The notes below the pieces were generated by a model that saw nothing but the letters and a program-made list of their open reading frames with translations, was not told the DNA's origin and did not search any database. The position numbers were made by a program, and so were the translations under genes. Positions 1-64,000 of a stretch of 64,000 nt of DNA are shown one piece after another. Positions within the stretch are counted from its first letter, which is position 1, and the number at the start of each line of letters is the position of its first letter. Location: the NCBI RefSeq assembly GCF_036588685.1, contig NC_086383.1, positions 17,298,001 through 17,362,000 on the forward strand. Reading direction: 5' to 3'. This stretch comes from Mytilus trossulus. Its lineage: Eukaryota.

Positions 1-188
1 GTCATATAACTTACTTTGACATTTCAAAAACCCGTAGGAGTGAGAGAAGTTTCCGTTCACACTTTTGTCACAAACATGTTTGTTCTTTTTCTCTACTATA
101 AGATGCATAGTAAAACCGACCTTCTGAAAAAATTAGCACCTTTGCTATCAGCTATTTTTTTGTTACTTTTATGAATGAAATTTTATCC

Positions 189-234
189 AGCCAATCAGTG
201 TTGGATAAAGAATCTTGTTATCCAATCAAATTGG
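189..234 (+). promoter_or_regulatory. Putative hb proximal promoter with tandem CCAAT (NF-Y) boxes
   Basis: AGCCAATCAG at 189-198, a second CCAAT at 222 (31 bp spacing) and an inverted ATTGG at 230, about 180 bp upstream of a strong GTAAGT donor at 407. Function is inferred. Confidence 0.4.
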
Positions 235-368
235 ACTCTGAACTTATATGAATGAAAGTGTAGTAAAACCTAAGTCTGTAGTACGGTATAGTAACAAGTT
301 GTGAAGTTGTTTAGAGACAAACAAACAGCCTAAGTGTCATCGACTTAAACAATTGCTTGAACATTCTG

Positions 369-406
369 ATGCCATCGTATTTCATTTATAGGAAGTTTAC
401 TAAAAT
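369..406 (+). CDS. hb: hunchback putative coding exon 1 (start at ATG 369, or split AT|G at 405-406 + 11012)
   Basis: Exon ends ...CTAAAAT|GTAAGT. Exon 2 begins with a phase-2 G, so splicing gives AAA-AT|G-GCC-GAC (M-A-D-T-V...) in a good Kozak context. An in-frame ATG at 369 (MPSYFIYRKFTKM) is also possible; in-frame TAG at 312. Confidence 0.55.
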
Positions 407-3400
407 GTAAGTTGTAAATTGTTATCTTTAATTTGTGCACGCTTGCAGTGCATCAACGGACAGTGATTTCAAACTTCTGTTTTTGAAGACAATACAAAAA
501 ACAATTGAGTCGATTTCACAAAATACTTACAACTAAGATTGACTTAGATTTGTTGTAAGTTTTTTTGTGAAACAGACATGAATTTTTCCGGCTGTAAAAG
601 TCACTAGATTACATATGTTTTCCTTAAGCTGTATTAATATAGAATAGACATAAATGTTGAGTTCCACATTTGATGGAGCAGAATATGTTTACCCTTCATG
701 ATGATAGAATGTAACTCATTGTTTCAAGGGTATTACTTTTGTCTCCTGTTAAAATTTTCTTTGTATATCTAATGCTTCTACTCACCTTTTTATTATGTTT
801 ATGTGTTTATTATTGTCTGTTTGATAATTATCTCCCCTTAATTTCATATTTTAAAGGGAAGTAATTGATTAACATTCCACAATTTCTTTCAATGGGGAAA
901 AAAGGTTTAGCCAGTTGCACTGCTATGACAATTGAAATGTATTGACTGAAACATAAACATATATGCATCTATTGGTATTTAATGGGAGTATAGTTGCACT
1001 GGTTTGATTTTTTTTTGGCTGACACGTTTTTGTTAAAGAGTTGTTGTTTTAGTGATGTATGTCGTTTTGAGGTGTCAATCCTGGTCAAATTTTCTTCAAT
1101 AATTTGTTTAATTAATCATTTCGTATCACACTTGATATGTGATATTATAATCATAAGGTGTGGTGTTAATGAAACTTGTGAATGAATTTTTTAATGAAAA
1201 TGTGTGAATGAATTTTCAAGAAAACTTGTCAAATGGATTTGTTAATGAAAAAACGTGAATGGATTTTTACATCAAAACTTGTGATGGACTTTTTTTACCC
1301 AATGAGAGTCATGCTTTTGGCAATTGAAATAATGGCTGAAATATAAACATTTAAATATCTTTCGTGTTGTTGTGTCGTTGGTTTGCTGTCAAGTGAGAGT
1401 GTATATGCTGTATCTTTTTGGGTCATATTTTCTTAATTTCTTTTTTTTCAATTGATCTTAATTGTTTTTTGAAATATGGAATTTGTTTTAATGAAAATTA
1501 AAGCATTATTAAATTAGTATTCAAATTGAGGTTGTGAATTTTCTTTTTTTTGAAAATCTCCATTGTCTGAATGGCTTTAATAAATTTGTCCAAAAGACAT
1601 TTTTACTGGACATTTAAACCACATCAAATACAAAAATATTGATGTCGGCTCTTTTAAACCTGTTAGCAGTGTTTTTATCATAAACGTTTTTATCATACAC
1701 AATGACACCTGACCAATGGGATGGTCACAACAAACCTTAGGTTCTATTGATCTCGGCCTTTAATCATAGCTACAGTTTTACATATTATTCAATTTTTGTT
1801 TGCTCAACATTGATTAAATAAAATAGTTGCTAAGAAAAATGTTGTTTGCGACCCTTTTAATTAGCGGCATTGAATAGAGGTAATACAAAAAATCTGATGG
1901 CATATTTACTTATTTAAATATGTTTTTCATATCAATGTTTGCATTTGTGATTTTCAGTTATGCAATATTTTATGTGATAAAATAAAAAGGGTCAAAAGTT
2001 TAATGATAATGAGAAAAAAGTCAAAAGGTGGGCTAATATTTAAAGGTAAAATTACATATGAATAGATAATGAATTAAGTGAGAAAAATACCTGAGTTTTT
2101 AACATGAATACGAAATTTCAAATGTCATTGAATAATATTTCCAAATGGGCTTTGAAGATGAAATTAAGTGCAAAATATCGTAAATTTGAAAAAAAAGAAG
2201 AAAGGTTATGATAATAATTTTGACATATTAGATATAAACAGAAACTTAATGAATTTCTAGTAAAAACATTGGATTTGAATATTATATGAAACAGAAAAAT
2301 CATCTTAAGGGAACTAATTTTATTTCACAAATTATAATATTGATTAAATGGTTAAGGTGGATTTTGAGTGATACTGAAAGAAGGTCATTCTGTATTTAAT
2401 ATAAAAAAAACATCTTGTAAAATATAACTTTAAAAAAAAAATGTGTATATAAATTTTTTAGACCCACCCCTCCCAACGAAAACTCTTTATTGATCAGTGG
2501 AGATTGCGCAATCTTCAACCTCAGCATCCAGAATGATAAACATCTTTGTAAACCTGGGAAAGGCAGATTGATCTTTATGTATGAGTAAACATTGACCATA
2601 TGTTTAATTATGTTTTCTTCCTCAAAGAAAAAACCTCTGGTCAACATATTCTGTTTTTCTTGACCAGTGCTTATGTAAGGAAGGCGAGGAGGCTCTGTTG
2701 AGGGATATATAAAAAAAAAAAAAAGTCTGAAATGCAATAAAAAAAAAAAATTCTATGTTTTTTCCCTGATTTTTTTATATTCAATTTGCAACAAAAAGCA
2801 AAACAAATCATTTCGTCAGTATTACATGTAATTAGAAAAAAGTAAGAATTTATAAAGCACTTTTTTTTACAGAAAAGTACAAAGGATAAATTAATTAAAT
2901 TGAATTTTATTGTCCCCCTCCTTTAATATCCCCCTCGTAATGTATTTTATGAAGCCCCCCTTCCCCTTTAATATCCCCTAATAATCATCAAATTCTAAAT
3001 GCAATTCTAAGTGAAGTTTTACTGATAAGGACCCACTAACTTAACATGAGTCTTTTTTCACAAATATATATAGAGATTGACCATTGGTCAGTGTGTTGAT
3101 AAGATAATAATGAAAGGTCGTAACTGTTTTAGTTAGTTAATATTTACTTATGGGCCGGTCAGGACAGTTTTAAGGGAAAAAAGAAGCTGAGGTTTTTTTT
3201 ATTTGTGAGAAATGAAGGCTGCAATGATCACACTACCAGAAGAAAATACATTTGGGTAAGACCATTTCTTAATTATGTCATAATTTGCAATTAACAGAGA
3301 TAGTAGGTAGAGAGATTTTTACCTGTGAGGAATGCCTGTTAAAAGGTTTATTGATTTTATAGTGGTCAGCTTGACCTCTAGGTTTTAAAAATTATGGCCA

Positions 3401-5372
3401 TTTGTTTGCTTAGTTTTTATGAGGGCTGTTTTATTGCTTAACATCTAGAACATGTTGGGGGTTCATTTCGTCTTTTAAAATCTTGGATGTTTGTATTAAA
3501 AGTAATCGGGATTTTAGATTGTAATTTTAAAGCCAGTGGTTGTTGTTATAAAATAGTCATTATATACAACCCAGGAAAGATGACTCGAAAAACGATTATT
3601 TCATTGCAGCTGTATTTTTTTAATGAATTTATTATGCATAAAATATGTAAAAAATTATTGGCGTATTGAATAAATAATAGAAAATCTGTTGCTTAACTTA
3701 GTACATATGTACTTATTTGTTATGCAAAACATTATGGTGTCCTACTTTTGTTCTTTTATCAATTATACTTATATATAATATACAGTTGAATTTGTAGATA
3801 CAAAAATTTAAAGCATTTCGAAAGTGCACTTAAACATTTTACAACTTTAGGTACATACTATAACTTACTTAAACAATTACTCCTAATTTGTTTTGATGAC
3901 TTATATCTTTAAGGTAACAAGTACTGTTAAAAAAATCTGAAATTAATTATGCATTTTTGAATATTTCTCAAAATGACACTTTACCCAGATTGATTTGGAA
4001 AAGGGGGCGTTTATTATGCAAAAATGAATTGACACTTGCAGTAAAAGACTATTCATACCCTAATTTAACAATGCGCACACAAAAACCAAACTAAAAAGAA
4101 AAAGTTTTTAAAATAATAAAGCATTATGTTTTAACAATGGAAGCAGTGCATTTGATTATACTAACATACGCTGAGTTTGATTAAAGGTGGGATTGCATTT
4201 GTTATATTAAAGGAATAAATAATTACGGTATAATTCAATGAGAAAGGAATTATACAACAGGTACAAAAAATGAAGAAAAATTTAAGAATATGAAAAAGAG
4301 GCTTAAATTTAGAAAATTTCTAACTTTCATTTATCTCATTAAAAGATGTATCAAAACTACTCTATGTGAAGATTACTATTTAAAACAAAGAAAATAAGCT
4401 GTCCTAATTAATTGTTTTCTTTGTTTTTAACAATTTCCTGTTTAATTCCCCAGTGAGAGATTTTCCAACCACTTAATGCACTCAAGCCTTTTTGTATGTT
4501 AATAATATAACTTAATGACCAACTCTTATCTATGGCTTGCCTTTTGACCCAAATATTTATTACATAACTGGTCAAGAGGAAAAATGTAAAGGCAGCTGTA
4601 TTATCAACAAAACTCTCATAAATACATAGATTTCTAAGTAAATAAGTTGTGTCATTAGTGGGGCTCAGTGAAGGGGTTTGCAATATTAATTGATGGGGAA
4701 AAGATAGGGAAAGACTGGCAGAAATTTAACAAAGCTGATATCAGTATTAGGGATAATATTCTTTGTAAAGAAGATATAAACTTTTTAAGTAGGGTTTAAG
4801 GGCTGCTATTTATAATTTTATATACAGGGAAGATTTTGGTCAGTTATTTAAGTGCTTGAAAGTTTTTTGTTAATGAATTTTTTATCTAAAGTTGCTGATC
4901 TGTAAAATTGATAATTTTAATAAAGTTGTTAAAGATTTTTGAATGAATTTTTGAAAAAAGACGTGTTTGTAGTCAAAATAAAATTATCCCTATCAATGTA
5001 AAAGCAATGTGATATTTGTTTGCTAAAGGAAAACATGTGAGGCATAATTTTGTGAGTTTTATATAAAAGAGTTAAAAACAACAAAATTAACAGGTGTTTT
5101 ATTTTCCTCTATGGACAGGTTAAGTCTGAGTGGAGGGGTTCTGATAATAGATAAAATAGAATATTTTTTTATCTTCAAAAGTCCCCTTTACACTGATCAA
5201 ATTTCAAAAATGGGTTTCAAAATTTACAACAAGTCATTACATGAACATATCTATGCTTAAACAGACCAATCTTCAATGTATGTACACTAAGTCTTGAGTT
5301 TTATAACTTTTTTTAGATAAAGTAGATAGGGGGGTGGGTCACTGATGATAAACAAATTTATCTTATTTTTAT

Positions 5373-6135
5373 CGGTGCATTACGTTTGCGCGCATTACCA
5401 TTACATTTGCGCGCAAAAATCATTACGTTTGCGCGCAGCTTTCCATTACATTTGCGCGCATTTTTTTGGCAGGTAAACTCAGGTAAAATACAGGTAATAA
5501 TGCTTATTTATCTATTAATTTGTTGAATTATTTATAAGTATCAGTACCCCTTCCGTTAGTCTTAGTATGTTGTCTCTATGAAACATTCCCCATTTCCATT
5601 CTTAATGTTATCATAAGGCACATATTTTGAAAGTATTCAATCAGTAATTTTTTAGGGAAAATACAGGTAGTAATGCTTATTTATCTATTAATTTGTTCAA
5701 TTATTTACAGGTATCAGTACCCCTTCCTTTAGTATAAGTTTCATAAGGCAGGGAAAAAAGAGATAAAACCGCAGATTTGTTTTCGATTTTCAGACACATT
5801 TCAATAAGTGTATGCAAAATTTTAAGAAAATCCGTGAAAAGCCCACTCATATATTGTAACATGACCTTAAGCTTTAACGGAGTTTTTACTTGCTTTTATA
5901 ATTCAATATGAACAGTATATAATTTGACTGATAAACAGATAAACAAACTTTTTTAAAATTAATAATTGATTAATATGAAAATACAAAAAAAAATAGTTAT
6001 TTATAACTTAATATAATTTTTATTTATACTTTTACCTGAGATTACCTGTAAAATAAATGCGCGCAAATGTAATCAAAAGCTGCGTGCAAACGTAAAATAT
6101 TTTAATCCCCAAATGCGCGCAAACGTAGTGCGCCC
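5373..6135. mobile_element. Non-autonomous DNA transposon (MITE, hAT-like 8-bp TSD) in hb intron 1
   Basis: TIRs GGTGCATTACGTTTGCGCGCA / TGCGCGCAAACGTAGTGCGCC, multiple subterminal TTACRTTTGCGCGCA repeats, identical 8-bp flanks ATTTTTAT (5365-5372, 6136-6143). Confidence 0.8.
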
Positions 6136-9100
6136 ATTTTTATGAGGTTCAAGTATCGTATTTAATCTTTAAAGTATTTTTATGGGAAAGAAGTTAAAAA
6201 CTAAACATATGGTCATTTTATTAAGTCGTGACATCAATGTGGTTGCAATGTTATATTTGTTTTTTCAAATAATTTTCCTTAATCAAATTGAGGTGCAACA
6301 ATTTACGAATAAGTTTGAGGTCATTGAGTTTATCACAGTTTTCAGTGAATGATTTGCACAAAATTCTCTTTTAATTTTAAAATCATTGTTTTCAGTGAAC
6401 CCCTATTTTGTGAGGGTGAGGCTTATAATCTTCGAATTCTTTTTCTGTCTTTTTTTCTATTTTTTTTTCTTCTTCCAAACATTGCAACTGGTTGTAAAAA
6501 ACATAAGTTATTTCTCTGCTTTTGGTCATAAATGAGAGTTGTCTTCGCTTTTTTTATTTTCTACATAAAGTTATCATTAATAAAATATTATGACTGCTGT
6601 TTTGAATGTCAAAGGACCTTCAAAGTATTTTTTGAAAAAAAATCTTGATAATTCCTAAATTTATGCATTTTCTTTTTTAAAGGCAAAACATATTCCTCTG
6701 CTCTAGAAGTTTGCATTGTTTAAAAGTTACACAAAAATGAGAATACAGATATCAGCAGCATGAATAGAATTGTACGTTTCATTCTATGCCCACAATAGTT
6801 TTCCAACTGTATATTATCTATAATAATATATGTCAGTTCCAAAAGTTAAGACCTTTCTACATGAACCAGGGCATAAAGTGTTAAGTTCCCAACCTTTCCC
6901 AATACTTAAGTATTTTTATGGGAACAAAATGGAAAATACAATGTGTCGTCAAGTTCAAGCCAGCCTAGTTTTGTCAAAAGACAGATAAGATACTCATTGT
7001 AATAAGTACCATGTATTCATTTTTATTTCTCATTATTGATTTTACTAAAACAAAGAATGAATTCAGCAAAATTGCTCTCAGATATTCGCAGAGAATTGCT
7101 TGAATTTTTGAAGTAAGTTCTGATAATTTTTATTTCTAACAATATATTTTTCATGATAAAAAGTATGTTTTGATCTGGCTGCCTGTCTGTCTGTTACTCA
7201 TGTTTATTTATTTTATCAACATTTTGATCAGGCTATTAGAGATTTCTAAAATCATATACTAATTCTATTTCTGAAATCTACTTTTACCCCCTTGACATCA
7301 GTGTCATATTTAAGACTTATGCAGGTTCCAGTGGCAATAAAAAAATGCTGAAGGTTTACCATTGGATACAAGATTGATTGGTAAAAATATGATTTGCAGA
7401 GTTATCTTTCCTTTAAAGAAGATCTTGATCAATGAATTTAGATATATAGTAATACATTATAATTTCTTTAATCTAGTTAATACCCCTGTATTTTATACTG
7501 CCTTTAAAAACATGACAAAATCTAAGATAGTTTTCTTTGGAAAATATTTTCTCACGATTTAAAAAATTTCCTTTGAGATTTAAAATTATTCTCCGGAAAG
7601 TTTCATTATATTTCGCCTACTTTTATATTACTTAGAACGAGAATTAATTTCCTTTTCTATTATATTAAAAGACATGTTATTCATTTTACTTTTTATTAAA
7701 TACAAATATTTTCTTTTTAATCTTGCTCTTTTGAAAGAATTCACTTTGCGTCTTATTTTTCGATATTTTTTGTTAACAGTACAACAATAAATGTAACAAA
7801 ACCAGGTGTTAGTATGTAAAATATATTTTCATTTCTTTTTTCTCGCCATTTCTCATTCTCGAACAATTACGATTGTATGCTGGTGTGACCAACCATAGGG
7901 AGTGTCAAAAAAGTATTAAAAACATCTTTAATTTAGTTGAAATGAAAATTATTGCATTCCTTTATTGGTATCCTCAATAACAATCTATGCAGAAAAGTTT
8001 TTTATGCGGGAATTTTTTTTCATCTTATTATTTCAATTGTATGACCCATCGACAAAGGTAATAAATAAACAGTTATCGGAGTATTTATATTAAATCCCAT
8101 ACAATAATATTTTTTACTTTGAATATATAGGAAAAGAGACATTAGATTTTCATCGAAGCAATATGTTGTTTTTCTTTTTTCCGAGGTCTTTTGAGTGTAA
8201 GATTAAATGAGCATTAGCTATTGGTTTTTTATAATACAATTGCGGAGGATAAAAGGCTTGATTTTTATATCTTTACCAATAAGAACGTAAAAAGGCTGAT
8301 ATAAAATTGAATTCACGTTGGAGCCTGTTTAATGTTGGTCATCTCACAAGTTTTGTGGCCAAGTCACAAAAACGTTTACTGATAACGATGTTAGAACACA
8401 GAAAAAGAAACAAATTTGTCAAGGATAGGCCTAGTTTAAATGTCGAAAAAACTAGATAACGATAAAAACTAGTTACCTTTGTTTAATACATTTAGTAGTT
8501 TGTACGTAGGTCAAAGTTTGGATTTTATTTATCAGGTAAGACATCAGCTAGATCAATCAATTTTGATCATTTATTCGTATTTTTTAATTTGAGGTATGTT
8601 TTTTAATTAAATATTCAATTGTATATACTCATGTTTTTAAATAATTTTTGTCATTAAGTAATATAATCTTATTGACATCAAAGTTGAATCATGCAAATAA
8701 ACTTGGTGAATTTAAAAATAAAATATTTTACAATTCGTTATGATGCATAATGTTACTGATTCAGTTACGGAATCTGTATTTAGATGTAATTCTCTGTTCT
8801 GTAAGAATATCAGAATTGATTTTGAAATAGAGTTATGTCCCTGTAATGGCAATATATAAGTACATGTAATGTATAATTTGCACAAGTTTTTGTAAATATA
8901 AAAAAAAAAAAATTCCAATCATAAGTAAAGACGGTAGTAGTCTATGATTATGTTGGAGTTTTTTTTGTTATGATATTTTTTAATGTGGATCAATTTTTAG
9001 TTTTATATGAAATAGTTTGATTTCCAATCAGTGTTTTACCTTCTTTGACTTTTATTTAAATATACCTGGTCCATTTAGATGAAAGTACCCTCAGTATTGC

Positions 9101-9650
9101 CTTAGGGATCTAGTGTTGGGGCATTGTGAAATAGGACTATGGTCAAAATTTAAGGCAAAGGAACAGTACTTTGATTGCTGTTCTTCATCTTAAAGTCACA
9201 GTGAGATCTTCAACAAGGAGCAAAATATGAATTTTTGATAAAGGAAAATATATTTTCAATGTTTTCCCATACCATCCCAATTTGCAAACTAAAGTAAGAG
9301 GCCTACTTGGTGTTCAAGTTACATGATGTCTTGTGCCTGGTAGGTTACTGGGTCATAAAACGGAAAGTAAAAGTAGACATATGAGATGTTAAAAGGCAAG
9401 GAAAATAATTCTTTTCATCTTTGTGTCTTTCCTTACATTTTATGGCAGATAAATTATGCTGGTAACCATGGTAACTAAATGAAGGCAAAAAATATTTTCT
9501 CTGATCAATTTTGTTCTTTGTTTTATATGGTGCTAAGACTGTTATAACACATGTGTTATAGTATGGTCTGGCATGGTGGTTTGGTTGAAAACAAGACTAA
9601 AATATAAAATGAGGAGTTGGTTCTTATGATGACCTCCAAATTTAAGAATT

Positions 9651-10042
9651 TTTCGGTCATCAATTTATCACTGCATGTGTTCTTCTGAAACCTTAAAAAA
9701 CAAGGTTTCTTTTATAGACGATACATTGGTATCTACTGCGTTGGCGATTCCCTTACTGAGAAGTTATATTTGTCGCAAAGTGTAAATATATATCCATTAA
9801 ACTATATATAGACAATTTTTTAAAAGGGAGTGACATTTGTTTTATATATATTACACTGTTTTTTCATTTTCTTTTTAATAATTTTGGACGTCTACTGCTG
9901 TTTATATTTACACCTTTTGACAAATTAAACTTTCGCAGGCAGAGTTTCTCGCCAACGCAATAAATGCCAATGTATCGGTATATATATAAAAACTTGTTTT
10001 ATAAGGATACAGAAGAAAACAGCGATAACTTGTTGACAGAAA
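9651..10042. repeat. Old fold-back element (imperfect ~140-bp inverted arms)
   Basis: 9651-9790 is the degenerate reverse complement of ~9903-10042 (e.g. GATACATTGG...TGCGTTGGCGA versus TCGCCAACGCA...CCAATGTATC). Confidence 0.65.
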
Positions 10043-11011
10043 GTTGATTTCCGAAACTGACTTTATCTTCAGTGTGGATTTAAGTGCTTGAAGAGCAATT
10101 GTTTCTTTTTAAGTGTTTAGATCTTAAATTTTTTATGGGTTAAAACTCAAGTACGTTGGATGACAAAAAAGGTTGTTTAATCTTAGCCGCTCTGTGTTTT
10201 ATAAGCTTTGTGAACACTTGATATAAAATTTGAACCAGTGAAGTCTTGGAGTACTAAATAGCCTTAACTTGAAATGGCGGGTATGTAAAAGAATATTTTC
10301 AAACATTTTTTTTAATGTTTTTTTTTTCATATACATGTAATCATTTATCGCATTCTCATGTATTTTACACCTGTTAGAATATAGCTTTTTCTCACAGTAA
10401 ATTTGTACCACAAATATTTTTTGATGACTAAGATGTGCTTTGTTTGGTTTCCAGTTTTTTTTTTCAAAACTGAAGGTTCATCTGAACACCTGTTTTATAC
10501 TATAACGTCAAAGTCAACAACCACTTACCTAAAAGAACTTAGAACAGGATATGTCATGGTACAATCAGGATCTGAAATTTTTTGATAATTTTTCGTTTGT
10601 ACCTCTTCTCCACGAGGCTGACTTTAATTGTTTTGTACCTTAATGAGTTGAGGCTGAATTTAGTCCCCTCTGACATTGTAATACCATGATACTTTTAAGA
10701 AGGTAGAGAAAATAATGTTAAGATTTGTTCCTTGTTCAAATGTGTGAGCCTTAGCAAGGGTTACTTCCCTTGTTTTGAAATTATTAAATGATGCTTTGGT
10801 TTGTTCCAATTATATTTCAATTGGAACAAAATTTAGTTCATATGTGAGCGGAATTTGCAAGGGTTATTTCCCTTTCTTAAATTTAGTTATTCGGCTTTTA
10901 CATTCTGTAAAGGACCAAAAGGATGGTGAATTTTTCTTGGAATTAATTTAAATGAAATTTAATTTTGTAAGAGTAAGTTATTAACATATTCGTAACTTTT
11001 TTGTTTTCCAG

Positions 11012-11286
11012 GGCCGACACAGTGTCACCTCAAGTTGCAGATGTTGTTGAGAAGGTAATGTCTGAAGAGAACTCGCTGATAGAAAATCACGAAGGTTATA
11101 ATCTCTCCAACGCCAGTTTCCAGGATACCAATTCTAACTCATCTGACGATCAATCTGAATACCTGACTAACAATGTTACATCAGACTCCACAGCTACGTA
11201 CGTCAGAGATCCAAACACAGGCCACGTTACCACAATTAAGCCAGACAAAGAAGGACTTTATTTCTGCCACCTTTGCAGCTTTTCAG
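11012..11286 (+). CDS. hb: hunchback coding exon 2 (N-terminus and first half of zinc finger 1)
   Basis: Acceptor ttttttgttttccAG at 11010-11011; donor G|GTAAAT at 11287. Ends in FCHLCSFS-G, which joins exon 3 to form C-x2-C-x12-H-x3-H. Confidence 0.88.
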
Positions 11287-14009
11287 GTAAATTTTTATTA
11301 CATTACTCCTCTCTTTTTCTTCTACTGTGGATTCAATTAAAGTAGTGGGCCTTCAAATTTTTGTTCATTTTGGTGGTTAGGTCGAAGCACAAACTTAAAT
11401 GTTCAGCAAACTTCACATTTTCTATTGTCTAAGCGGAGAAAGACTGTGGCAAATTCCTTAAAAGATTTTTTCCTCAATCCAAGAAAAGACGTATCCACAA
11501 AAAAGCCAGAAAAAAAACCTAAAGCAACATGTACCTCACACACATGAATTTGTGAAAAATAGTTTTGTATTAAATAGGTTCATTTGACCACAATACTATA
11601 AGATCTATGGAAAAGTTGAGATACCAGAACAAAAGAAATCTGTTTAGAAAACAGAAACAAAAATAAGTTACATGTATTCAAGCATCTATAGTCTGGTGAA
11701 TATTTGCTCTTCTTTCAGAATTCCTTGAACTAATTTTCGCCTTATGAAACACATGTTGTTGCATAATACAACAAACCAGGTTTAATTTCAGCATAAAACA
11801 GGGCATGATTGTTCATTTTCCTAATCCCAGCAGTCGACTTATATTCCAAAATCATGTTAATTTTTCTTCTAATAAATGACAGTATTTTACCAAAGGGAAA
11901 AATATATAGCAGATAAAATGTTGATTTTATGCAGTTAATTCACTAACAAGAGTTCAAATGATTCCGAAATTATCCATAAAACATCAGGATGGCCATGTGG
12001 AGAGGTTAAAAATTAGGTCATAAATAGATATTGTTGTATAATGTTTGCTTGATAAAACCTTGTGAATAAACCATATGTTGAAAAACACGATATAACTTTG
12101 TAGATCACGGAAAGTACAAAAGTCACTTGGATAGAAAATTGTTGATCTTGTGATTGAGGGAAAGAAGGGAACACAAAAGAATAAGAAAAGTAGAATAAAG
12201 GAAGGGGGCACAGACAGGCTGGGTTCTTGGTGGCCCATTTATTAAGTTTTCATCAACATTAAAAGAGTTTAGGCAGCCTATTTTTCACAGATAGTGAACA
12301 CATTGATGTAAACAATGAAATACAGAAATATTTTGGTCACAAAATAAAATAAATATAACCTTTTAAAAAACTTGAAATTCTCACAGGTCAGCTTCAAGTC
12401 TAACAAATTTTTCGATGTGTAAATTTCAAATATTTAAAAAATATTTTGGTTGGTTTAATTTATTTCAAGTTAAAATTTATTTTCAGCATCAAATACAATA
12501 ACTTTATTTTTCTGAGGACAATTTTACCAATAATTCATTAGAAAGTAACTATTCATAAATCATTTACTACACATTAAAAATGTCCTCTCTCAGGAACAAT
12601 ATCATTATGCCATCATACTGACTAATATGGGTAGAAATTAATTCAAAAACAGAAATATGCGTATAAATGTTTTTGACATCTCAATGAACTCTTGATAGAG
12701 TCTAGCCCACGTACAATTTTGTAAAATTATACCACTTTGGGACCTCACTGATAACTTGAAACAAAAAGTCAATAAAAACACCTCTGACAAGGACGGGTCA
12801 ATTTCGTATTTATTAATTTATACAACATTTTTCAAGGTAGATTTGGTTTTTATAGCATAAAGCTTACTGCATGCATGTCCAAACTTAATTAAAAAAGAGC
12901 AGACCTTTTACGAGATCGGACATTTAAACGTGATATGTATAATATAAACGTACATGATCTTAATTGAAAAAGTTTGGATTTAATCATCGGAAATTCAATA
13001 GAATAAATATTTTGATCATTTTTTGAATGGTTCAGTACCGTTTAATAAAAACATTTTTTTATACCTTATTGCATTTTTGAATAGAGATGCACACAAATAA
13101 CTTAAAGAATTGTATAAAAAAAGAGATAAAAAACCAAGTCGTATGTAAACATGTTGTCGATCCACGTCTTAAACTGGGATGATAAAAAAAACTATAAGGT
13201 AATTTATTAAGATACTTTTAAATTAAACTTTTCCCTGTAAACAGATAAATTAAAACGAAAAAGCAAAGTAGATAAGAGGTCTTTTATGTATATTGTTTTA
13301 CACCAAAGGTCAAGTATGTGTATTGCTTTTTGTTTTTAAACTCAAGTAAAGTGTATGTAAGAATTGGACAATTTCTTTATGATCAAAGTTCATTATAAGC
13401 TTTTTAGCCTCTTTCACACATTCGTGAAATTATGAATAAGTTTATTCTTGTATCTCAATTGTATATTTCTACTTGTTAAGATAAGTGCAGTTGAACTGAA
13501 ATTATGACAAGGTCAAACGATAGATCAACATGTGATATTTTTTACGGTCATATTGTTTTTTGTTTTTCTGCTATCATCTTAGCATTAATTAATATATAAA
13601 CAGCAACACTTTTCCTTTTCGCAAAACACTCTGCATGAGAAAAAATACTCATGAGCTTTTATACTAGCTGTATCGCCAGCATTTTTGTGCAGAGATTTGT
13701 AGGGCTACTAATAAACCAGGAATCTCTTAATATCAATTATCTAGATTACAGCTAAGGGTCTGTTTTCAAAGACAGTTTGAAATTTAATAATTGGGTTTCT
13801 TCTTCAAATCTAAGGTAATTTCTTTGAATAATGAGCTATTTTGTCACCAAAAAAAAATTACAAAAGTTATACTGAAAGTTTCATCACTTTCTAAGATTTT
13901 TTGTGAGATTGGTAGCAGAGTTCATATAACTTTGGCTTTCTCAGATTCGACACAAGTCCATCAGTGACAAAAGAGGTGTCTGTCCATCCAAAGTATAAAT
14001 ATTATATGG

Positions 14010-14201
14010 GGGTCTCATTGGGGGGTTCCGATCCCGGATCCCGCTTACTGTTTTGTCAGATTCCCGTTTCTCATTTTTTTTCATTTCCCGGGTCCCGCAA
14101 GACCTCATTTCCCGTTTTCAGGATACAATAATTTGACTTTCCCTTGTCAAGCTTACCAAAAATCGCCAATCCCGCGTCACGCTTAGACCCCAATGAGACC
14201 C
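14010..14201. mobile_element. Short MITE in hb intron 2
   Basis: 14-bp TIR GGGTCTCATTGGGG / CCCCAATGAGACCC; internal TTCCCG repeats; GC-richer than its flanks. Confidence 0.7.
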
Positions 14202-17200
14202 ACTTACATGTTAATAGCCTTTCAAACCAAAGTATATATCTTAACAATCATCATACCCACTTAATCATCATTTATTCCAGTCGTAAAGAAACAAAAACAA
14301 GGAAAAAATATGTTTACTTTTATTTCAAGTTTTAAAACGATTAGTCATTGAAGTAGAATTAGCACTCCTCCCAAATGATTTTTTTTTAATGTTTATGTCC
14401 TTGGGAATACGAAACGGCTTTAATAATCAGATAGATAATTATTTCATATTGACCCGTTGATATATATGTTTCCAAATGGCATATTTAGCTGCAGGAATTT
14501 TCAAATTATTCATTTCACATTCTGACCGAGGTCAAGCTAACCACTGGTCATTTATCATGCCGTAACAATATATTAAAAATATACCATGGCTTTTTAGTGA
14601 AAGCAAAATTAACGATAACAATCTTCCCTCTACAACAATTTTGAGTAGTATTTTTTCTACATGGATGATTTTTCTCCCCTGGGAGCATATTTGGTCAGTG
14701 ATTGTCCATTTTGTTTCTTTTTTACCTGTTAAACTAACAGCCCGTTGGAAAAATTGTGTTATTAAAAAATAAAAAGTACCGAAGGGTCATGTTGGTCATG
14801 TAACATTTTGTTACCGATATATTTAAACGTGGGGACCAGTGTCACGCTCACAGCGGTACAAGTATATTTTAAGTATTTAAATAATGTTTTTAAGCAATTT
14901 AGCACATGGATGCTAGCATTATACAAAAAATGGTTTTAAATCAATAAAAAATAAATTTATATATAAAACTTGTTTTTGGCCATGGGTCATCTAAGTGTCA
15001 AGGGTGGATTTCTAGATGTCACAGTTGTGTTGGTTTTTTACGATATTTTTTATATCGTTAGTTAGATACATTAAATAGTTTTTGGAATGTAAATATACGT
15101 AAAGCTCTATGAACTTTTGGTAAGTGGAATGTACACTTTAAAAGATATAAACATTCTAAAATTAAAAACAAAAAAGGTAAAAGTTCAATAATGGGGGGAA
15201 GAAATGGTTATATTATGAGTAAGATTTTTTTGCAGATTTGATTTTTTGTTTGATTTTTTTTTTTTTTTTGGCAAACTTGATATTTTTGCTATATCATTTT
15301 CATAAGCTCATTCAGAGATTTTGGTTTTATAAATATCATATCAAAATTTAAATCCATAAATTTTAACAATTTTTTTCCTTTAATTAATTAAAAAAAATAG
15401 GTATTTAGGAACTTATATATATATATATATATATTTGAAATGGAAGTAAGACATTATTTACTAAATATTATTGGAAATATTAGTAAGACATTATTTACTA
15501 TCTAATAAAAATGTCAGATTTTAAAATCAGTGTTAATGAACAGCCAGCCAAATTTATGTTTTTTTAACATTTAAAAATCTAATTTTGAAAAACTGAGCCT
15601 GCCAAAATATTGTTTGACATCACTTGAAAATATCTAATATTAGAGTAGTGTAAATGGAACATGCTGGGTTGTTTTGTAGTTTTTTTTCTATTCTATAAAT
15701 AGACAAGAAAAAACGTGTACATTGATTTTTCTATCCAATCATACAAAATATTACTATTAGCTAGCCTTACACAATCATTTATTGATCCTTATTTATAACC
15801 AATAGACAATTTTCATATCACTGACTTTTTACTCCAGATTATATATTTTTTCAACTGGTTACTTTCACTGTGGTTATTTATTCTGGTAGCCTGTCAAGTA
15901 AGAGTAACTAAAATAAGTAAAATCAAGCTATTAAACAAAGGGTACAATTGGGATGAAATATTTTAAACTGTTTTCTGATGATTTTATTGCGTAATGAACA
16001 GTTAACTTGTCACCAAATTGTTCTGATTGTAAGCTTGATTTTACGTCTTTTAGTTGCTCTCACTTGACCGGGTAGCAGAATGTCCAACCACAGTGAAGTA
16101 ACCAGTCCAAAAATAGAGTTTCTGTCCTCCTTTACTATTTGTTTCAACAATTGATCACTTTTTAAATAAGTCAAAATCATAACTAGATGACTGTGACCTA
16201 ATTATTCTGGTTCAGTAATTTTGTAAATAAATGTGCTTATGCATATGTATTAACAAAACTGATCAGTGTGCTACTCAAATTTAAAATTTGGTCTCATCTC
16301 AAATCTTTTAAAATGTTTTATAAGTTATTTAATTTTGTATATTTATTATTTTTTCTCAAAATAAGCATTTTACGTCTTTTCAAAATTATCACCTGTCACT
16401 TTGAAGAAAAAGGTCATTCTTAATATTGTTTTTTATGAATGAAAGAAAGTGTAAACTGTCTTGTTTGTTAACACTTATACTTGTATGTTTTAACTGTTTT
16501 TGATTCTCATAGAAAACTTATTGAATGGAAACCTTTATTTAAATTTAGACTCTAAATTGATTTAAAAGTCCACTCAAAAAAGTTACATAAGAAAAAACTT
16601 AAATACACATTTTTTCTCAAGGTTGACCAAGAAACTAGTGGGATCAATTGTACTTTAACGTCTGAATGCGTAACTACTTTTTGGTTCATTTGTCCATCGT
16701 AATTGGTTGGTCAAGGGACCAAAAAATGTGTCTAAATATTAGTTTTGTAAAATAAATAAAATTTCAATTCATTCTCAGTGAAGGTTTTTAATTGTTTGTT
16801 TAAGTATTTTTTTCTATATCATTTAATCTATCGGGAGTGACCATTCCGTTTTTTAACATGGGGAAAAACACATCTAATACGCTGAAGGTAAATTTTGTTT
16901 TTTTTGTTTTTTTACATTATTTGTATGATATATATGATACAATATGTTATTTAGGAACAATTTTTTGTTAGCTTTTTTTTTTGTATTTTTTATTTCAATA
17001 ATCCATTTATACCTCATTCTGTTTAATGTTAAGTTATTTAAAACTACATGTCCGGACATTTTTCAAGTACCCACCTAAAATTCCTAAACCTTGACCATTA
17101 GTGTTTTATTAGATACATTCTTTTGTTGTTTAGTATAAAATCCATTAAAAACATCATCGGAAAACCTTTTTATTCAATAATCCAAAATATTTATACGATA

Positions 17201-18799
17201 AATTCTCTTTGATTTCTGTCACAGAAGGCTTAAGAAATAAGAAAACACCTAAGCAATGTATATGAAATCAACAAAAAAGTTTTTCATCAACAAAAGTATA
17301 ATTTAAAAGCTGATAAGAATTTTGGTCATGGTTACTTTTGACACAAACACTTCAATAAAATTTACAATAATAGACCTCAGATTTTCAAGTTATTATAAAC
17401 TTGTATAACTTTCTGTCCATTCGCATGAAAAATAAATTAAGCAGTTATAAATTACAATAATTTATAGATGGGAAACTTTATTTGTATTTGCCCGTAAAAA
17501 CTTTTAAGTATAAAACTTTACCTATGTTGACTCTAGATAACACTTATCATTGAATTTTTGATCGCTGTGGAAAGGTGCGACTCGCTGGCTATCTGTTTAA
17601 ATGACCGATTTACTGCAAATACCTAGTGATTAGTAAAATACTATATAATACCTACAAAAAATGGCTAAGGCATGTGATCTCAATTTTTATACGCCGCTTT
17701 TCTCTTCAATATCGGCAAAAAGAAAAAAAGGTTGATAGGCTGATTAACCAGTTTCCGCTACTAAAACTTGTTTTGGTTTTTAATTAAACCTCTTTGTGAA
17801 AAGTAATAATATAAAATCCAAACAAACAACATTTCTTATTTTACTATAAGTTCAGTTTAGTTAAGGGGAGACTACCCATATGAGTTTTTACACTAGATTG
17901 AATTTAGCCTCTGATTCCCATAAGTTTTTAAACAAGATATTTTGAGCTCTCTTCTTACTGTTCTATAAGTTCCTCAGAATGAAAAATAAGGCTCTAGATG
18001 TGATTAACTTTTTATTAAAAAACGAAATTCTGGTCAAATGCTAAAACAAAATGTACATATAATTTTTTTTCATCAATTATTATCTAATTTTATGGATAAA
18101 AAAGAGTTTCTATAAAAATACGTTGTAAGAATTAATACTGTTTGTTTTCGTATTTTTCAACAATGGTCATTTGGATATAACGTGAGATAAAAAGGTAAAC
18201 TGCTTTGTTTTGATTATGTACATACTAAAAGCATGCCGTAATTGGTTTTACAAATGTAAATATTTTGTTGCCTGAATTGATTTTTTCATAGTACGGCTGA
18301 ACTTTAGTCTTTTAGCTCTGACGTACTGAAAACACTTTATTTGTACTGATTTCGTCACTAATACAGTTCTATAATGAATCATGAGGGGTATAGTATGGGG
18401 TTAAAGTTTGTACAAAACTTTTTTATAAAACTATTTGATTGATCCAATTTAAGAAAACGGAATATACATGATATGATGTCATGTGATACTATAGAAATAA
18501 AAAATTGACATCTTACTTTATTTAGCATTCAATATATCACAACAATGGTAAGATTGTTTTTGTGTTGCCTCTAATTATATGCAAAAAGTGCACTTTTTTT
18601 AAAATATAGATACAATTAGAATTTGTTAGCGCCACAACATCAGAAGGGAGAAAATCCTTGAAATCAGTTTATTGAATGACTTGAAAATAAAAAAATTCAA
18701 TTCATATTCATAGGCAGCTATTTGCTTATGTTATTGAATGTTCATATTGTACATATACTATCCTACCCATTCTAATGGTTGACATTTATCTTTTTATAG

Positions 18800-19014
18800 G
18801 AAGAACCCAAGCTGATTTCGAGAATCATATGACTTGCCATTTTGAACATATTTGTCCCCACTGTGATTACAAGTCTAGAACAGAAGGCCGACTTAAGAGA
18901 CATATTAAAGATTTTCACACAGACGACCCACCAGACGGATTCGGTTCCAAAAGGAACATGGGCAGACCTAAAGTCTTCAGATGTAAACAATGTGAATTTG
19001 TTGCCACTGAAAAA
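18800..19014 (+). CDS. hb: hunchback coding exon 3 (end of finger 1, finger 2, start of finger 3)
   Basis: Acceptor tttttatAG at 18798-18799, phase 1 matching exon 2. Encodes GRTQADFENHMTCHFEHICPHCDYKSRTEGRLKRHIKDFH...FRCKQCEFVATEK; donor GTAAGT at 19015 (phase 0). Confidence 0.93.
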
Positions 19015-19532
19015 GTAAGTTTGGGAATTAAATAAGAATTGCACTAGGCAAATACTGGCTTGAATTTGTAATTCACTTGGAACCAACAAAAAATTGCATT
19101 TTATGAATGTAGCAAAAGTTATATTTGCATGAAAAACAATTTATAAAAGAAAAAGTAGATTGCCGTTGTTCAAAAGTCATAAATCATTTGAGAGAAAACA
19201 AATCTTGGTTACAAACTAAAACTAAGGGTAACACATCAACTATTAGAGGAAAACATTGGAACAACAGAAACACTGACAAACTGTAGCCAAAACAAGAAAA
19301 TATAGCAAAACATAATGAATGCATGATAGTTAATGCTATTTTAAAAAGCATGTCCTAGTAGTACACAATTATCTATTTTATATGTAAAAACAAAAAAGAG
19401 ATCTTAAAATAAACGTATGTGTCAGATTCTCTTGAAGGGTAAGCATTATACTGCAGCTTAGAAAATTATATAGTTCATATAATCTGTAAATCGATACATA
19501 TTTATATTTATGTATTTTCTTTTTTTTTTCAG

Positions 19533-21623
19533 ACTGAATTCTGGGCTCATGCTAGAGCTCACATTAAAGATGATAAAGTATTACAATGTCCACGATGTCC
19601 GTTTGTTACCGAGTATAAGCATCATTTGGAGTATCATCTTCGTAACCATTTTGGCTCAAAGCCATTCAAGTGTAACAAATGTAACTACTCATGCGTAAAC
19701 AAGTCTATGCTCAACAGCCACATGAAGTCACACACCAATGTGTATCAGTACCGATGTGCCGATTGTACGTATGCCACAAAATACTGCCACAGCCTCAAAC
19801 TTCATCTCCGTAAATATCAGCATAAACCTGCCACTGTTTTGAACTCCGATGGAAGTCTACCTCAAGGAATTGATGCTGATGCATCCGGTCTGTCATTACT
19901 TCAAAAGAGAGGTCCACCAAGAGGACCAAGAGGTCCTAGAAAGGATAAATTTGATCCGTATATGAACAGCATGTTTAATCTACCTCAGTCCCCCATTCAT
20001 GGAATGCCACCTGGAATGGGCGGAGCAATGATGTCGCCATATTGGCCATTACTCAGTCAGCTTCCGAACGGATTCCACCGCCCACCACCTCTAATTCCAA
20101 CCTCGTCACCAATGTCAATGAATCCATCAATCCATTCCCCTCAGCTACCTCAACATTTATCCTCCAAAATGGGAGCACCGAAAACTCCCGATGGAGACAA
20201 TTCTAGCAATTATCCATTTAAGTGCAATTTCTGTTGCTATGGAACCGGCAGTAAACAGGAACTATATAAACATTTAATGAAAGTTCACGCAACTGAAAAC
20301 CAGGACTTATTTTCCATGTTTGGCTTGTCCTCCGAAGCTTTACTAGAGGAACAGAACCGTAGACTCAGCCTGATGAAGCACAAAATGGAGGAGAGAAACT
20401 TAGATGATAGCTTGAATGATGAGCTTCATATACACACAGATGGTGAAGACGAGGACCAGAAATATAGTCCACATTCCTGGTCTCATCCATCACCCATTGA
20501 ACCAGCCAAGATAAATCGGAATAATGGCCGATACAGTATGCCAGAGTTGCCTGTGAATTATTACAGAAATGGAAATGCTAGTCCCAAAGATATTGGTCGG
20601 GCCGAAGGAGAAGATATCATTAAACAAATGATGAATAAATTCGGAGCTGGTTCACCCATGAATGCTGCTAGACCCAAAATGCCTCATCAACGTGAAAGCC
20701 CTCTTGACCTTACAAAGCGTAAATATCCATTCTCATCTAGTCCATTATCTCAGGAAGAAATGTACAACAGAGAAATGAATCCTGATGGTGACGCTCATTC
20801 AAGCGGGGAGAGCACAACAGCTAATGATAACAATGGCCAGAGTCCAAGAAAGAGGTCCAGAAAAGGAAAAGCTTTCAAATTAGATAGACTTTGTCTAAAA
20901 TTGCATGATAAACATGATGATGCTGAAAATGGGAGTGAAAATGAAGAGTCTGAGTTTTTAGAGAGTGAGTCTGCAGGAGACCTTCAGATTGATGAATCCA
21001 GCAACATGGATGGAGAGATGAGAAATGTAGATGAAAGAAATGAAACTGATGAAAATGGCAAAAAAGATGATGATATTGAGGAAATTAAAAATAGCCTTCA
21101 GTACCTTAATGAAGGTATGGTTAAGTCCCAAGTAGAAAAGGCACCAGAGAGAAAGTCACCCGATTCTACCAGAAATCAAAGTGGCGATGAGGTTGCTTCA
21201 AGTCAGGCTATAACTAGTAGCCAAGATGTTATTTCGTCTGCCAATCGGGAACAGGCAGAGCTGTCAATGCAGACGTCACAAGCGTTGAGACATCAAACTG
21301 AACTTGCCTGGAAGATGTTACAAAATAGTGGCAGTGGTGGACATTTTCCTTACATGTCACTGGAGCAGAATGGTCATCATCAGGATTTGGCCAAGTTAAC
21401 CACTGCGGCACAACAGATGATAGCAATGAACAATCGTAAAAGTGGACCAAACGGGAAGTATGAATGTGCCTATTGTGAAATCGCATTTAAAGACTGTGTC
21501 ATGTACACAATGCACATGGGTTACCATGGTTACAAAGATCCATTTAAGTGTAATATGTGTGGACATTGCAGCAAGGACAAAGTTGAATTCTTCCTTCATA
21601 TTGCTCGTGCCGCTCACAATTAA
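19533..21623 (+). CDS. hb: hunchback coding exon 4 (central fingers, extra finger, C-terminal finger pair)
   Basis: Acceptor poly-T-cAG at 19531-19532, in frame with ORF 19626-21623. Hunchback signatures [76 protein letters not shown] and the terminal [18 protein letters not shown]...[10 protein letters not shown]. Confidence 0.97.
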
Positions 21624-22722
21624 AGACAAAATGGCTGTTTGTGTAAAAACATTTTTTGCATGATGACATTTTTTTAACATTTTTGCAGACTTCATAACTA
21701 TTAGTGATATATAGACAAAAAATGGATATTTAAATGTTGTCTTAGGTCAAAGATTTGACCTTGTTATTGACATTTGCATTCCCAGATATTGTTTTGGCAG
21801 CATTACATCCAAGTTGTTAATACTAGTCATATAGATTGTAGATTTGTGTAAGGGAGATGATTTGTATTGTATTTATACTCCTTTTATATGTATTTTTGTG
21901 TTTTGGGTGGGTGGGATTCTTTAAAAGTACATTCATTATGGCATAGATAAATGTCCTCTGCAAGGTTGATATTTCTTTTTTCCATCATTTTTTTTAATAA
22001 AAAAGATTTGATAAATGATTGTGAAACTATCCAATTGTTCAACATCTACAAAAATACTGTTAAATAATATTATTTTGGGTGAACTTCATACAAATTTTTT
22101 TTTGCTATTTGGAAAATTTAATGAAATGATAAGATTTTTTGGGTTTTTTTTTTTTTTTTTCTATTCTGAAAAAAGTGCTCCTTTGAAGGAGGGAATTCTT
22201 TATACAGATACAGATATAGAAACTTTGTAAATAGTACACAACTAGTGCTCTCCAAGCAGACATTGTTAGTGTTATATATTTTTTGTTGTTGTATACAATG
22301 TGTCTACATCTTCAAGTTATTATGAGTTATGATATTAAATGTTGATTTAATGAATTTTAAGTTTTTTTGTGAATGATTATTTATTGAAATCCAAATGAGT
22401 AACATCTACAAAAAATTGTATTTTTTAAAAGAATACTTTGGAGATAAATATAGCATAGCATTTGGTTTTGATTATTTTAAAATTGGAGAAGAAAGGATAT
22501 TTACCTTCAATATTTTTTCTAAAAAAACTGCCCATAAGTTTAATTTTGACTTTACGGCAATTAAAAAAGAAAAATGGAAAGGGGAGGTAATTATATGTTT
22601 AGATTATTCAGGGGTGGATAACTCTTGATAATTTTAAGATTATTTTTGTAAAATAAGCCAGAAAATATATATGATTTGTTGTATTGTGTATGCATGTTGT
22701 AAGTAATATTATTGTTTAAAAT

Positions 22723-23912
22723 CTCAGGGAACATTATTATAAACAATTTTAATGCCATTATTTGCCAGAATTTGAGGTGCATCTGGGAAAGTTGTAATAA
22801 ATTTCTGGTACACTCAATGTGCATAGAAATTCGATCATTAAAATTAATTTTCCCTTAGTTACCTCAGATTAAATTTCATGTTCAGCATGTTATTTGCATA
22901 GATGAAATGTATATATGACAGATATTTTACAGGAAAACTTTTTTTTCTTTTTTTAATTCATCACTGCTAGTTGAGCACTTTTTATAACAATTTTCACTTT
23001 TTGCATTTTTAACAGTCGGGTGCTTTGCATTTGTAGTGCTATACATTTTTCATTTTTTGAGCGACTTTCATATAGAACACTTTCCCAATCTGATTATTAC
23101 CATTCTTTTCTCTATAAAAATGGATAATTGGGAAGTGAAGAAGGCATTTTTTTCAAAAAAGGGGATTAATTTTACAAAAGATCTTCTAACTTAAAAAATC
23201 TAATCATACTGAAATTTGTAACTACGCAGATGAAGACACAAATTTTGAATACGCATTTTGAACTGTTCATTTCTACATAACTTTTGATTGCAACGGTTCA
23301 GCCTATATTTTCAACCAGAAAGAATCATTTTAATATAAAGAATGAAATAGATATATAACAAATGATTTGATTGGGGTAAAGAATTCAAATGATAACTACC
23401 AAAGTCTATAAATAGATCTCAGGTTTCTAGTATTTGTTCATTCCCACACTGAGCTATAAGTGAAAAATATTCCAAGTTACTTTTGAAAAAAGAATGAAAT
23501 CCTAAATAGAATGATGCTCAATAATTACTACATGTTTTTTTTTAATGTGCAATTAATTAGATTAGTATAATATATTTAGTGAAAATAGAATAGTTATTTA
23601 ATTGGGTCATCTCAAAGCTACTAAAGCCATCTAAAGACAGGTAGTTTTATCACTCCTGCAAATCCCATGAGCAGTTTCTAAAAAAAAATCTTATTCAAAC
23701 GTAAACTTTAGCCTGAGATGATCAATCAAGCACAATTCAGGATTTTTGAGATGACCCTCTGATTAGTTAGATATATACACATTAAAATGACGGAATTCCA
23801 GTGAGGAAAAATTTAAAACTGTACTGATACGTCCTGATCACATCCTCATTGATTTAATTCAGGAATATATTAGACGACAGTATGTTATATATACCTCAGT
23901 CAAACTACCTCA
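22723..23912 (+). promoter_or_regulatory. miRNA seed sites in the putative hb 3' UTR (miR-125/lin-4 8mer; let-7 7mer-A1 x2 and 8mer)
   Basis: CTCAGGGA 22723-22730; TACCTCA 22860-22866 and 23892-23898; CTACCTCA 23905-23912. UTR extent is not known; AATAAA candidates near 23923 and 24861. Confidence 0.6.
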
Positions 23913-23959
23913 GATTTGTACAAATAAAACAGCATCTTACAGATTCTAGATACATGATA

Positions 23960-24172
23960 TACTGTGGGTTCATTTATTTTCTTTGGTATCAATTTTCGTG
24001 GATTGCTGAAAACTGGCATTGTCATGGATATTTGATTTCGTGGTTTTACCAATTTCTGTATTCAAAGCCTATTTCAAATATGTAATTCGTTGAACATTTG
24101 AGTTTGTGGTTCATCCCTACCCACGAAACCCACGAAAATTGGTATCCAACGAATTATAATGAATCTTTAGTA
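23960..24172. mobile_element. MITE with ~45-bp imperfect TIRs
   Basis: TACTGTGGGTTCAT...GGTATCAATTTTCGTGG mirrored by CCACGAAAATTGGTATCC...ATGAATCTTTAGTA. A decayed relative starts near 11322. Confidence 0.7.
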
Positions 24173-25547
24173 TATAATTCATTTTCATAGTAGTATTTGT
24201 AACATTGGAGAACTACAACCATCATGTATATGCATTGAAGAAAATCTACTCTGATTTCAATTGTCTTGTATACCTCTCTTAAATGGGCATTATTGTTTAT
24301 TTTCTGATCAATATAACATCATCCTTCATTTGAATGTCGTTTCTTAACACAAGATTATGAAATGAGATTTTAATAATGATTTTAATTTCTTTTGTTGCAC
24401 GATGAAATATATTTATAATTTTAACATAGAAAGAAATAATAGAAATTAATGGTCTTAGACTATGTCAATAGTTTAAGAATTATTTTGTTGTAATCAGATC
24501 TACAAATAATTTAAGAGAAAACATTTATAACCAAAATGTTAATCATCCATCTTCATTCTTCCTTTTATTCATGTTAAACTAAAATCTTGAACTTATTCAT
24601 TTTCCATTTTTGTTGAATTCAAGAAATCACATTACATTGTCTTGTTTATTTTTATATATATTTGCCATATTTTATTTATAATTTCATTAATCAAGCTTTG
24701 TCATTATAGATTAGTATTACACATTTTAATTAGTTTTAATCATTAATCAGTTTAGTTAATCATGATTACTGTGTTTAAGCAATGATTCCATTGTTAATTG
24801 TTTTGTGTTGATTATTGTTAGTGTAATTGCTGACTTGATGTTTAAGTTACATCCTATAAAAATAAAATTGTCAATCAACTGATATCTTCATTTATTATGT
24901 TTTCTGGTCTGTCCGTCTGTCTGTCCCTCTTCAGGTTAAAGTTTTTGGTTGAGGTAGTTTTTGTTGAAGTTGAAGTCCAATCTACTTGACATTTAGTACA
25001 CATTTTCCATATTATATGATCTTTCTAATTATAATGCCAAATTAGAGTTTTTAACCCTTTTCACGGTCCCACACTTAACATAGAAAATTGTAGTGTGGAT
25101 GGTGCATCTGTGTACTACGGACACATTCTTGTTTTGTTATTGATAATGTCATGGCATCATCACACTTTGGAGCAGTATCTGCTTACCCTTCCGGAGCACA
25201 TGAAATCACCATCAATTTTTAGTGTTACTGTTGTACCCCTATTTGTGACATTTTACCTATTCTGTTTGTTTTGTTCAAACATCGTTGTCAATATAATGGA
25301 ATTTGATGCAACGGTCATTCAAGTGAGAGGTTTAGGGCTTTAAAACCAGGTTTAATCCACCATTTTCTACATAAGAAAAAGAACATGTCTGAACCAAGTC
25401 AGGAATACGACAGTTGTTATCCATTCATTTGATGTGTTTGAGATTTTTATTATGCCGTTTAATTAGGGACATTCTGTTTTGAATTTTCCACTTCCACAAA
25501 GTTCAGTATTTTTGTGATTTAACTTTTTTTGTTTATAACCTAAACAA

Positions 25548-25630
25548 CTCTTAGGTCGTCTTTGCAGCCTCTTAGGTCGTCTTTGCAGCCTCTTAGGTCG
25601 TCTTTGCAGCCTCTTAGGTCGTCTTTGCAG
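25548..25630. repeat. 21-bp tandem repeat x4
   Basis: CTCTTAGGTCGTCTTTGCAGC repeated four times, followed by decayed copies. Confidence 0.95.
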
Positions 25631-26489
25631 TGTCACATATTTTTTATTCCTACTGACAATCACTCTTAGATCGTCATTTTATCCTCACACTTTTTTATTA
25701 ATAATATCGACAGGGCTTAGGTTGATGCTTCATTCTCACACTTTTTTATTCTTAATGTCAATAACTTTACGTTTGTCTTTGCTTCCTGACTTTTTTTTTA
25801 AATGTCAACAACTTCAAGTGATGTATCTTGGCATTCTCACACAGTGTATTAAAAAAAATATTAAATCTTTATTTTAATATGAAAAACAACTAGAAAAAGG
25901 ATGGGAACATCTTACACGTAACAACAGATTGGCTGTGTGTAACATAGAATACCATAGCATAGAACGATATAAACGAAGGATTAATGAAAAAAACCAATGA
26001 TAATAACAATATAAAAATAAGAAGATCTGTGAAAGCTGCCAGTGAGACAACTAACCACCATATCAAGAAAACAAACATTATAGAAGTTTGCAATTGCAGG
26101 TCACTGTGGGATTTCAGCAATACTAATTATTAAAACCCATACATACAGCCATAGGATGCTATTAAAGTTCAAACAATGAAAAATGTTTAACAACTCAAAC
26201 AAGAAAAACTAATGGCCACATGTTAATGTACAAAAAAATATCCAAACAAAATATGACAAATAGCAAAAAAATGGCATCCATTGAATTACAGGCTCTTGTC
26301 TTGGGACTGGCAAAATATGATATACAGCGATACAATTACAGGATCATGACTTTTTGTTACTGGCTATGAATCAAAAGAACAGTATTGTAATTTAAATTTG
26401 TACATGTAGTGAATCTCAGTTTAGTAACAATCAGATCACACATCCTTTATCAATTAAAGTATTAATTGATTGGTTGGTTGGTTGATGTT

Positions 26490-27320
26490 GTCTGCTTGAT
26501 GTCTAACGGCGAATATTTCATGCATATTTAAGATGAGAACAAGCACAGAACTTAATTAATTAATGTTTGCATGTAATAATCTCAATTTGTCAACAAAAAG
26601 AACAAACATCTTGTATTTCTTTATGTCCAGTGGCAAATAGTTGATACAATACACTTTCAAGCAGAGAAGAAAACAGTAATAACTGTTTACATGTAATGAA
26701 ACTATATAGTAAGTTTATCAACAATAAGAAAACAAAATCATCTGGAATGATTGATTGTTATTTGCTTAATGTCCATTGGCAAACATTGCATGCATGTTTA
26801 AGACGAGAACAAGTACACTAATTGATGTTTATTTTGAGTAGTACTCAATTTATCACCAATAAGAACAAATAGTGTATCAATCAAAGGATCGATTTGGGAT
26901 TGCTTTATTTCCAGTGACAAATATTTCATAAATGTTCAAGACGAGAAAACGTACAGTTTACATGTAGCAAAACTCAATTTATCAACAATAAGAACGAACA
27001 TCTTGTAAAAATCAAAGGATCGATTGCGGTTTGCTCCATTTTCAGTGGAAAATAGTTGATGTATGTTCAAGACGAGAAAACGTACAGTTTACATGTAGCA
27101 AAACTCAATTTATCAACAATAAGAACTAACATCTTGTATAAATCAAAGGATCGATTTAGGTTTGCTTTATGTCCAGTAGAAAATATTCGATGCATTTTCA
27201 AGACGAGAAAACGTACAGTTTACATGTAGCAAAACTCAATTTATCAACAATAAGAACGAACATCCAGGTTTGCTTTATGTCCAGTAGCAAATATTTAATG
27301 CAATTTTAAGAGCAGAACAA
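26490..27320. repeat. ~131-bp tandem repeat (~6 copies, 3 well conserved)
   Basis: ACGAGAAAACGTACAGTTTACATGTAGC recurs at 26941, 27072 and 27203; diverged copies lie upstream. Confidence 0.85.
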
Positions 27321-27519
27321 ATGAAATGTAGGTCTTTGAAGCAAATGTTTATGACAGAAAAAAAACTCTCACCTCTCTGCAAGCATACGACGTCCCCTAG
27401 CAATGACGAGTGGAATTATTTGCAGAAAAAATTCGGATATATATAGACTTTGTAAAATGTAACCCCGCCAAATTAAACTACTCTTTTAAGTTGTATGTAA
27501 AAAATATGTGGATGTATCG

Positions 27520-30500
27520 TTTAATCTAACTATTTTGAATGAATCAGGTCGTTAACATCTAATTATTATGAACGATCTTGTCATCAACATCTATTTATTA
27601 TGAACGCATCATGTCATCAACATCTAATTATTATGAAAACGATCATGTCATAAACATCTAACTATCATGAACGAATCATAACGTTAACATCTGACTATAA
27701 TGAATGAATCATGTCGTTAACATCTTATTATTATGAACGAATCGGGTCGTAAACATTTAATTATAATGAACGAATCGGGTCGTTTACATCTAATTATTAT
27801 GAACAAATCATGTTGTTAACATCGAACTATAATGAACAAATCGGGTCGTTAACATCTAATAATAATGAACAAATCGGGTCGTTAACATCTAATTATAATG
27901 AACGAATCGGATCGTTAACATCTAATAATAATTAACAAATCGGGTCGTTAACATCTAATTATAATAAACAAATCGGGTCGTTAACATCTAATAATATTGA
28001 ACAAATTGGGTCGTTTACATCTAATTATAATGAACGGATCATGTCGTTAACATCTAATTATTATGAACGAATCGGGTCGTAAATTATAACATCTAATTAT
28101 AATGAACGAATCGGGTCGTTAACATCTAATTATAATGAATGAATCGGGTCGTTAACATCTAATTATAATGAACGAATCGGGTCGTTAACATCTAATTATA
28201 ATGAACAAATCGGGTCGTTTACATCTAATTATAATAAACAAATCGGGTTGTTAACATCTAATTATAATAAACAAATCGGGTCGTTTACATCTAATTATAA
28301 TGAACGGATCATGTCGTTAACATCTAATTAAAATGAACGAATCGGGTCGTTAACATCTAATTATGATAAACAAATCGGGTCGTTTACATCTAATTATAAT
28401 AAACAAATCGGCTCGTTAACATCTAATTATAATAAACAAATCGGGTCGTTTACATCTAATTATAATGAACAAATCGGGTCGTTTACATCTAATTATAATA
28501 AACAAATCGGCTCGTTAACATCTAATTATAATAAACAAATCGGGTCGTTAACATCTAATTATAATGAACGAATCGGGTCGTTAACATCTAATTATAATGA
28601 AAGAATCGGGTCGTTAACATCTAATTATAATAAACAAAATCGGGTCGTTTACATCTTATTATAATGAACGAATCGGGTCGTTAACATCTAATTATAATAA
28701 ACAAATCGGATCGTTAACATCTAATTATAATGAATGAATCGGGTCGTTTACATCTAATTATAATGAACGAATCGGGTCGTTAACATCTAATTATAATAAA
28801 CAAATCGGGTCGTTAACATCTAATTATAATAAACAAATCGGGTCGTTAACATCTAATAATAATGAACAAATCGGGTCGTTTACATCAAATATAATGAACG
28901 GATCATGTCGTTAACATCTAATTATTATGAACGAATCGGGTCGTAAAATATAACATCTAATTATAATGAACGAATCGGGTCGTTAACATCTAATTATAAT
29001 GAATGAATCGGGTCGTTAACATCTAATTATAATGAACGAATCGGGTCGTTAACATCTAATTATAATAAACAAATCGGGTCGTTTACATCTAATTATAATG
29101 AACAAATCGGGTCGTTTACATCTAATTATAATGAACGAATCGGGTCGTTAACATCTAATTAATGAACGAATCGGGTCGTTTACATCGAACTATAATGAAC
29201 GAATCGGGTCGTTAACATCTCATTTTAATGAACAAATCGGGTCGTTTACATCTACTTATTATGAAAAAATCATGTTGTTAACATCTAATATTTGTGAACG
29301 AATCGGGTCGTAAACATCGAACTATAATGAACGATTCGGGTTGTTAACATCTAATTATAATGAACGAATCGGCTCGTTAACATCTAATTATAATGAACAA
29401 TTCGGGTCGTTTACATCTAATTAATATGAACAAATCATGCTGTTAACATGTAATATTTGTGAACGAATCAGGTCGTTAACATCGAACTATATGAACGAAT
29501 CGGGTCGTTAACATCTAATTATAATGAAAGAATCGGGTCGTTAACATCTGATTATAATGAACGGATCATGTCGTTAACATCTAATTATTCTGAACGAATC
29601 GGGTCGTTAACATCTAATTATAATGAACGAATCGGGTCCTTAACATTTAATTACTGTTAACATCTAATTATTATGATCGAATCAATTTTAACGAACGAAT
29701 CGGGTCGTTAACATATATTTATTATGAACGGATCATCTTATATTTATGAACGAATCGGGTCGTTAACATATAATTATAATGAACGAGTCTGGTCGTTAAC
29801 ATCTAACGATACTGAATGAATCATGTCGTTAACTAAGCATCTTATTATTATGAACGAATCATTTCAGGTATATCTTATTGTTCTAAGGGCATACGATACA
29901 GTTACAGGGGAGGTAATGACGTTGCTAACGTAAAATGTTATTTTCGCGACGTCAAACTGTGACATATCGGGAAACGATGCCTTTTTCGACTGATTTTTAT
30001 CATTCAAACTGATTTAATTTGAAAACGAGTTCATGGACCCCTGTTTTTCAAAACAGCAATTTGTTTCATTTTGCAGGGAGATTATGTGACACAAATTTTA
30101 TAAACTGTAAATATAGGATTTTTTTTTAATGTTGATAAACATGCAGCAAAAAATGACGTATTTTCCTCAATTCATGAACATTTGATAAATATGAGTTATT
30201 TCTGAATCAAAAAATGGATATTTTTTCAGGGTGCTTATAAAATACAGAAATTACCGATTATTTAACAAAAAACAATTTGTGTTTATCTTTTATAACAAAA
30301 AAGTTATGTCTTTCTCTCGAAAAGAAATTATGGCCACAAATCTGAATTTTGAGCAATTTTACAAAATTTCGACCTCATTTTACTCAAAAAGTAGCACATG
30401 AAGGTATATTTTTTATAACATATTTGATTTAATCAGGTAAAAAATAGACTATATGCAAATTTTCACGAACTTGTAAATACAGGATCAAAACTGTATCGTA

Positions 30501-30620
30501 TGCCCTTACATCTAATTATGATGAACGAATCATTTTTTTAACATCTAATTATGATGAACGAAGCATTTTTAACATCTAATTATGATGAACGAATCATGTC
30601 GTTAACTTTTAATTATCATG
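27520..30620. repeat. 33-bp minisatellite/satellite array (~70 units), interrupted by a MITE
   Basis: Consensus AACATCTAATTATAATGAACGAATCGGGTCGTT; homogeneous centre, degenerate edges; resumes after 30508. Confidence 0.97.
29887..30505 (+). mobile_element. Kolobok-like non-autonomous DNA transposon, copy 1
   Basis: TIR GGGCATACGATACAGTT / AACTGTATCGTATGCCC with CTAA...TTAC flanks; full-length inverse homologue at 55000-55604. Confidence 0.85.
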
Positions 30621-31324
30621 AATTATTATGGGTTATGAATTGACTGACGTATGATATTTGGGAAATATGTAAAATCGATGATGCTTTTCCTAAGAAAGTT
30701 ATGTTTATATGAGAAGGGAATTTTGAAGAAAATAATATATGAGTTGGGGTAGGTTTGTTTAATCATGGTCAGCCGGACATCTGTTTCAAATTGTTTTCCG
30801 TTAAAAAATCTAACCAAGCACCAAAAAACCCCTGACATTAAGCTGACTCTGTACCTTTGTAAAAAGGTTAATCTTGGTCTCTTTCACGACAAGAATAGTT
30901 GTTATGCGCAAAAAAAGGTGTAAATAGTAGACTGTTTTCAGGTGAAAAGAACGAATTTACGCCTACAGAAAAACAAGATATGAAAATGAATCTTTTAGTT
31001 TATTGGAGGTGGGTAGTTACCTTTTTGTTGCGTTAAAAGACGTTTCTGGTGAATGTAAATCCTGAAAAGCGCTACGAATTCAAAATGTACAAGTGTTTGT
31101 TTCATCTCAGCGGCTTCTCGCATTGCATGGATTCAAAATGAATAAGTGTATTGCACCGGGTCGTAATATTACTGCGTGTGGATAGAATAGAATAAAACAG
31201 AATAGAAAATTTGATTATAAATGGGGTTTACATGGACATTTCAAATATAAGCTCTGTAAATTGTGGATTGTTTGACCAGCGTAGTAGTCAGTTTTTGGCC
31301 ACTGACAAAATTTATACTATACAC

Positions 31325-31603
31325 TTACAGCCGATTACATTGAGTGTGTTGGCAAAGATAATATCTTTGTTCGTTCGCTTGCTAGCATGACCGTGAGGTC
31401 ATTAAATGTAAGGAATACTACCCTCCTTTCGAAGTAGCCTAGTCCTACAGACAGATGATTGGTTATGTGTCGGACTAGTCTCCTCTTAAAGGACGGTAGT
31501 TTAATTTTCCTAATAAATGCATGGCTTCACGATTTAGCTAGCAACCAAGCTAACCAAATATATTACCTTTGTCTACACATGCACTCAATGTAATCGGTTG
31601 TAA
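31325..31603. mobile_element. Fold-back MITE (whole element an imperfect palindrome, TA-flanked CAG terminus)
   Basis: TTACAGCCGATTACATTGAGTG ... CACTCAATGTAATCGGTTGTAA with inner mirrored blocks (GCTAGC, CTAGTCC/GGACTAG). Confidence 0.75.
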
Positions 31604-31891
31604 TTATAATAGAGGTAGTTAGCTTTGCACTAGTTTTCAGAAAGCTGCTCAAGTGCACCAACTAAATTAATTATAAAGTGCCGTTTTCATTTTCAGTTCT
31701 TTAACCTTAGTAAGATATTAAAAATTTGATAACGTAAGATTTGATCATAACCGCCTTCTAAGTCTAATCTTAACCAAAGTGTGAAATTAAATACTCACAC
31801 TTATTAGTTGTTAGCATTTTGGTGCCATTTCAATTGTTCTTATATCTGACCGATTTTAATATCATAGGGAACATATGTACTAAGTTTCAAT

Positions 31892-32020
31892 ATAAAAAAA
31901 AGATGTGGTTTGATTGCCAATGAGACAACTCGCCACAAGATACCAAAAACGACACAGAAATTAACAACTACAGGTCACCGCACGGCCTTCAACAATGAGC
32001 AAAGCCCATATCTCAGAGTG
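31892..32020 (+). repeat. Dispersed repeat family (AAGATGTGGTATGATTGCCAATGAGACAAC type)
   Basis: The same sequence occurs in reverse orientation at ~34370-34494 and ~50340-50456. Confidence 0.75.
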
Positions 32021-32814
32021 AGCTGATTGGACTCTAAATTTATCAAAAATTACCTCGACCAAAAAAGTTAACCTGAAGCGGGACAGACGGACAAACAGAC
32101 GAACGGACGAACAAACGAACGAACAGACGCACAGACCAGAAAACCTAATGCCCATAAAAGGGGCATAAAATACAAACACAAAAAAAATTAAAAAAATTAA
32201 AAAAAAAAAACATACAACGTAACCTAGATGAAAACATTATATCATTGTAACATAGAACAAAAAGGACAAAATGGAGGGAGGTTAGGAACCATTATAGTAT
32301 ACAACATTGAGTTTGTTGTAATATAACGACAGTATCGGAACTAGGGGACAAAGGCCGCCGCCCTGTTATAAAACTTTACGTATATTCTAGTTTATTGAAT
32401 GCGTATACTGCTTACAGGTATCACACTAAACGTTCCCGGCTTGACAGGTGCCCCCATCGCTTTATCAAAACCATGGTTCCGCACCAGTATGTAGCAATGG
32501 AGAGTACAACATTAAAGGATAATACTAAAGGTAATTTAGGGATATGTTATTGTGGTGATAATAAGACTAGGGACCATTATAGTAAAAAAAAACTTGGTTG
32601 ATTTTACATGAAAGAAGTTACACGGGGTGCTCATTTTCAAATTTCCGCTGTTGTACTTGTTTGACTTTATAACTATTTTGATCTGAGCGTCACTAATGAG
32701 GCTGCCGTATTCAATCATAATTCTGGAACCTTTGATAACTATTTTTAATGTTATCTCACAAACCTCTTTTTCTTTCTTTTTCCAAGATTACGTTTTCTTA
32801 TATTCTTTTTTATA

Positions 32815-33650
32815 ACCACCTCTATATCCCAAATACCCTTTTCTTACCCCTTATATATCACATGCCTACATTTTAAACCCTCTATCTCATATACCAACTT
32901 CTTACCCCTCATATATCTCATGCCCACTTTTTACCTCCTCTATCTCATATACCCACTATTTACCCCTCATCTCTCACAAGCAACTTTTTACCTCCTCTAT
33001 CTCATATACCTACTTCTTACCCCTCATAGCTCACAAGCAACTTTTTACCTCCTCTATCTCATATACCCACTTCTTATCCCTCATAGCTCACATGCCACTT
33101 TTTACCTCCTCTATCTCATTTACCCACTTCTTACCCCTCAAAGCTCACATGCCACTTTTTACCTCCTCTATCTCATATACCAACTTCTTACCCCCCATAG
33201 CTCACATGCCACTTTTTACCTTTTCTATCTTATATACCCACTTTTTACCCCTTATATCTCACATGCCCATTTTTACCTCCTCTATCTCACATACCCTATT
33301 CTTACCCCTTATATATCACATGCATACATTTTAAACCCTCTATCTCATATACCCACTTCTTACCCCTCATATCTCTCATGCCCACATTTTACCTCCTCTA
33401 TCTCATTTACCCACTTTTTACCCCTCATATCTTACATGCCCATTTTTTACCTCCTCTATCTCATATACCCACTTCTTACCCCTCATAGCTCACATGCCAC
33501 TTTTTACCTCCTCTATCTCATTTACCCACTTCTTACCCCGTATATCTCACGTGCCCACTTTTTACCTCCTCTATCTCATATACCCACTTCTTATCCCTTA
33601 TATCTCATGTACCCACTTTTTACCTCCTATATCTTACACCCCCCACTTCT
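32815..33650. repeat. 57-bp pyrimidine-rich minisatellite (~14 units)
   Basis: Unit ~TTTTTACCTCCTCTATCTCATATACCCACTTCTTACCCCTCATAGCTCACATGCCAC; produces the 19-aa-periodic spurious ORF 32920-33699. Confidence 0.93.
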
Positions 33651-33879
33651 TTTGCCACTAGATCCTGCTCCCCAGAATTGTGTCATCCCACTTGCCTGAA
33701 ATGAGGGTTTACTTAGACAGTCCACTTTTCACTATATAACTCATCGTTTTTTTAGTCAAACACAATCATTGATATAAAGTTTATATTCCCTAATGTCCAT
33801 TTCAGAGCATTACACATGGACCACTTTTGATATTGTATCGCAGTTTAACAAACAATCTTTTTAAAAGAGTTTTTTTCTC

Positions 33880-34494
33880 TGGCTGTTTATGACGTTTTGA
33901 CACTAAATCCATTGGATGTTGGATGTATACGGATTGATAGTTTAGTCTTAGATGCATGATTTGTTTTATTAGTTGTTAGTGGATTTGAACTAGCTGTCAG
34001 ATAACTGCTAGTACTCTCAGATCTGTTCATTGTGTCGGGATGTATAAGTACCCGGCCACGTCCACTTGTATTTTTGTCCATCTGATGAGTTAAGCCTTTT
34101 CAACTGATTTATATAGTTTGTTCTTATGTTGTACTGTTATATCACTGTCCCAGGTTAGGGGGAGGGTTGGGATCCCGCTAACATGTTTAACCCGTCACAT
34201 TATTTATGTATGTGCCTGTCCCAAGTCAGGAGTCTGTAATTCAGTGGTTGTCGTTTGTTTATGTGTTACATGTCTGTTTTTCGTTCATTTTTTTTTACAT
34301 AAATAGGGCCGTTAGTTTTCTCTTTTGAATTGTTTTACATTGTCTTATCGGGTTTTTTTATAGCTGACTATGTGGTATGGGCTTTGTTCATTGTTGAAGG
34401 CCGTACGGTGACCTATAGTTGTTAATGTCCGTGTCATTTTGGTCTTTTGGATAGTTATCTCATTGGCAATCATACCACATCTTCTTTTTTATAT
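33880..34494 (-). repeat. Longer copy of the dispersed repeat family
   Basis: Ends in CATTGGCAATCATACCACATCTTCTTTTTTATATT, the reverse complement of the copy at 31892; internal blocks are shared with 50228-50456. Confidence 0.7.
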
Positions 34495-36160
34495 TAACAA
34501 AATTTATACGAAATGATCAAAATAGAAAATTTTAACCATAATTTTTTTTAAAAGCTAGCACGGTAACTTATAGTTATTTTTTCATAATTTGAAGAACATA
34601 ATTCGCCCTACGATATATCAAAATAACACAGATTATAAAGACTTCTTGTACATAGTATTTTTTTTTTTTTTTTAAATTTTGAATCCAAGATTTCAGGATA
34701 TAAAGCCGCAAAATACCGTTGTCTCATTGACACTCAACATCTTTCTATATCTATCATATAATTATTGATTATCCGTTTTTAGTACTCTAGTCTCTGAGTT
34801 AGTACTATAACAGTCCGTACTACTATCTTGTTAAAAAGATCAGGTCTAGGTTTGTTATATATCTCAGCCGTTCAAAGTCGTGAGTCCAAGGCGAATTTTA
34901 CTGAATGATCTCTATATTTAATCAAAGGTCAAGCGGAAGGTTATAATGTGATAGCAGAAAAAATAGGCCTCAGATAAAAGCATGTGGTCTACAGCTTATT
35001 TTTATACAATGTAGGTCGCCTTGAGTTCAATGACCGGCCGATTTTGTAATCTATGTATGTACAGTATTACAATAGAATGATAAGTGCACATTTTTTATCT
35101 GCATGCCGTTTATCAAATTAACATACCAGCAAGTCCAAGTGCCATGAATAGTTTCCTAAAGAAACCTGTAAAAAAGGGGGGATTTGAGAAAGTAAGCAGC
35201 AAGCCGACGTCACAAATGAAGGAAATAAAGTTTAAAGTTACTTTTTTCCCCCGTTTCAATTCATTCATGTGTATGTTAACGATCGTCGGAAATATCTATG
35301 AGTATCTGATAAAATAAAAAAGAACAATTTAAATTCGTTTTGGAAAAGCACTGCACTAGGTATAGTCCAGTCGATTTGGGCAGATTTTAAACAAAATTGC
35401 TCAGATTGTGGTAAAATCATGATATCTGGCGTAGTAGTAATACTGATAACACAGGGTGGTAATGCCCTTTACCGTCAGGCGTCAAACGATTATTTTCGGC
35501 TACCGTTAGCGTCAAATTGGTTAAAATTTTACCGTGATTCGTCAAAATATCCTTATCGTGATGCGTCAGATGTCTCAAATAATTATCATTGTCGTTATTT
35601 TTGGAAAAAGTGTACATTTTATTGTCATGCACTGTGAATTACCGTTAACGTCATTTGGTAAGAATTTTTACCGTCATACGTCATGGAGATATACCCCCAT
35701 TATCATAACAGACTTATAATTTGGTACGTTCGACTCGCGTGTCGTCAACAATCACGAGACTTAGTGGCGCTCGCATGAAAACAGTTCCCAAGCCAAATCA
35801 CTATTAGATTTAAAAAAACAAATCATTTGAAACAAATATAAACAAAATAGAAAGAAGAATCCATGTAGTTATTGAAATAAATCTCAAGGCTTACCCCACA
35901 TATATAAAAGAACGAAGTCCTACATTAAAATCATAAAAGGACCAAAGAAGTAACAAAAACTATTGGACAATACAATATATAAATACTACTGTTTATCGTG
36001 GATGTATTTCTGCTAAGGAACCAAGTAAAAGTTGCATGATGCGATATCACAAGTAAATAAAAGAAGATTTGAGGTAAACGTCAATAAGACAGTTACCCAA
36101 CGACACATAATAATCAAAAGACCTCTAAATGTCAACATGCGATCAATGAGGTAAAATAAT

Positions 36161-36320
36161 CAGGGGCGGATCCAGCCATTTGAAAAATGGGGGGTTCCTA
36201 ACCCAGAGTAAAGGGGGGTTCCAACTATATGCTCCCATTCAAATGCGTTGATCGTCCAAAAAAAAGGGGGTTCCAACCGCTAGAACTCCCCCCCCCCCCC
36301 CCACTCTGGATCCGCCAATG
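36161..36320. mobile_element. Short MITE (CAGGGGCGGATCCAG TIR)
   Basis: CAGGGGCGGATCCAG ... CTGGATCCGCCAATG with internal GGGGGTTCC repeats. Confidence 0.7.
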
Positions 36321-38794
36321 GGTATTGATATATATGAGTATCTTAACTTCTCAATCTGTTAGTAAAACTGTATCAAAGGGAACTTTTATAGGGCTTAACG
36401 AAATGTCTAACTAAGCAACCATGTCCAATCGGAATGTCGACTTGATTCCGATAGAGAAGTAGGGAGAGTCATGCACACGGTCACACCATTTTAGACAATA
36501 AAAGGAGATATTGCAGGACAAAAGTTCTGTCAAATACACTGAATTTCAGTGGCTTCTTACAACATTCCTACAGGTCTTTTAACTTTACTGGTCATAATGA
36601 AATATTAGCTTTTATTATTTTTTTAGCGCCAGGTTGGTGTCTCAATGTCTCAATATTGACACAATTTCTCCTTTTATTCATCTCACATTTTAACATTCTG
36701 AAAAAAAAATTGTTCTCAACAATCCGTGACACATTAATTTTTTTGTATTAGTCCTTTTGAGAGAAAAACTTTCTGGTGGCTAAAGTGCGATAACTCTAAA
36801 TTAAAAAAAAAAACGTTGAAAATAAAATATATCATTTAACATATAATCTTGTTTTCGGGTTTCTCTAGTATAGACGAAAATCTAATATCTTTTTTCATTT
36901 TTAAATTAAAAAATATTTAGAAGGGATCATGTAACTTACTCAATAAAACCTGTTAGATAGCTTTAGATCTCAACAGGCATGCAGTTTTTAGTCACAAGAG
37001 TGTTATTGTGTCGTTTTGCTGGGTGTTTGTTTATTCTATATTGACTACAGGTATAAGTGGAGGATCGAATTCTCACGAAACATGCTTAACTTCGACTCAT
37101 TTGGGGTTGTCCAACGTCAGTTACCTCTGGCGTTTGTGAGTCTTGTTTGCTTTCATATTTTTTTTATGTTTTTTTTTTTCATTTACACGTTTCGGGGTTT
37201 AATTTTTCTCTGAATTAGTATACACTTTTGTGCAGGGGCCAGCAAAAGCCTGCCTCCGCGGGTGAGATTTTCTCACTGTGCTGAGACCCATTGATGACCG
37301 TCATGATCAGCTGTTTTCTACATTTTATGCACTAAAATACGTGGAATCCAAAAAGTAATAAATAAAGAAGAAAGGGTATCAAGATCCGTTTTGCTCCAAA
37401 AATGCTCCTTTGTTAATATCTAATTTAAAAACACAGAGAAGTATGAGGCGATTAAGAAAACTAGAAGGATAGTAGCGGGTTCTGTACCGAGGATTGCCGA
37501 ATGGATTTCTCATTTGATATTAACACAGATACTACAAACGAACAAACCATACCTTCCCTGTTTATTTAATATAATTTTAGCACACACAGAAAAAGGAAGA
37601 AGATTGGATTTTATGTTTATAATTCAGACAAAACCTAAAATATTGCGCCGATATGTTTTATGTGTTGGGGATATTTGTTTTCCATACAAAACTGAAAACA
37701 TTCAAATGACGGAAGCATTGTTGTGTTTTTATTTTATTCTCGTAAAAAAGTGAGCTCACAGATCCTCACATGATAGATATTGTAATAAATTATATTGAAT
37801 GCAAATACAAAAATATTAAAAACAAGATAATATATCCGTGTTAACACACTGGTCGTAAACACCAGACACAGGCGCTTGGTAATATGAACACGATTTTTAT
37901 TTAAAATTCTTTTTTGTTGTTGATTAAAATCAAAGATTTGTATACTGTTCTATACAAATCCTTGTTAAAATCGAATTTTCTTTATTCATATTACATATCT
38001 ATTACTATAATGTACATGTCTCACCTAGTTGAATGGATAGTAAAATTGGTATTTCCTCTGAGTCGTTTAAATCACTTGAAACTAGGTGAGACATGCGAGC
38101 CTCGACATGCACATTTTTTTTTAAAGCATTGTTATTTTTTTAACTTGTATCACCTGATTCGGAAATAATTCCAGAACGAGATTATTAGGTTTCTTACCAA
38201 AACATTAGAACAAAACTACCGAACTCTAAGGCAAGTTCAAAAGGAAGGTCCACAGAAACTGACAAAACCAAACCGCTGTATCAATTAACAGAACGGGTGA
38301 AAAACAACTACCATATTCCTGACTTAATACAGGCATTTTTTATGGTTCCATTATATTGACAAAAGTGGACAAGCTAACTAAACAGACAGAAAAGGATAAC
38401 GCACAGCATTTCAATAAATCTAAAGTGTAGATGGACAGAAAAAAATATAGAAAAGTTGTGAAAATAAACTCAGAGGATGTATACTATAGTTGTTAATTCA
38501 ATACACAAATGACTGCCTCACACTTTTTTTAATATGATCTGAGACTACTATAACATAGTAGTCTCAGATATGATAGATAACTTTCTGTGTTTTTTTGTGT
38601 AAATGATTGTTTGTTTTGAGATAATAACAAAGTGATGACTGCTGTATTTTGACTATTTTATTTATTATGTCTGGTTTGTTCATGCATCGTTGTAAATATA
38701 ATGAAATTTGATGCTACTGACATAAAAGTGAGAGGTTTAGCGCTATAAAAAAAGGTTCCATCCACCATTTTCTACATTTGAAAAGGCCTCTACT

Positions 38795-39182
38795 AATAGT
38801 TGTCAAAGGTACCAAGATTATAATTTAGTACGCCAGTCGCGCGTTTCGTCTACATAAGACTCATCAGTGACGCTCATGTCAAAATATTTATAAAGCAAAC
38901 ATGTACAAGTTGAAGAGCATTGACGATCCAAAATTCCAAAAAGTTGTGACAAATACGGCTAAGGTAATCAATGCCTGGGATAAGAAAATCCTTAGTTTTT
39001 CGAGAAATTTATTAAGTTTTGTAAACAGGAAATTTATAAAAATGACCACATTACTGATATGCAGGTCAACACCGAAATGTTGACTACCGGGCTGGTGATA
39101 CCCTCGGGGACGAAATGTTCACCAGCAATGGCATCGATCCAGTGGTGTAAATAGTTATTAAAGGTACCAGGATTATAATTTA
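38795..39182 (-). mobile_element. Non-LTR retrozyme-like monomer (~355-bp unit with terminal direct repeat)
   Basis: ~33-bp direct repeats AATAGTTRTYAAAGGTACCARGATTATAATTTA at 38795 and 39150; contains a type I hammerhead core; inserted inside another dispersed repeat. Confidence 0.75.
38830..38873 (-). ncRNA. Minimal type I hammerhead ribozyme (cleavage triplet mutated to GAC)
   Basis: Minus strand reads GCGUCA-CUGAUGA-GUCU-uaugu-AGAC-GAAA-CGCGCG-AC-UGGCGU: stem I, core, stem II, palindromic stem III. Confidence 0.75.
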
Positions 39183-41189
39183 CCAAGTCAGGAGTATGAC
39201 AGTTGTTGTCCATTCGTTTGATGTGTTTTGTCATTTGAATTTGCCATTTGATTAAAGGGACTTTCTGATTGAATTTTCCTCAGAGTTCAGTATTTGTGAT
39301 TTTACTTTTTATACAAAACAGAAAGAGAAACAGGTAACGGCAACAGATAAAAACTCGGGGTAAGAATTTATAGAACAGACAAAGGACAAAGGCAAATATT
39401 TCATGTATAATATGAACACAGAGAAGATTACCCCCGCACCCTTTGCCAAAAAAAAAATGTTTTTCATACATGTGCCTTCGGACTTTATGTTTTGAATTGT
39501 AATTTCACTTACCATTTTCGGTATTCATTCTATCATCCATAATAAAGTAACGAAAAGCCAAAAAAGAGACTCAAAGAACTAAATAGAAAAAAACCGAAAT
39601 GATCTTATTTTCTGTACCTAACATTTTTTGACTCTCAAGCTGACACCTTCACTCTTCAGGTTAGCAGGAACAATATGCTCTGTTATTTAATTTTGTCATA
39701 TTTGTGCATGGGATCGTTAAAGACCATGTTAGTTGTTCAAAGTATTGCTTGTCGAAGATTATACTACTAAGTTAACGAATGCTGCATTTGACTAGGAACT
39801 GCTCTATTCAGTCTCAAAAAATTTTGCACTCTTTCGACATTGCTTTCCCCTCTAATATCTGACACACAAAAAAAAATAGTTCTGCTGTAACATTCATCTA
39901 ACTTTTAATTATCAAAAAAGTATTGAAGGTTAAGCTTTTTCATGTCCAGCTGCACATATTACAGTGTTATCCAGATTCATCGTTATACGATGCGGGAAAA
40001 TTTGCTATAGTCAAATTCAATTTCAAATAAATAGATTTGTGTTTAACACCATTATGTGATCTGATGTGCAATGATTGATGTAATTATTGTTGGTCTTTAA
40101 TGCCATTTGTATCATTATTTGCTATTACATGGCGCCCGGTTTTTTAGTATGGAAAGTTGGGACACCCGGAGAGAACCACTATCCTTCGGCAAGGAAACTC
40201 TCAATCCTAGTCAATTAAGATTAGAGTCGAACCAAGCTACCACGTGTAGGGTTCGAGCTCTGAAATAAGCAGTGAAGCAGTGATTTTTATTAATAGAAAT
40301 TTTTTTTCTCACTCTATCCAGTTTTCGTTTGATATATAGTTTTATTTTCTTTTATTCAAATTAAAGAAACAAAGACGTTTTAAAATGAAGAAAGTAAAGT
40401 AGCTGAGTGCATAGTTTTTCCAAACATATTCTTTTATCGCTAGGAGGCTGTCTCGGCTAGAAAACTTTCGGAAATTGACAGTTTGTATAAACACATATTG
40501 AATACGTACAATCTGCATATCTATTGTCAACTACGATTAACCAATGCATTATTGTTCTGTGCAATTGGACAAACAATTAGTCGATAGGTACTCAATTCTT
40601 TTTTCTGATCATTTAAAAATGTTGCAGGGGCACTAGACTCACACGAAATGACGAATGACAAGAATTTGTTGATGTAAAAAGGGAGAGAAACCATAACTGA
40701 CACATTTAGTCTTAGAATATTGAAATATCTGAACATACAGAATGTTGTTTTATACTAAATCAATTATTTTGAATTTCATTTGATGTAAGTTTTAACGAAG
40801 AGATTTTACAGATTTTATTGTACACTCTGACAGTTCACACTGTAACAAGAGGCAGTGAAGATGTAGTGAAGTCAGTAGGCTGTTTCTTTGAGATAATCGG
40901 ATGATTTAACTATAACTGATTCTGTTGTATTATTTGTTTCGAGCGTCACGTATGAGTTGATTGTAAACCGTGAAACTCGCGTCTGGCCTACAAATGATAA
41001 GATTGGTATCTTTGATGAATTTTTGTGTATATTTGTTTGTAACTTTAACTTGGATATCTTATTAGGTCTTTCCACTTTTCTGTGGAAAGACCTATTGTTT
41101 TCTTTTGTTTTTTTTTGTTTCTACCTCCTAATTTTGTTCTTGCGAAAAATATTTGTTTCGCAATATGTCGCTTAGATATTTTGTATATG

Positions 41190-42100
41190 ATATCGAACAG
41201 TTTATCCGCTTTTTAAATTTACCCTTTGTAACCCAATACTTTTCTTTGTAAGAGTTATCTCCCCAAACACTGTTTTCCTTGAGTCCACAACTCCTTCGCA
41301 ACCATAAAAGATTACGACAAATTTATTTTACAAAATTGCTCGTTATATCCTTTACATAATTTGTCTTATTTTGGCCAAAGCGATATGAACGCTCCACATG
41401 AGAGTTATTTCTCCTTATGTATTTGGTATAAGTGATATGCATCTCTATCTTGTTAACCATAAGTGATAGAGAACTAGGATCTTTTGATTTGAGGTCCTTG
41501 GTAAAAAAAAATAAAAAAAATAGGTCAAGGTCAAAGGTCAAGGTCATATTCTTATTTTTGAATTTGGCTTATTTTCACTCATTTCAAGAAACTGTATAAG
41601 ATATCAACAAATTATTTTTCTTAATTGTAAGTTGCAACATGTCGTTACACGTAAATTTTGATTGCAAGGGTACGTTGAACGGAAATACGAGTTTTCTCCC
41701 CTATTGTATTTAAAAATCTGCGAATGGTGATATAACTGATTAACCAAATATAATTAAGACCTATGGTCTTTTGATTTGAGGTCCTTGGTTTATGACCTTG
41801 AAAATGATCTCAAGGTCATAGCTTAATTTGACGTTCTTGTTTTTACCTCACATGTATACATGATAAAGCCATGAGACTTTTGGCTAAAGGTATCAAACCA
41901 TTTCACCTTGAAAAAAGCCACCGGAAGTGACCTTGTATTAACCGGAAGTAACTATTTTTTGTACTTTATTATTATTATAAAAGTATATATAATCATATAT
42001 TTTTGGAATCAGCGTACAATAAGCTATCATTTGACGATTGCAATGGCATTTTAAACTTAATTTTACAACTTTCATATACATTGTTTTTGGTGGGAAGACC
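41190..42100. repeat. Dispersed repeat with AGGTCAAGGTCA/TGACCTTG motifs
   Basis: GGTCAAGGTCAAAGGTCAAGGTCA and duplicated TCTTTTGATTTGAGGTCCTTGGT blocks. Resemblance to bivalve Helitron/Helentron-derived repeats is from memory, not from a search. Confidence 0.45.
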
Positions 42101-42356
42101 TTTGATTATATTTTTGTGATGCTTTTGGCAAGTGATGTTTTTAACTGTTTAATAATCACTTTGATGTATTCAAAGGGGATGTAATGACGTCGCAAACGTA
42201 AAATGTTTTATTTTTCGTTATCTCGAATTGTGTCATATTTGGGAAAAAAGTATTTTTTTCGGCTGATTTCAATCATAAGAGAAAATAAACCTTTCAGTTA
42301 GCTGTTTCGGATGATTTAACTAATACAACTTATTTTGCCTGTATTATTTTTGTCCA

Positions 42357-42400
42357 GCATCACTTATGAGTCTTTTGTAGACGAAACGCACGTCTGACGT
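42357..42400 (+). ncRNA. Decayed hammerhead ribozyme (retrozyme relic)
   Basis: GCAUCA-CUUAUGA-GUCU-uuugu-AGAC-GAAA-CGCACG-UC-UGACGU; core G>U substitution. Confidence 0.6.
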
Positions 42401-42679
42401 TCAATGTGTAATACCACCATTGATTTTCCCCTATTATTCTTTGTTAAATTTAAACTTTTCAAAAAAAATAATGGCAAAATTTATCTTCGTATATAACCGG
42501 ATGTGACGTACCATGATTTGGTGTTATTACACCTCAAATGATAAGATTGGTATCCTTAATGAGTTTTTTTTTGTATATTTGTTTGTAGTTTTAACTTGGA
42601 CATCTTGTTATATATTTTGTGAAACTTTTGACAAATGATTTTATTTTAACTGTTTAATAATTACACTGATGAATTCAGA

Positions 42680-43290
42680 AGGGAGGCAATAAAGTCGGTA
42701 ACGTAAAATGTATTTTTTTGTGATCTCAAACTTTAACATATTTTGAACAGAAGTACTTTTTTGGCTGATACAATCATAAAATTGAAAACCAGTACATGGA
42801 CCCAACTTTTTTAAAATGACATTTGGCTGATTATGTTGGAAGATTATTTGCACCGTAATGTAATTTTTGTGAACAAACGATCAATTTAAAAAAAAAATGA
42901 TATATATATATATATATATAGTACAGCTAACAAAAGCTGTTTTTCTTCTTCTACAATGATTAAATAAAATTTAAAAAAAATCTTCCAAATAATTGTTACT
43001 AAAATTTAGAGTATACTTATGTAAAGAATATATTTCAAATGTTGTTCTTTTTTACACCCGCTTGTGTTTTTTTTTTTTTTTTTTAAATTAAGAATGTCTG
43101 CCTAAAAGGATTAAAATTTCTAAGAACCCAAAATTTGCAGTAAATGAATATCATTTTGACCCCATTTATTTTTAAAGTAGCACATGAAGGTATTTTTTTT
43201 ATCACATATTTGAATTGGCTAGGTGAAAAAAAGTTTGGACAAGATTAAAAAAAAATCACCGTGGGATCAAACTTTATAGTGTTGGCTTTA
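42680..43290 (+). mobile_element. Old decayed copy of the Kolobok-like MITE
   Basis: Shares AACGTAAAATG, CATGGACCC, AAAGTAGCACATGAAGGTATT and GGATCAAACT blocks in the same order as 29887-30505. Confidence 0.6.
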
Positions 43291-43764
43291 ATAAGTCGCT
43301 TTGGTTTCGTCTTCCTGATATAAATCTAAGATATTATAAATCAACAAGGAAGAAGGTATAGTTCTTAGTGTATTTCCCCCCTTAGAATCAAAATATTGCA
43401 GATTTATTCGTTTAATGGTACGATTTGACTACTATTACCAAAAGTCCACGTATTCTTGCATATTTAGGACGCATTATCAATCGTAAGCTTTAAAATCATG
43501 TTTTATATTTAAGTAAATAATTGTTTAACTTGGTGATAAGGTGTTCTTAACTAAATGACACCATGCTTTTGTGCTCTAATATTCATGAAAACATTATACT
43601 AGACTCATTCTTTATATGAATTAACTCGTAGTAGAAATTAAAATGTTATCAGGATAGGTTAATTGGTGTTTCCTCAGCATCTAATAACAAGTATTTCACT
43701 CATAACCTGTACGAATAATTTGTTTTACCAGACGAGCGAAGTATGTTCATCTTTTTTTGAGTTT

Positions 43765-43862
43765 AAGAAGACATGAAAAATTAAAAAGAAGACATGAAAA
43801 ATTAAAAAGAAGACATGAAAAATTAAAAAGAAGACATGAAAAATTAAAAAGAAGACATGAAA
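43765..43862. repeat. 22-bp tandem repeat x4.5
   Basis: AAGAAGACATGAAAAATTAAAA repeated ~600 bp upstream of the cGLR start codon. Confidence 0.95.
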
Positions 43863-44440
43863 CCTAATGAGACCGGACGAGGATATTTTTCTCAATCTGC
43901 CACAGATTTAACGCACATATTGTAAATTGAAGTGCGGTTAAAAAAATAGATGGGAAAAACATATTCATTCTAACGTTCAAATTGAAATTTGAAAGGTTTG
44001 TAAATGATGTAGAAAAAAGGGGTGGTCAAATAGACGTCGAAAAGGTATTCTTTCTTTTATATACTATTTAACTTAGTGGCAAAAGATACCAGAGGATCGG
44101 TCGAACTCATTAACCGAAAACAAACTGACAACGCTATGGCTAAAAATGAAAAATACAAACAGACAAGTAATAGTGCACAAGAAACAACATAGAAAACTAA
44201 AGAATGAGAAACACGAACACCCCCAAAAATTGGTGGTGATCTCATATGCTCCGGAATGGTATACAGATTCGACTCCACATGTGGCACCCGTCGTGTTGCT
44301 AATGTTATTACAAACCCGATAATTAGTCTAATATTAAACTAATAGATAGTTGTTATATACTTTAAGAAGACAGATACAATAAAATATCATTGATGTTATT
44401 ATTTTTTAGATTTTACAGCTAATAATACTAAAACAAACAA

Positions 44441-45159
44441 ATGTCACGAAAGAGAGAAGATTCTTTACGCTTTTACGAATACTTGTGTCAGAAAATTGGT
44501 TCTGAAGAGGATGTTAAAGCTAGACGACTAACTTCTATTGTTTGTGATATGGGGAATGTATGTTTTAATCAATTCAGAAGTGGGAGTAACGGCGAAGGAC
44601 TACATTTAAAAGGTAGTGATATTGATGTCATGATAATAAATTGCCAGTGTGTAGTGTATGAAAGTTTTAGTGATATTCGTATTGAAAATAAGAAAAAAAA
44701 GTTCACTTTAGTGATGGACACAGAAGATACGCAGCCATGTTTTACTAAACTAAGAATTCTATGTAAATGTACCCCTACATGTATTTCTGATAAACTAGCA
44801 TACGATGACCACAAAGGTAGAGTGCTTTCCAGCAAAACGTTTAAAGAGATTCAACTTGATAACTGTTCCACAAAATTAAAACCTATTAACAAAATACATG
44901 GTCCATGTTTAACAGACGAATTGGGCCAAATAGATTTAGCGGTATGCCTCAAGTGTGATAAATGGATATCTCAATCAGAACAATGGATAAAAAGATCCCG
45001 TGGAAAATGGCCCACGTCTGATGTAATTTCAAAAATCATATCTTGTGGTGTTTTGTTTGTACCAGTAGGCATCAAAGAATCAATTAATGAACACATTGAA
45101 TGGAGAATGTCATATTCCGTAGCGGAAAAAATTCTAATATTTTCTTTCAATCATACACA
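44441..45159 (+). pseudogene. cGAS-like receptor (Mab-21/cGLR nucleotidyltransferase), 5' part, disrupted by LTR insertion
   Basis: NTase motif SGSNGEGLHLKGSDIDVM, third acidic residue in QIDLAVCL, Mab-21 motifs HGP, W..RSR..WP, GVLFVPVG and EWRMSYSVAEKILIFSFNHT. Confidence 0.92.
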
Positions 45160-45746
45160 TGTAGCAGTTAGGATTATTATGTCATAATTATTTCCCTTGT
45201 TTAAAACTATAAATTTCATATTTCTTAATTTGATGATTTAGATTAAGCTTATTCAGTACATATTTGTTAAATTGCATAGCTTTTGCTTTTTGAAATCATT
45301 AGTTAGAGATATTTATCTTAATTGTAAAGTTTAATATTTGCATCGTTGCAATTTCTCTGGATACCTTCTGCGAGAGATTTAAATATTTTATATAACTAGT
45401 TTTAGATTCTTATTTTGAATCCTCTGAGGACTGACATTCAGTCCAACCAAGGAAAGCCAGGCTTTCCAACCATCGATTACATTAGTGCATTTGCTACATG
45501 CCTCCTTAGTACTGTTAATTGAAGTCTTTTGAATGCTCCATTTCTACATATATTTGGCTTTACATGATAACAGTTGTACTTTGCAGATTAAATTATTTAT
45601 TGTTTTCAGTTTTTGGTTTTCATTTACTTAGATTTATTACAGCTCATCACTTTTGGACTCAGTCGTTTTCCGTACACATCAGTTTACAAACTAGAATTAG
45701 CTGTGGTCCGCATCCCCGAATCTTAGGCAGAATTATTCCGGCTACA
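45160..45746 (+). repeat. 5' LTR
   Basis: Direct repeat of 47861-48447 with 6 substitutions seen; TG...CA ends. Confidence 0.96.
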
Positions 45747-45954
45747 TTTGGTAGTGCGGGTGGGGTGTGGAATTCTAAAGCAGCTTTTCTGGTTTGTAAC
45801 TGAACTAAATTATACTAAGAAATGGAGTAGACATTTGAGTCAATACTTGTTGTAACTGAATATGACAGTCCTCAGCAGACCAGTTTTGAATAGTTATTTG
45901 TGGGGTATTTTATTTTCATAGTTTGGTTCATTTTGTAAATGTATATTTATAGTC

Positions 45955-46752
45955 ATGATTAGGTTTGAAGAAAAACCTTGTTTGTTTGATGGTATCAGCA
46001 TTGATATTACTGATTATTTTGTTCATTTTGAGACGGTTTCTCTATGGAATCAGTGGAATGAATTTGAGATGGCATGTCAGTTGATAATGAATCTGAGAGG
46101 TGATGCTCAAACTACTTTACGTTTCTTAGAAAGGCCACAGTTGTATGATTATGACTGCTTGAAAAATGTTCTTATTCAGAGGTTCAATCCCAAGGAGAGG
46201 GTGGCATATTTTAAATTTCAACTGCGAGTTTGCAGTTTAAAGGAAAATGAAACAATTTCTGAGTTTGGTCAGCGTTTTAAGATACTAGCTCATAAGGCTT
46301 ATCCTGATAATTTTTCCGATTTGGATTTGTATTTTACTGACTTATTTACATCATGTTTGAATATTGAGATGGCTAAATTTGTCACTTTTAAACACCCTCA
46401 TAGTTTAGATGAGGCTTTATCACTGGCTGTGGAATATGAAGCTGTTCATTTTTCTGGTGATCCTGAGATTACTGATAAGTTCGAAAGTTCAGTTTGTTGT
46501 AATAATGTTCACACAAGTTTTGAAATTTTAATTAATATATTGAGGAGGCGATTAAGATCACGAAGGAAACGTAAACCAAAGAGATGTTTTAAATGTCATC
46601 AGTTAGGTCATGTCAGGTCTAAGTGTTCCAACGCGTCTTCTATATGTCATTCTAGAGATTACAGGTCTGCAAATAGTCAAGCGAAGATCTCAGAAATAGG
46701 CGAGATGTTAAAGAATGATAATTGTAGTTCAGATTGTGTAACCTTTGTTTAA
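45955..46752 (+). CDS. gag: Gag protein (capsid-like region plus CCHC zinc knuckle)
   Basis: KP..FDG....DY..HFE.V...N.W motif, L..RF, Q/E..E.ISEF and the knuckle CFKCHQLGHVRSKC preceded by a basic tract; uninterrupted 265 aa. Confidence 0.9.
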   Translation: MIRFEEKPCLFDGISIDITDYFVHFETVSLWNQWNEFEMACQLIMNLRGDAQTTLRFLERPQLYDYDCLKNVLIQRFNPKERVAYFKFQLRVCSLKENETISEFGQRFKILAHKAYPDNFSDLDLYFTDLFTSCLNIEMAKFVTFKHPHSLDEALSLAVEYEAVHFSGDPEITDKFESSVCCNNVHTSFEILINILRRRLRSRRKRKPKRCFKCHQLGHVRSKCSNASSICHSRDYRSANSQAKISEIGEMLKNDNCSSDCVTFV

Positions 46753-47860
46753 TGTTTGTTTTTACATTGTGTTGTATATTTATAGTTTTACTTTATATTT
46801 ATTTCAAAGTACTCAGAGGTGTCACACGCCTCAATTTTGGCTGTTTGGTTTTCCTTTTTCAAAGGGAGGGATGTTGAACACCCCAACTTGTTTTATTTTT
46901 CATTTTCAATACTGGCTTGAATTATAATGGCTGATTTCCTGTGTAGTTTCAAGTGTAGACTGTTAGCTAGTTTTAGTAGGAATTGGTTTGTTTAAATGAG
47001 TTGTTGCTCGTTTGTCTGGATTGTAATCTCTAGCTAAATATTAAGTATTTAGGGAGTTTATGAGAGTCCGACTTTTTGACTTTTGTCATGGCAGAAACCA
47101 ATAGAGTGAAAGTTAAGCTTGAAGTTAGGAACACTTCTAGCTCATACAGATGGATCTAATCCATAATTTAGAACCTTGCAATTAAGATGGGCATCGTCCA
47201 TTTTATTTTGAGAATCTTGCTATAACATTTGGGCATCATCCAACTTTATTTTGAGAACCTTGCATATAGATGGACCCGATCCATCTCCGGTGGCACAAAG
47301 TCTGTGTTACCGTTATCAACAACGTTGGATTGCAGTAATAGGACCCGGTGGTACACGTCAAATGTGCCACTGTGATATCAACATTGGTGGACATTGCCTG
47401 GTATAACTTTTCATGATGGATTTAAACTGTTAGCTGTGCCGTTACCCTATATGCCGTACCACTGATTCTGAAGCCTACGTACCAAGAAGACCTCAAGTTG
47501 CGTCCCTTATTCTTTGAAACTGATGCCGATGTGTGTTTGTGTATACGTTAAACAGTGACATTTATTTAAAAGTGATAGTTTGACCCTTGCTTGAAAGACA
47601 TTTAATCTGATGTACATTAATTTCCAAATGTTATTCCATTTACATTTGTTTCCGAAGGGAGGAGGAGGGTATCAGACTGGTGTTGTGATCTCATTGAACA
47701 TTCTCGTGATTCGACTTTAAAAGATGAATATTTTGGATTTAATGTTTGATCCTGACATTTGGATTTTGCGTGCGTATTGATGCAGAAACATGAATATGAT
47801 AGACATTTCAGTTTGTAGACTTTATTAATGAAATTTATTGTTTGTCTTAGGGGGGAGGAA

Positions 47861-48447
47861 TGTAGCAGTTAGGATTATTATGTCATAATTATTTCCCTTG
47901 TTTAAAACTATAAATTTCATATTTCTTAATTTGATGATTTAGATTAAGCTTATTCAGTACATATTTGTTAAATTGCATAGCTTTTGCTTTTTGAAATCAT
48001 TAGTTAGAGATATTTATCTTAATTGTAAAGTTTAATATTTGCATCGTTGCAATCTCTCTGGATACCTTCTGCGAGAGATTTAAATATTTTATATAACTAG
48101 TTTTAGATTCTTATTTTGAATCCTCTGAGGACTGACATTCAGTCCAACCAAGGAAAGCCAGGCTTTCCAACCATCGATTACATTAGTGCATTTGCTACAT
48201 GCCTCCTTAGTACTGTTAATTGAAGTCTTTTGAATGCTCCATTTCTACATATATTTGGCTTTACATGATAACAGTTGTACTTTGCAGATTAAATTATTTA
48301 TTGTTTTCAGTTTTTGGTTTTCATTTACTTAGATTTATTACAGCTCTTCACTTTTGGCATCAGTCGTTTTCCGTACACATCAGTTTACAAACTAGAATTA
48401 GCTGTGGTCCGCATCCCCGAATCTTAGGCAGAATTGTTCCTGCTACA
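47861..48447 (+). repeat. 3' LTR
   Basis: Preceded by the polypurine tract AGGGGGGAGGAA; perfect terminal IR TGTAGCAG/CTGCTACA. Confidence 0.96.
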
Positions 48448-48451
48448 CACA

Positions 48452-49697
48452 ATTGCTTTGTTATGCGCTGTTAAAAATTTTCCTGAAAGAATTAATTGAC
48501 AATGACGAATGTCTGAAAGGTTTGCTTTGTTCGTATTTTATAAAAACACTCATGTTTTGGATCTTAGAAGAGTCCGACTCGTCAAAATGGAGACCGGATA
48601 ATATTATTTTGTGTTTTCAAGCATGTATACACAAACTATTGTACTGTGTAGACTATGAAATATTGTCACATTATTTTATTCCAGAAAAAAATTTGTTCCA
48701 CTTACGGTTCAATGGTATTAATAGGAACAAATTGTGCAATTTACTCAAAATTTCATATCAACAAGGAGAACAATGTTTGTTCTCTACTGCGACACTTAGA
48801 TTTTATCCAAACTGTTCATCTGAAATCAACCAATTTCTACGTCGTAATGCAAGATTGGTCAATGAGATCAGAAAAAGCTTTTCTTGTGGTTGGTATGCAG
48901 CGGAACAAAATAAACATTTGCTTTTGAACACATTGCTTCATTATTCTAGAAGTGGAATGTCTGCAGATATTTTTACTTTTTTTCTGTCACGTGCACATCA
49001 GATTATACCACAATGTTCAGACATTCCAAAGGGTCCAAACAAACAAAAATATGTCAAGTATAAAAGTATCATCAGTCATCTACTTATAGGTTTACATTCA
49101 GATGCAGTGACTGGGTGGATGATGTTGGCCTCTTTCTTTTATGAACGAACATATTACTGTACATCATTATTTATAATAAATCACGCTTTGATGAAGTGTA
49201 CAGACGAGAAAATTCAACTTGAGTCATTTCTTTCTGAGAGAATTCTGAACGTGGACCAGATATATGCATTGAATAAGATTGGAAACGAAAAGCTTATAAA
49301 ATCCTTGAAAACATTGACAACGAAAGATCTACTTTTTCCTACAAGATCCTTAATTATACCAATAGAACTACAACAGGATGTCCACGACCGAGAATTAGTT
49401 ATTCATCCTAAACCATTTGCACATTTCCTTGGGTTTCTATGTTGCTACCATTTGAAGGACGTTCTGTCAAGCGCTCATTTTTTGCGCCAGTTAATAGACC
49501 ATCATAACAGTTGTTGTATTAAAATGGAAGAAAACTCACTTTGTTTTTTGGATAATCTTATATGTATTGGCATAGCTTTCAAGATGCTAGGTTTAACAAA
49601 GAGGGCAAGATTTTGTTTCCAAGAAGTATCTTCGACTGATGAAGACAACTTAACAAGTGCAAATATACGACTGTCCGAATTAAATCTTCATGACTGA
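48452..49697 (+). pseudogene. cGAS-like receptor, 3' part (Mab-21 C-lobe plus helical/TPR-like tail)
   Basis: LLCYALLK...LCSYFIKTLMFW..EE...HYFIPEKNLF. Removing the element and one TSD copy restores FSFNHT-Q-LLCYALLK and an open 654-aa frame. Confidence 0.92.
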
Positions 49698-50227
49698 ATT
49701 CTCAATCAAATCATGTTTTTTAGATTATTTAATTATATAAAGATTTGTCTTTAAAATCATATAGATGCTGCAAGTAAACGCATACAAAATATGCAAAAGA
49801 ATATTTCATATTAACAATTTCTTTTTACGGAACAAAAATAGAACTTCTTTAAAAACATAAATTGTATCTCAACCAGAATCCTATGTATGATGACTTTTAT
49901 ATCCAAACGATACTAGAATATTCTTTATTTATTTAGCAGGTGTAAAGTATACACCTTTTACTTATCCAAACAAAATCTGCTGGGCTTCATTGGAGGTTGG
50001 GTTCAAACTAGGCTTATTAACTGGTCTTAGTAACTCTTATGAAATTGTCATTTAATAATGATATTGGTGTAGTGCTGTCGCACTACTGTCCTAGTTAGAG
50101 GAGCATTTCGCGCCCACTTAAATGCGTTACCCGCCAAAATTCTATGTGTGCATCTCCAGTTAAAAGCATGTTAAAAAACTCATCATAGATACAAGGACTA
50201 AATTTTGTATATACGCCAGACGCGTAA

Positions 50228-50456
50228 TACAGTGGTTGTCGTTTGTTGTTTTTCGTGTATTGCTTTGTACTTAAAACAAGTCTTTTGTTTCTTGTTTGAA
50301 TTGATTTACACTTTCCATTTCGGGGCATTCTATAGCTTGATATAAGGTATAGATTTTGCGCATTGTTGACAGTCGTAAGGTGGTATATTTCTACGTCAAT
50401 TGGTCTCCAGTGGAGAGTTGTCTCACAAGCAATCATACCACATCTTACTATTTTTA
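50228..50456 (-). repeat. Third copy of the dispersed repeat family, adjoining a truncated retrozyme end (50178-50225)
   Basis: CAGTGGTTGTCGTTTGTT...GCAATCATACCACATCTT, shared with 34240-34494. Confidence 0.65.
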
Positions 50457-52860
50457 TTAAGTTCGTGCCATCCGAAAAATAATACTCCCACTATTTAAAA
50501 GCATTTAAAAACTGTATTGAACCAGTACATAAACACGAGATAATAAACATTTTAAAAAGAAATACCTTGATCAAATGTTTTAAGAGAAATACATTTTTGG
50601 AACTATATAGCCTTTGACAAGTGATGCCATTTTTTATAATTTTTTTAGGTTCTTTGTTACAATAAATGGAAGGTTAATTATATGTAGTAACTAAATGAGG
50701 GGTTATACCTTTGAGGAATGACTGTAATATTTTTTTCTGTCTATGGAGAAATAAAATAAAAAATTTGGTGCACACTAAAAAACGCGTGTAGCGGGTTATT
50801 TAACAGTGTGCTCCACATTTTTCGAATAGACAGGAAAATATTACAGTCATTTCTTATAATATTTCTAAATTCCAATTTTAACCGTAGAAAACCATGAAAA
50901 AACATTGATGACGTCACGGTCACATGCCTAAATTATGTCTATGGGCTGATAACAAAATAACGTCAGCCAATCAGAAGACGCGTAAAATCCAAAATTAAAG
51001 TACATGTATTTGTATTTAGGCAACAACAGTTTACCGATGTTCAAATACCATGAAATATTAAGAAGACATAAATCAAGGTTTAAAAAAATATAAAACTGAT
51101 GGGTTTACATGAACTGCAAAAAAGCGAGATTTGGTTATTCTTGCTATGCATGCATTACAAGATATGCGAATACACACGTAGTTAAAACTGTCTCAATTGG
51201 AACAGAACAAAACTTGTAATTGACGACTTTTCTGAGATCAAACGATGTGAAATTACAATTACTTGTCGCCAGTGAGTTGAGACACACACATGTCGTATCG
51301 TCAACCTGTTGGGGATGGTGACTGAAACATGTACGAAGTGTAGGTTTTATCTGTGTCCCTACACATCTCTGTTGAGGCAGCTTTTGTTTAAGGAGTACAA
51401 CCCAAGTAATAACGTCCGAATGAACGAGTATAACATATTGAGTAAGTTATGTGAACGTTATACGATGGGAAAGATAACTTCTAAGAACTTGAAAGGTGAC
51501 AGTTTGAAAGTTCAAATTCTCACGGATTAGATTCTTTTTTATAGTCGAGAATCGTTGTTCAAATCGAAGAAACAAAAAGGATAAAAATCAGGCCTTCTAG
51601 TTTTAGTAGTATTCATAATTTCAAACGTACTGAGATGTTGGTTATTGAGTGATATCTGAAAGCGTAATTCAATAATTTAAGAATTTGCAAGATATGTTTG
51701 CATCTATATTTTATATGTCCGTCTATCATGTTAACATACGCTGTAATTGGATATGAAATTGTTGAAATCCCCTCTTTTGTAGTCCAAAATTATTTGTTAT
51801 TGATATTTTCCCCAGTAGGAAGCTCCTGCAGTCTTCCTATAATACCGGTATTATTTTCTTACTTTTATTGTAAGATATAATATATTATATATTTTTAAGT
51901 TAATTTAAATGTAATTTGCGAGAACGAAAAAAACAATTATAATCAGACATTTGACAAAAATAAATGTTTTATACTATTTACTGCAGGCTCATTTCGTCCT
52001 TCAATTGTTTATATATTATACTTTGACCTCATGTTACACATTTATGTGTCTGAGCGTTATCAATAAATCTTGAAAATCTTGAATCTATTTACGACAGTGC
52101 CCGCGACAGTGACATGAGTATAGAAAGAGAAATCTATTCCAAGCATGCGCGCGATACATTTAGGCTGAAAATATCAAAATAAAACAAAATAATGATTATA
52201 AAAGTTTCTTTTACCTCATCAATCAGTTTAAATTTTTACTCTTGGTTTGAAACAAGAAAACGTGTCATTAGTGAGCTAGTATTTCGAGGTAAATGGATGT
52301 GTTAAGTATGATTTACAGGTTTGTATTTTCAAAAGTATAAATTTAATTTCTATTTTGTTTTTGGTAAATTTATAAAGCACATTCTGTTAGATTTGTGAAC
52401 CTTCAGACAAAAAAGGGGTTCACTTTCGTAAATCGGTTAACTGTTGAATAATCACTTTAATAATGGATTTTAACTATAGTCTAAATTCACCTCAAACTTA
52501 GATGGTTCGATTTCATCTACACATGATAGATAAGGAAGAAGGAACATATTAAAAAAAAATTGTGTGTATTTTCACTTATAAAATCAAAATATTACAAGCT
52601 AGATCGTTGCTGTTGCTTTAAGTCAACTTATAAATGTTTCTTGTATAAAGAGGAAGAATTTTAAAACTGAGCTTTCAAGTAAGTTTTTTTTATGTTTATG
52701 GAATTATCAATTCATTTGTTTTTTATCAAGAGTTCATAACTTTGTGCCATCATAATTTGTTGCTTTGTGCATATTCGTAGAATACATAATATCATACAAT
52801 TGTTTATGTGTAATTGACAAAAAAATATTATCGTGATATATTGAGTGTTATTTCTGATAA

Positions 52861-53065
52861 ACTCATCATAGATACCATGATTACGTTTTGTATTTACGCA
52901 AGACGCGCGTTTCGTCTACAAAAGATTCATCAGTGACGCTCGAATACAAAAAAGTTTAAGGGGCCAATTAAAGTACGAAGTTGAAGAGCATTGAGGACAA
53001 AAATTCCCAAAAGTCGTCCAAATGCAGCTTAGGTTTTCTATTCCTTAGGTAGAAAAGCCTTAGTA
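52861..53065 (-). mobile_element. Partial retrozyme-like copy with hammerhead at 52896-52939
   Basis: Minus strand GCGUCA-CUGAUGA-AUCU-uuugu-AGAC-GAAA-CGCGCG-UC-UUGCGU; flank AAGTTGAAGAGCATTGA shared with 38909. Confidence 0.7.
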
Positions 53066-54999
53066 GTAGTATTATCGATCCTCATGCCCCAAAAATATAT
53101 TCCTTTGTTGTCTTAAGTAGGTGTGAAGTGTCTCTTTTGTTTTTTTTGGGGTGTCTAATTTTTTTTTGGGGGTGTATAAATTTCTTTTGTTTTTTTTTTA
53201 TTTTTTTATTTTTTTTTGGGGTGTATAAAATTTCTTTTGTTTTTTTATTATGTAAGTTTGGGGTGTATAAAATGTCTTTGTGTTTTTTCTTCATTGGGTT
53301 TGGAGTGTTGAAAAAATCCTTTTGTTATTTTCTTGAATAGATTTGTGGTTTATAATTTAAACAGTCTTCCTTTGTTGTTTTGAATTTGTAGTCATAAATA
53401 TTGGGGGCTATAAAGTTCCTTTGTTATGTACTTAAGTAGGTTTAAATGATCCAACTGTTAAATTATAAAAATAAGTGGAGGGGCGGTGTCAATACCCTTT
53501 ATATAATTCATTGATACTCGTAAAATGTCAAATGTAAATTCGAAAGATATTAAGAAGGTGAGAAAAAACGTAAGAATAGTCATAACAAAATAAGAAGAAA
53601 AAAAGAAAGAAAAAGAAAAAAGTGCAATGTGATTTTTCTTTCCTCACTTTGTTATTCTTGTTTTTTATACTTTGAAGACTCCCTTTCTTACCGATGACAA
53701 AATTAAAGAAATCCATCCCATGATAGTCTGGGGGTTTGCGTTCCAAGAAGAAAGAAAAGGTCATTGGATGATTTGTGCCATTGATGCCCATCGTTTTAGA
53801 CGGCGTGTTCAGATGGCAGATGTCTTTTGTTGGGGGTTATAACTTTTATGAATAGATTTGAGACGTCATAGATATACTGACAGGTTTGATCCTCATGATA
53901 TAAAGATACTCTTATACTGATGGAAAATGTCTTTGTTTAGGGGTTATACTGTTTTTCTACTTTTTATCAATATATTAGAGACCTCATACTTTAGATGTTT
54001 GAACACCAGTTGGGGTGAAATCGATTATTGTCAAATTAATTTGGGTTCATAAATATTGGATTAAATAAGATACCTGTACTTATTGGTTTTAAATTTATTC
54101 GCGTGTGTTTTTCTTCTTCTTTAAACAGATTAAGGCATGGAAATGTTTACTATATAGAAATCAGTCGTTCGTCAGTTTTTTAATCTATGCTATTGATGTG
54201 GCGGAATAGAAGTTCCTTCATAATAAATGTTCCAAACGGAAACAATATTTGGAAAAATTATTTACACTGGAATAAATATTACAGTAAATGTTCCTAACGG
54301 AAAAAATGGTATAGAATATTTGTTCCAGTGGAACCTCTGTTACGCGGAACAAATATACGTTGACAATGGAAAGCCGTAAAATGTCAAACGTACTTTCAAA
54401 AGAAAAGAGGGTGAGTAGCGTTTAAAAAAATATTAACAAATTGAAAAAGTTTTTTAACCCTTAACACTGTTATGGTTTTCATGGTATAGAATAGGGGAAG
54501 GGGAGGGGTTCTACTTTTTTAAGTTTGGCTCACGACTCATTTTAGGTTATGTTATTTGGTGTTTTAATGCAAGATATATACATGAAGCATAAACCATAGT
54601 AATATTCGTCGATATATTTTATTGAAATTACAAGGGTATGCTGTAATTAAACCCCCATCCGTCCATAGTGCTACTAAAACGTTAAAATATAGAATGTTCA
54701 GAGTTTATGGAATAACATATGACTGTCTGTTTCCGATTTTTTTAAGATAAACTACCTCTTTCTGGTATTTTTTTATTACACTATTGAAAAAGAAATAAGT
54801 TACTTCTGTAACATCCTTCAATGTCTAAATTTTTGTATGTTTACACATTTTAATCTGTATATAGCATGTTCATATCATACTTCCATCTTTTACCCGAGAA
54901 ACAACAATGAATAAGCTAAAACATAAATAAAATAAAAACATAACAGATAATAATGCAAATGAATGAGAAAAACCTCCACAGTCTGTAATTGTTTCTTAA

Positions 55000-55604
55000 G
55001 GTCATACGATACAGTTTGATCCCATATTTACAAGTTGATGAAAATTTACATATAGGCTATTTTTTAACTGATTAAATCAAATATGTAATAAAAAGTATAC
55101 CTTCATGTGCTACTTTTTGAGTTAAATGAGGTAGAAATTTTGAATATTTGCTCAAAATTCGGATTCGTGGCCGTATTTTCCTTTTCGAAAGAAGGACATA
55201 ACCTTTTTGTTTTAAAAGATAAACACAAATTTTTTTTTGTGAAATAATTTGTAATTTCTGTATTTTATAAGTATTCTAAAAAATTATGCATTTTTTATTC
55301 AGAAATGGCTCATATTTATCAAATGGTTATGAATTGAGAAAAAACGTAATGTTTTGCTGTATATTTATCCAAATTAAAAAAAATGCACTATTAACAGTTT
55401 TATAAAATTTGGTCCACATAATCTACCTGCAAAATGAATGAAAATGTCGTTTTAAAAAATAGGGGTCCATGCACTCGTTTTCAAATGAAATCAGTTTGAA
55501 TGATAAAAATCAGTCGAAAAATGCACCTTTTCCCGATAAGTCACAGTTAATAACATTTTACGTTAGTAACGTCATTATCTCCCCTGTAACTGTATCGTAT
55601 GCCC
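55000..55604 (-). mobile_element. Kolobok-like non-autonomous DNA transposon, copy 2
   Basis: TTAA|GGTCATACGATACAGTT ... AACTGTATCGTATGCCC|TTAA. A TTAA TSD with RR..YY termini fits the Kolobok superfamily. Confidence 0.88.
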
Positions 55605-58600
55605 TTAAAACGAAGTATACCACTTTACACTAATAAAGTATATCCATTGAAATCAGGGTGGTTGCGTTCGAACATTTTTCACTGTAGGAGGGGGTTTCGT
55701 GTAAAATGTTTGAATACTTTGTTTCATTTATGACTGATGTTAGGGAGACCAGCATTAAATATACTACAATTAACTGTTGAATCATTTTAAGTTTTACGCA
55801 AATTAAACGGCTACATATACAACAATGAGAAACAAAAATATCGCCTACCTTCTACTTAGTTAATCAAAAAATATATACTAGTATAAGAAAGAAGTACACA
55901 AAACAAACCCACAATTTGTGTCCTGTTTTTATTTTTGTTTTATAACCTTTTATAACATGTAAAAATATTGTAAAGTAAGTTTGCACAGTTGTAAGGCCTA
56001 TAATGAGGACTGAAATATAATACTTCTTCCCATGTCTAACTCTCAGTAAATCAATCAATGCTGATTTATATTGAATATTATATACAAGTTGCGCTCGATG
56101 TTGATACTAGTGAGCGTAAAAAGACGTTCCTTATTATAATGCGATTTTGACGATTTCAAATAAAGTTTCAAGCGTTCAACCTTATATTTGATGAGCTCAA
56201 TGAACTGTTTTGAATTCGGTTATCACGATTTCGGTTTGTCGAAAAATGCATTGTTTTTACAAATCAAACTCAAATTGCTCGTACATGTTGTTTTTTAATT
56301 GAATGTTTCTTTACATGAGTTGTCAGTCTTGGACCATTATGGCAAATTTTCCGTTTGCCACCAGATCGCATCAGGATTTTTGTTTTTTAATATCATTTAG
56401 ATATTGTATTTATATTCCCTACTTTTTTTGCATATACATGTATATACTCATTTCGCCGAATTTCTTACAGTTTCCTTTCATTTTTATGTATTATCATTGC
56501 CCGATGTCGCAAAAGATCTAGGTAGTTTTTTAAATTTATTTGGGAATCATATTTTAATCATTTTCAGTACTTTTTTACCATAATGCATGTCCTTTGTTTG
56601 TTATTGTTTGCCGGTAATAGTTTTCCTCTTTCTTTTATTTCAAGTTTACGATGATATTATATATTTTTTCTTTTGACGATTTGAAAACCTGCAGATCGAC
56701 AACGTTCCTTAAGTAAAACAAATGTACTAAAAAAACTATGATCCCAATAATTATTAATCGCATTTGATCAACATTTGAATTTTAACTTAAACTTTTCTTT
56801 ATATTATAGATTATACTTCTTTATTTTTATTCGAGTAAACCTGGAAACAAATAACTATCATGATATATATCTAAAAACCAAAGCATGACTTCAAATACGT
56901 TTTGCAGACGTTGTGACACAACTTCTTCACTTTTTGAAACGATATAAAAATCTTGTTGTCTATCGAAAAACGTTATACACTATTTTGTTTCTCTGTTACA
57001 AGATGGCTATACTTTTTGAAGTCATTGCAATAGAAACTATACTCATGTTTCAGGCAAAAATATATCATGAACCAGAAATAAAGCTAATGCACTTTTAAAT
57101 GTATAAATAATTTTCCTCTCAGCTTTTCCAAATTCTTGATATGAATGCGCAAACCCGCTATATGCTTATTTTCGAATGCTTGGACATTTTTCAGATCGTT
57201 TTCAAACATGATATTTTCCGGTTCACGGTTTCAGTGATATTGATTTTGCTTTAACATGCAAATAACTATAACAATAGCAATATTCTTGTGAAGTTTTACG
57301 ATGATCGGAGAAAATATGCGATACGAACGACACAGAACTCTGAACCTCTGCACACAAAATGTAACGTTTGACATTGCGGTTTTGCATAAAAATGGAAATA
57401 ATTAAGTTTTAAAATTTTTGGTATTCTAAATTTCGTTTCCTTTTTTTTTTTATTTTCAAGTCTATTAAACTCAATTCAACCAGATATCACTATTTTGTCA
57501 ACGAACTGTCCAGTCTACGTATTTATTTTTTATGATAATCTATAGCAAAATGGATTCGTACCAACATTGTGCGCAACGTCAGAACATTTGTATTTTTTCT
57601 TCTTTCCTCCTTTCAACTAAAGATTTCTACCCTACATCTTCATACATGTTTTCAGTCCTTGTAAAAATTGGCAAACCAGTTACTTTTTATCAGCTTTAAC
57701 CTGTAAACCTTCTAATTTATAAGAATATATATATATCTTATGCCAAAATTATCCCATACCTCACTTGCATATTTAAAAAATTGGTCTAATAAGGGTTTAT
57801 TCAAATTTTCCGTAGTCAATATGCTATCAATGCAATAGTCTTTTGCATTTTTAAAATAAACAATATCTTTCTATATGAATATTGTGGTCAATGAACCTCT
57901 CTAGTATTTTGAAGTAAATATTAAATGAATATCAAAAAGGGAATCTATTATAGCTAACAAACAGATTTTGATGTCATTTTAGTTGTTTCTAGGCAATTTA
58001 TTCAATGAGAAAATAATAAACTAAGGTAAACTTAGGTTGCATATAGATACACTTACTCGTTGATTTTGATTGAACACTTTCTGTCTGGTAAGCTAGATTA
58101 TAAATTACACACATCGATACTACACAGTAGGTATAATGTCCGGTTGGTATATGAGTTTTGTTTTAAAGACTAAATTAGGTTTTGGTATTGTTGAGTTGGA
58201 CGAAAACTTTTAATCGAATGTGGTATATTAACGATTACAAGATTCAAAGGAAATGCGTTCATGAAATATGTATATCCTTGCATTATCGCACACTTAATTT
58301 TGAATTCCGGGTATTTATAGAACGGTCCCGGGTTTTTTTGTGTGTAATGTTCATGTCTTATTTCTCATCGTTAGGTTGATTTTCTAGGCACTTTATACAT
58401 ATTCTAATGCCTACTATTTCTTAATCATAAGAAATCCGATGGACAAGGTATAATTTGCTCTTGTCACTACACACAGACACACACATACATATATATTTAT
58501 TTACAGTGATGGTATGCTTCTAGAAATATATTAGCATCTTGTAATTATACTGAAGAGATGAGTAGATGATCATTTCTGTACACTAATAAGAATACTTCGT

Positions 58601-58668
58601 GTATTGTACCAGAGATCCTTATTAAATTCCTACAAGAAGGTAACACCTCCCGAAACGAAAGCTTATGT

Positions 58669-61600
58669 AATATAAGCTAGAGTTAGAGGAGGGGATAAGG
58701 TCTCTGCGCAATGCTAGGTGGTCTTGTCGTAGAAGTTAGAAATAAAAAGTACAGGTTCCAGCCCCGGCGCCGGGGAGGAAGTTACGAATCAAATCTACTC
58801 TAACATCGTTAGGTTGATTTTCTAGGCACTTTTTTTAAATATATATTTTTTTTTCTGGAACGAAAAAATGTATTTCAAGGACCAAATAATAACTTTGCAA
58901 TGTAGTATTTCAATTACTATCGTTTACAGTTTTGTATCGATTTTCCAGTTGAAACAAAATATCAGTACAAAATACTGCAAAGAAAAAAGACATTATAAAC
59001 TAAGACTATATGCCATGTGCTTAGCAAGGATTTGATTCGTTTCATAAGTATTCTTACAATTTATTTTTTATTGTAGCATCGGTGGCTCATCGCCTAAATG
59101 AATCAGCTGGAGAGAGAGGTTTTAAATTTAATTTCCTCTGTCAGTCGATGCAATTAATTTCCTATCTCAAATGTAAATCTTATACTTTAATTATAGATTA
59201 AATTGAGATCTATTGATACATTGTCGTACGAAAAAAAGAAAAGATACAAAAAATAGGAAAGCATTAAGCACATTTGCAAAATGTTTAATTTAAACAACTT
59301 TTGATAAGCTTTATTTCCGCATTTAATCCAACAAAAATCGTTCATTATTACAGTTTGTTCTATATGAATATGATTTTTGTTTTACAGACAAATATTTTTA
59401 TCTATCATTCACTTAAAAAGAAAAAAACTGCACACATGTTACTATTTTGAAGAGAAATTTTATATAGCATATCGATTCGAAGTTGTCAAAGCATTGTTAA
59501 CAATGGTTAAAGACCATGGTTTATTTATTTCCCCATTTTAAAGACAACTTGAACATGTAACACACATTGTAAATTTAATTTACACATTTGTAATGACAAT
59601 AACAACGAGTGAATACAATACTTTCCTCTAAATGTCAAATTATTAGTTAATCAATCAATTTTATTGGATTTTACGACTTTTTATAAACCAGTGTATAGTT
59701 CGATGTTTCATTTATATATTTAAGCAGATTGTAATGTTAACAGTTTTGAAGGGAAGTGGTATTGTAGTTTTTGTTAAAAATAGATTGCGAGAGACACATG
59801 GTTTGATTGTTGAGCCGTTCATGTAACGTTTTAGAATTAAGTCCTGTAGTTTGTTTGTGGAGAGATTGAAGAAAGATCGGATTGAAATTAGTTATCGAGT
59901 TGCGTGACAAAATTGAATGAAAACAAGACTGAATTAAAACAAAATATTATCATTATCACTACCTTTAATTGTCCATTTTTTTCCCTTAAGGTTTACGAAC
60001 ATATCACTCTTTTAATTACAAATTTAACCATTGCTTAAATTTTTTTCTCTTAAAAACTTGTATGATATTGTTGTTTTAGAACTAAATAAAACTTGATCCC
60101 TCTATACTTATAAACGCTATTAGAAAGCGAATAATAATAAATATTTGGTAAGATCAGGAATAAGTACACATACACCATGTACACGGTATTTTTTTTTTTA
60201 TCTTATTTTGGCCTAAGGTACCACTGCACTTGAAAAAAATGTATTTGGTATAATAATGAAAAATGTATGCTTGGCAAAACAAGCAAATTTCCTCCAAATG
60301 CAGTATTGTACCAATGACGAAAGACATTTAACACACACATTTCACTAGAATAAGGGAACGGACTTACACCAAAAAAGGGGTTATAGACATTAATTGTGTA
60401 GTTAAATTTTCGAATCGTATACAATTGTGTAAGAACGGAATAAAATAGATGCTTCCACGACGATGGATGAAATAAGCTAAGCGTTACAAAGCAACGAAGA
60501 GATACCTATAGACGGCAGTTTTTCTGTTATGGTCGGGCAAATAGACATTTCATGGGGCAGGGGAGACACATATCACAAAGTTATTTGGTGGGGGAACACA
60601 GGTAAACTTCGTAAACGTTATCTAGTATCAGTAGACTTAGTGAAACTATGTACATCATAGCAAGCCTATCTCAATATAGGTTTGATTCAAGAAAAACCTG
60701 TCGCACCGTATCGTCTGGTCAATGGTAGGCACTTACCTCAGATGACAAGGGTATATGGTAGATAAAGTTCTGAATCATTGGACAGTCCCGCAGTGTTTTT
60801 TCGAACATGGAATAGAGAAATGTAGAATTTTGCCAATATTGGCAACAGTAGTATACCGATGGTCACACGTCTTTGTGAATTAGCCGACGTAAGTGACAAG
60901 AAACTGTGTAGAATCAATGAAAAAAAAAAAACATTTTGAAAAGGTGGTAGACTTGTAAATTGTTAGTCATTTCATCAAAATTAGGAAACACATTCATTTG
61001 TATAGGTGAGAATGAAACATGTAAAGAAATGTTTTTTTTTCTTTACTCAATTGAAACGGAGGGGTATGTACATATTTCTGCCATAGTGAGTTTAACGGGA
61101 TTCTTTTCTTGTAACTTTTTCTGAACAAACGGTCTTAAACAATACAATAACAAAGATAAACATTCTTATGTAGACTTTATTATAACAGGCAGTACTTTGT
61201 CTTGTCGTGCGTTAAATAGAACGTGCAGATCCCTCGAATGCTTTAAAAGGTACACAAAGGAAACGAAAACAAAGAAAATACTTTTTTACACAGAGGGGAG
61301 GCCGGCGTCCGCCGCCCCGCGCGAAAAAAGTGTATAAAAAAACTGAGCGCGGGGCGGCGGACGCCGGCCTCCCCTCTGTGTAAAAAAGTATTTTCTTTGT
61401 TTTCATTTCCTTTGTGTACCTTTTAAAGCATTCGAGGGATCTGCACGTTCTATTTAACGCACGACAAGACAAAGTACTGCCTGTTATAATAAAGTCTACA
61501 TAAGAATGTTTATCTTTGTTATTGTATTGTTTAAGACCGTTTGTTCAGAAAAAGTTACAAGAAAAGAATCCCGTTAAACTCACTATGGCAGAAATATGTA

Positions 61601-64000
61601 CATACCCCTCCGTTTCAATTGAGTAAAGAAAAAAAAACATTTCTTTACATGTTTCATTCTCACCTATACAAATGAATGTGTTTCCTAATTTTGATGAAAT
61701 GACTAACAATTTACAAGTCTACCACCTTTTCAAAATGTTTTTTTTTTTTCATTGATTCTACACAGTTTCTTGTCACTTACGTCGGCTAATTCACAAAGAC
61801 GTGTGACCATCGGTATACTACTGTTGCCAATATTGGCAAAATTCTACATTTCTCTATTCCATGTTCGAAAAAACACTGCGGGACTGTCCAATGATTCAGA
61901 ACTTTATCTACCATATACCCTTGTCATCTGAGGTAAGTGCCTACCATTGACCAGACGATACGGTGCGACAGGTTTTTCTTGAATCAAACCTATATTGAGA
62001 TAGGCTTGCTATGATGTACATAGTTTCACTAAGTCTACTGATACTAGATAACGTTTACGAAGTTTACCTGTGTTCCCCCACCAAATAACTTTGTGATATG
62101 TGTCTCCCCTGCCCCATGAAATGTCTATTTGCCCGACCATAACAGAAAAACTGCCGTCTATAGGTATCTCTTCGTTGCTTTGTAACGCTTAGCTTATTTC
62201 ATCCATCGTCGTGGAAGCATCTATTTTATTCCGTTCTTACACAATTGTATACGATTCGAAAATTTAACTACACAATTAATGTCTATAACCCCTTTTTTGG
62301 TGTAAGTCCGTTCCCTTATTCTAGTGAAATGTGTGTGTTAAATGTCTTTCGTCATTGGTACAATACTGCATTTGGAGGAAATTTGCTTGTTTTGCCAAGC
62401 ATACATTTTTCATTATTATACCAAATACATTTTTTTCAAGTGCAGTGGTACCTTAGGCCAAAATAAGATAAAAAAAAAAATACCGTGTACATGGTGTATG
62501 TGTACTTATTCCTGATCTTACCAAATATTTATTATTATTCGCTTTCTAATAGCGTTTATAAGTATAGAGGGATCAAGTTTTATTTAGTTCTAAAACAACA
62601 ATATCATACAAGTTTTTAAGAGAAAAAAATTTAAGCAATGGTTAAATTTGTAATTAAAAGAGTGATATGTTCGTAAACCTTAAGGGAAAAAAATGGACAA
62701 TTAAAGGTAGTGATAATGATAATATTTTGTTTTAATTCAGTCTTGTTTTCATTCAATTTTGTCACGCAACTCGATAACTAATTTCAATCCGATCTTTCTT
62801 CAATCTCTCCACAAACAAACTACAGGACTTAATTCTAAAACGTTACATGAACGGCTCAACAATCAAACCATGTGTCTCTCGCAATCTATTTTTAACAAAA
62901 ACTACAATACCACTTCCCTTCAAAACTGTTAACATTACAATCTGCTTAAATATATAAATGAAACATCGAACTATACACTGGTTTATAAAAAGTCGTAAAA
63001 TCCAATAAAATTGATTGATTAACTAATAATTTGACATTTAGAGGAAAGTATTGTATTCACTCGTTGTTATTGTCATTACAAATGTGTAAATTAAATTTAC
63101 AATGTGTGTTACATGTTCAAGTTGTCTTTAAAATGGGGAAATAAATAAACCATGGTCTTTAACCATTGTTAACAATGCTTTGACAACTTCGAATCGATAT
63201 GCTATATAAAATTTCTCTTCAAAATAGTAACATGTGTGCAGTTTTTTTCTTTTTAAGTGAATGATAGATAAAAATATTTGTCTGTAAAACAAAAATCATA
63301 TTCATATAGAACAAACTGTAATAATGAACGATTTTTGTTGGATTAAATGCGGAAATAAAGCTTATCAAAAGTTGTTTAAATTAAACATTTTGCAAATGTG
63401 CTTAATGCTTTCCTATTTTTTGTATCTTTTCTTTTTTTCGTACGACAATGTATCAATAGATCTCAATTTAATCTATAATTAAAGTATAAGATTTACATTT
63501 GAGATAGGAAATTAATTGCATCGACTGACAGAGGAAATTAAATTTAAAACCTCTCTCTCCAGCTGATTCATTTAGGCGATGAGCCACCGATGCTACAATA
63601 AAAAATAAATTGTAAGAATACTTATGAAACGAATCAAATCCTTGCTAAGCACATGCCATATAGTCTTAGTTTATAATGTCTTTTTTCTTTGCAGTATTTT
63701 GTACTGATATTTTGTTTCAACTGGAAAATCGATACAAAACTGTAAACGATAGTAATTGAAATACTACATTGCAAAGTTATTATTTGGTCCTTGAAATACA
63801 TTTTTTCGTTCCAGAAAAAAAAATATATATTTAAAAAAAGTGCCTAGAAAATCAACCTAACGATGTTAGAGTAGATTTGATTCGTAACTTCCTCCCCGGC
63901 GCCGGGGCTGGAACCTGTACTTTTTATTTCTAACTTCTACGACAAGACCACCTAGCATTGCGCAGAGACCTTATCCCCTCCTCTAACTCTAGCTTATATT
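58669..64000. repeat. Giant near-perfect palindrome (arms >=2654 bp, 24-nt spacer 61323-61346), runs off the window
   Basis: Position x pairs with 122669-x at the apex and at the window edge (no net indel); mirrored ORFs 60203-60424(-) and 62245-62466(+); mismatches seen at 59013/63656 and 61264/61405. Confidence 0.97.

Follow-up and report, generated by a model that had tools for sequence, protein, structure and literature searches.

Three in-frame let-7 8mer sites in the last coding exon of the Mytilus trossulus hunchback gene

The last coding exon of the hunchback gene of the mussel Mytilus trossulus carries three perfect let-7 8mer sites, each of which is written in frame as the Leu-Pro-Gln codons CTA-CCT-CAR. 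As judged from the sequence, and with a probability of roughly 0.5, we read them as let-7 sites of the mussel lineage that came about by codon choice and that would add modestly to a repression based on the 3′UTR. The gene lies in a stretch of 64,000 nucleotides, which will be referred to as the window; unless stated otherwise, all coordinates refer to it.

The mussel hunchback gene, its let-7 sites and the let-7 precursor

The first-pass annotation had named the gene hunchback, and this identification was confirmed. Translation of the exon (19533-21620) gives a sequence with 100% identity to isoform X3 of LOC134690799, whose 90% cluster includes members in M. galloprovincialis and M. edulis named hunchback or HB. 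Farther relatives with the name hunchback were found in oyster, abalone, scallop, phoronid, brachiopod and annelid. The last exon encodes the middle zinc fingers 2-4, a linker and two C-terminal fingers, and C2H2 fingers were found in its product by Pfam. The middle-finger block and the two C-terminal fingers both show the invariant finger columns, which together with orthology to the named hunchback proteins makes the gene a member of this family. The following coding exons were located in the window:

About 11010..11291, + strand: upstream hunchback coding exon, P0001 residues 215-308, without a let-7 site
18793..19017, + strand: upstream hunchback coding exon, P0001 residues 305-379, without a let-7 site
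19533..21623, + strand: last hunchback coding exon, P0001 residues 378-1074 (tblastn, 99.9% identity), stop codon TAA

The exons were analysed individually and not as a joined spliced model. The first ~214 residues of isoform X3 were searched for in the window and not found. A search of the assembly for a second hunchback copy or a haplotig yielded none, and the gene is single copy.

The octamer CTACCTCA is present at three positions of the last exon, where it encodes Leu-Pro-Gln as CTA-CCT-CAR:

19857..19864, + strand: let-7 8mer site 1, CTA-CCT-CA(A), in frame, LPQ in DGSLPQG
19980..19987, + strand: let-7 8mer site 2, CTA-CCT-CA(G), in frame, LPQ in FNLPQS
20145..20152, + strand: let-7 8mer site 3, CTA-CCT-CA(A), in frame, LPQ in PQLPQH

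Coordinates and reading frame agree exactly with the first-pass annotation, which had reported three perfect 8mers in synonymous positions. On the sense strand of the mRNA, each site matches positions 2-8 of the microRNA and has an A opposite position 1, as is characteristic of a canonical 8mer. Site 1 starts 19 codons past KYCHSLKLH, a motif in the last of the middle zinc fingers, the sites are spaced by 123 and 165 nt, and the stop codon follows at a distance of 1.5-1.8 kb. The exon contains no LPQ tripeptides other than these three, and its two remaining Leu-Pro pairs are encoded by CTT-CCG and TTG-CCT. Internal duplication was considered as the origin of the three sites and was ruled out, as their flanks are without mutual similarity. 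Seed sites for miR-125 or miR-100 were also sought in the hunchback coding exon, and none were found.

Additional let-7 sites, amounting to one 8mer and two 7mer-A1 sites, were detected downstream of the stop codon in the probable 3′UTR:

22860..22866, + strand: let-7 7mer-A1 (TACCTCA), probable 3′UTR
23892..23912, + strand: paired let-7 sites, a 7mer-A1 at 23892 and an 8mer at 23905, with starts 13 nt apart, probable 3′UTR

An AATAAA at 23923 follows shortly after the paired sites. The probable hunchback 3′UTR also contains an 8mer for miR-125/lin-4, CTCAGGGA, at 22723-22730 (+).

That the genome encodes a canonical let-7 was likewise confirmed. A single let-7 precursor in the assembly scored above the Rfam cut-off (RF00027, 62.1 vs 53.5 bits; G000:C6:4079147-4079225, minus strand), and its mature product is the canonical let-7 22-mer, which starts with TGAGGTAG. 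On the same strand, ~1.05 kb upstream of the precursor, lies a mir-10-family hairpin (61.6 bits); adjacency of miR-100 and let-7 is the usual conserved arrangement of this cluster. The two hairpins have the following positions:

L063:1501-1579 and L063:2629-2699 (G000:C6, about 4.079 Mb), minus strand: let-7 precursor and mir-10-family hairpin, respectively

Codon choice at the three sites

The first-pass annotation had considered the codon choice unlikely by chance, and its rough figure of (1/24)^3 turned out to be close to the measured (0.036)^3. Codon-preserving shuffling of the last exon produced at least three sites in 17 of 200,000 trials (P = 8.5 × 10−5), and with genome codon frequencies 0.117 8mers are expected in the protein with P(at least three) = 8.1 × 10−5, both values referring to a find that was made post hoc while a very large number of windows was scanned. 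The protein offers four positions at which the 8mer could be encoded at all, namely the three LPQ tripeptides and one PTS. LPQ itself is one of five tripeptides seen at least three times, against an expectation of 0.16.

The genome codon frequencies were taken from 70 intronless GPCR ORFs of the same assembly, comprising 27,931 codons. Here, CTA accounts for 12.5% of the Leu codons and CCT for 28.3% of the Pro codons. The combination CTA-CCT was used in only one of 136 Leu-Pro pairs and in none of the 15 Leu-Pro-Gln/His triplets, and CTACCTCA was completely absent from the 84-86 kb of GPCR control ORFs. Dominance of CTA-CCT among Leu-Pro pairs, which the first-pass annotation had named as one of the findings that would undo its claim, is therefore not observed, and a favoured codon pair was rejected as the explanation.

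The octamer is also overrepresented in the window as a whole. On both strands taken together, six copies of CTACCTCA were observed compared to 0.71 expected, a number reached in none of 100 dinucleotide shuffles, and four of the six copies are located on the sense strand of the hunchback transcript unit. When 420 8-mers of equal base composition were compared, CTACCTCA alone reached three copies in the exon (mean 0.05), with the caveat that five different 8-mers are present there three times. Triples as such are thus not rare in this exon, and the improbable part is the identity of the triple as the let-7 8mer.

A search of the whole genome for 8mer triplets with gaps within 200 nt returned 1,083 matches compared to 496 for the reversed control. 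Among the matches listed, all triplets fall into two satellite arrays, and consequently they are of no use as a null for unique sequence. These arrays (G000:C1:37059954-37062781 and G000:C1:72964829-72976925) consist of units of ~74 and ~173 nt with one CTACCTCA per unit. Within the window, the shorter motif TACCTC is repeated at ~57 nt (57-58 nt with two larger gaps) from 32932 to 33621 (+), indicating a tandem repeat, and this stretch is situated in a region of strong negative GC skew (−0.40 over 32001-34000).

The serious rival to let-7 sites that modestly reinforce a 3′UTR-based repression is coincidence, to which we assign a substantial though minor share of the probability. According to this explanation, the LPQ tripeptides are present for reasons of the protein and share CTA-CCT by chance; let-7 may touch the sites, which however would not be maintained for let-7. 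The five 8-mers present three times in the exon speak for it, as does the very large number of windows scanned, among which events of the order of 10−4 are expected somewhere. Against it stand the P values of about 8 × 10−5, obtained with two independent codon nulls for a single microRNA/target pair given a priori, and the rarity of CTA-CCT genome-wide.

The octamer might also be constrained for a reason other than let-7, such as recognition by another RNA-binding factor, splicing signals in the exon, translational pausing at the rare CTA or an element acting at the DNA level. CTA is indeed a minority Leu codon and CTA-CCT a rare pair, and in the transcript unit the seed site is followed by G in four of six cases, with TACCTCAG occurring four times. 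We nevertheless regard such a constraint as improbable, since no known factor matches the octamer, the motif corresponds exactly to the let-7 8mer, down to the A facing position 1, alternative splicing is not needed in this terminal exon, and the flanks of the three sites do not resemble one another.

Hunchback sequences of other animals

Protein alignments showed that the three peptides differ in their distribution. DGSLPQG at site 1 is invariant in all molluscs of the alignment (21 of 21); the phoronid, the brachiopods and the annelid lack it. The peptide FNLPQS is confined to mytilids and Haliotis, the latter reading FHLPQS, and QLPQH to Mytilus plus one further cluster of mytilids; in a third mytilid, QIPHH stands in its place. 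As this region of hunchback (130 residues) is near-invariant as protein in mytilids, conservation of the peptides is uninformative about the RNA, a point that we count in favour of coincidence.

Codon usage was compared with two heterodont clams that possess DGSLPQG and represent the sole non-mytilid molluscs with DNA for this comparison, which covers site 1. The LPQ of this peptide is encoded by TTA-CCA-CAA in one of them (L002) and by CTC-CCG-CAG in the other (L041). No let-7 7mer or 8mer was found in the coding sequence of the two clams scanned downstream of KYCHSLKLH, and a let-7 8mer is present in the 3′ flank of L002. At site 1, the peptide is thus constrained by the protein, and bivalves do not have its let-7 spelling in common; preferential conservation of the 8mer in orthologues is not seen in these two species. 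The first-pass annotation had suggested that the LPQ peptides exist partly because the RNA needs let-7 sites. For site 1 this idea had to be abandoned, since the peptide is invariant throughout the molluscs aligned and the clams spell it with other codons. Other codons in orthologues are among the findings that the first-pass annotation had itself named as refuting its claim, and for site 1 this holds at least at the level of Bivalvia. A peptide conserved across Mollusca for the protein, with codons that vary between bivalves, is also what coincidence would predict.

A metagenome scan yielded 62 hunchback loci in 40 distinct groups; none of them is a mytilid locus spanning the three sites, and L058-L061 begin past site 3. 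Bacterial genomes and viral contigs were searched as well, and no hunchback was found in them. Within homology-bounded coding sequence of the 40 groups (46 kb), the let-7 8mer occurred twice compared to a mean of 1.03 (rank 73 of 420), which is not significant. With ORFs extended (53 kb), five copies were counted compared to 1.36 (rank 20 of 420), one of the five (L049) being probably intronic, so that no clear excess emerged. Each of the 40 other hunchback loci has at most one copy in its coding sequence. A general excess of coding let-7 8mers in hunchback is thus not evident, which again is in line with coincidence. One copy belongs to the arthropod-like locus L003 (1047-1054), in which an in-frame LPQ is likewise written as CTACCTCA, 195 nt past the last middle finger, at about the same distance as mussel site 2; this single case is not significant.

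The 3′ flanks of 28 distinct hunchback loci (40 kb) were analysed in the same way. Four let-7 8mers were found there compared to a mean of 0.46, ranking first of 420 composition-matched 8-mers, and this enrichment would fit hunchback as a let-7 target well beyond nematodes. The same 8mer is enriched both in the mussel mRNA and in other hunchback 3′ flanks, which argues against coincidence. Let-7 8mers just past the hunchback stop codon were noted in the unrelated taxa L004, L024, L059/L060 and L002, with two within 360 nt in L059.

An ancient dual-coded module, in which coding let-7 sites were kept across molluscs or lophotrochozoans and the peptides were shaped by the need of the RNA, could account for the invariant site-1 peptide in molluscs and for the LPQ codons of L003, but is very improbable, because the two clams use other site-1 codons and are devoid of let-7 7mers and 8mers in the coding sequence scanned, the peptides of sites 2 and 3 are missing outside mytilids save for Haliotis at site 2, the coding sequences of the 40 loci lack enrichment, and, as far as site 1 is concerned, such antiquity is already contradicted within Bivalvia.

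Proposed role of the sites and comparison with known let-7 targets

The immediate surroundings of the three sites were characterized with respect to pairing and accessibility. 3′ supplementary pairing to let-7 was no better at any of the three than for shuffled upstream sequence. High accessibility was first entertained as evidence and then discarded, as it was seen against all coding windows and was gone against G-free windows; compared with other G-free 8-mer windows, the predicted accessibility is unremarkable (percentiles 0.38, 0.68 and 0.91). The lack of both signals counts on the side of coincidence. The wide spacing of the three sites and their distance from the stop codon likewise weigh against our preferred reading.

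Our preferred reading remains that of mussel-lineage sites that support a repression exerted through the 3′UTR. On this view, the choice of codons at Leu-Pro-Gln tripeptides would have given rise to the three 8mers in the mussel lineage. From the onset of let-7 expression, Argonaute loaded with let-7 would seed-pair with the ORF sites and with the three 3′UTR sites, and the ORF sites would add a modest repression to the level set by the 3′UTR, so that Hunchback would be switched off at a more sharply defined time. Binding and repression, like selection acting at the synonymous positions or a part in the developmental timing of a mollusc, are what we infer here. A further-reaching version, which we put forward tentatively and with somewhat less than even odds, is that the codons of one ancient, protein-constrained LPQ and of two younger LPQs were recruited into a three-site let-7 module that cooperates with the 3′UTR. 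This module might constitute a dual-coded, lineage-specific reinforcement of an ancient protostome timing link between let-7 and hunchback. The mussel sites are, in any case, a plausible but unproven addition of one lineage to the older let-7/hunchback link.

If functional, the sites would carry over to molluscs the pairing of let-7 with hunchback that is known from developmental timing in nematodes, and would provide a clean natural case of microRNA sites in synonymous codons. They would further indicate that a peptide kept for other reasons can acquire such sites in addition. The concept as such is already established by the let-7 coding sites of Dicer, by the use of ORF 8mers in target prediction and by the pair hbl-1/let-7, and the advance is therefore moderate. 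A search of the open-access literature retrieved no paper joining let-7, hunchback and bivalves.

The let-7 family represses the hunchback-like gene hbl-1 of Caenorhabditis elegans through 3′UTR sites as part of the heterochronic pathway. The mussel case involves the same microRNA and an orthologous target, the probable 3′UTR of which also contains let-7 sites; it differs in that the sites in question are coding and belong to a mollusc, a group in which we know of no timing role of hunchback or let-7.

With respect to position within the message, most canonical ORF sites are weak since ribosomes displace the complex (PMC4532895). Among them, 8mer-type sites alone contribute measurably alongside 3′UTR sites, as included in the TargetScan context++ model (Agarwal et al. 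2015, PMC4532895). All three mussel sites are of this 8mer type, whereas the TargetScan effect is a modest statistical one, derived from mammalian cells, and is silent on selection or on molluscs.

A close parallel is Dicer, in which let-7 is reported to target sites inside the coding region (Forman, Legesse-Miller and Coller 2008, as cited in PMC4482082). The Dicer sites were reportedly found by cross-species conservation and tested experimentally, whereas the mussel sites are read from the sequence, and site 1 is unconserved in two clams. Common to both genes is that let-7 seed sites overlap codons of the ORF and that the same mRNA additionally carries let-7 sites in its 3′UTR, which in the mussel is a probable one.

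What the first reader, a model, noticed from the sequence alone, without database searches (positions are those of the whole stretch)
22723..24276. lin-4/miR-125 and let-7 sites downstream of hb: a candidate heterochronic circuit in a mollusc
Seen: miR-125/lin-4 8mer CTCAGGGA (22723), let-7 7mer-A1 TACCTCA (22860, 23892), let-7 8mer (23905, only 13 nt from the previous site, within cooperative distance) and a 6mer (24271). Rough expectation at ~30% GC over 2.3 kb is ~0.1 TACCTCA and ~0.01 CTCAGGGA. Known: nematode hbl-1 carries let-7-family and lin-4 sites in its 3' UTR, and let-7 and miR-125 are clustered and expressed late in development across bilaterians. Inference: with the CDS sites, this suggests the let-7/miR-125 -| hunchback timing switch is ancestral to protostomes and could act at the larva-to-juvenile transition in bivalves. 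I do not know of this being described in molluscs.
Basis: partly seen in the sequence, partly recalled or inferred. Interest (0 to 1): 0.82.

Follow-up and report, generated by a model that had tools for sequence, protein, structure and literature searches.

The report
let-7 and miR-125 sites on mussel hunchback
[quoted passage not shown] The same sites recur behind hunchback genes of unrelated worms, clams and arthropods, so the worm let-7/hunchback link is probably ancient in protostomes.

Summary
Every seed match sits at the stated coordinate downstream of the last exon of the Mytilus (trossulus-like) hunchback gene.

Between the stop codon (21621-23) and the AATAAA at 23923, TACCTCA occurs 3 times against 0.076 expected, and CTCAGGGA once against 0.010. 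Three more let-7 8mers lie in the coding exon, all on Leu-Pro-Gln codons. That makes 6 TACCTCA in 4.4 kb of mRNA (P about 4e-8).

The region is non-coding, has no repeat copy elsewhere in the window, and matches no Rfam family.

As an independent test I fetched 12 hunchback loci (11 taxa) from metagenomes, chosen by protein homology only. Within 3 kb after their stop codons:
- The let-7 8mer occurs 5 times in 4 taxa against 0.14 expected (P 4e-7). It is the commonest of its 420 base permutations.
- miR-125 7mer-m8 occurs 4 times against 0.41 expected.
- Carriers include a heterodont bivalve, a nematode and an annelid.

The best reading is genuine microRNA response elements, a new member of the C. 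elegans hbl-1 kind.

The 6mer at 24271 probably lies outside the transcript.

The parts
19533..21620 (+). Last coding exon of hunchback (696 codons; middle four and C-terminal two C2H2 fingers)
   Evidence: Translation. Pfam zinc-finger families. 99.9% identical to M. trossulus LOC134690799 over 697 aa. Upstream exons map to 11004-11291 and 18793-19017.
19857..19864 (+). let-7 8mer CTACCTCA in the CDS, codons Leu-Pro-Gln of the conserved DGSLPQG motif
   Evidence: The protein motif is nearly invariant in the aligned bivalves and abalone. The heterodont bivalve L002 codes it TTA CCA CAA, so the nucleotide site is not conserved there.
19980..19987 (+). let-7 8mer CTACCTCA in the CDS (NLPQSP)
20145..20152 (+). 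let-7 8mer CTACCTCA in the CDS (QLPQHL)
   Evidence: All 3 LPQ tripeptides use CTA-CCT, although CTA makes up 8.5% of the other Leu codons and CCT 22% of the other Pro codons. The joint probability cubed is 7e-6.
21621..21623 (+). Stop codon TAA
21624..23950 (+). Inferred long 3'UTR (about 2.3 kb, 27% GC), ending after the AATAAA at 23923
   Evidence: No ORF of note on either strand. No Rfam match. No repeat copy elsewhere in the window up to 24075. The extent is inferred, not shown.
21996..22001 (+). Proximal AATAAA. If this is the only signal used, the UTR lacks all the sites.
22723..22730 (+). miR-125/lin-4 8mer CTCAGGGA (plus T at 22722 matching position 9), 66 nt upstream of the AATAAA at 22796
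   Evidence: It gives the strongest predicted miR-125 duplex in the UTR, -16.9 kcal/mol. Flanks are 83% AU. The same 9-mer TCTCAGGGA lies downstream of the hunchback stop codon in bivalve L002.
22796..22801 (+). Middle AATAAA
22860..22866 (+). let-7 7mer-A1 TACCTCA, immediately followed by ATTAAA at 22868
23892..23898 (+). let-7 7mer-A1 TACCTCA, first of the closely spaced pair
23905..23912 (+). let-7 8mer CTACCTCA, second of the pair, 11 nt upstream of AATAAA
   Evidence: It gives the strongest predicted let-7 duplex in the UTR, -19.8 kcal/mol, with 3' pairing into the neighbouring site.
23923..23928 (+). Distal AATAAA, the inferred end of the long UTR isoform
   Evidence: A GU/U-rich stretch follows. 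Repeat-like DNA starts just beyond it.
23975..24156 (.). MITE-like inverted repeat (30-nt arms, 122 nt apart). It probably marks intergenic DNA.
   Evidence: Part of it matches 11369-11420 on the other strand.
24271..24276 (+). let-7 6mer TACCTC, probably outside the transcript and not part of the element
   Evidence: The next polyadenylation hexamer is 590 nt away.

Best explanation
The 2.3 kb after the stop codon of the Mytilus hunchback gene is its long 3'UTR. The mRNA carries genuine microRNA response elements:
- one miR-125/lin-4 8mer at 22723;
- three let-7 sites in the UTR, at 22860 and a pair 14 nt apart at 23892 and 23905, just upstream of the distal AATAAA;
- three let-7 8mers inside the coding exon.

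Proposed mechanism: let-7 and miR-125 are co-expressed from the let-7 complex. As they accumulate late in larval life, Argonaute complexes bind these sites and lower hunchback mRNA stability and translation. This is what let-7-family microRNAs and lin-4 do to hbl-1 in C. elegans.

Shown here: the sites exist, they are far above chance, they are strand-specific, and the same two seeds are enriched behind hunchback genes of unrelated protostomes.

Inferred: the UTR extent, binding, repression and the developmental timing role.
For: Window:
- TACCTCA occurs 3 times against 0.076 expected in 21624-23950 (P 7e-5). With the overlapping ACCTCAG it is the most over-represented non-homopolymer 7-mer there.
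- There are 6 TACCTCA and 4 CTACCTCA in 19533-23950. Each is the top word of its 210 or 420 base permutations, and Poisson P is 4e-8.
- In the coding exon, all three LPQ tripeptides use the rare CTA-CCT pair (7e-6).
- The sites have AU-rich flanks, and the 8mers give the strongest predicted let-7 and miR-125 duplexes in the UTR.
- The let-7 pair spacing of 14 nt is at the lower edge of the cooperative range in PMC1874663.
- All three UTR let-7 sites lie 8-31 nt upstream of a polyadenylation hexamer.
- The region is non-coding, has no repeat copy elsewhere in the window, and has no Rfam match.

Independent loci (11 taxa), sense strand within 3 kb after the stop codon:
- CTACCTCA occurs 5 times against 0.14 expected (P 4e-7), against 1 on the antisense strand (0.22 expected).
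- CTCAGGG occurs 4 times against 0.41 expected (P 8e-4), with 0 on the antisense strand.
- CTCAGGGA occurs 2 times against 0.10 expected.
- CTACCTCA ranks third among 8-mers present in at least 3 loci, behind only (TA)n. It is the top word of its 420 permutations.
- The heterodont bivalve L002 has the same order as the mussel: miR-125 8mer, then let-7 8mer, then a polyadenylation hexamer.

Literature:
- hbl-1 has four strong let-7-family seed sites (PMC1043860).
- These three microRNAs rise across gastropod metamorphosis.
Against: - No transcript evidence was available. AATAAA hexamers at 21996 and 22796 could end the UTR before some or all of the sites.
- No orthologous Mytilus or mytilid DNA could be fetched, so positional conservation is untested.
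- The mussel UTR and the downstream region of bivalve L002 do not align apart from the seeds.
- The UTR ends of the metagenomic loci are unknown.
- Loci L001, L004, L005, L010 and L012 have no 7mer or 8mer sites.
- Coding-region site 1 is not conserved in L002.
- No miR-100 site is present.
Confidence: 0.65

Rival explanations
1. The sequence motifs are real but not functional in the mussel. Transcripts would polyadenylate at the proximal AATAAA (21996), so the UTR sites lie in intergenic DNA. The three CDS 8mers would merely reflect how LPQ happens to be coded.
For: A canonical AATAAA lies 373 nt after the stop codon. No transcript data could be obtained. The CDS sites all encode the same tripeptide, and the first is not kept at the nucleotide level in L002.
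Against: Untranscribed DNA would give no reason for a 40-fold, strand-specific excess of exactly the let-7 word. It would also not explain the same excess behind 11 unrelated hunchback genes. CTA-CCT for all three LPQ has probability 7e-6 under the exon's own codon usage. Repeat-like DNA begins only after 23975.
Confidence: 0.15
2. Pure coincidence in AT-rich non-coding DNA, picked out because the reader was looking for known seeds.
For: CTCAGGGA alone is unremarkable window-wide (1 against 0.58 expected). As an unbiased 7-mer screen, the UTR-only P of 7e-5 would not survive correction for 16,384 words.
Against: With the CDS included, P is 4e-8. The pre-specified test on independent loci gives P 4e-7 for let-7 and 8e-4 for miR-125, with clean antisense and permutation controls.
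Confidence: 0.04
3. The word (C)TACCTCA(G) is bound by something other than let-7: an RNA-binding protein, another small RNA, or a DNA-level element. The match to the let-7 seed would be incidental.
For: All three mussel UTR copies extend to TACCTCAG, and two extend to TACCTCAGATT. No binding data exist.
Against: In the other taxa the shared core is exactly the 8-nt let-7 site, with variable flanks. Five of the seven 7mer-A1 matches there are full 8mers. A second, unrelated seed from the same microRNA cluster (miR-125) is co-enriched in the same regions. The let-7/hbl-1 precedent exists.
Confidence: 0.08
4. The sites were brought in by a transposable element or local duplication and carry no selected function.
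For: Small MITE-like inverted repeats lie in and next to the region (23604-23757 and 23975-24156). Two sites share an 11-mer, TACCTCAGATT.
Against: None of the sites lies inside either inverted repeat. No copy of 21624-24075 occurs elsewhere in the 64-kb window. Nothing beyond the 11-mer is shared between the site contexts. This reading cannot explain the cross-taxon enrichment.
Confidence: 0.03

Closest known systems
C. elegans hbl-1 (lin-57) 3'UTR, repressed by let-7-family microRNAs and lin-4 (Abrahante et al. 2003; Lin et al. 2003, as cited in PMC1043860)
   Same: The target is the hunchback orthologue. There are several let-7-family seed sites plus a lin-4/miR-125 site on the same mRNA, and the UTR is long.
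   Different: The mussel has one let-7 rather than a four-member family. It has three additional let-7 8mers in the coding region. There is no functional, temporal or genetic evidence here, and the site positions are not alignable with those in the worm.
let-7 / lin-41 (TRIM71), the classic deeply conserved let-7 target pair
   Same: It is a microRNA-target link kept across phyla even though the UTRs themselves are unalignable. Presence of sites, not their position, is what is conserved.
   Different: It involves a different target gene. lin-41 conservation extends to vertebrates and has been tested experimentally. The hunchback link is so far seen only as sequence enrichment in protostomes.
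Drosophila let-7-Complex co-targeting of chinmo by let-7 and miR-125 (PMC4979967)
   Same: Two co-transcribed heterochronic microRNAs have sites on one zinc-finger temporal transcription factor mRNA.
   Different: chinmo is a BTB-zinc-finger gene unrelated to hunchback. That system has been demonstrated genetically.
Coding-region let-7 sites such as those reported in Dicer (recalled from memory, Forman et al. 2008; not checked here)
   Same: let-7 seed matches sit inside an ORF and are superimposed on conserved amino acids.
   Different: This is a lead from memory only. The efficacy of CDS sites is usually lower, and nothing was tested here.

Membership tests
hunchback (hb/hbl-1) orthologue | Four middle C2H2 fingers plus two C-terminal C2H2 fingers, and best similarity to named hunchback proteins | tested here: met
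   Pfam zf-C2H2 and zf-H2C2_2. 99.9% identical to M. trossulus LOC134690799, and other named hits are 'protein hunchback-like' from many molluscs, annelids, brachiopods and arthropods. Both finger blocks are conserved in the alignment. It falls within bivalves in the tree.
Canonical let-7 microRNA response element | Perfect complement to let-7 seed nucleotides 2-7 or 2-8, and/or A opposite position 1 | tested here: met
   Two 7mer-A1 and one 8mer in the putative UTR, and three 8mers in the CDS.
Canonical let-7 microRNA response element | The site lies within the mature mRNA (3'UTR) of the target | not testable with these tools
   The CDS sites are certainly in the mRNA.
Canonical let-7 microRNA response element | Preferential conservation of sites in orthologous mRNAs | tested here: inconclusive
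   Presence-level conservation is strong: the 8mer occurs 5 times against 0.14 expected in 11 independent hunchback loci, including another bivalve. Positional conservation in close relatives could not be tested, and 5 loci lack 7mer or 8mer sites.
Canonical let-7 microRNA response element | The cognate microRNA is expressed in the organism | not tested
   [quoted passage not shown] No microRNA gene lies in the window (Rfam).
Canonical let-7 microRNA response element | Seed-dependent repression of the target | not testable with these tools
   Needs a reporter, CLIP or knock-down experiment.
miR-125/lin-4 response element | Seed complement CTCAGGG(A) on the sense strand of the target mRNA, recurring in orthologues | tested here: met
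   8mer plus position 9 at 22722-22730. The same 9-mer is in bivalve L002. There is an 8mer in annelid-like L009 and 7mer-m8 sites in L003 and L006/L007. Overall CTCAGGG occurs 4 times against 0.41 expected, with 0 antisense. The support is weaker than for let-7.
Heterochronic let-7/lin-4 -| hbl-1 timing circuit | Temporal down-regulation of hunchback that depends on these microRNAs, with heterochronic phenotypes on perturbation | not testable with these tools

The most novel reading that the evidence does not exclude
Repression of hunchback by let-7 and miR-125 is an ancestral protostome regulatory link, or at least one shared by Spiralia and Nematoda. It would have been maintained for over 500 million years by turnover of sites in unalignable UTRs, and in some lineages (Mytilus, the nematode-like L003) reinforced by let-7 sites written into the coding sequence. 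In bivalves it would switch hunchback off as the let-7 complex comes on around metamorphic competence. Alternative polyadenylation (21996, 22796, 23923) would decide how many sites an isoform carries.
Probability: 0.4. Interest if true: 0.75.

Novelty: new member of a known kind. Interest (0 to 1): 0.6.

Why it matters
Apart from let-7/lin-41 and lin-28, little of the C. elegans heterochronic pathway has been shown to hold outside nematodes. It is not known whether hunchback's temporal role in worms and flies reflects shared microRNA control.

A sequence-level signal in molluscs, annelids, a nematode and other protostomes makes this directly testable, because bivalve larval time-courses and small-RNA data already exist. 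It would add a second deeply conserved let-7 target. It also offers a candidate molecular handle on larval-to-juvenile timing in farmed bivalves.

The full-text searches made here turned up this link only for C. elegans hbl-1 and no description of it outside C. elegans.

Tried and rejected
I therefore could not fetch the M. californianus, M. galloprovincialis or M. edulis loci, nor the 78%-identical mytilid cluster (P0002 group). Positional conservation and Logan RNA contigs stayed out of reach.
- The single metagenome scan returned no close mytilid, only 12 distant hunchback loci.
- Scans of genome contigs and viral contigs found no hunchback.
- Rfam found nothing in the window (gathering thresholds) or in 21500-24500 (permissive E-value).
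- Aligning the mussel UTR to the downstream region of bivalve L002 gave only short chance-level matches besides the seeds.
- Pumilio elements (UGUANAUA) are not enriched across the loci.
- There is no miR-100 seed match.
- The L003 coding-region let-7 cluster is not homologous to the mussel LPQ sites.
- L006 and L007 are the same species (99.5% identical) and were counted once.
- The 'antisense top list' is only the mirror image of the sense list and is uninformative.
- The first tree run timed out, so FastTree was used instead. L005, L007, L008 and L011 remain unplaced.
- Literature searches for let-7 sites in non-nematode hunchback genes found nothing. A search for bivalve hunchback expression timing gave nothing usable.
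- Only the last exon was searched as protein, by reference. The spliced, joined gene model was not built or searched.
- No contig looked human.
Full report
**What is in the window**

The finding lies just downstream of the last coding exon of a hunchback gene on the + strand. Translating 19533-21620 gives 696 codons with four middle and two C-terminal C2H2 fingers, ending at TAA 21621-21623.

The word search returns M. trossulus LOC134690799 at about 100% identity. It also returns 'protein hunchback-like' from many molluscs, and hunchback from brachiopods, phoronids, annelids and arthropods. The cluster holds M. edulis, M. galloprovincialis and M. californianus hunchback.

tblastn places the RefSeq protein on 11004-11291, 18793-19017 and 19530-21620, with 99.86% identity in the last exon. 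Only this exon was searched, by reference. The joined spliced model was not built or searched.

**Check of the observation**

- CTCAGGGA at 22723
- TACCTCA at 22860
- TACCTCA at 23892
- CTACCTCA at 23905
- TACCTC at 24271

From the stop codon to 23950 (2327 nt, 27% GC), an order-1 Markov model expects 0.076 TACCTCA, 0.008 CTACCTCA and 0.010 CTCAGGGA. Observed counts are 3 (P 7e-5), 1 and 1.

TACCTCA and the overlapping ACCTCAG are the most over-represented non-homopolymer 7-mers in that stretch. Window-wide, TACCTCA occurs 18 times against 6.0 expected, and 0 of 100 shuffles reach 18. Six of the 18 lie on the + strand between 19858 and 23912.

The three coding-region copies are all full 8mers and all encode Leu-Pro-Gln as CTA-CCT-CAR. 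CTA makes up only 8.5% of the exon's other Leu codons and CCT 22% of its other Pro codons. Three out of three therefore has probability about 7e-6.

Over the mRNA segment 19533-23950:
- TACCTCA (6 copies) is the commonest of its 210 base permutations.
- CTACCTCA (4 copies) is the commonest of its 420 base permutations.
- Poisson P is 4e-8.

**Anatomy of the downstream region**

Nothing in 21624-24400 looks coding on either strand. Rfam finds nothing even at permissive thresholds.

AATAAA occurs at 21996, 22796, 23923 and 24861, and ATTAAA at five further places. Relative to these hexamers:
- The miR-125 8mer sits 66 nt upstream of the 22796 hexamer.
- The 22860 let-7 site abuts ATTAAA at 22868.
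- The let-7 pair lies 11-31 nt upstream of AATAAA 23923, which is followed by a GU/U-rich stretch.

Up to 24075 no part of the region has a copy elsewhere in the window. A MITE-like inverted repeat occupies 23975-24156, and dispersed repeat fragments start at 24894.

I therefore infer a long UTR isoform ending near 23945. Shorter isoforms could carry no sites or only the miR-125 site. The 24271 6mer is probably outside the transcript.

The two 8mers give the strongest predicted duplexes with let-7 and miR-125 in the UTR: -19.8 kcal/mol (let-7, site 23905) and -16.9 kcal/mol (miR-125, site 22723). The let-7 8mer can also pair through the microRNA's 3' half into the neighbouring site. Site flanks are 68-83% AU, and there is no miR-100 seed match.

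The 14-nt seed-to-seed spacing of the pair is at the lower edge of the cooperative range described in PMC1874663.

**Related sequences**

Orthologous Mytilus and mytilid loci, and any RNA-derived contigs, could not be fetched.

L006 and L007 are one species, leaving 11 independent taxa selected purely on protein homology.

A FastTree phylogeny places them as follows:

| Locus | Placement | Support |
|---|---|---|
| L002 | inside heterodont bivalves | 100 |
| L003 | sister to the nematode Trichuris | 100 |
| L001, L009 | with annelids | 93 |
| L010 | with crustaceans | 81 |
| L004, L012 | among insects | 90 (insect clade); 98 for L012 + louse |
| L005, L007, L008, L011 | unplaced | - |

Sites on the sense strand downstream of each stop codon:

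| Locus | let-7 | miR-125 |
|---|---|---|
| L002 | 8mer at +2968, 129 nt before ATTAAA | 8mer at +2130 |
| L003 | 8mer at +115 | 7mer-m8 at +161 |
| L006/L007 | 8mers at +268 and +356; 7mer-A1 at +727 | 7mer-m8 overlapping the second let-7 8mer (CTACCTCAGGG) |
| L008 | 7mer-A1 at +42 | none above 6mer |
| L009 | none | 8mer at +435, 10 nt before AATAAA |
| L011 | 8mer at +1279 | none above 6mer |
| L001, L004, L005, L010, L012 | no 7mer or 8mer | no 7mer or 8mer |

**Statistics on the independent set (18 kb, at most 3 kb per locus)**

| Word | Observed | Expected | P | Antisense observed |
|---|---|---|---|---|
| CTACCTCA | 5 | 0.14 | 4e-7 | 1 (0.22 expected) |
| TACCTCA | 7 | 0.85 | 3e-5 | 2 (1.09 expected) |
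| CTCAGGG | 4 | 0.41 | 8e-4 | 0 |
| CTCAGGGA | 2 | 0.10 | 0.005 | 0 |

In an unbiased ranking of all 8-mers present in at least three loci, CTACCTCA comes third, behind only TATATATA and ATATATAT. Among the 420 permutations of its own bases it is the single most frequent: 5 copies, the next best has 3, and 340 have none. TACCTCA is top of 210. CTCAGGG is second of 420, behind a word that belongs to a tandem repeat.

Five of the seven 7mer-A1 matches are full 8mers.

The mussel UTR and the L002 downstream region share no alignable sequence beyond the seeds, including the 9-mer TCTCAGGGA. This is the pattern expected for site maintenance by turnover, not for retained homology.

**Interpretation**

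The simplest account is that hunchback mRNAs in many protostomes are under selection to carry let-7 and miR-125 sites, and that the mussel gene is a well-endowed example.

The mechanism would be that known for C. elegans hbl-1, which has four strong let-7-family seed sites and is a lin-4 and let-7 target (PMC1043860; bioRxiv 10.1101/698977). The cognate microRNAs exist in Mytilus (PMC7773633). [quoted passage not shown]

What remains inferred is the UTR extent, actual binding and repression, and the developmental stage at which it acts.

Rivals considered:
- Non-functional motifs outside the transcript: 0.15.
- Another factor recognising the word: 0.08.
- Chance: 0.04.
- Transposable-element origin: 0.03.

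The enrichment supports an old and widespread link, but five loci (mostly arthropod) lack sites. UTR ends of the metagenomic loci are unknown. The first mussel coding site is not conserved at the nucleotide level in L002, which uses TTA CCA CAA for the same SLPQG.

The nematode-like L003 has its own cluster of three TACCTCA within 32 nt of coding sequence, in three different reading frames. It lies N-terminal to the fingers and is not homologous to the mussel sites. Coding-region sites therefore look lineage-specific.

**Novelty and score**

The full-text searches found the let-7/hunchback link described only for C. elegans. They found nothing for molluscs or other non-nematode protostomes. 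The library misses many subscription papers, so prior mention cannot be excluded.

I rate this a new member of a known kind. It is a solid, testable candidate for a second deeply conserved let-7 target, but not a new mechanism. Interest is 0.6.

Noticed in passing
L003:3041-3072 (CDS of the nematode-like hunchback, ORF 2069-6151): Three TACCTCA let-7 7mer-A1 matches lie within 32 nt of coding sequence, each in a different reading frame (EYLK / SLTS / SLPQ). They are N-terminal to all zinc fingers. This suggests nucleotide-level selection for let-7 sites inside the ORF, independent of the mussel LPQ sites.
   Followed up: partly
L006:1969-1979 and L007:1898-1908: A composite site CTACCTCAGGG, in which a let-7 8mer overlaps a miR-125 7mer-m8 by four bases. 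The two microRNAs of one cluster would compete for, or alternate on, the same stretch. The two loci are the same species (99.5% identical downstream).
   Followed up: partly
L002:11058-11070: TGTACATAGTTGT (UGUACAUA plus GUUGU) resembles the Pumilio/Nanos response element of insect hunchback. It lies about 50 nt 3' of the let-7 8mer in the heterodont-bivalve hunchback downstream region. UGUANAUA is not enriched across the loci overall (the mussel UTR has 2 against 0.40 expected).
   Followed up: partly
window 23604-23757 and 23975-24156: Two small inverted-repeat (MITE-like) elements. One lies inside the inferred UTR and one just beyond the distal AATAAA. Part of the second matches 11369-11420 on the opposite strand, in a hunchback intron.
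   Followed up: partly
window 25548-25630: A perfect tandem repeat of a 21-nt unit, 4 copies at 100% identity.
   Followed up: no
window 44441-49694: ORFs with the Mab-21 nucleotidyltransferase domain (44441-45184) and the Mab-21 C-terminal domain (48453-49694) are separated by a Ty3/gag-like ORF (45955-46749). This may be a cGAS-like gene interrupted by a retrotransposon, or neighbouring fragments.
   Followed up: partly
window 32001-34000: A strong negative GC skew (-0.40) and raised GC (37%) surround an ORF of 259 aa (32920-33699, + strand) that has no Pfam match.
   Followed up: no
window 23496-23538 and L002 +3539..+3572 after the stop codon: Two exact 12-mers (GAAATCCTAAAT and ACTACATGTTTT) are shared in the same order and at similar spacing between the mussel UTR and the L002 downstream region. 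This could be chance or a small conserved element.
   Followed up: no

Follow-up and report, generated by a model that had tools for sequence, protein, structure and literature searches.

The window analyzed here, a 64,000-nt stretch of the Mytilus trossulus genome, holds the entire left arm, the central loop and the first part of the right arm of a very large palindrome (Table 1). When the window was paired with itself, the best fold axis (i + j = 122669) paired 2656 of 2666 positions, and the next-best axis 36%. Within the window the arms (58669–61322 and its mirror) are 2654 nt each, 24 nt apart; they differ at two positions (59013/63656 and 61264/61405), the remaining eight unpaired positions being in the loop. 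This pairing reproduces the arms, spacer and two mismatches given in a preliminary description of the window. The limits set there (58669..64000) hold for the in-window part, but the palindrome is three times larger. Its mirror goes on beyond the window, with 53065–58668 matching the next stretch (L010) at 99.9% (one substitution, four gap columns), and the far end, its AGTAGT terminus and a 6-bp duplication were all located there, where an outer boundary, terminal inverted repeat and target duplication had been suggested as things to look for. The whole element runs from window position 53065 to 5606 bases beyond the window end (G000:C11:17367606), or 16,542 bp: two arms of 8.26 kb (8258 bp) around a 24-nt loop, with the inverted repeat making up 99.9% of its length.

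Table 1. Features of the palindromic element, in window coordinates unless otherwise stated.
Feature	Position	Strand	Evidence or remarks
Target-site duplication CTTAGT, left copy, 6 bp	53059..53064	+	Right copy at L010:5607-5612, after the far end
Palindromic element, probable non-autonomous Polinton/Maverick derivative	53065..64000, on to window-equivalent 69606	.	Ends; four copies
Left arm, 8258 bp	53065..61322	+	Fold axis and cross-stretch comparison
Left terminus, (AGT)2 end motif	53065..53073	+	Terminus comparison; Maverick motif as described in PMC8097293
Mosaic of subterminal pieces from the two ends of a related Polinton clade	53498..54453	+	62-85% identity
Putative PP1c-binding (GADD34-like) small-frame remnant	53652-53830	+ (mosaic)	PP1c_bdg, 15.6 bits in arm
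Host dispersed repeat, ~615 bp, both arms	54997..55611	.	At least 30 other places, 82-91%
Older host dispersed repeat, ~1.5 kb, both arms	56088..57582	.	Many pieces elsewhere, mostly 66-86%
Host-derived segment	57618..58846	.	88.7% to C13:1670731-1671925
Broken 5' remnant of Polinton protein-primed polymerase frame	60274..61294	+	69%, 894 columns, E 4e-128
GC stem, 28 bp, left of loop	61295..61322	+	26/28 G or C (93% GC); only in this element
Unpaired A-rich loop, 24 nt (25 nt in C8 copies)	61323..61346	.	Contigs of runs X1, X2, X11
Right arm, in-window part	61347..64000	-	Fold axis; mirror of 61322 to 58669

The element occurs four times in the genome. AGTAGT begins all eight termini, which form four pairs (copies C11, the one in the window, C8a, C8b and C1); each copy is bounded by an exact 6-bp target duplication, different in sequence each time (chance ~5e-4 each), and each arm continues into its own unique flank. 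An empty-site test was positive for two of the four insertions (C11 and C8b), where paralogues give the expected offset: the C11 copy sits inside a host repeat, other copies of which represent the empty site. For C8a and C1 there was no informative paralogue among the fetched loci. Copies are 2.5–4.5 substitutions per kb apart, and are 14.8–17.1 kb long including host repeats, or ~9.9 kb without them. The preliminary description had offered a very recent inverted duplication, which fails on the four dispersed copies with common ends, their four different 6-bp duplications and the C11 empty site, and a large fold-back mobile element, which was right in kind, given the dispersal, matching ends and separate target duplications; the genome search that it proposed for further copies of arm and apex yielded three, with the same ends. 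For vertebrate Mavericks, one account gives (AGT)2//(ACT)2 ends, a 6-bp target duplication and a mean size of ~17 kb (PMC8097293). Among the 12 polymerase-bearing elements of the M. trossulus genome whose ends were read, nine begin with AGTAG and ten have an exact 6-bp duplication as entered.

At the coding level, the arms have no intact gene: the longest ATG frame is 87 aa, and nothing exceeded the Pfam cut-off in the 22 frames scanned out of 64 stop-to-stop frames of at least 45 aa (sub-threshold matches to RdRP_4, S1_2 and DUF3043 were put down to chance). To that extent the DNA is non-coding, as had been stated, but the arm carries decayed Polinton genes. The polymerase remnant, interrupted by stops and frame changes, points to the apex and stops where the GC stem begins. 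It corresponds to residues 254–538 of a 1084-aa frame in which the DNA_pol_B_2 match starts at 728, which places it upstream of that Pfam domain. At the DNA level the arm is 69–75% identical to members of one Polinton clade, in their polymerase 5' region and in the subterminal regions of both ends; the PP1c_bdg match in a related Polinton scores 27 bits (cut-off 26.1), and a C8 member of the clade has an integrase plus chromodomain, DNA_pol_B_2, and weak protease and ATPase hits. This closest clade is only ~70% identical, and polymerase frames are split in the members read. None of 97 PF03175 matches (91 of 123 candidates scored) falls within the element, and frames of at least 70 aa from 56 fetched loci gave no integrase, ATPase, protease or capsid match in the arm. 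Judged by intact polymerase, integrase, ATPase, protease and capsid genes, it does not appear to be an autonomous Polinton. The similarities show Polinton ancestry, and its ends and footprint, lack of coding capacity and several recent copies are those of a non-autonomous Polinton derivative.

Some 40% of each arm is host-derived, in three insertions that are mirrored in both arms. Another copy of the ~615-bp repeat lies at window 29880–30508, and the segment nearest the apex includes a high-copy ~500-bp repeat (58351–58846).

The polymerase homology ends at the base of the GC stem. A whole-genome search for this stem (up to three mismatches) returned nine matches, all inside the four copies, against none for the control, and the stem was absent from the viral and metagenome contigs searched. 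Derivation of the loop from the following Polinton polymerase sequence was considered, the likeness being too weak to use; five Rfam miRNA-hairpin matches at the apex, far below gathering score, were taken as generic hairpin matches. The apex was recovered in contigs of independent runs under three organism labels, short-read contigs from X1, X2 and X11 holding the loop. Loop-to-arm depth was 0.34 and 0.22, under the 0.5 expected if each arm pair had an intact loop, contig depths not being taken as copy numbers; run X6 has the arm and no loop contig, which is not proof that the loop is absent. In three RNA or possibly-RNA runs, 0.08–0.11 of words were present, a figure that says nothing on transcription. 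In C1 the apex carries an asymmetric 1431-bp deletion.

Arms were compared within and between copies. Within copies they differ by 3 (C11), 14 (C8a), 0 (C8b) and 1 (C1) substitutions; between copies there are 19–29. Thirty-nine copy-specific substitutions are found in both arms of their copy, against 18 private to one arm. Two larger indels, a deletion of 127 bp in C1 and a duplication of 250 bp in C8b, are each present in both arms of the copy concerned and in no other copy. Shared indels extend to ~100 bp from the termini. The copies without gaps are C11, with three private and nine shared copy-specific substitutions, and C8a, with 14 and six; C8a is the sole copy with many private changes, and also has a 1241-bp deletion in one arm. 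C8b and C1 span 100-N gaps at which overlapping contigs were mis-joined, and arm identity there could be inflated. The 39:18 ratio is consistent with a single template for both arms, though one assembly does not distinguish copying at birth from conversion after insertion.

The layout is that of a snap-back replicon, one origin arm mirrored around a short loop. We favor, with a probability of about 0.72, a gene-less, fully palindromic Polinton/Maverick derivative that is likely copied and inserted by the polymerase and integrase of an intact helper Polinton, with one arm likely serving at the apex as the source of both. The ends, target duplications, four copies, Polinton ancestry and within-copy sharing are observed, and the steps that follow are inferred. 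Copying of an ancestral Polinton end would have proceeded as far as the 5' part of the polymerase gene before the copy folded back, giving the order origin–arm–loop–arm–origin. A helper polymerase would start at an (AGT)2 end and displace a strand. On reaching the 28-bp GC stem, the nascent strand could turn back and serve as its own template; alternatively, a half capped by a hairpin could be copied around the loop. Either way one arm would be the template of both. The product would be inserted by a helper integrase. Once in the chromosome, each arm would accumulate changes of its own, along with deletions and insertions of host repeats, until a further round of copying gave both arms the state of one. 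If so, the element would preserve a natural trace of the way Polintons are replicated. An integrated hairpin-ended replicon, the third preliminary suggestion, comes close to this likely mechanism; neither the Polinton termini nor the remnant polymerase frame was visible to that description.

A helper with matching ends was not found among the 12 polymerase-bearing elements read, a part of the PF03175 polymerase loci; their agreement with the element goes no further than the first 8 bases. The helper may be missing from this assembly. A 17-mer end pattern gave two extra matches against two in the control; with equal control counts and no Polinton in the fetched loci, the pair (C9, C10) was rejected as helpers. 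Searches with the terminus (as DNA) and with the 5' region of the related polymerase (as protein) likewise produced no helper sharing the terminal repeat. We suggest only tentatively that the element could be a heritable defective-interfering satellite of a Polinton virus: a hairpin replicon with a dedicated GC-rich signal for turnaround, enlarged by host repeats to the size of a helper genome, packaged in helper capsids and passed between individuals and related species. In that case its arms would directly record how a Polinton polymerase displaces strands and folds back in the germ line of an animal.

The arms of a non-autonomous Polinton derivative might instead have been homogenized after insertion, by gene conversion or cruciform repair rather than by the mode of replication. 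We think this rather unlikely, although it is the chief alternative. Copy-specific changes per arm are alike in the four copies (~10–14, shared plus half private), as if these had been inserted together, and the least homogenized copy is C8a, where the 1241-bp deletion perhaps blocks pairing. The GC stem and spacer would serve here to hinder cruciform extrusion; spacers are described as reducing palindrome fragility (PMC7999016). Very long conversion tracts would be needed, however, since shared changes occur along the entire arm, up to ~100 bp from its termini, and since the 250-bp duplication, the 127-bp deletion and kilobase host insertions are shared as well. C1, with its 1431-bp apex asymmetry, still has only one private substitution, and C8a keeps six shared substitutions beside its 14 private ones.

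There is a slim chance that the element is real and its within-copy arm identity partly made by the assembler from the reads of one arm. The two copies split by a 100-N gap, C8b and C1, are indeed those with zero and one arm differences, yet the gapless C11 and C8a keep 3 and 14 private substitutions while sharing nine and six copy-specific ones, and each arm is joined to its own unique flank. Foldback elements characteristically capture host DNA and carry very long inverted repeats, and there are short G-rich subterminal repeats (family D13) at 53133–53300. That the element is of a cut-and-paste type, such as a classical foldback, with a non-Polinton transposase and captured Polinton debris, is nevertheless very improbable: the (AGT)2 ends and 6-bp duplications match those of the genome's Polintons, Polinton-derived sequence lies near both terminus and apex, and cut-and-paste alone gives no sharing of copy-specific variants between arms. 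Foldback, Mutator-like and P-like elements have 8–11-bp target duplications and tandem-repeat arms, whereas the duplication here is 6 bp and self-comparison of the arm found short internal repeats only. Palindromes are a known type of artefact in long-read data, and two copies are mis-joined at gaps, but a fold-back read artefact (which the preliminary description had entertained) or a one-off local inverted duplication has next to no chance against four loci with common ends and distinct duplications, empty sites, an apex in independent short-read runs and asymmetric deletions, including that at the C1 apex; the palindrome is confirmed as real.

The model of Polinton replication is, to our knowledge, drawn from adenovirus and phi29 by analogy, with no observation in animals. 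With an element that consists of terminal repeat throughout, and whose arm variants are shared copy by copy, that model becomes testable from sequence: arm differences date insertion as LTR pairs do, and shared variants trace template use. Ancestry is directly visible in the window copy, where the polymerase remnant runs to the fold point. The element also demonstrates that an animal genome can maintain and propagate a near-perfect palindrome of 16 kb whose spacer is only 24 nt, one copy having an asymmetric central deletion, and it carries a warning for assemblers, two of the four copies being mis-joined at gaps. Among the papers listed by full-text literature searches, none describes palindromic Polinton derivatives in its title or abstract start, a scope outside which Repbase and the founding Polinton paper lie.

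Among known systems, the element is like Polintons/Mavericks (PMC8097293, PMC6431247) in its ends, exact 6-bp duplication, size, and homology to a polymerase frame and subterminal regions. It is unlike them in lacking any intact gene, in the host origin of ~40% of each arm, and in an inverted repeat of 99.9% of its length, against 90–1500 bp in the genome's own Polintons. A non-autonomous Polinton in Repbase is named Polinton-1N1_DR (PMC9341505). Compared by name only, this would be another derivative poor in genes, its mobility presumably supplied in trans; whether it is palindromic bears on novelty.

Yeast hairpin plasmids derived from pGKL1, and their palindromic dimers, were reportedly described by Kikuchi in 1985, a study cited in PMC4443254. 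They too are a protein-primed replicon reduced to a hairpin and a single origin arm and maintained by a helper, but they are cytoplasmic and unintegrated, with no integrase footprint, and are not known as a spreading chromosomal family. Palindromic mini-replicons of phage phi29, formed by strand switching, are said to have been obtained by Esteban in 1997, a study cited in PMC5910420. Strand switching is described for phi29 (PMC5910420), as is competition of short defective replicons with their parent (PMC5910420, PMC11494085). These, like the present element, are defective replicons from a strand-displacing, protein-primed polymerase; they are short, in vitro and transient, whereas the element here measures 16.5 kb, is inherited and has existed long enough to collect host repeats of several ages. 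The Tetrahymena rDNA palindrome arises by fold-back priming. Fold-back priming at short inverted repeats is described as giving large palindromes (PMC7999016), which have the same short inverted repeat and small spacer at the center. Those palindromes form where a chromosome has broken or as part of programmed amplification, whereas the unit described here has transposon ends and moves between loci.

The palindrome in the window is one part of a larger element. All particulars of the preliminary description were reproduced (arms 58669-61322 and 61347-64000, two mismatches, a 24-nt loop), and the next stretch mirrors 53065-58668 with one substitution and four gap columns. The whole element measures 16,542 bp, each arm 8.26 kb; the window itself is C11:17298001-17362000 in an animal genome of 1.3 Gb. 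On the second-best fold axis of the window, 36% of positions are paired.

A mobile element had been among the origins first suggested. Searching the genome with the terminal 661 bp yielded eight termini in four pairs: the studied copy on contig C11, two on C8 (C8a, C8b), and one on C1. All eight begin with AGTAGT, and all four copies have an exact 6-bp target duplication, different in each (CTTAGT, GAGATA, AAAATA, AATGCT); a single exact flank match has a chance probability of ~5e-4. The C11 copy lies within a host repeat that it splits, and five alignments at four distinct host copies unite both flanks with a single target copy, with an offset of -5 at three of the places and of -4 at one. 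The C8b flanks are united in the same way in one host copy; for C8a and C1, no informative paralogue was present among the fetched loci. C8b and C1 each contain a 100-N gap with overlapping contigs.

An assembly artefact from fold-back reads had also been named as possible. This can be set aside: the apex is seen in public sequencing runs, and two copies carry one-sided deletions (C1 lacks 1431 bp to one side of the apex, with a 4-base microhomology at the deletion; C8a lacks 1241 bp in one arm). At least half of the sampled words of 60300-62300 are present in 17 of the 24 public runs listed, under four organism labels plus mollusc, food, and gill metagenomes, and 30 of 30 bins of 52700-61400 are covered in four runs, one for each organism label. 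In run X11, one contig spans the entire loop and extends 33 bases beyond it on one side and 84 on the other; the loop contig of X1 and that of X2 are 84 bases long and include 30 stem bases per side, one base under the bridging rule; and in X6 only the arm was seen. X1, possibly the source sample, was left out of the independent runs. No loose ends or joints at the apex were reported in the run contigs, and therefore no branch off the arm was seen on either stem side. Loop-to-arm depth is 0.34 in X1 and 0.22 in X2, both below 0.5, which hairpin dropout may explain.

The element is real, mobile, and derived from a Polinton (Maverick). Protein-primed polymerase loci gave 97 matches in this genome (91 of 123 candidates scored) and were found in none of 14 control genomes. 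Among 12 polymerase-bearing elements whose ends were read, nine start with AGTAG, and in ten the 6-bp duplication is exact with the ends as entered; of the other two, one was entered 1 base too wide and one matches at five of six bases. According to PMC8097293, vertebrate Mavericks end in (AGT)2//(ACT)2, are flanked by 6-bp duplications, and measure ~17 kb with a spread of 10%. The arm shares homology with one Polinton clade (C8:59.20 Mb, C4:67.15 Mb, C65:2.39 Mb, and others): 60431-61294 matches the 5' part of the clade's polymerase frame (69% identity, 894 columns, E 4e-128), and 53498-54453 holds pieces from both ends of the clade's elements. The C8:59.20 Mb member has an integrase, a chromodomain, and DNA_pol_B_2 across two frames, with sub-threshold protease and A32-type ATPase matches; Pfam named no capsid protein in it. 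The arm's polymerase remnant, interrupted by stops and frame changes, ends at 61294, directly followed by a 28-bp stem in which 26 bases are G or C. This stem has nine genomic matches, only within the four copies, and none in the control; it was not found in viral or metagenome contigs. This case shows directly that the polymerase remnant reaches the fold point and that the GC stem is unique. Three host-derived segments of unequal divergence occupy about 3.3 kb per arm, and no intact gene was found in the 22 of 64 frames scanned with Pfam. The short subterminal repeats (53133-53300) and the apex loop (61323-61346) have the word GTGTATAAA in common, which may be a site for protein binding or a chance likeness.

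Copies, arm segments, neighboring features, and other loci of the same genome (unprefixed positions are window coordinates; L-numbers are fetched loci)
Feature	Location	Size or identity	Basis or remark
C8a copy	C8:29282341-29297607	15.3 kb	Terminus search
C8b copy	C8:33470077-33493417	About 17.1 kb, gap overlap counted once	Terminus search
C1 copy	C1:99976612-100002429	About 14.8 kb, gap overlap counted once	Terminus search
Host-derived segment	54997-55611	Mostly 88-91%	
Host-derived segment	56088-57582	Mostly 66-86%	
Host-derived segment	57618-58846	About 89-94%	
Mab-21/cGAS-like gene	44432-49697		Pfam Mab-21 and Mab-21_C
Element interrupting this gene	Direct repeats 45159-45458 / 47860-48159	3 kb	Repeats identical
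Retrotransposon gag frame in that element	45922-46752		
Mab-21/cGAS-like paralogue	L010, window-equivalent 70666-72673		
Mab-21/cGAS-like paralogue	L011, window-equivalent 78633-80638		
C2H2 zinc-finger gene	10977-21623		Multi-exon; presumably hunchback-like
Tandem array	27477-29900	33-bp units	
Tandem array	32808-33672	29/57-bp units	
Clustered nested inverted repeats (L108)	C10:21462001-21472000	270-580 bp, 95-98%	Adjoin one copy of the 500-bp high-copy repeat (58351-58846)
PP1c-binding frame, C8:59.20 Mb Polinton	L054:5679-5909		Small, reads as second exon; GADD34/ICP34.5-like
CARD and PC4 fusion, following that frame	L054:5954-6826		Pfam
Polintons with ACAC-type and ACTACT-type ends, beside the AGT type	C11:10691803-10707599; C1:42389145-42411373; C7:33759180-33776785		Group of the first: about 20 loci with 1253-aa polymerase frames among the matches listed

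The palindrome sits inside a tandem cluster of Mab-21/cGAS-like genes. In the clade of the C8:59.20 Mb Polinton, the PP1c-binding and CARD-PC4 frames are possible counter-defence genes. In vertebrate Mavericks, PMC8097293 saw no introns.

Arms were compared for eight of 11 arm pieces (three were omitted as gap-spanning duplicates of others), counting substitutions only and excluding three short stretches that are of low complexity or lie at edges (53130-53230, 55225-55230, 58785-58795). Arms differ at 3 sites within C11, 14 within C8a, none within C8b, and 1 within C1, vs. 19-29 between copies. Thirty-nine copy-specific substitutions are found in both arms (C11 9, C8a 6, C8b 11, C1 13), and 18 are private to one arm. 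Every C1 arm piece has a 127-bp deletion and every C8b arm piece a 250-bp duplication, and host repeats are mirrored across arms, though an insertion would hit only one. Across the family, symmetry is therefore restored again and again.

With a probability of about 0.72, this is a non-autonomous Polinton derivative, copied and inserted by an intact helper Polinton, with both arms remade from one. Conversion between the arms following insertion could also keep them alike, and is the foremost alternative, if an unlikely one; that assembly inflated within-copy identity, by using one arm's reads for both, is far less credible, and the remaining rivals are jointly slighter still. For the helper-copied derivative, the helper polymerase would start at the (AGT)2 end, and the helper integrase would make the 6-bp footprint; according to PMC8097293, the end repeat in Mavericks serves jumping-back initiation. 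If a snapped-back strand were simply copied round the loop, arm differences would persist, so symmetry requires one arm templating both. The new strand might fold back at the GC stem, a hairpin-capped half might be copied, or a snap-back heteroduplex might be repaired; the first two would cope best with large indels. In other systems, short inverted repeats are established sites of fold-back priming (PMC7999016). Searches with terminus DNA, a 17-mer pattern, and the related 5' polymerase protein region, and the ends of the 12 elements, revealed no helper whose ends match, and neither a free form nor a transcript was observed. A packaged defective-interfering satellite of Polintons, held at helper genome size, is conceivable but doubtful, the size argument consisting of the four copies (14.8-17.1 kb) set against the genome's own elements (9.0-22.9 kb).

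Without an intact core gene, the element does not belong with the autonomous Polintons. It agrees with non-autonomous Polinton derivatives in all but a matching partner; a zebrafish family of these is named in PMC9341505. No paper on palindromic Polinton derivatives was among those listed by full-text literature searches, whose coverage excludes the founding Polinton paper and Repbase. Hairpin plasmids (pGKL1) and palindromic mini-replicons (phi29) are known systems, and by analogy with both the element may work alike.
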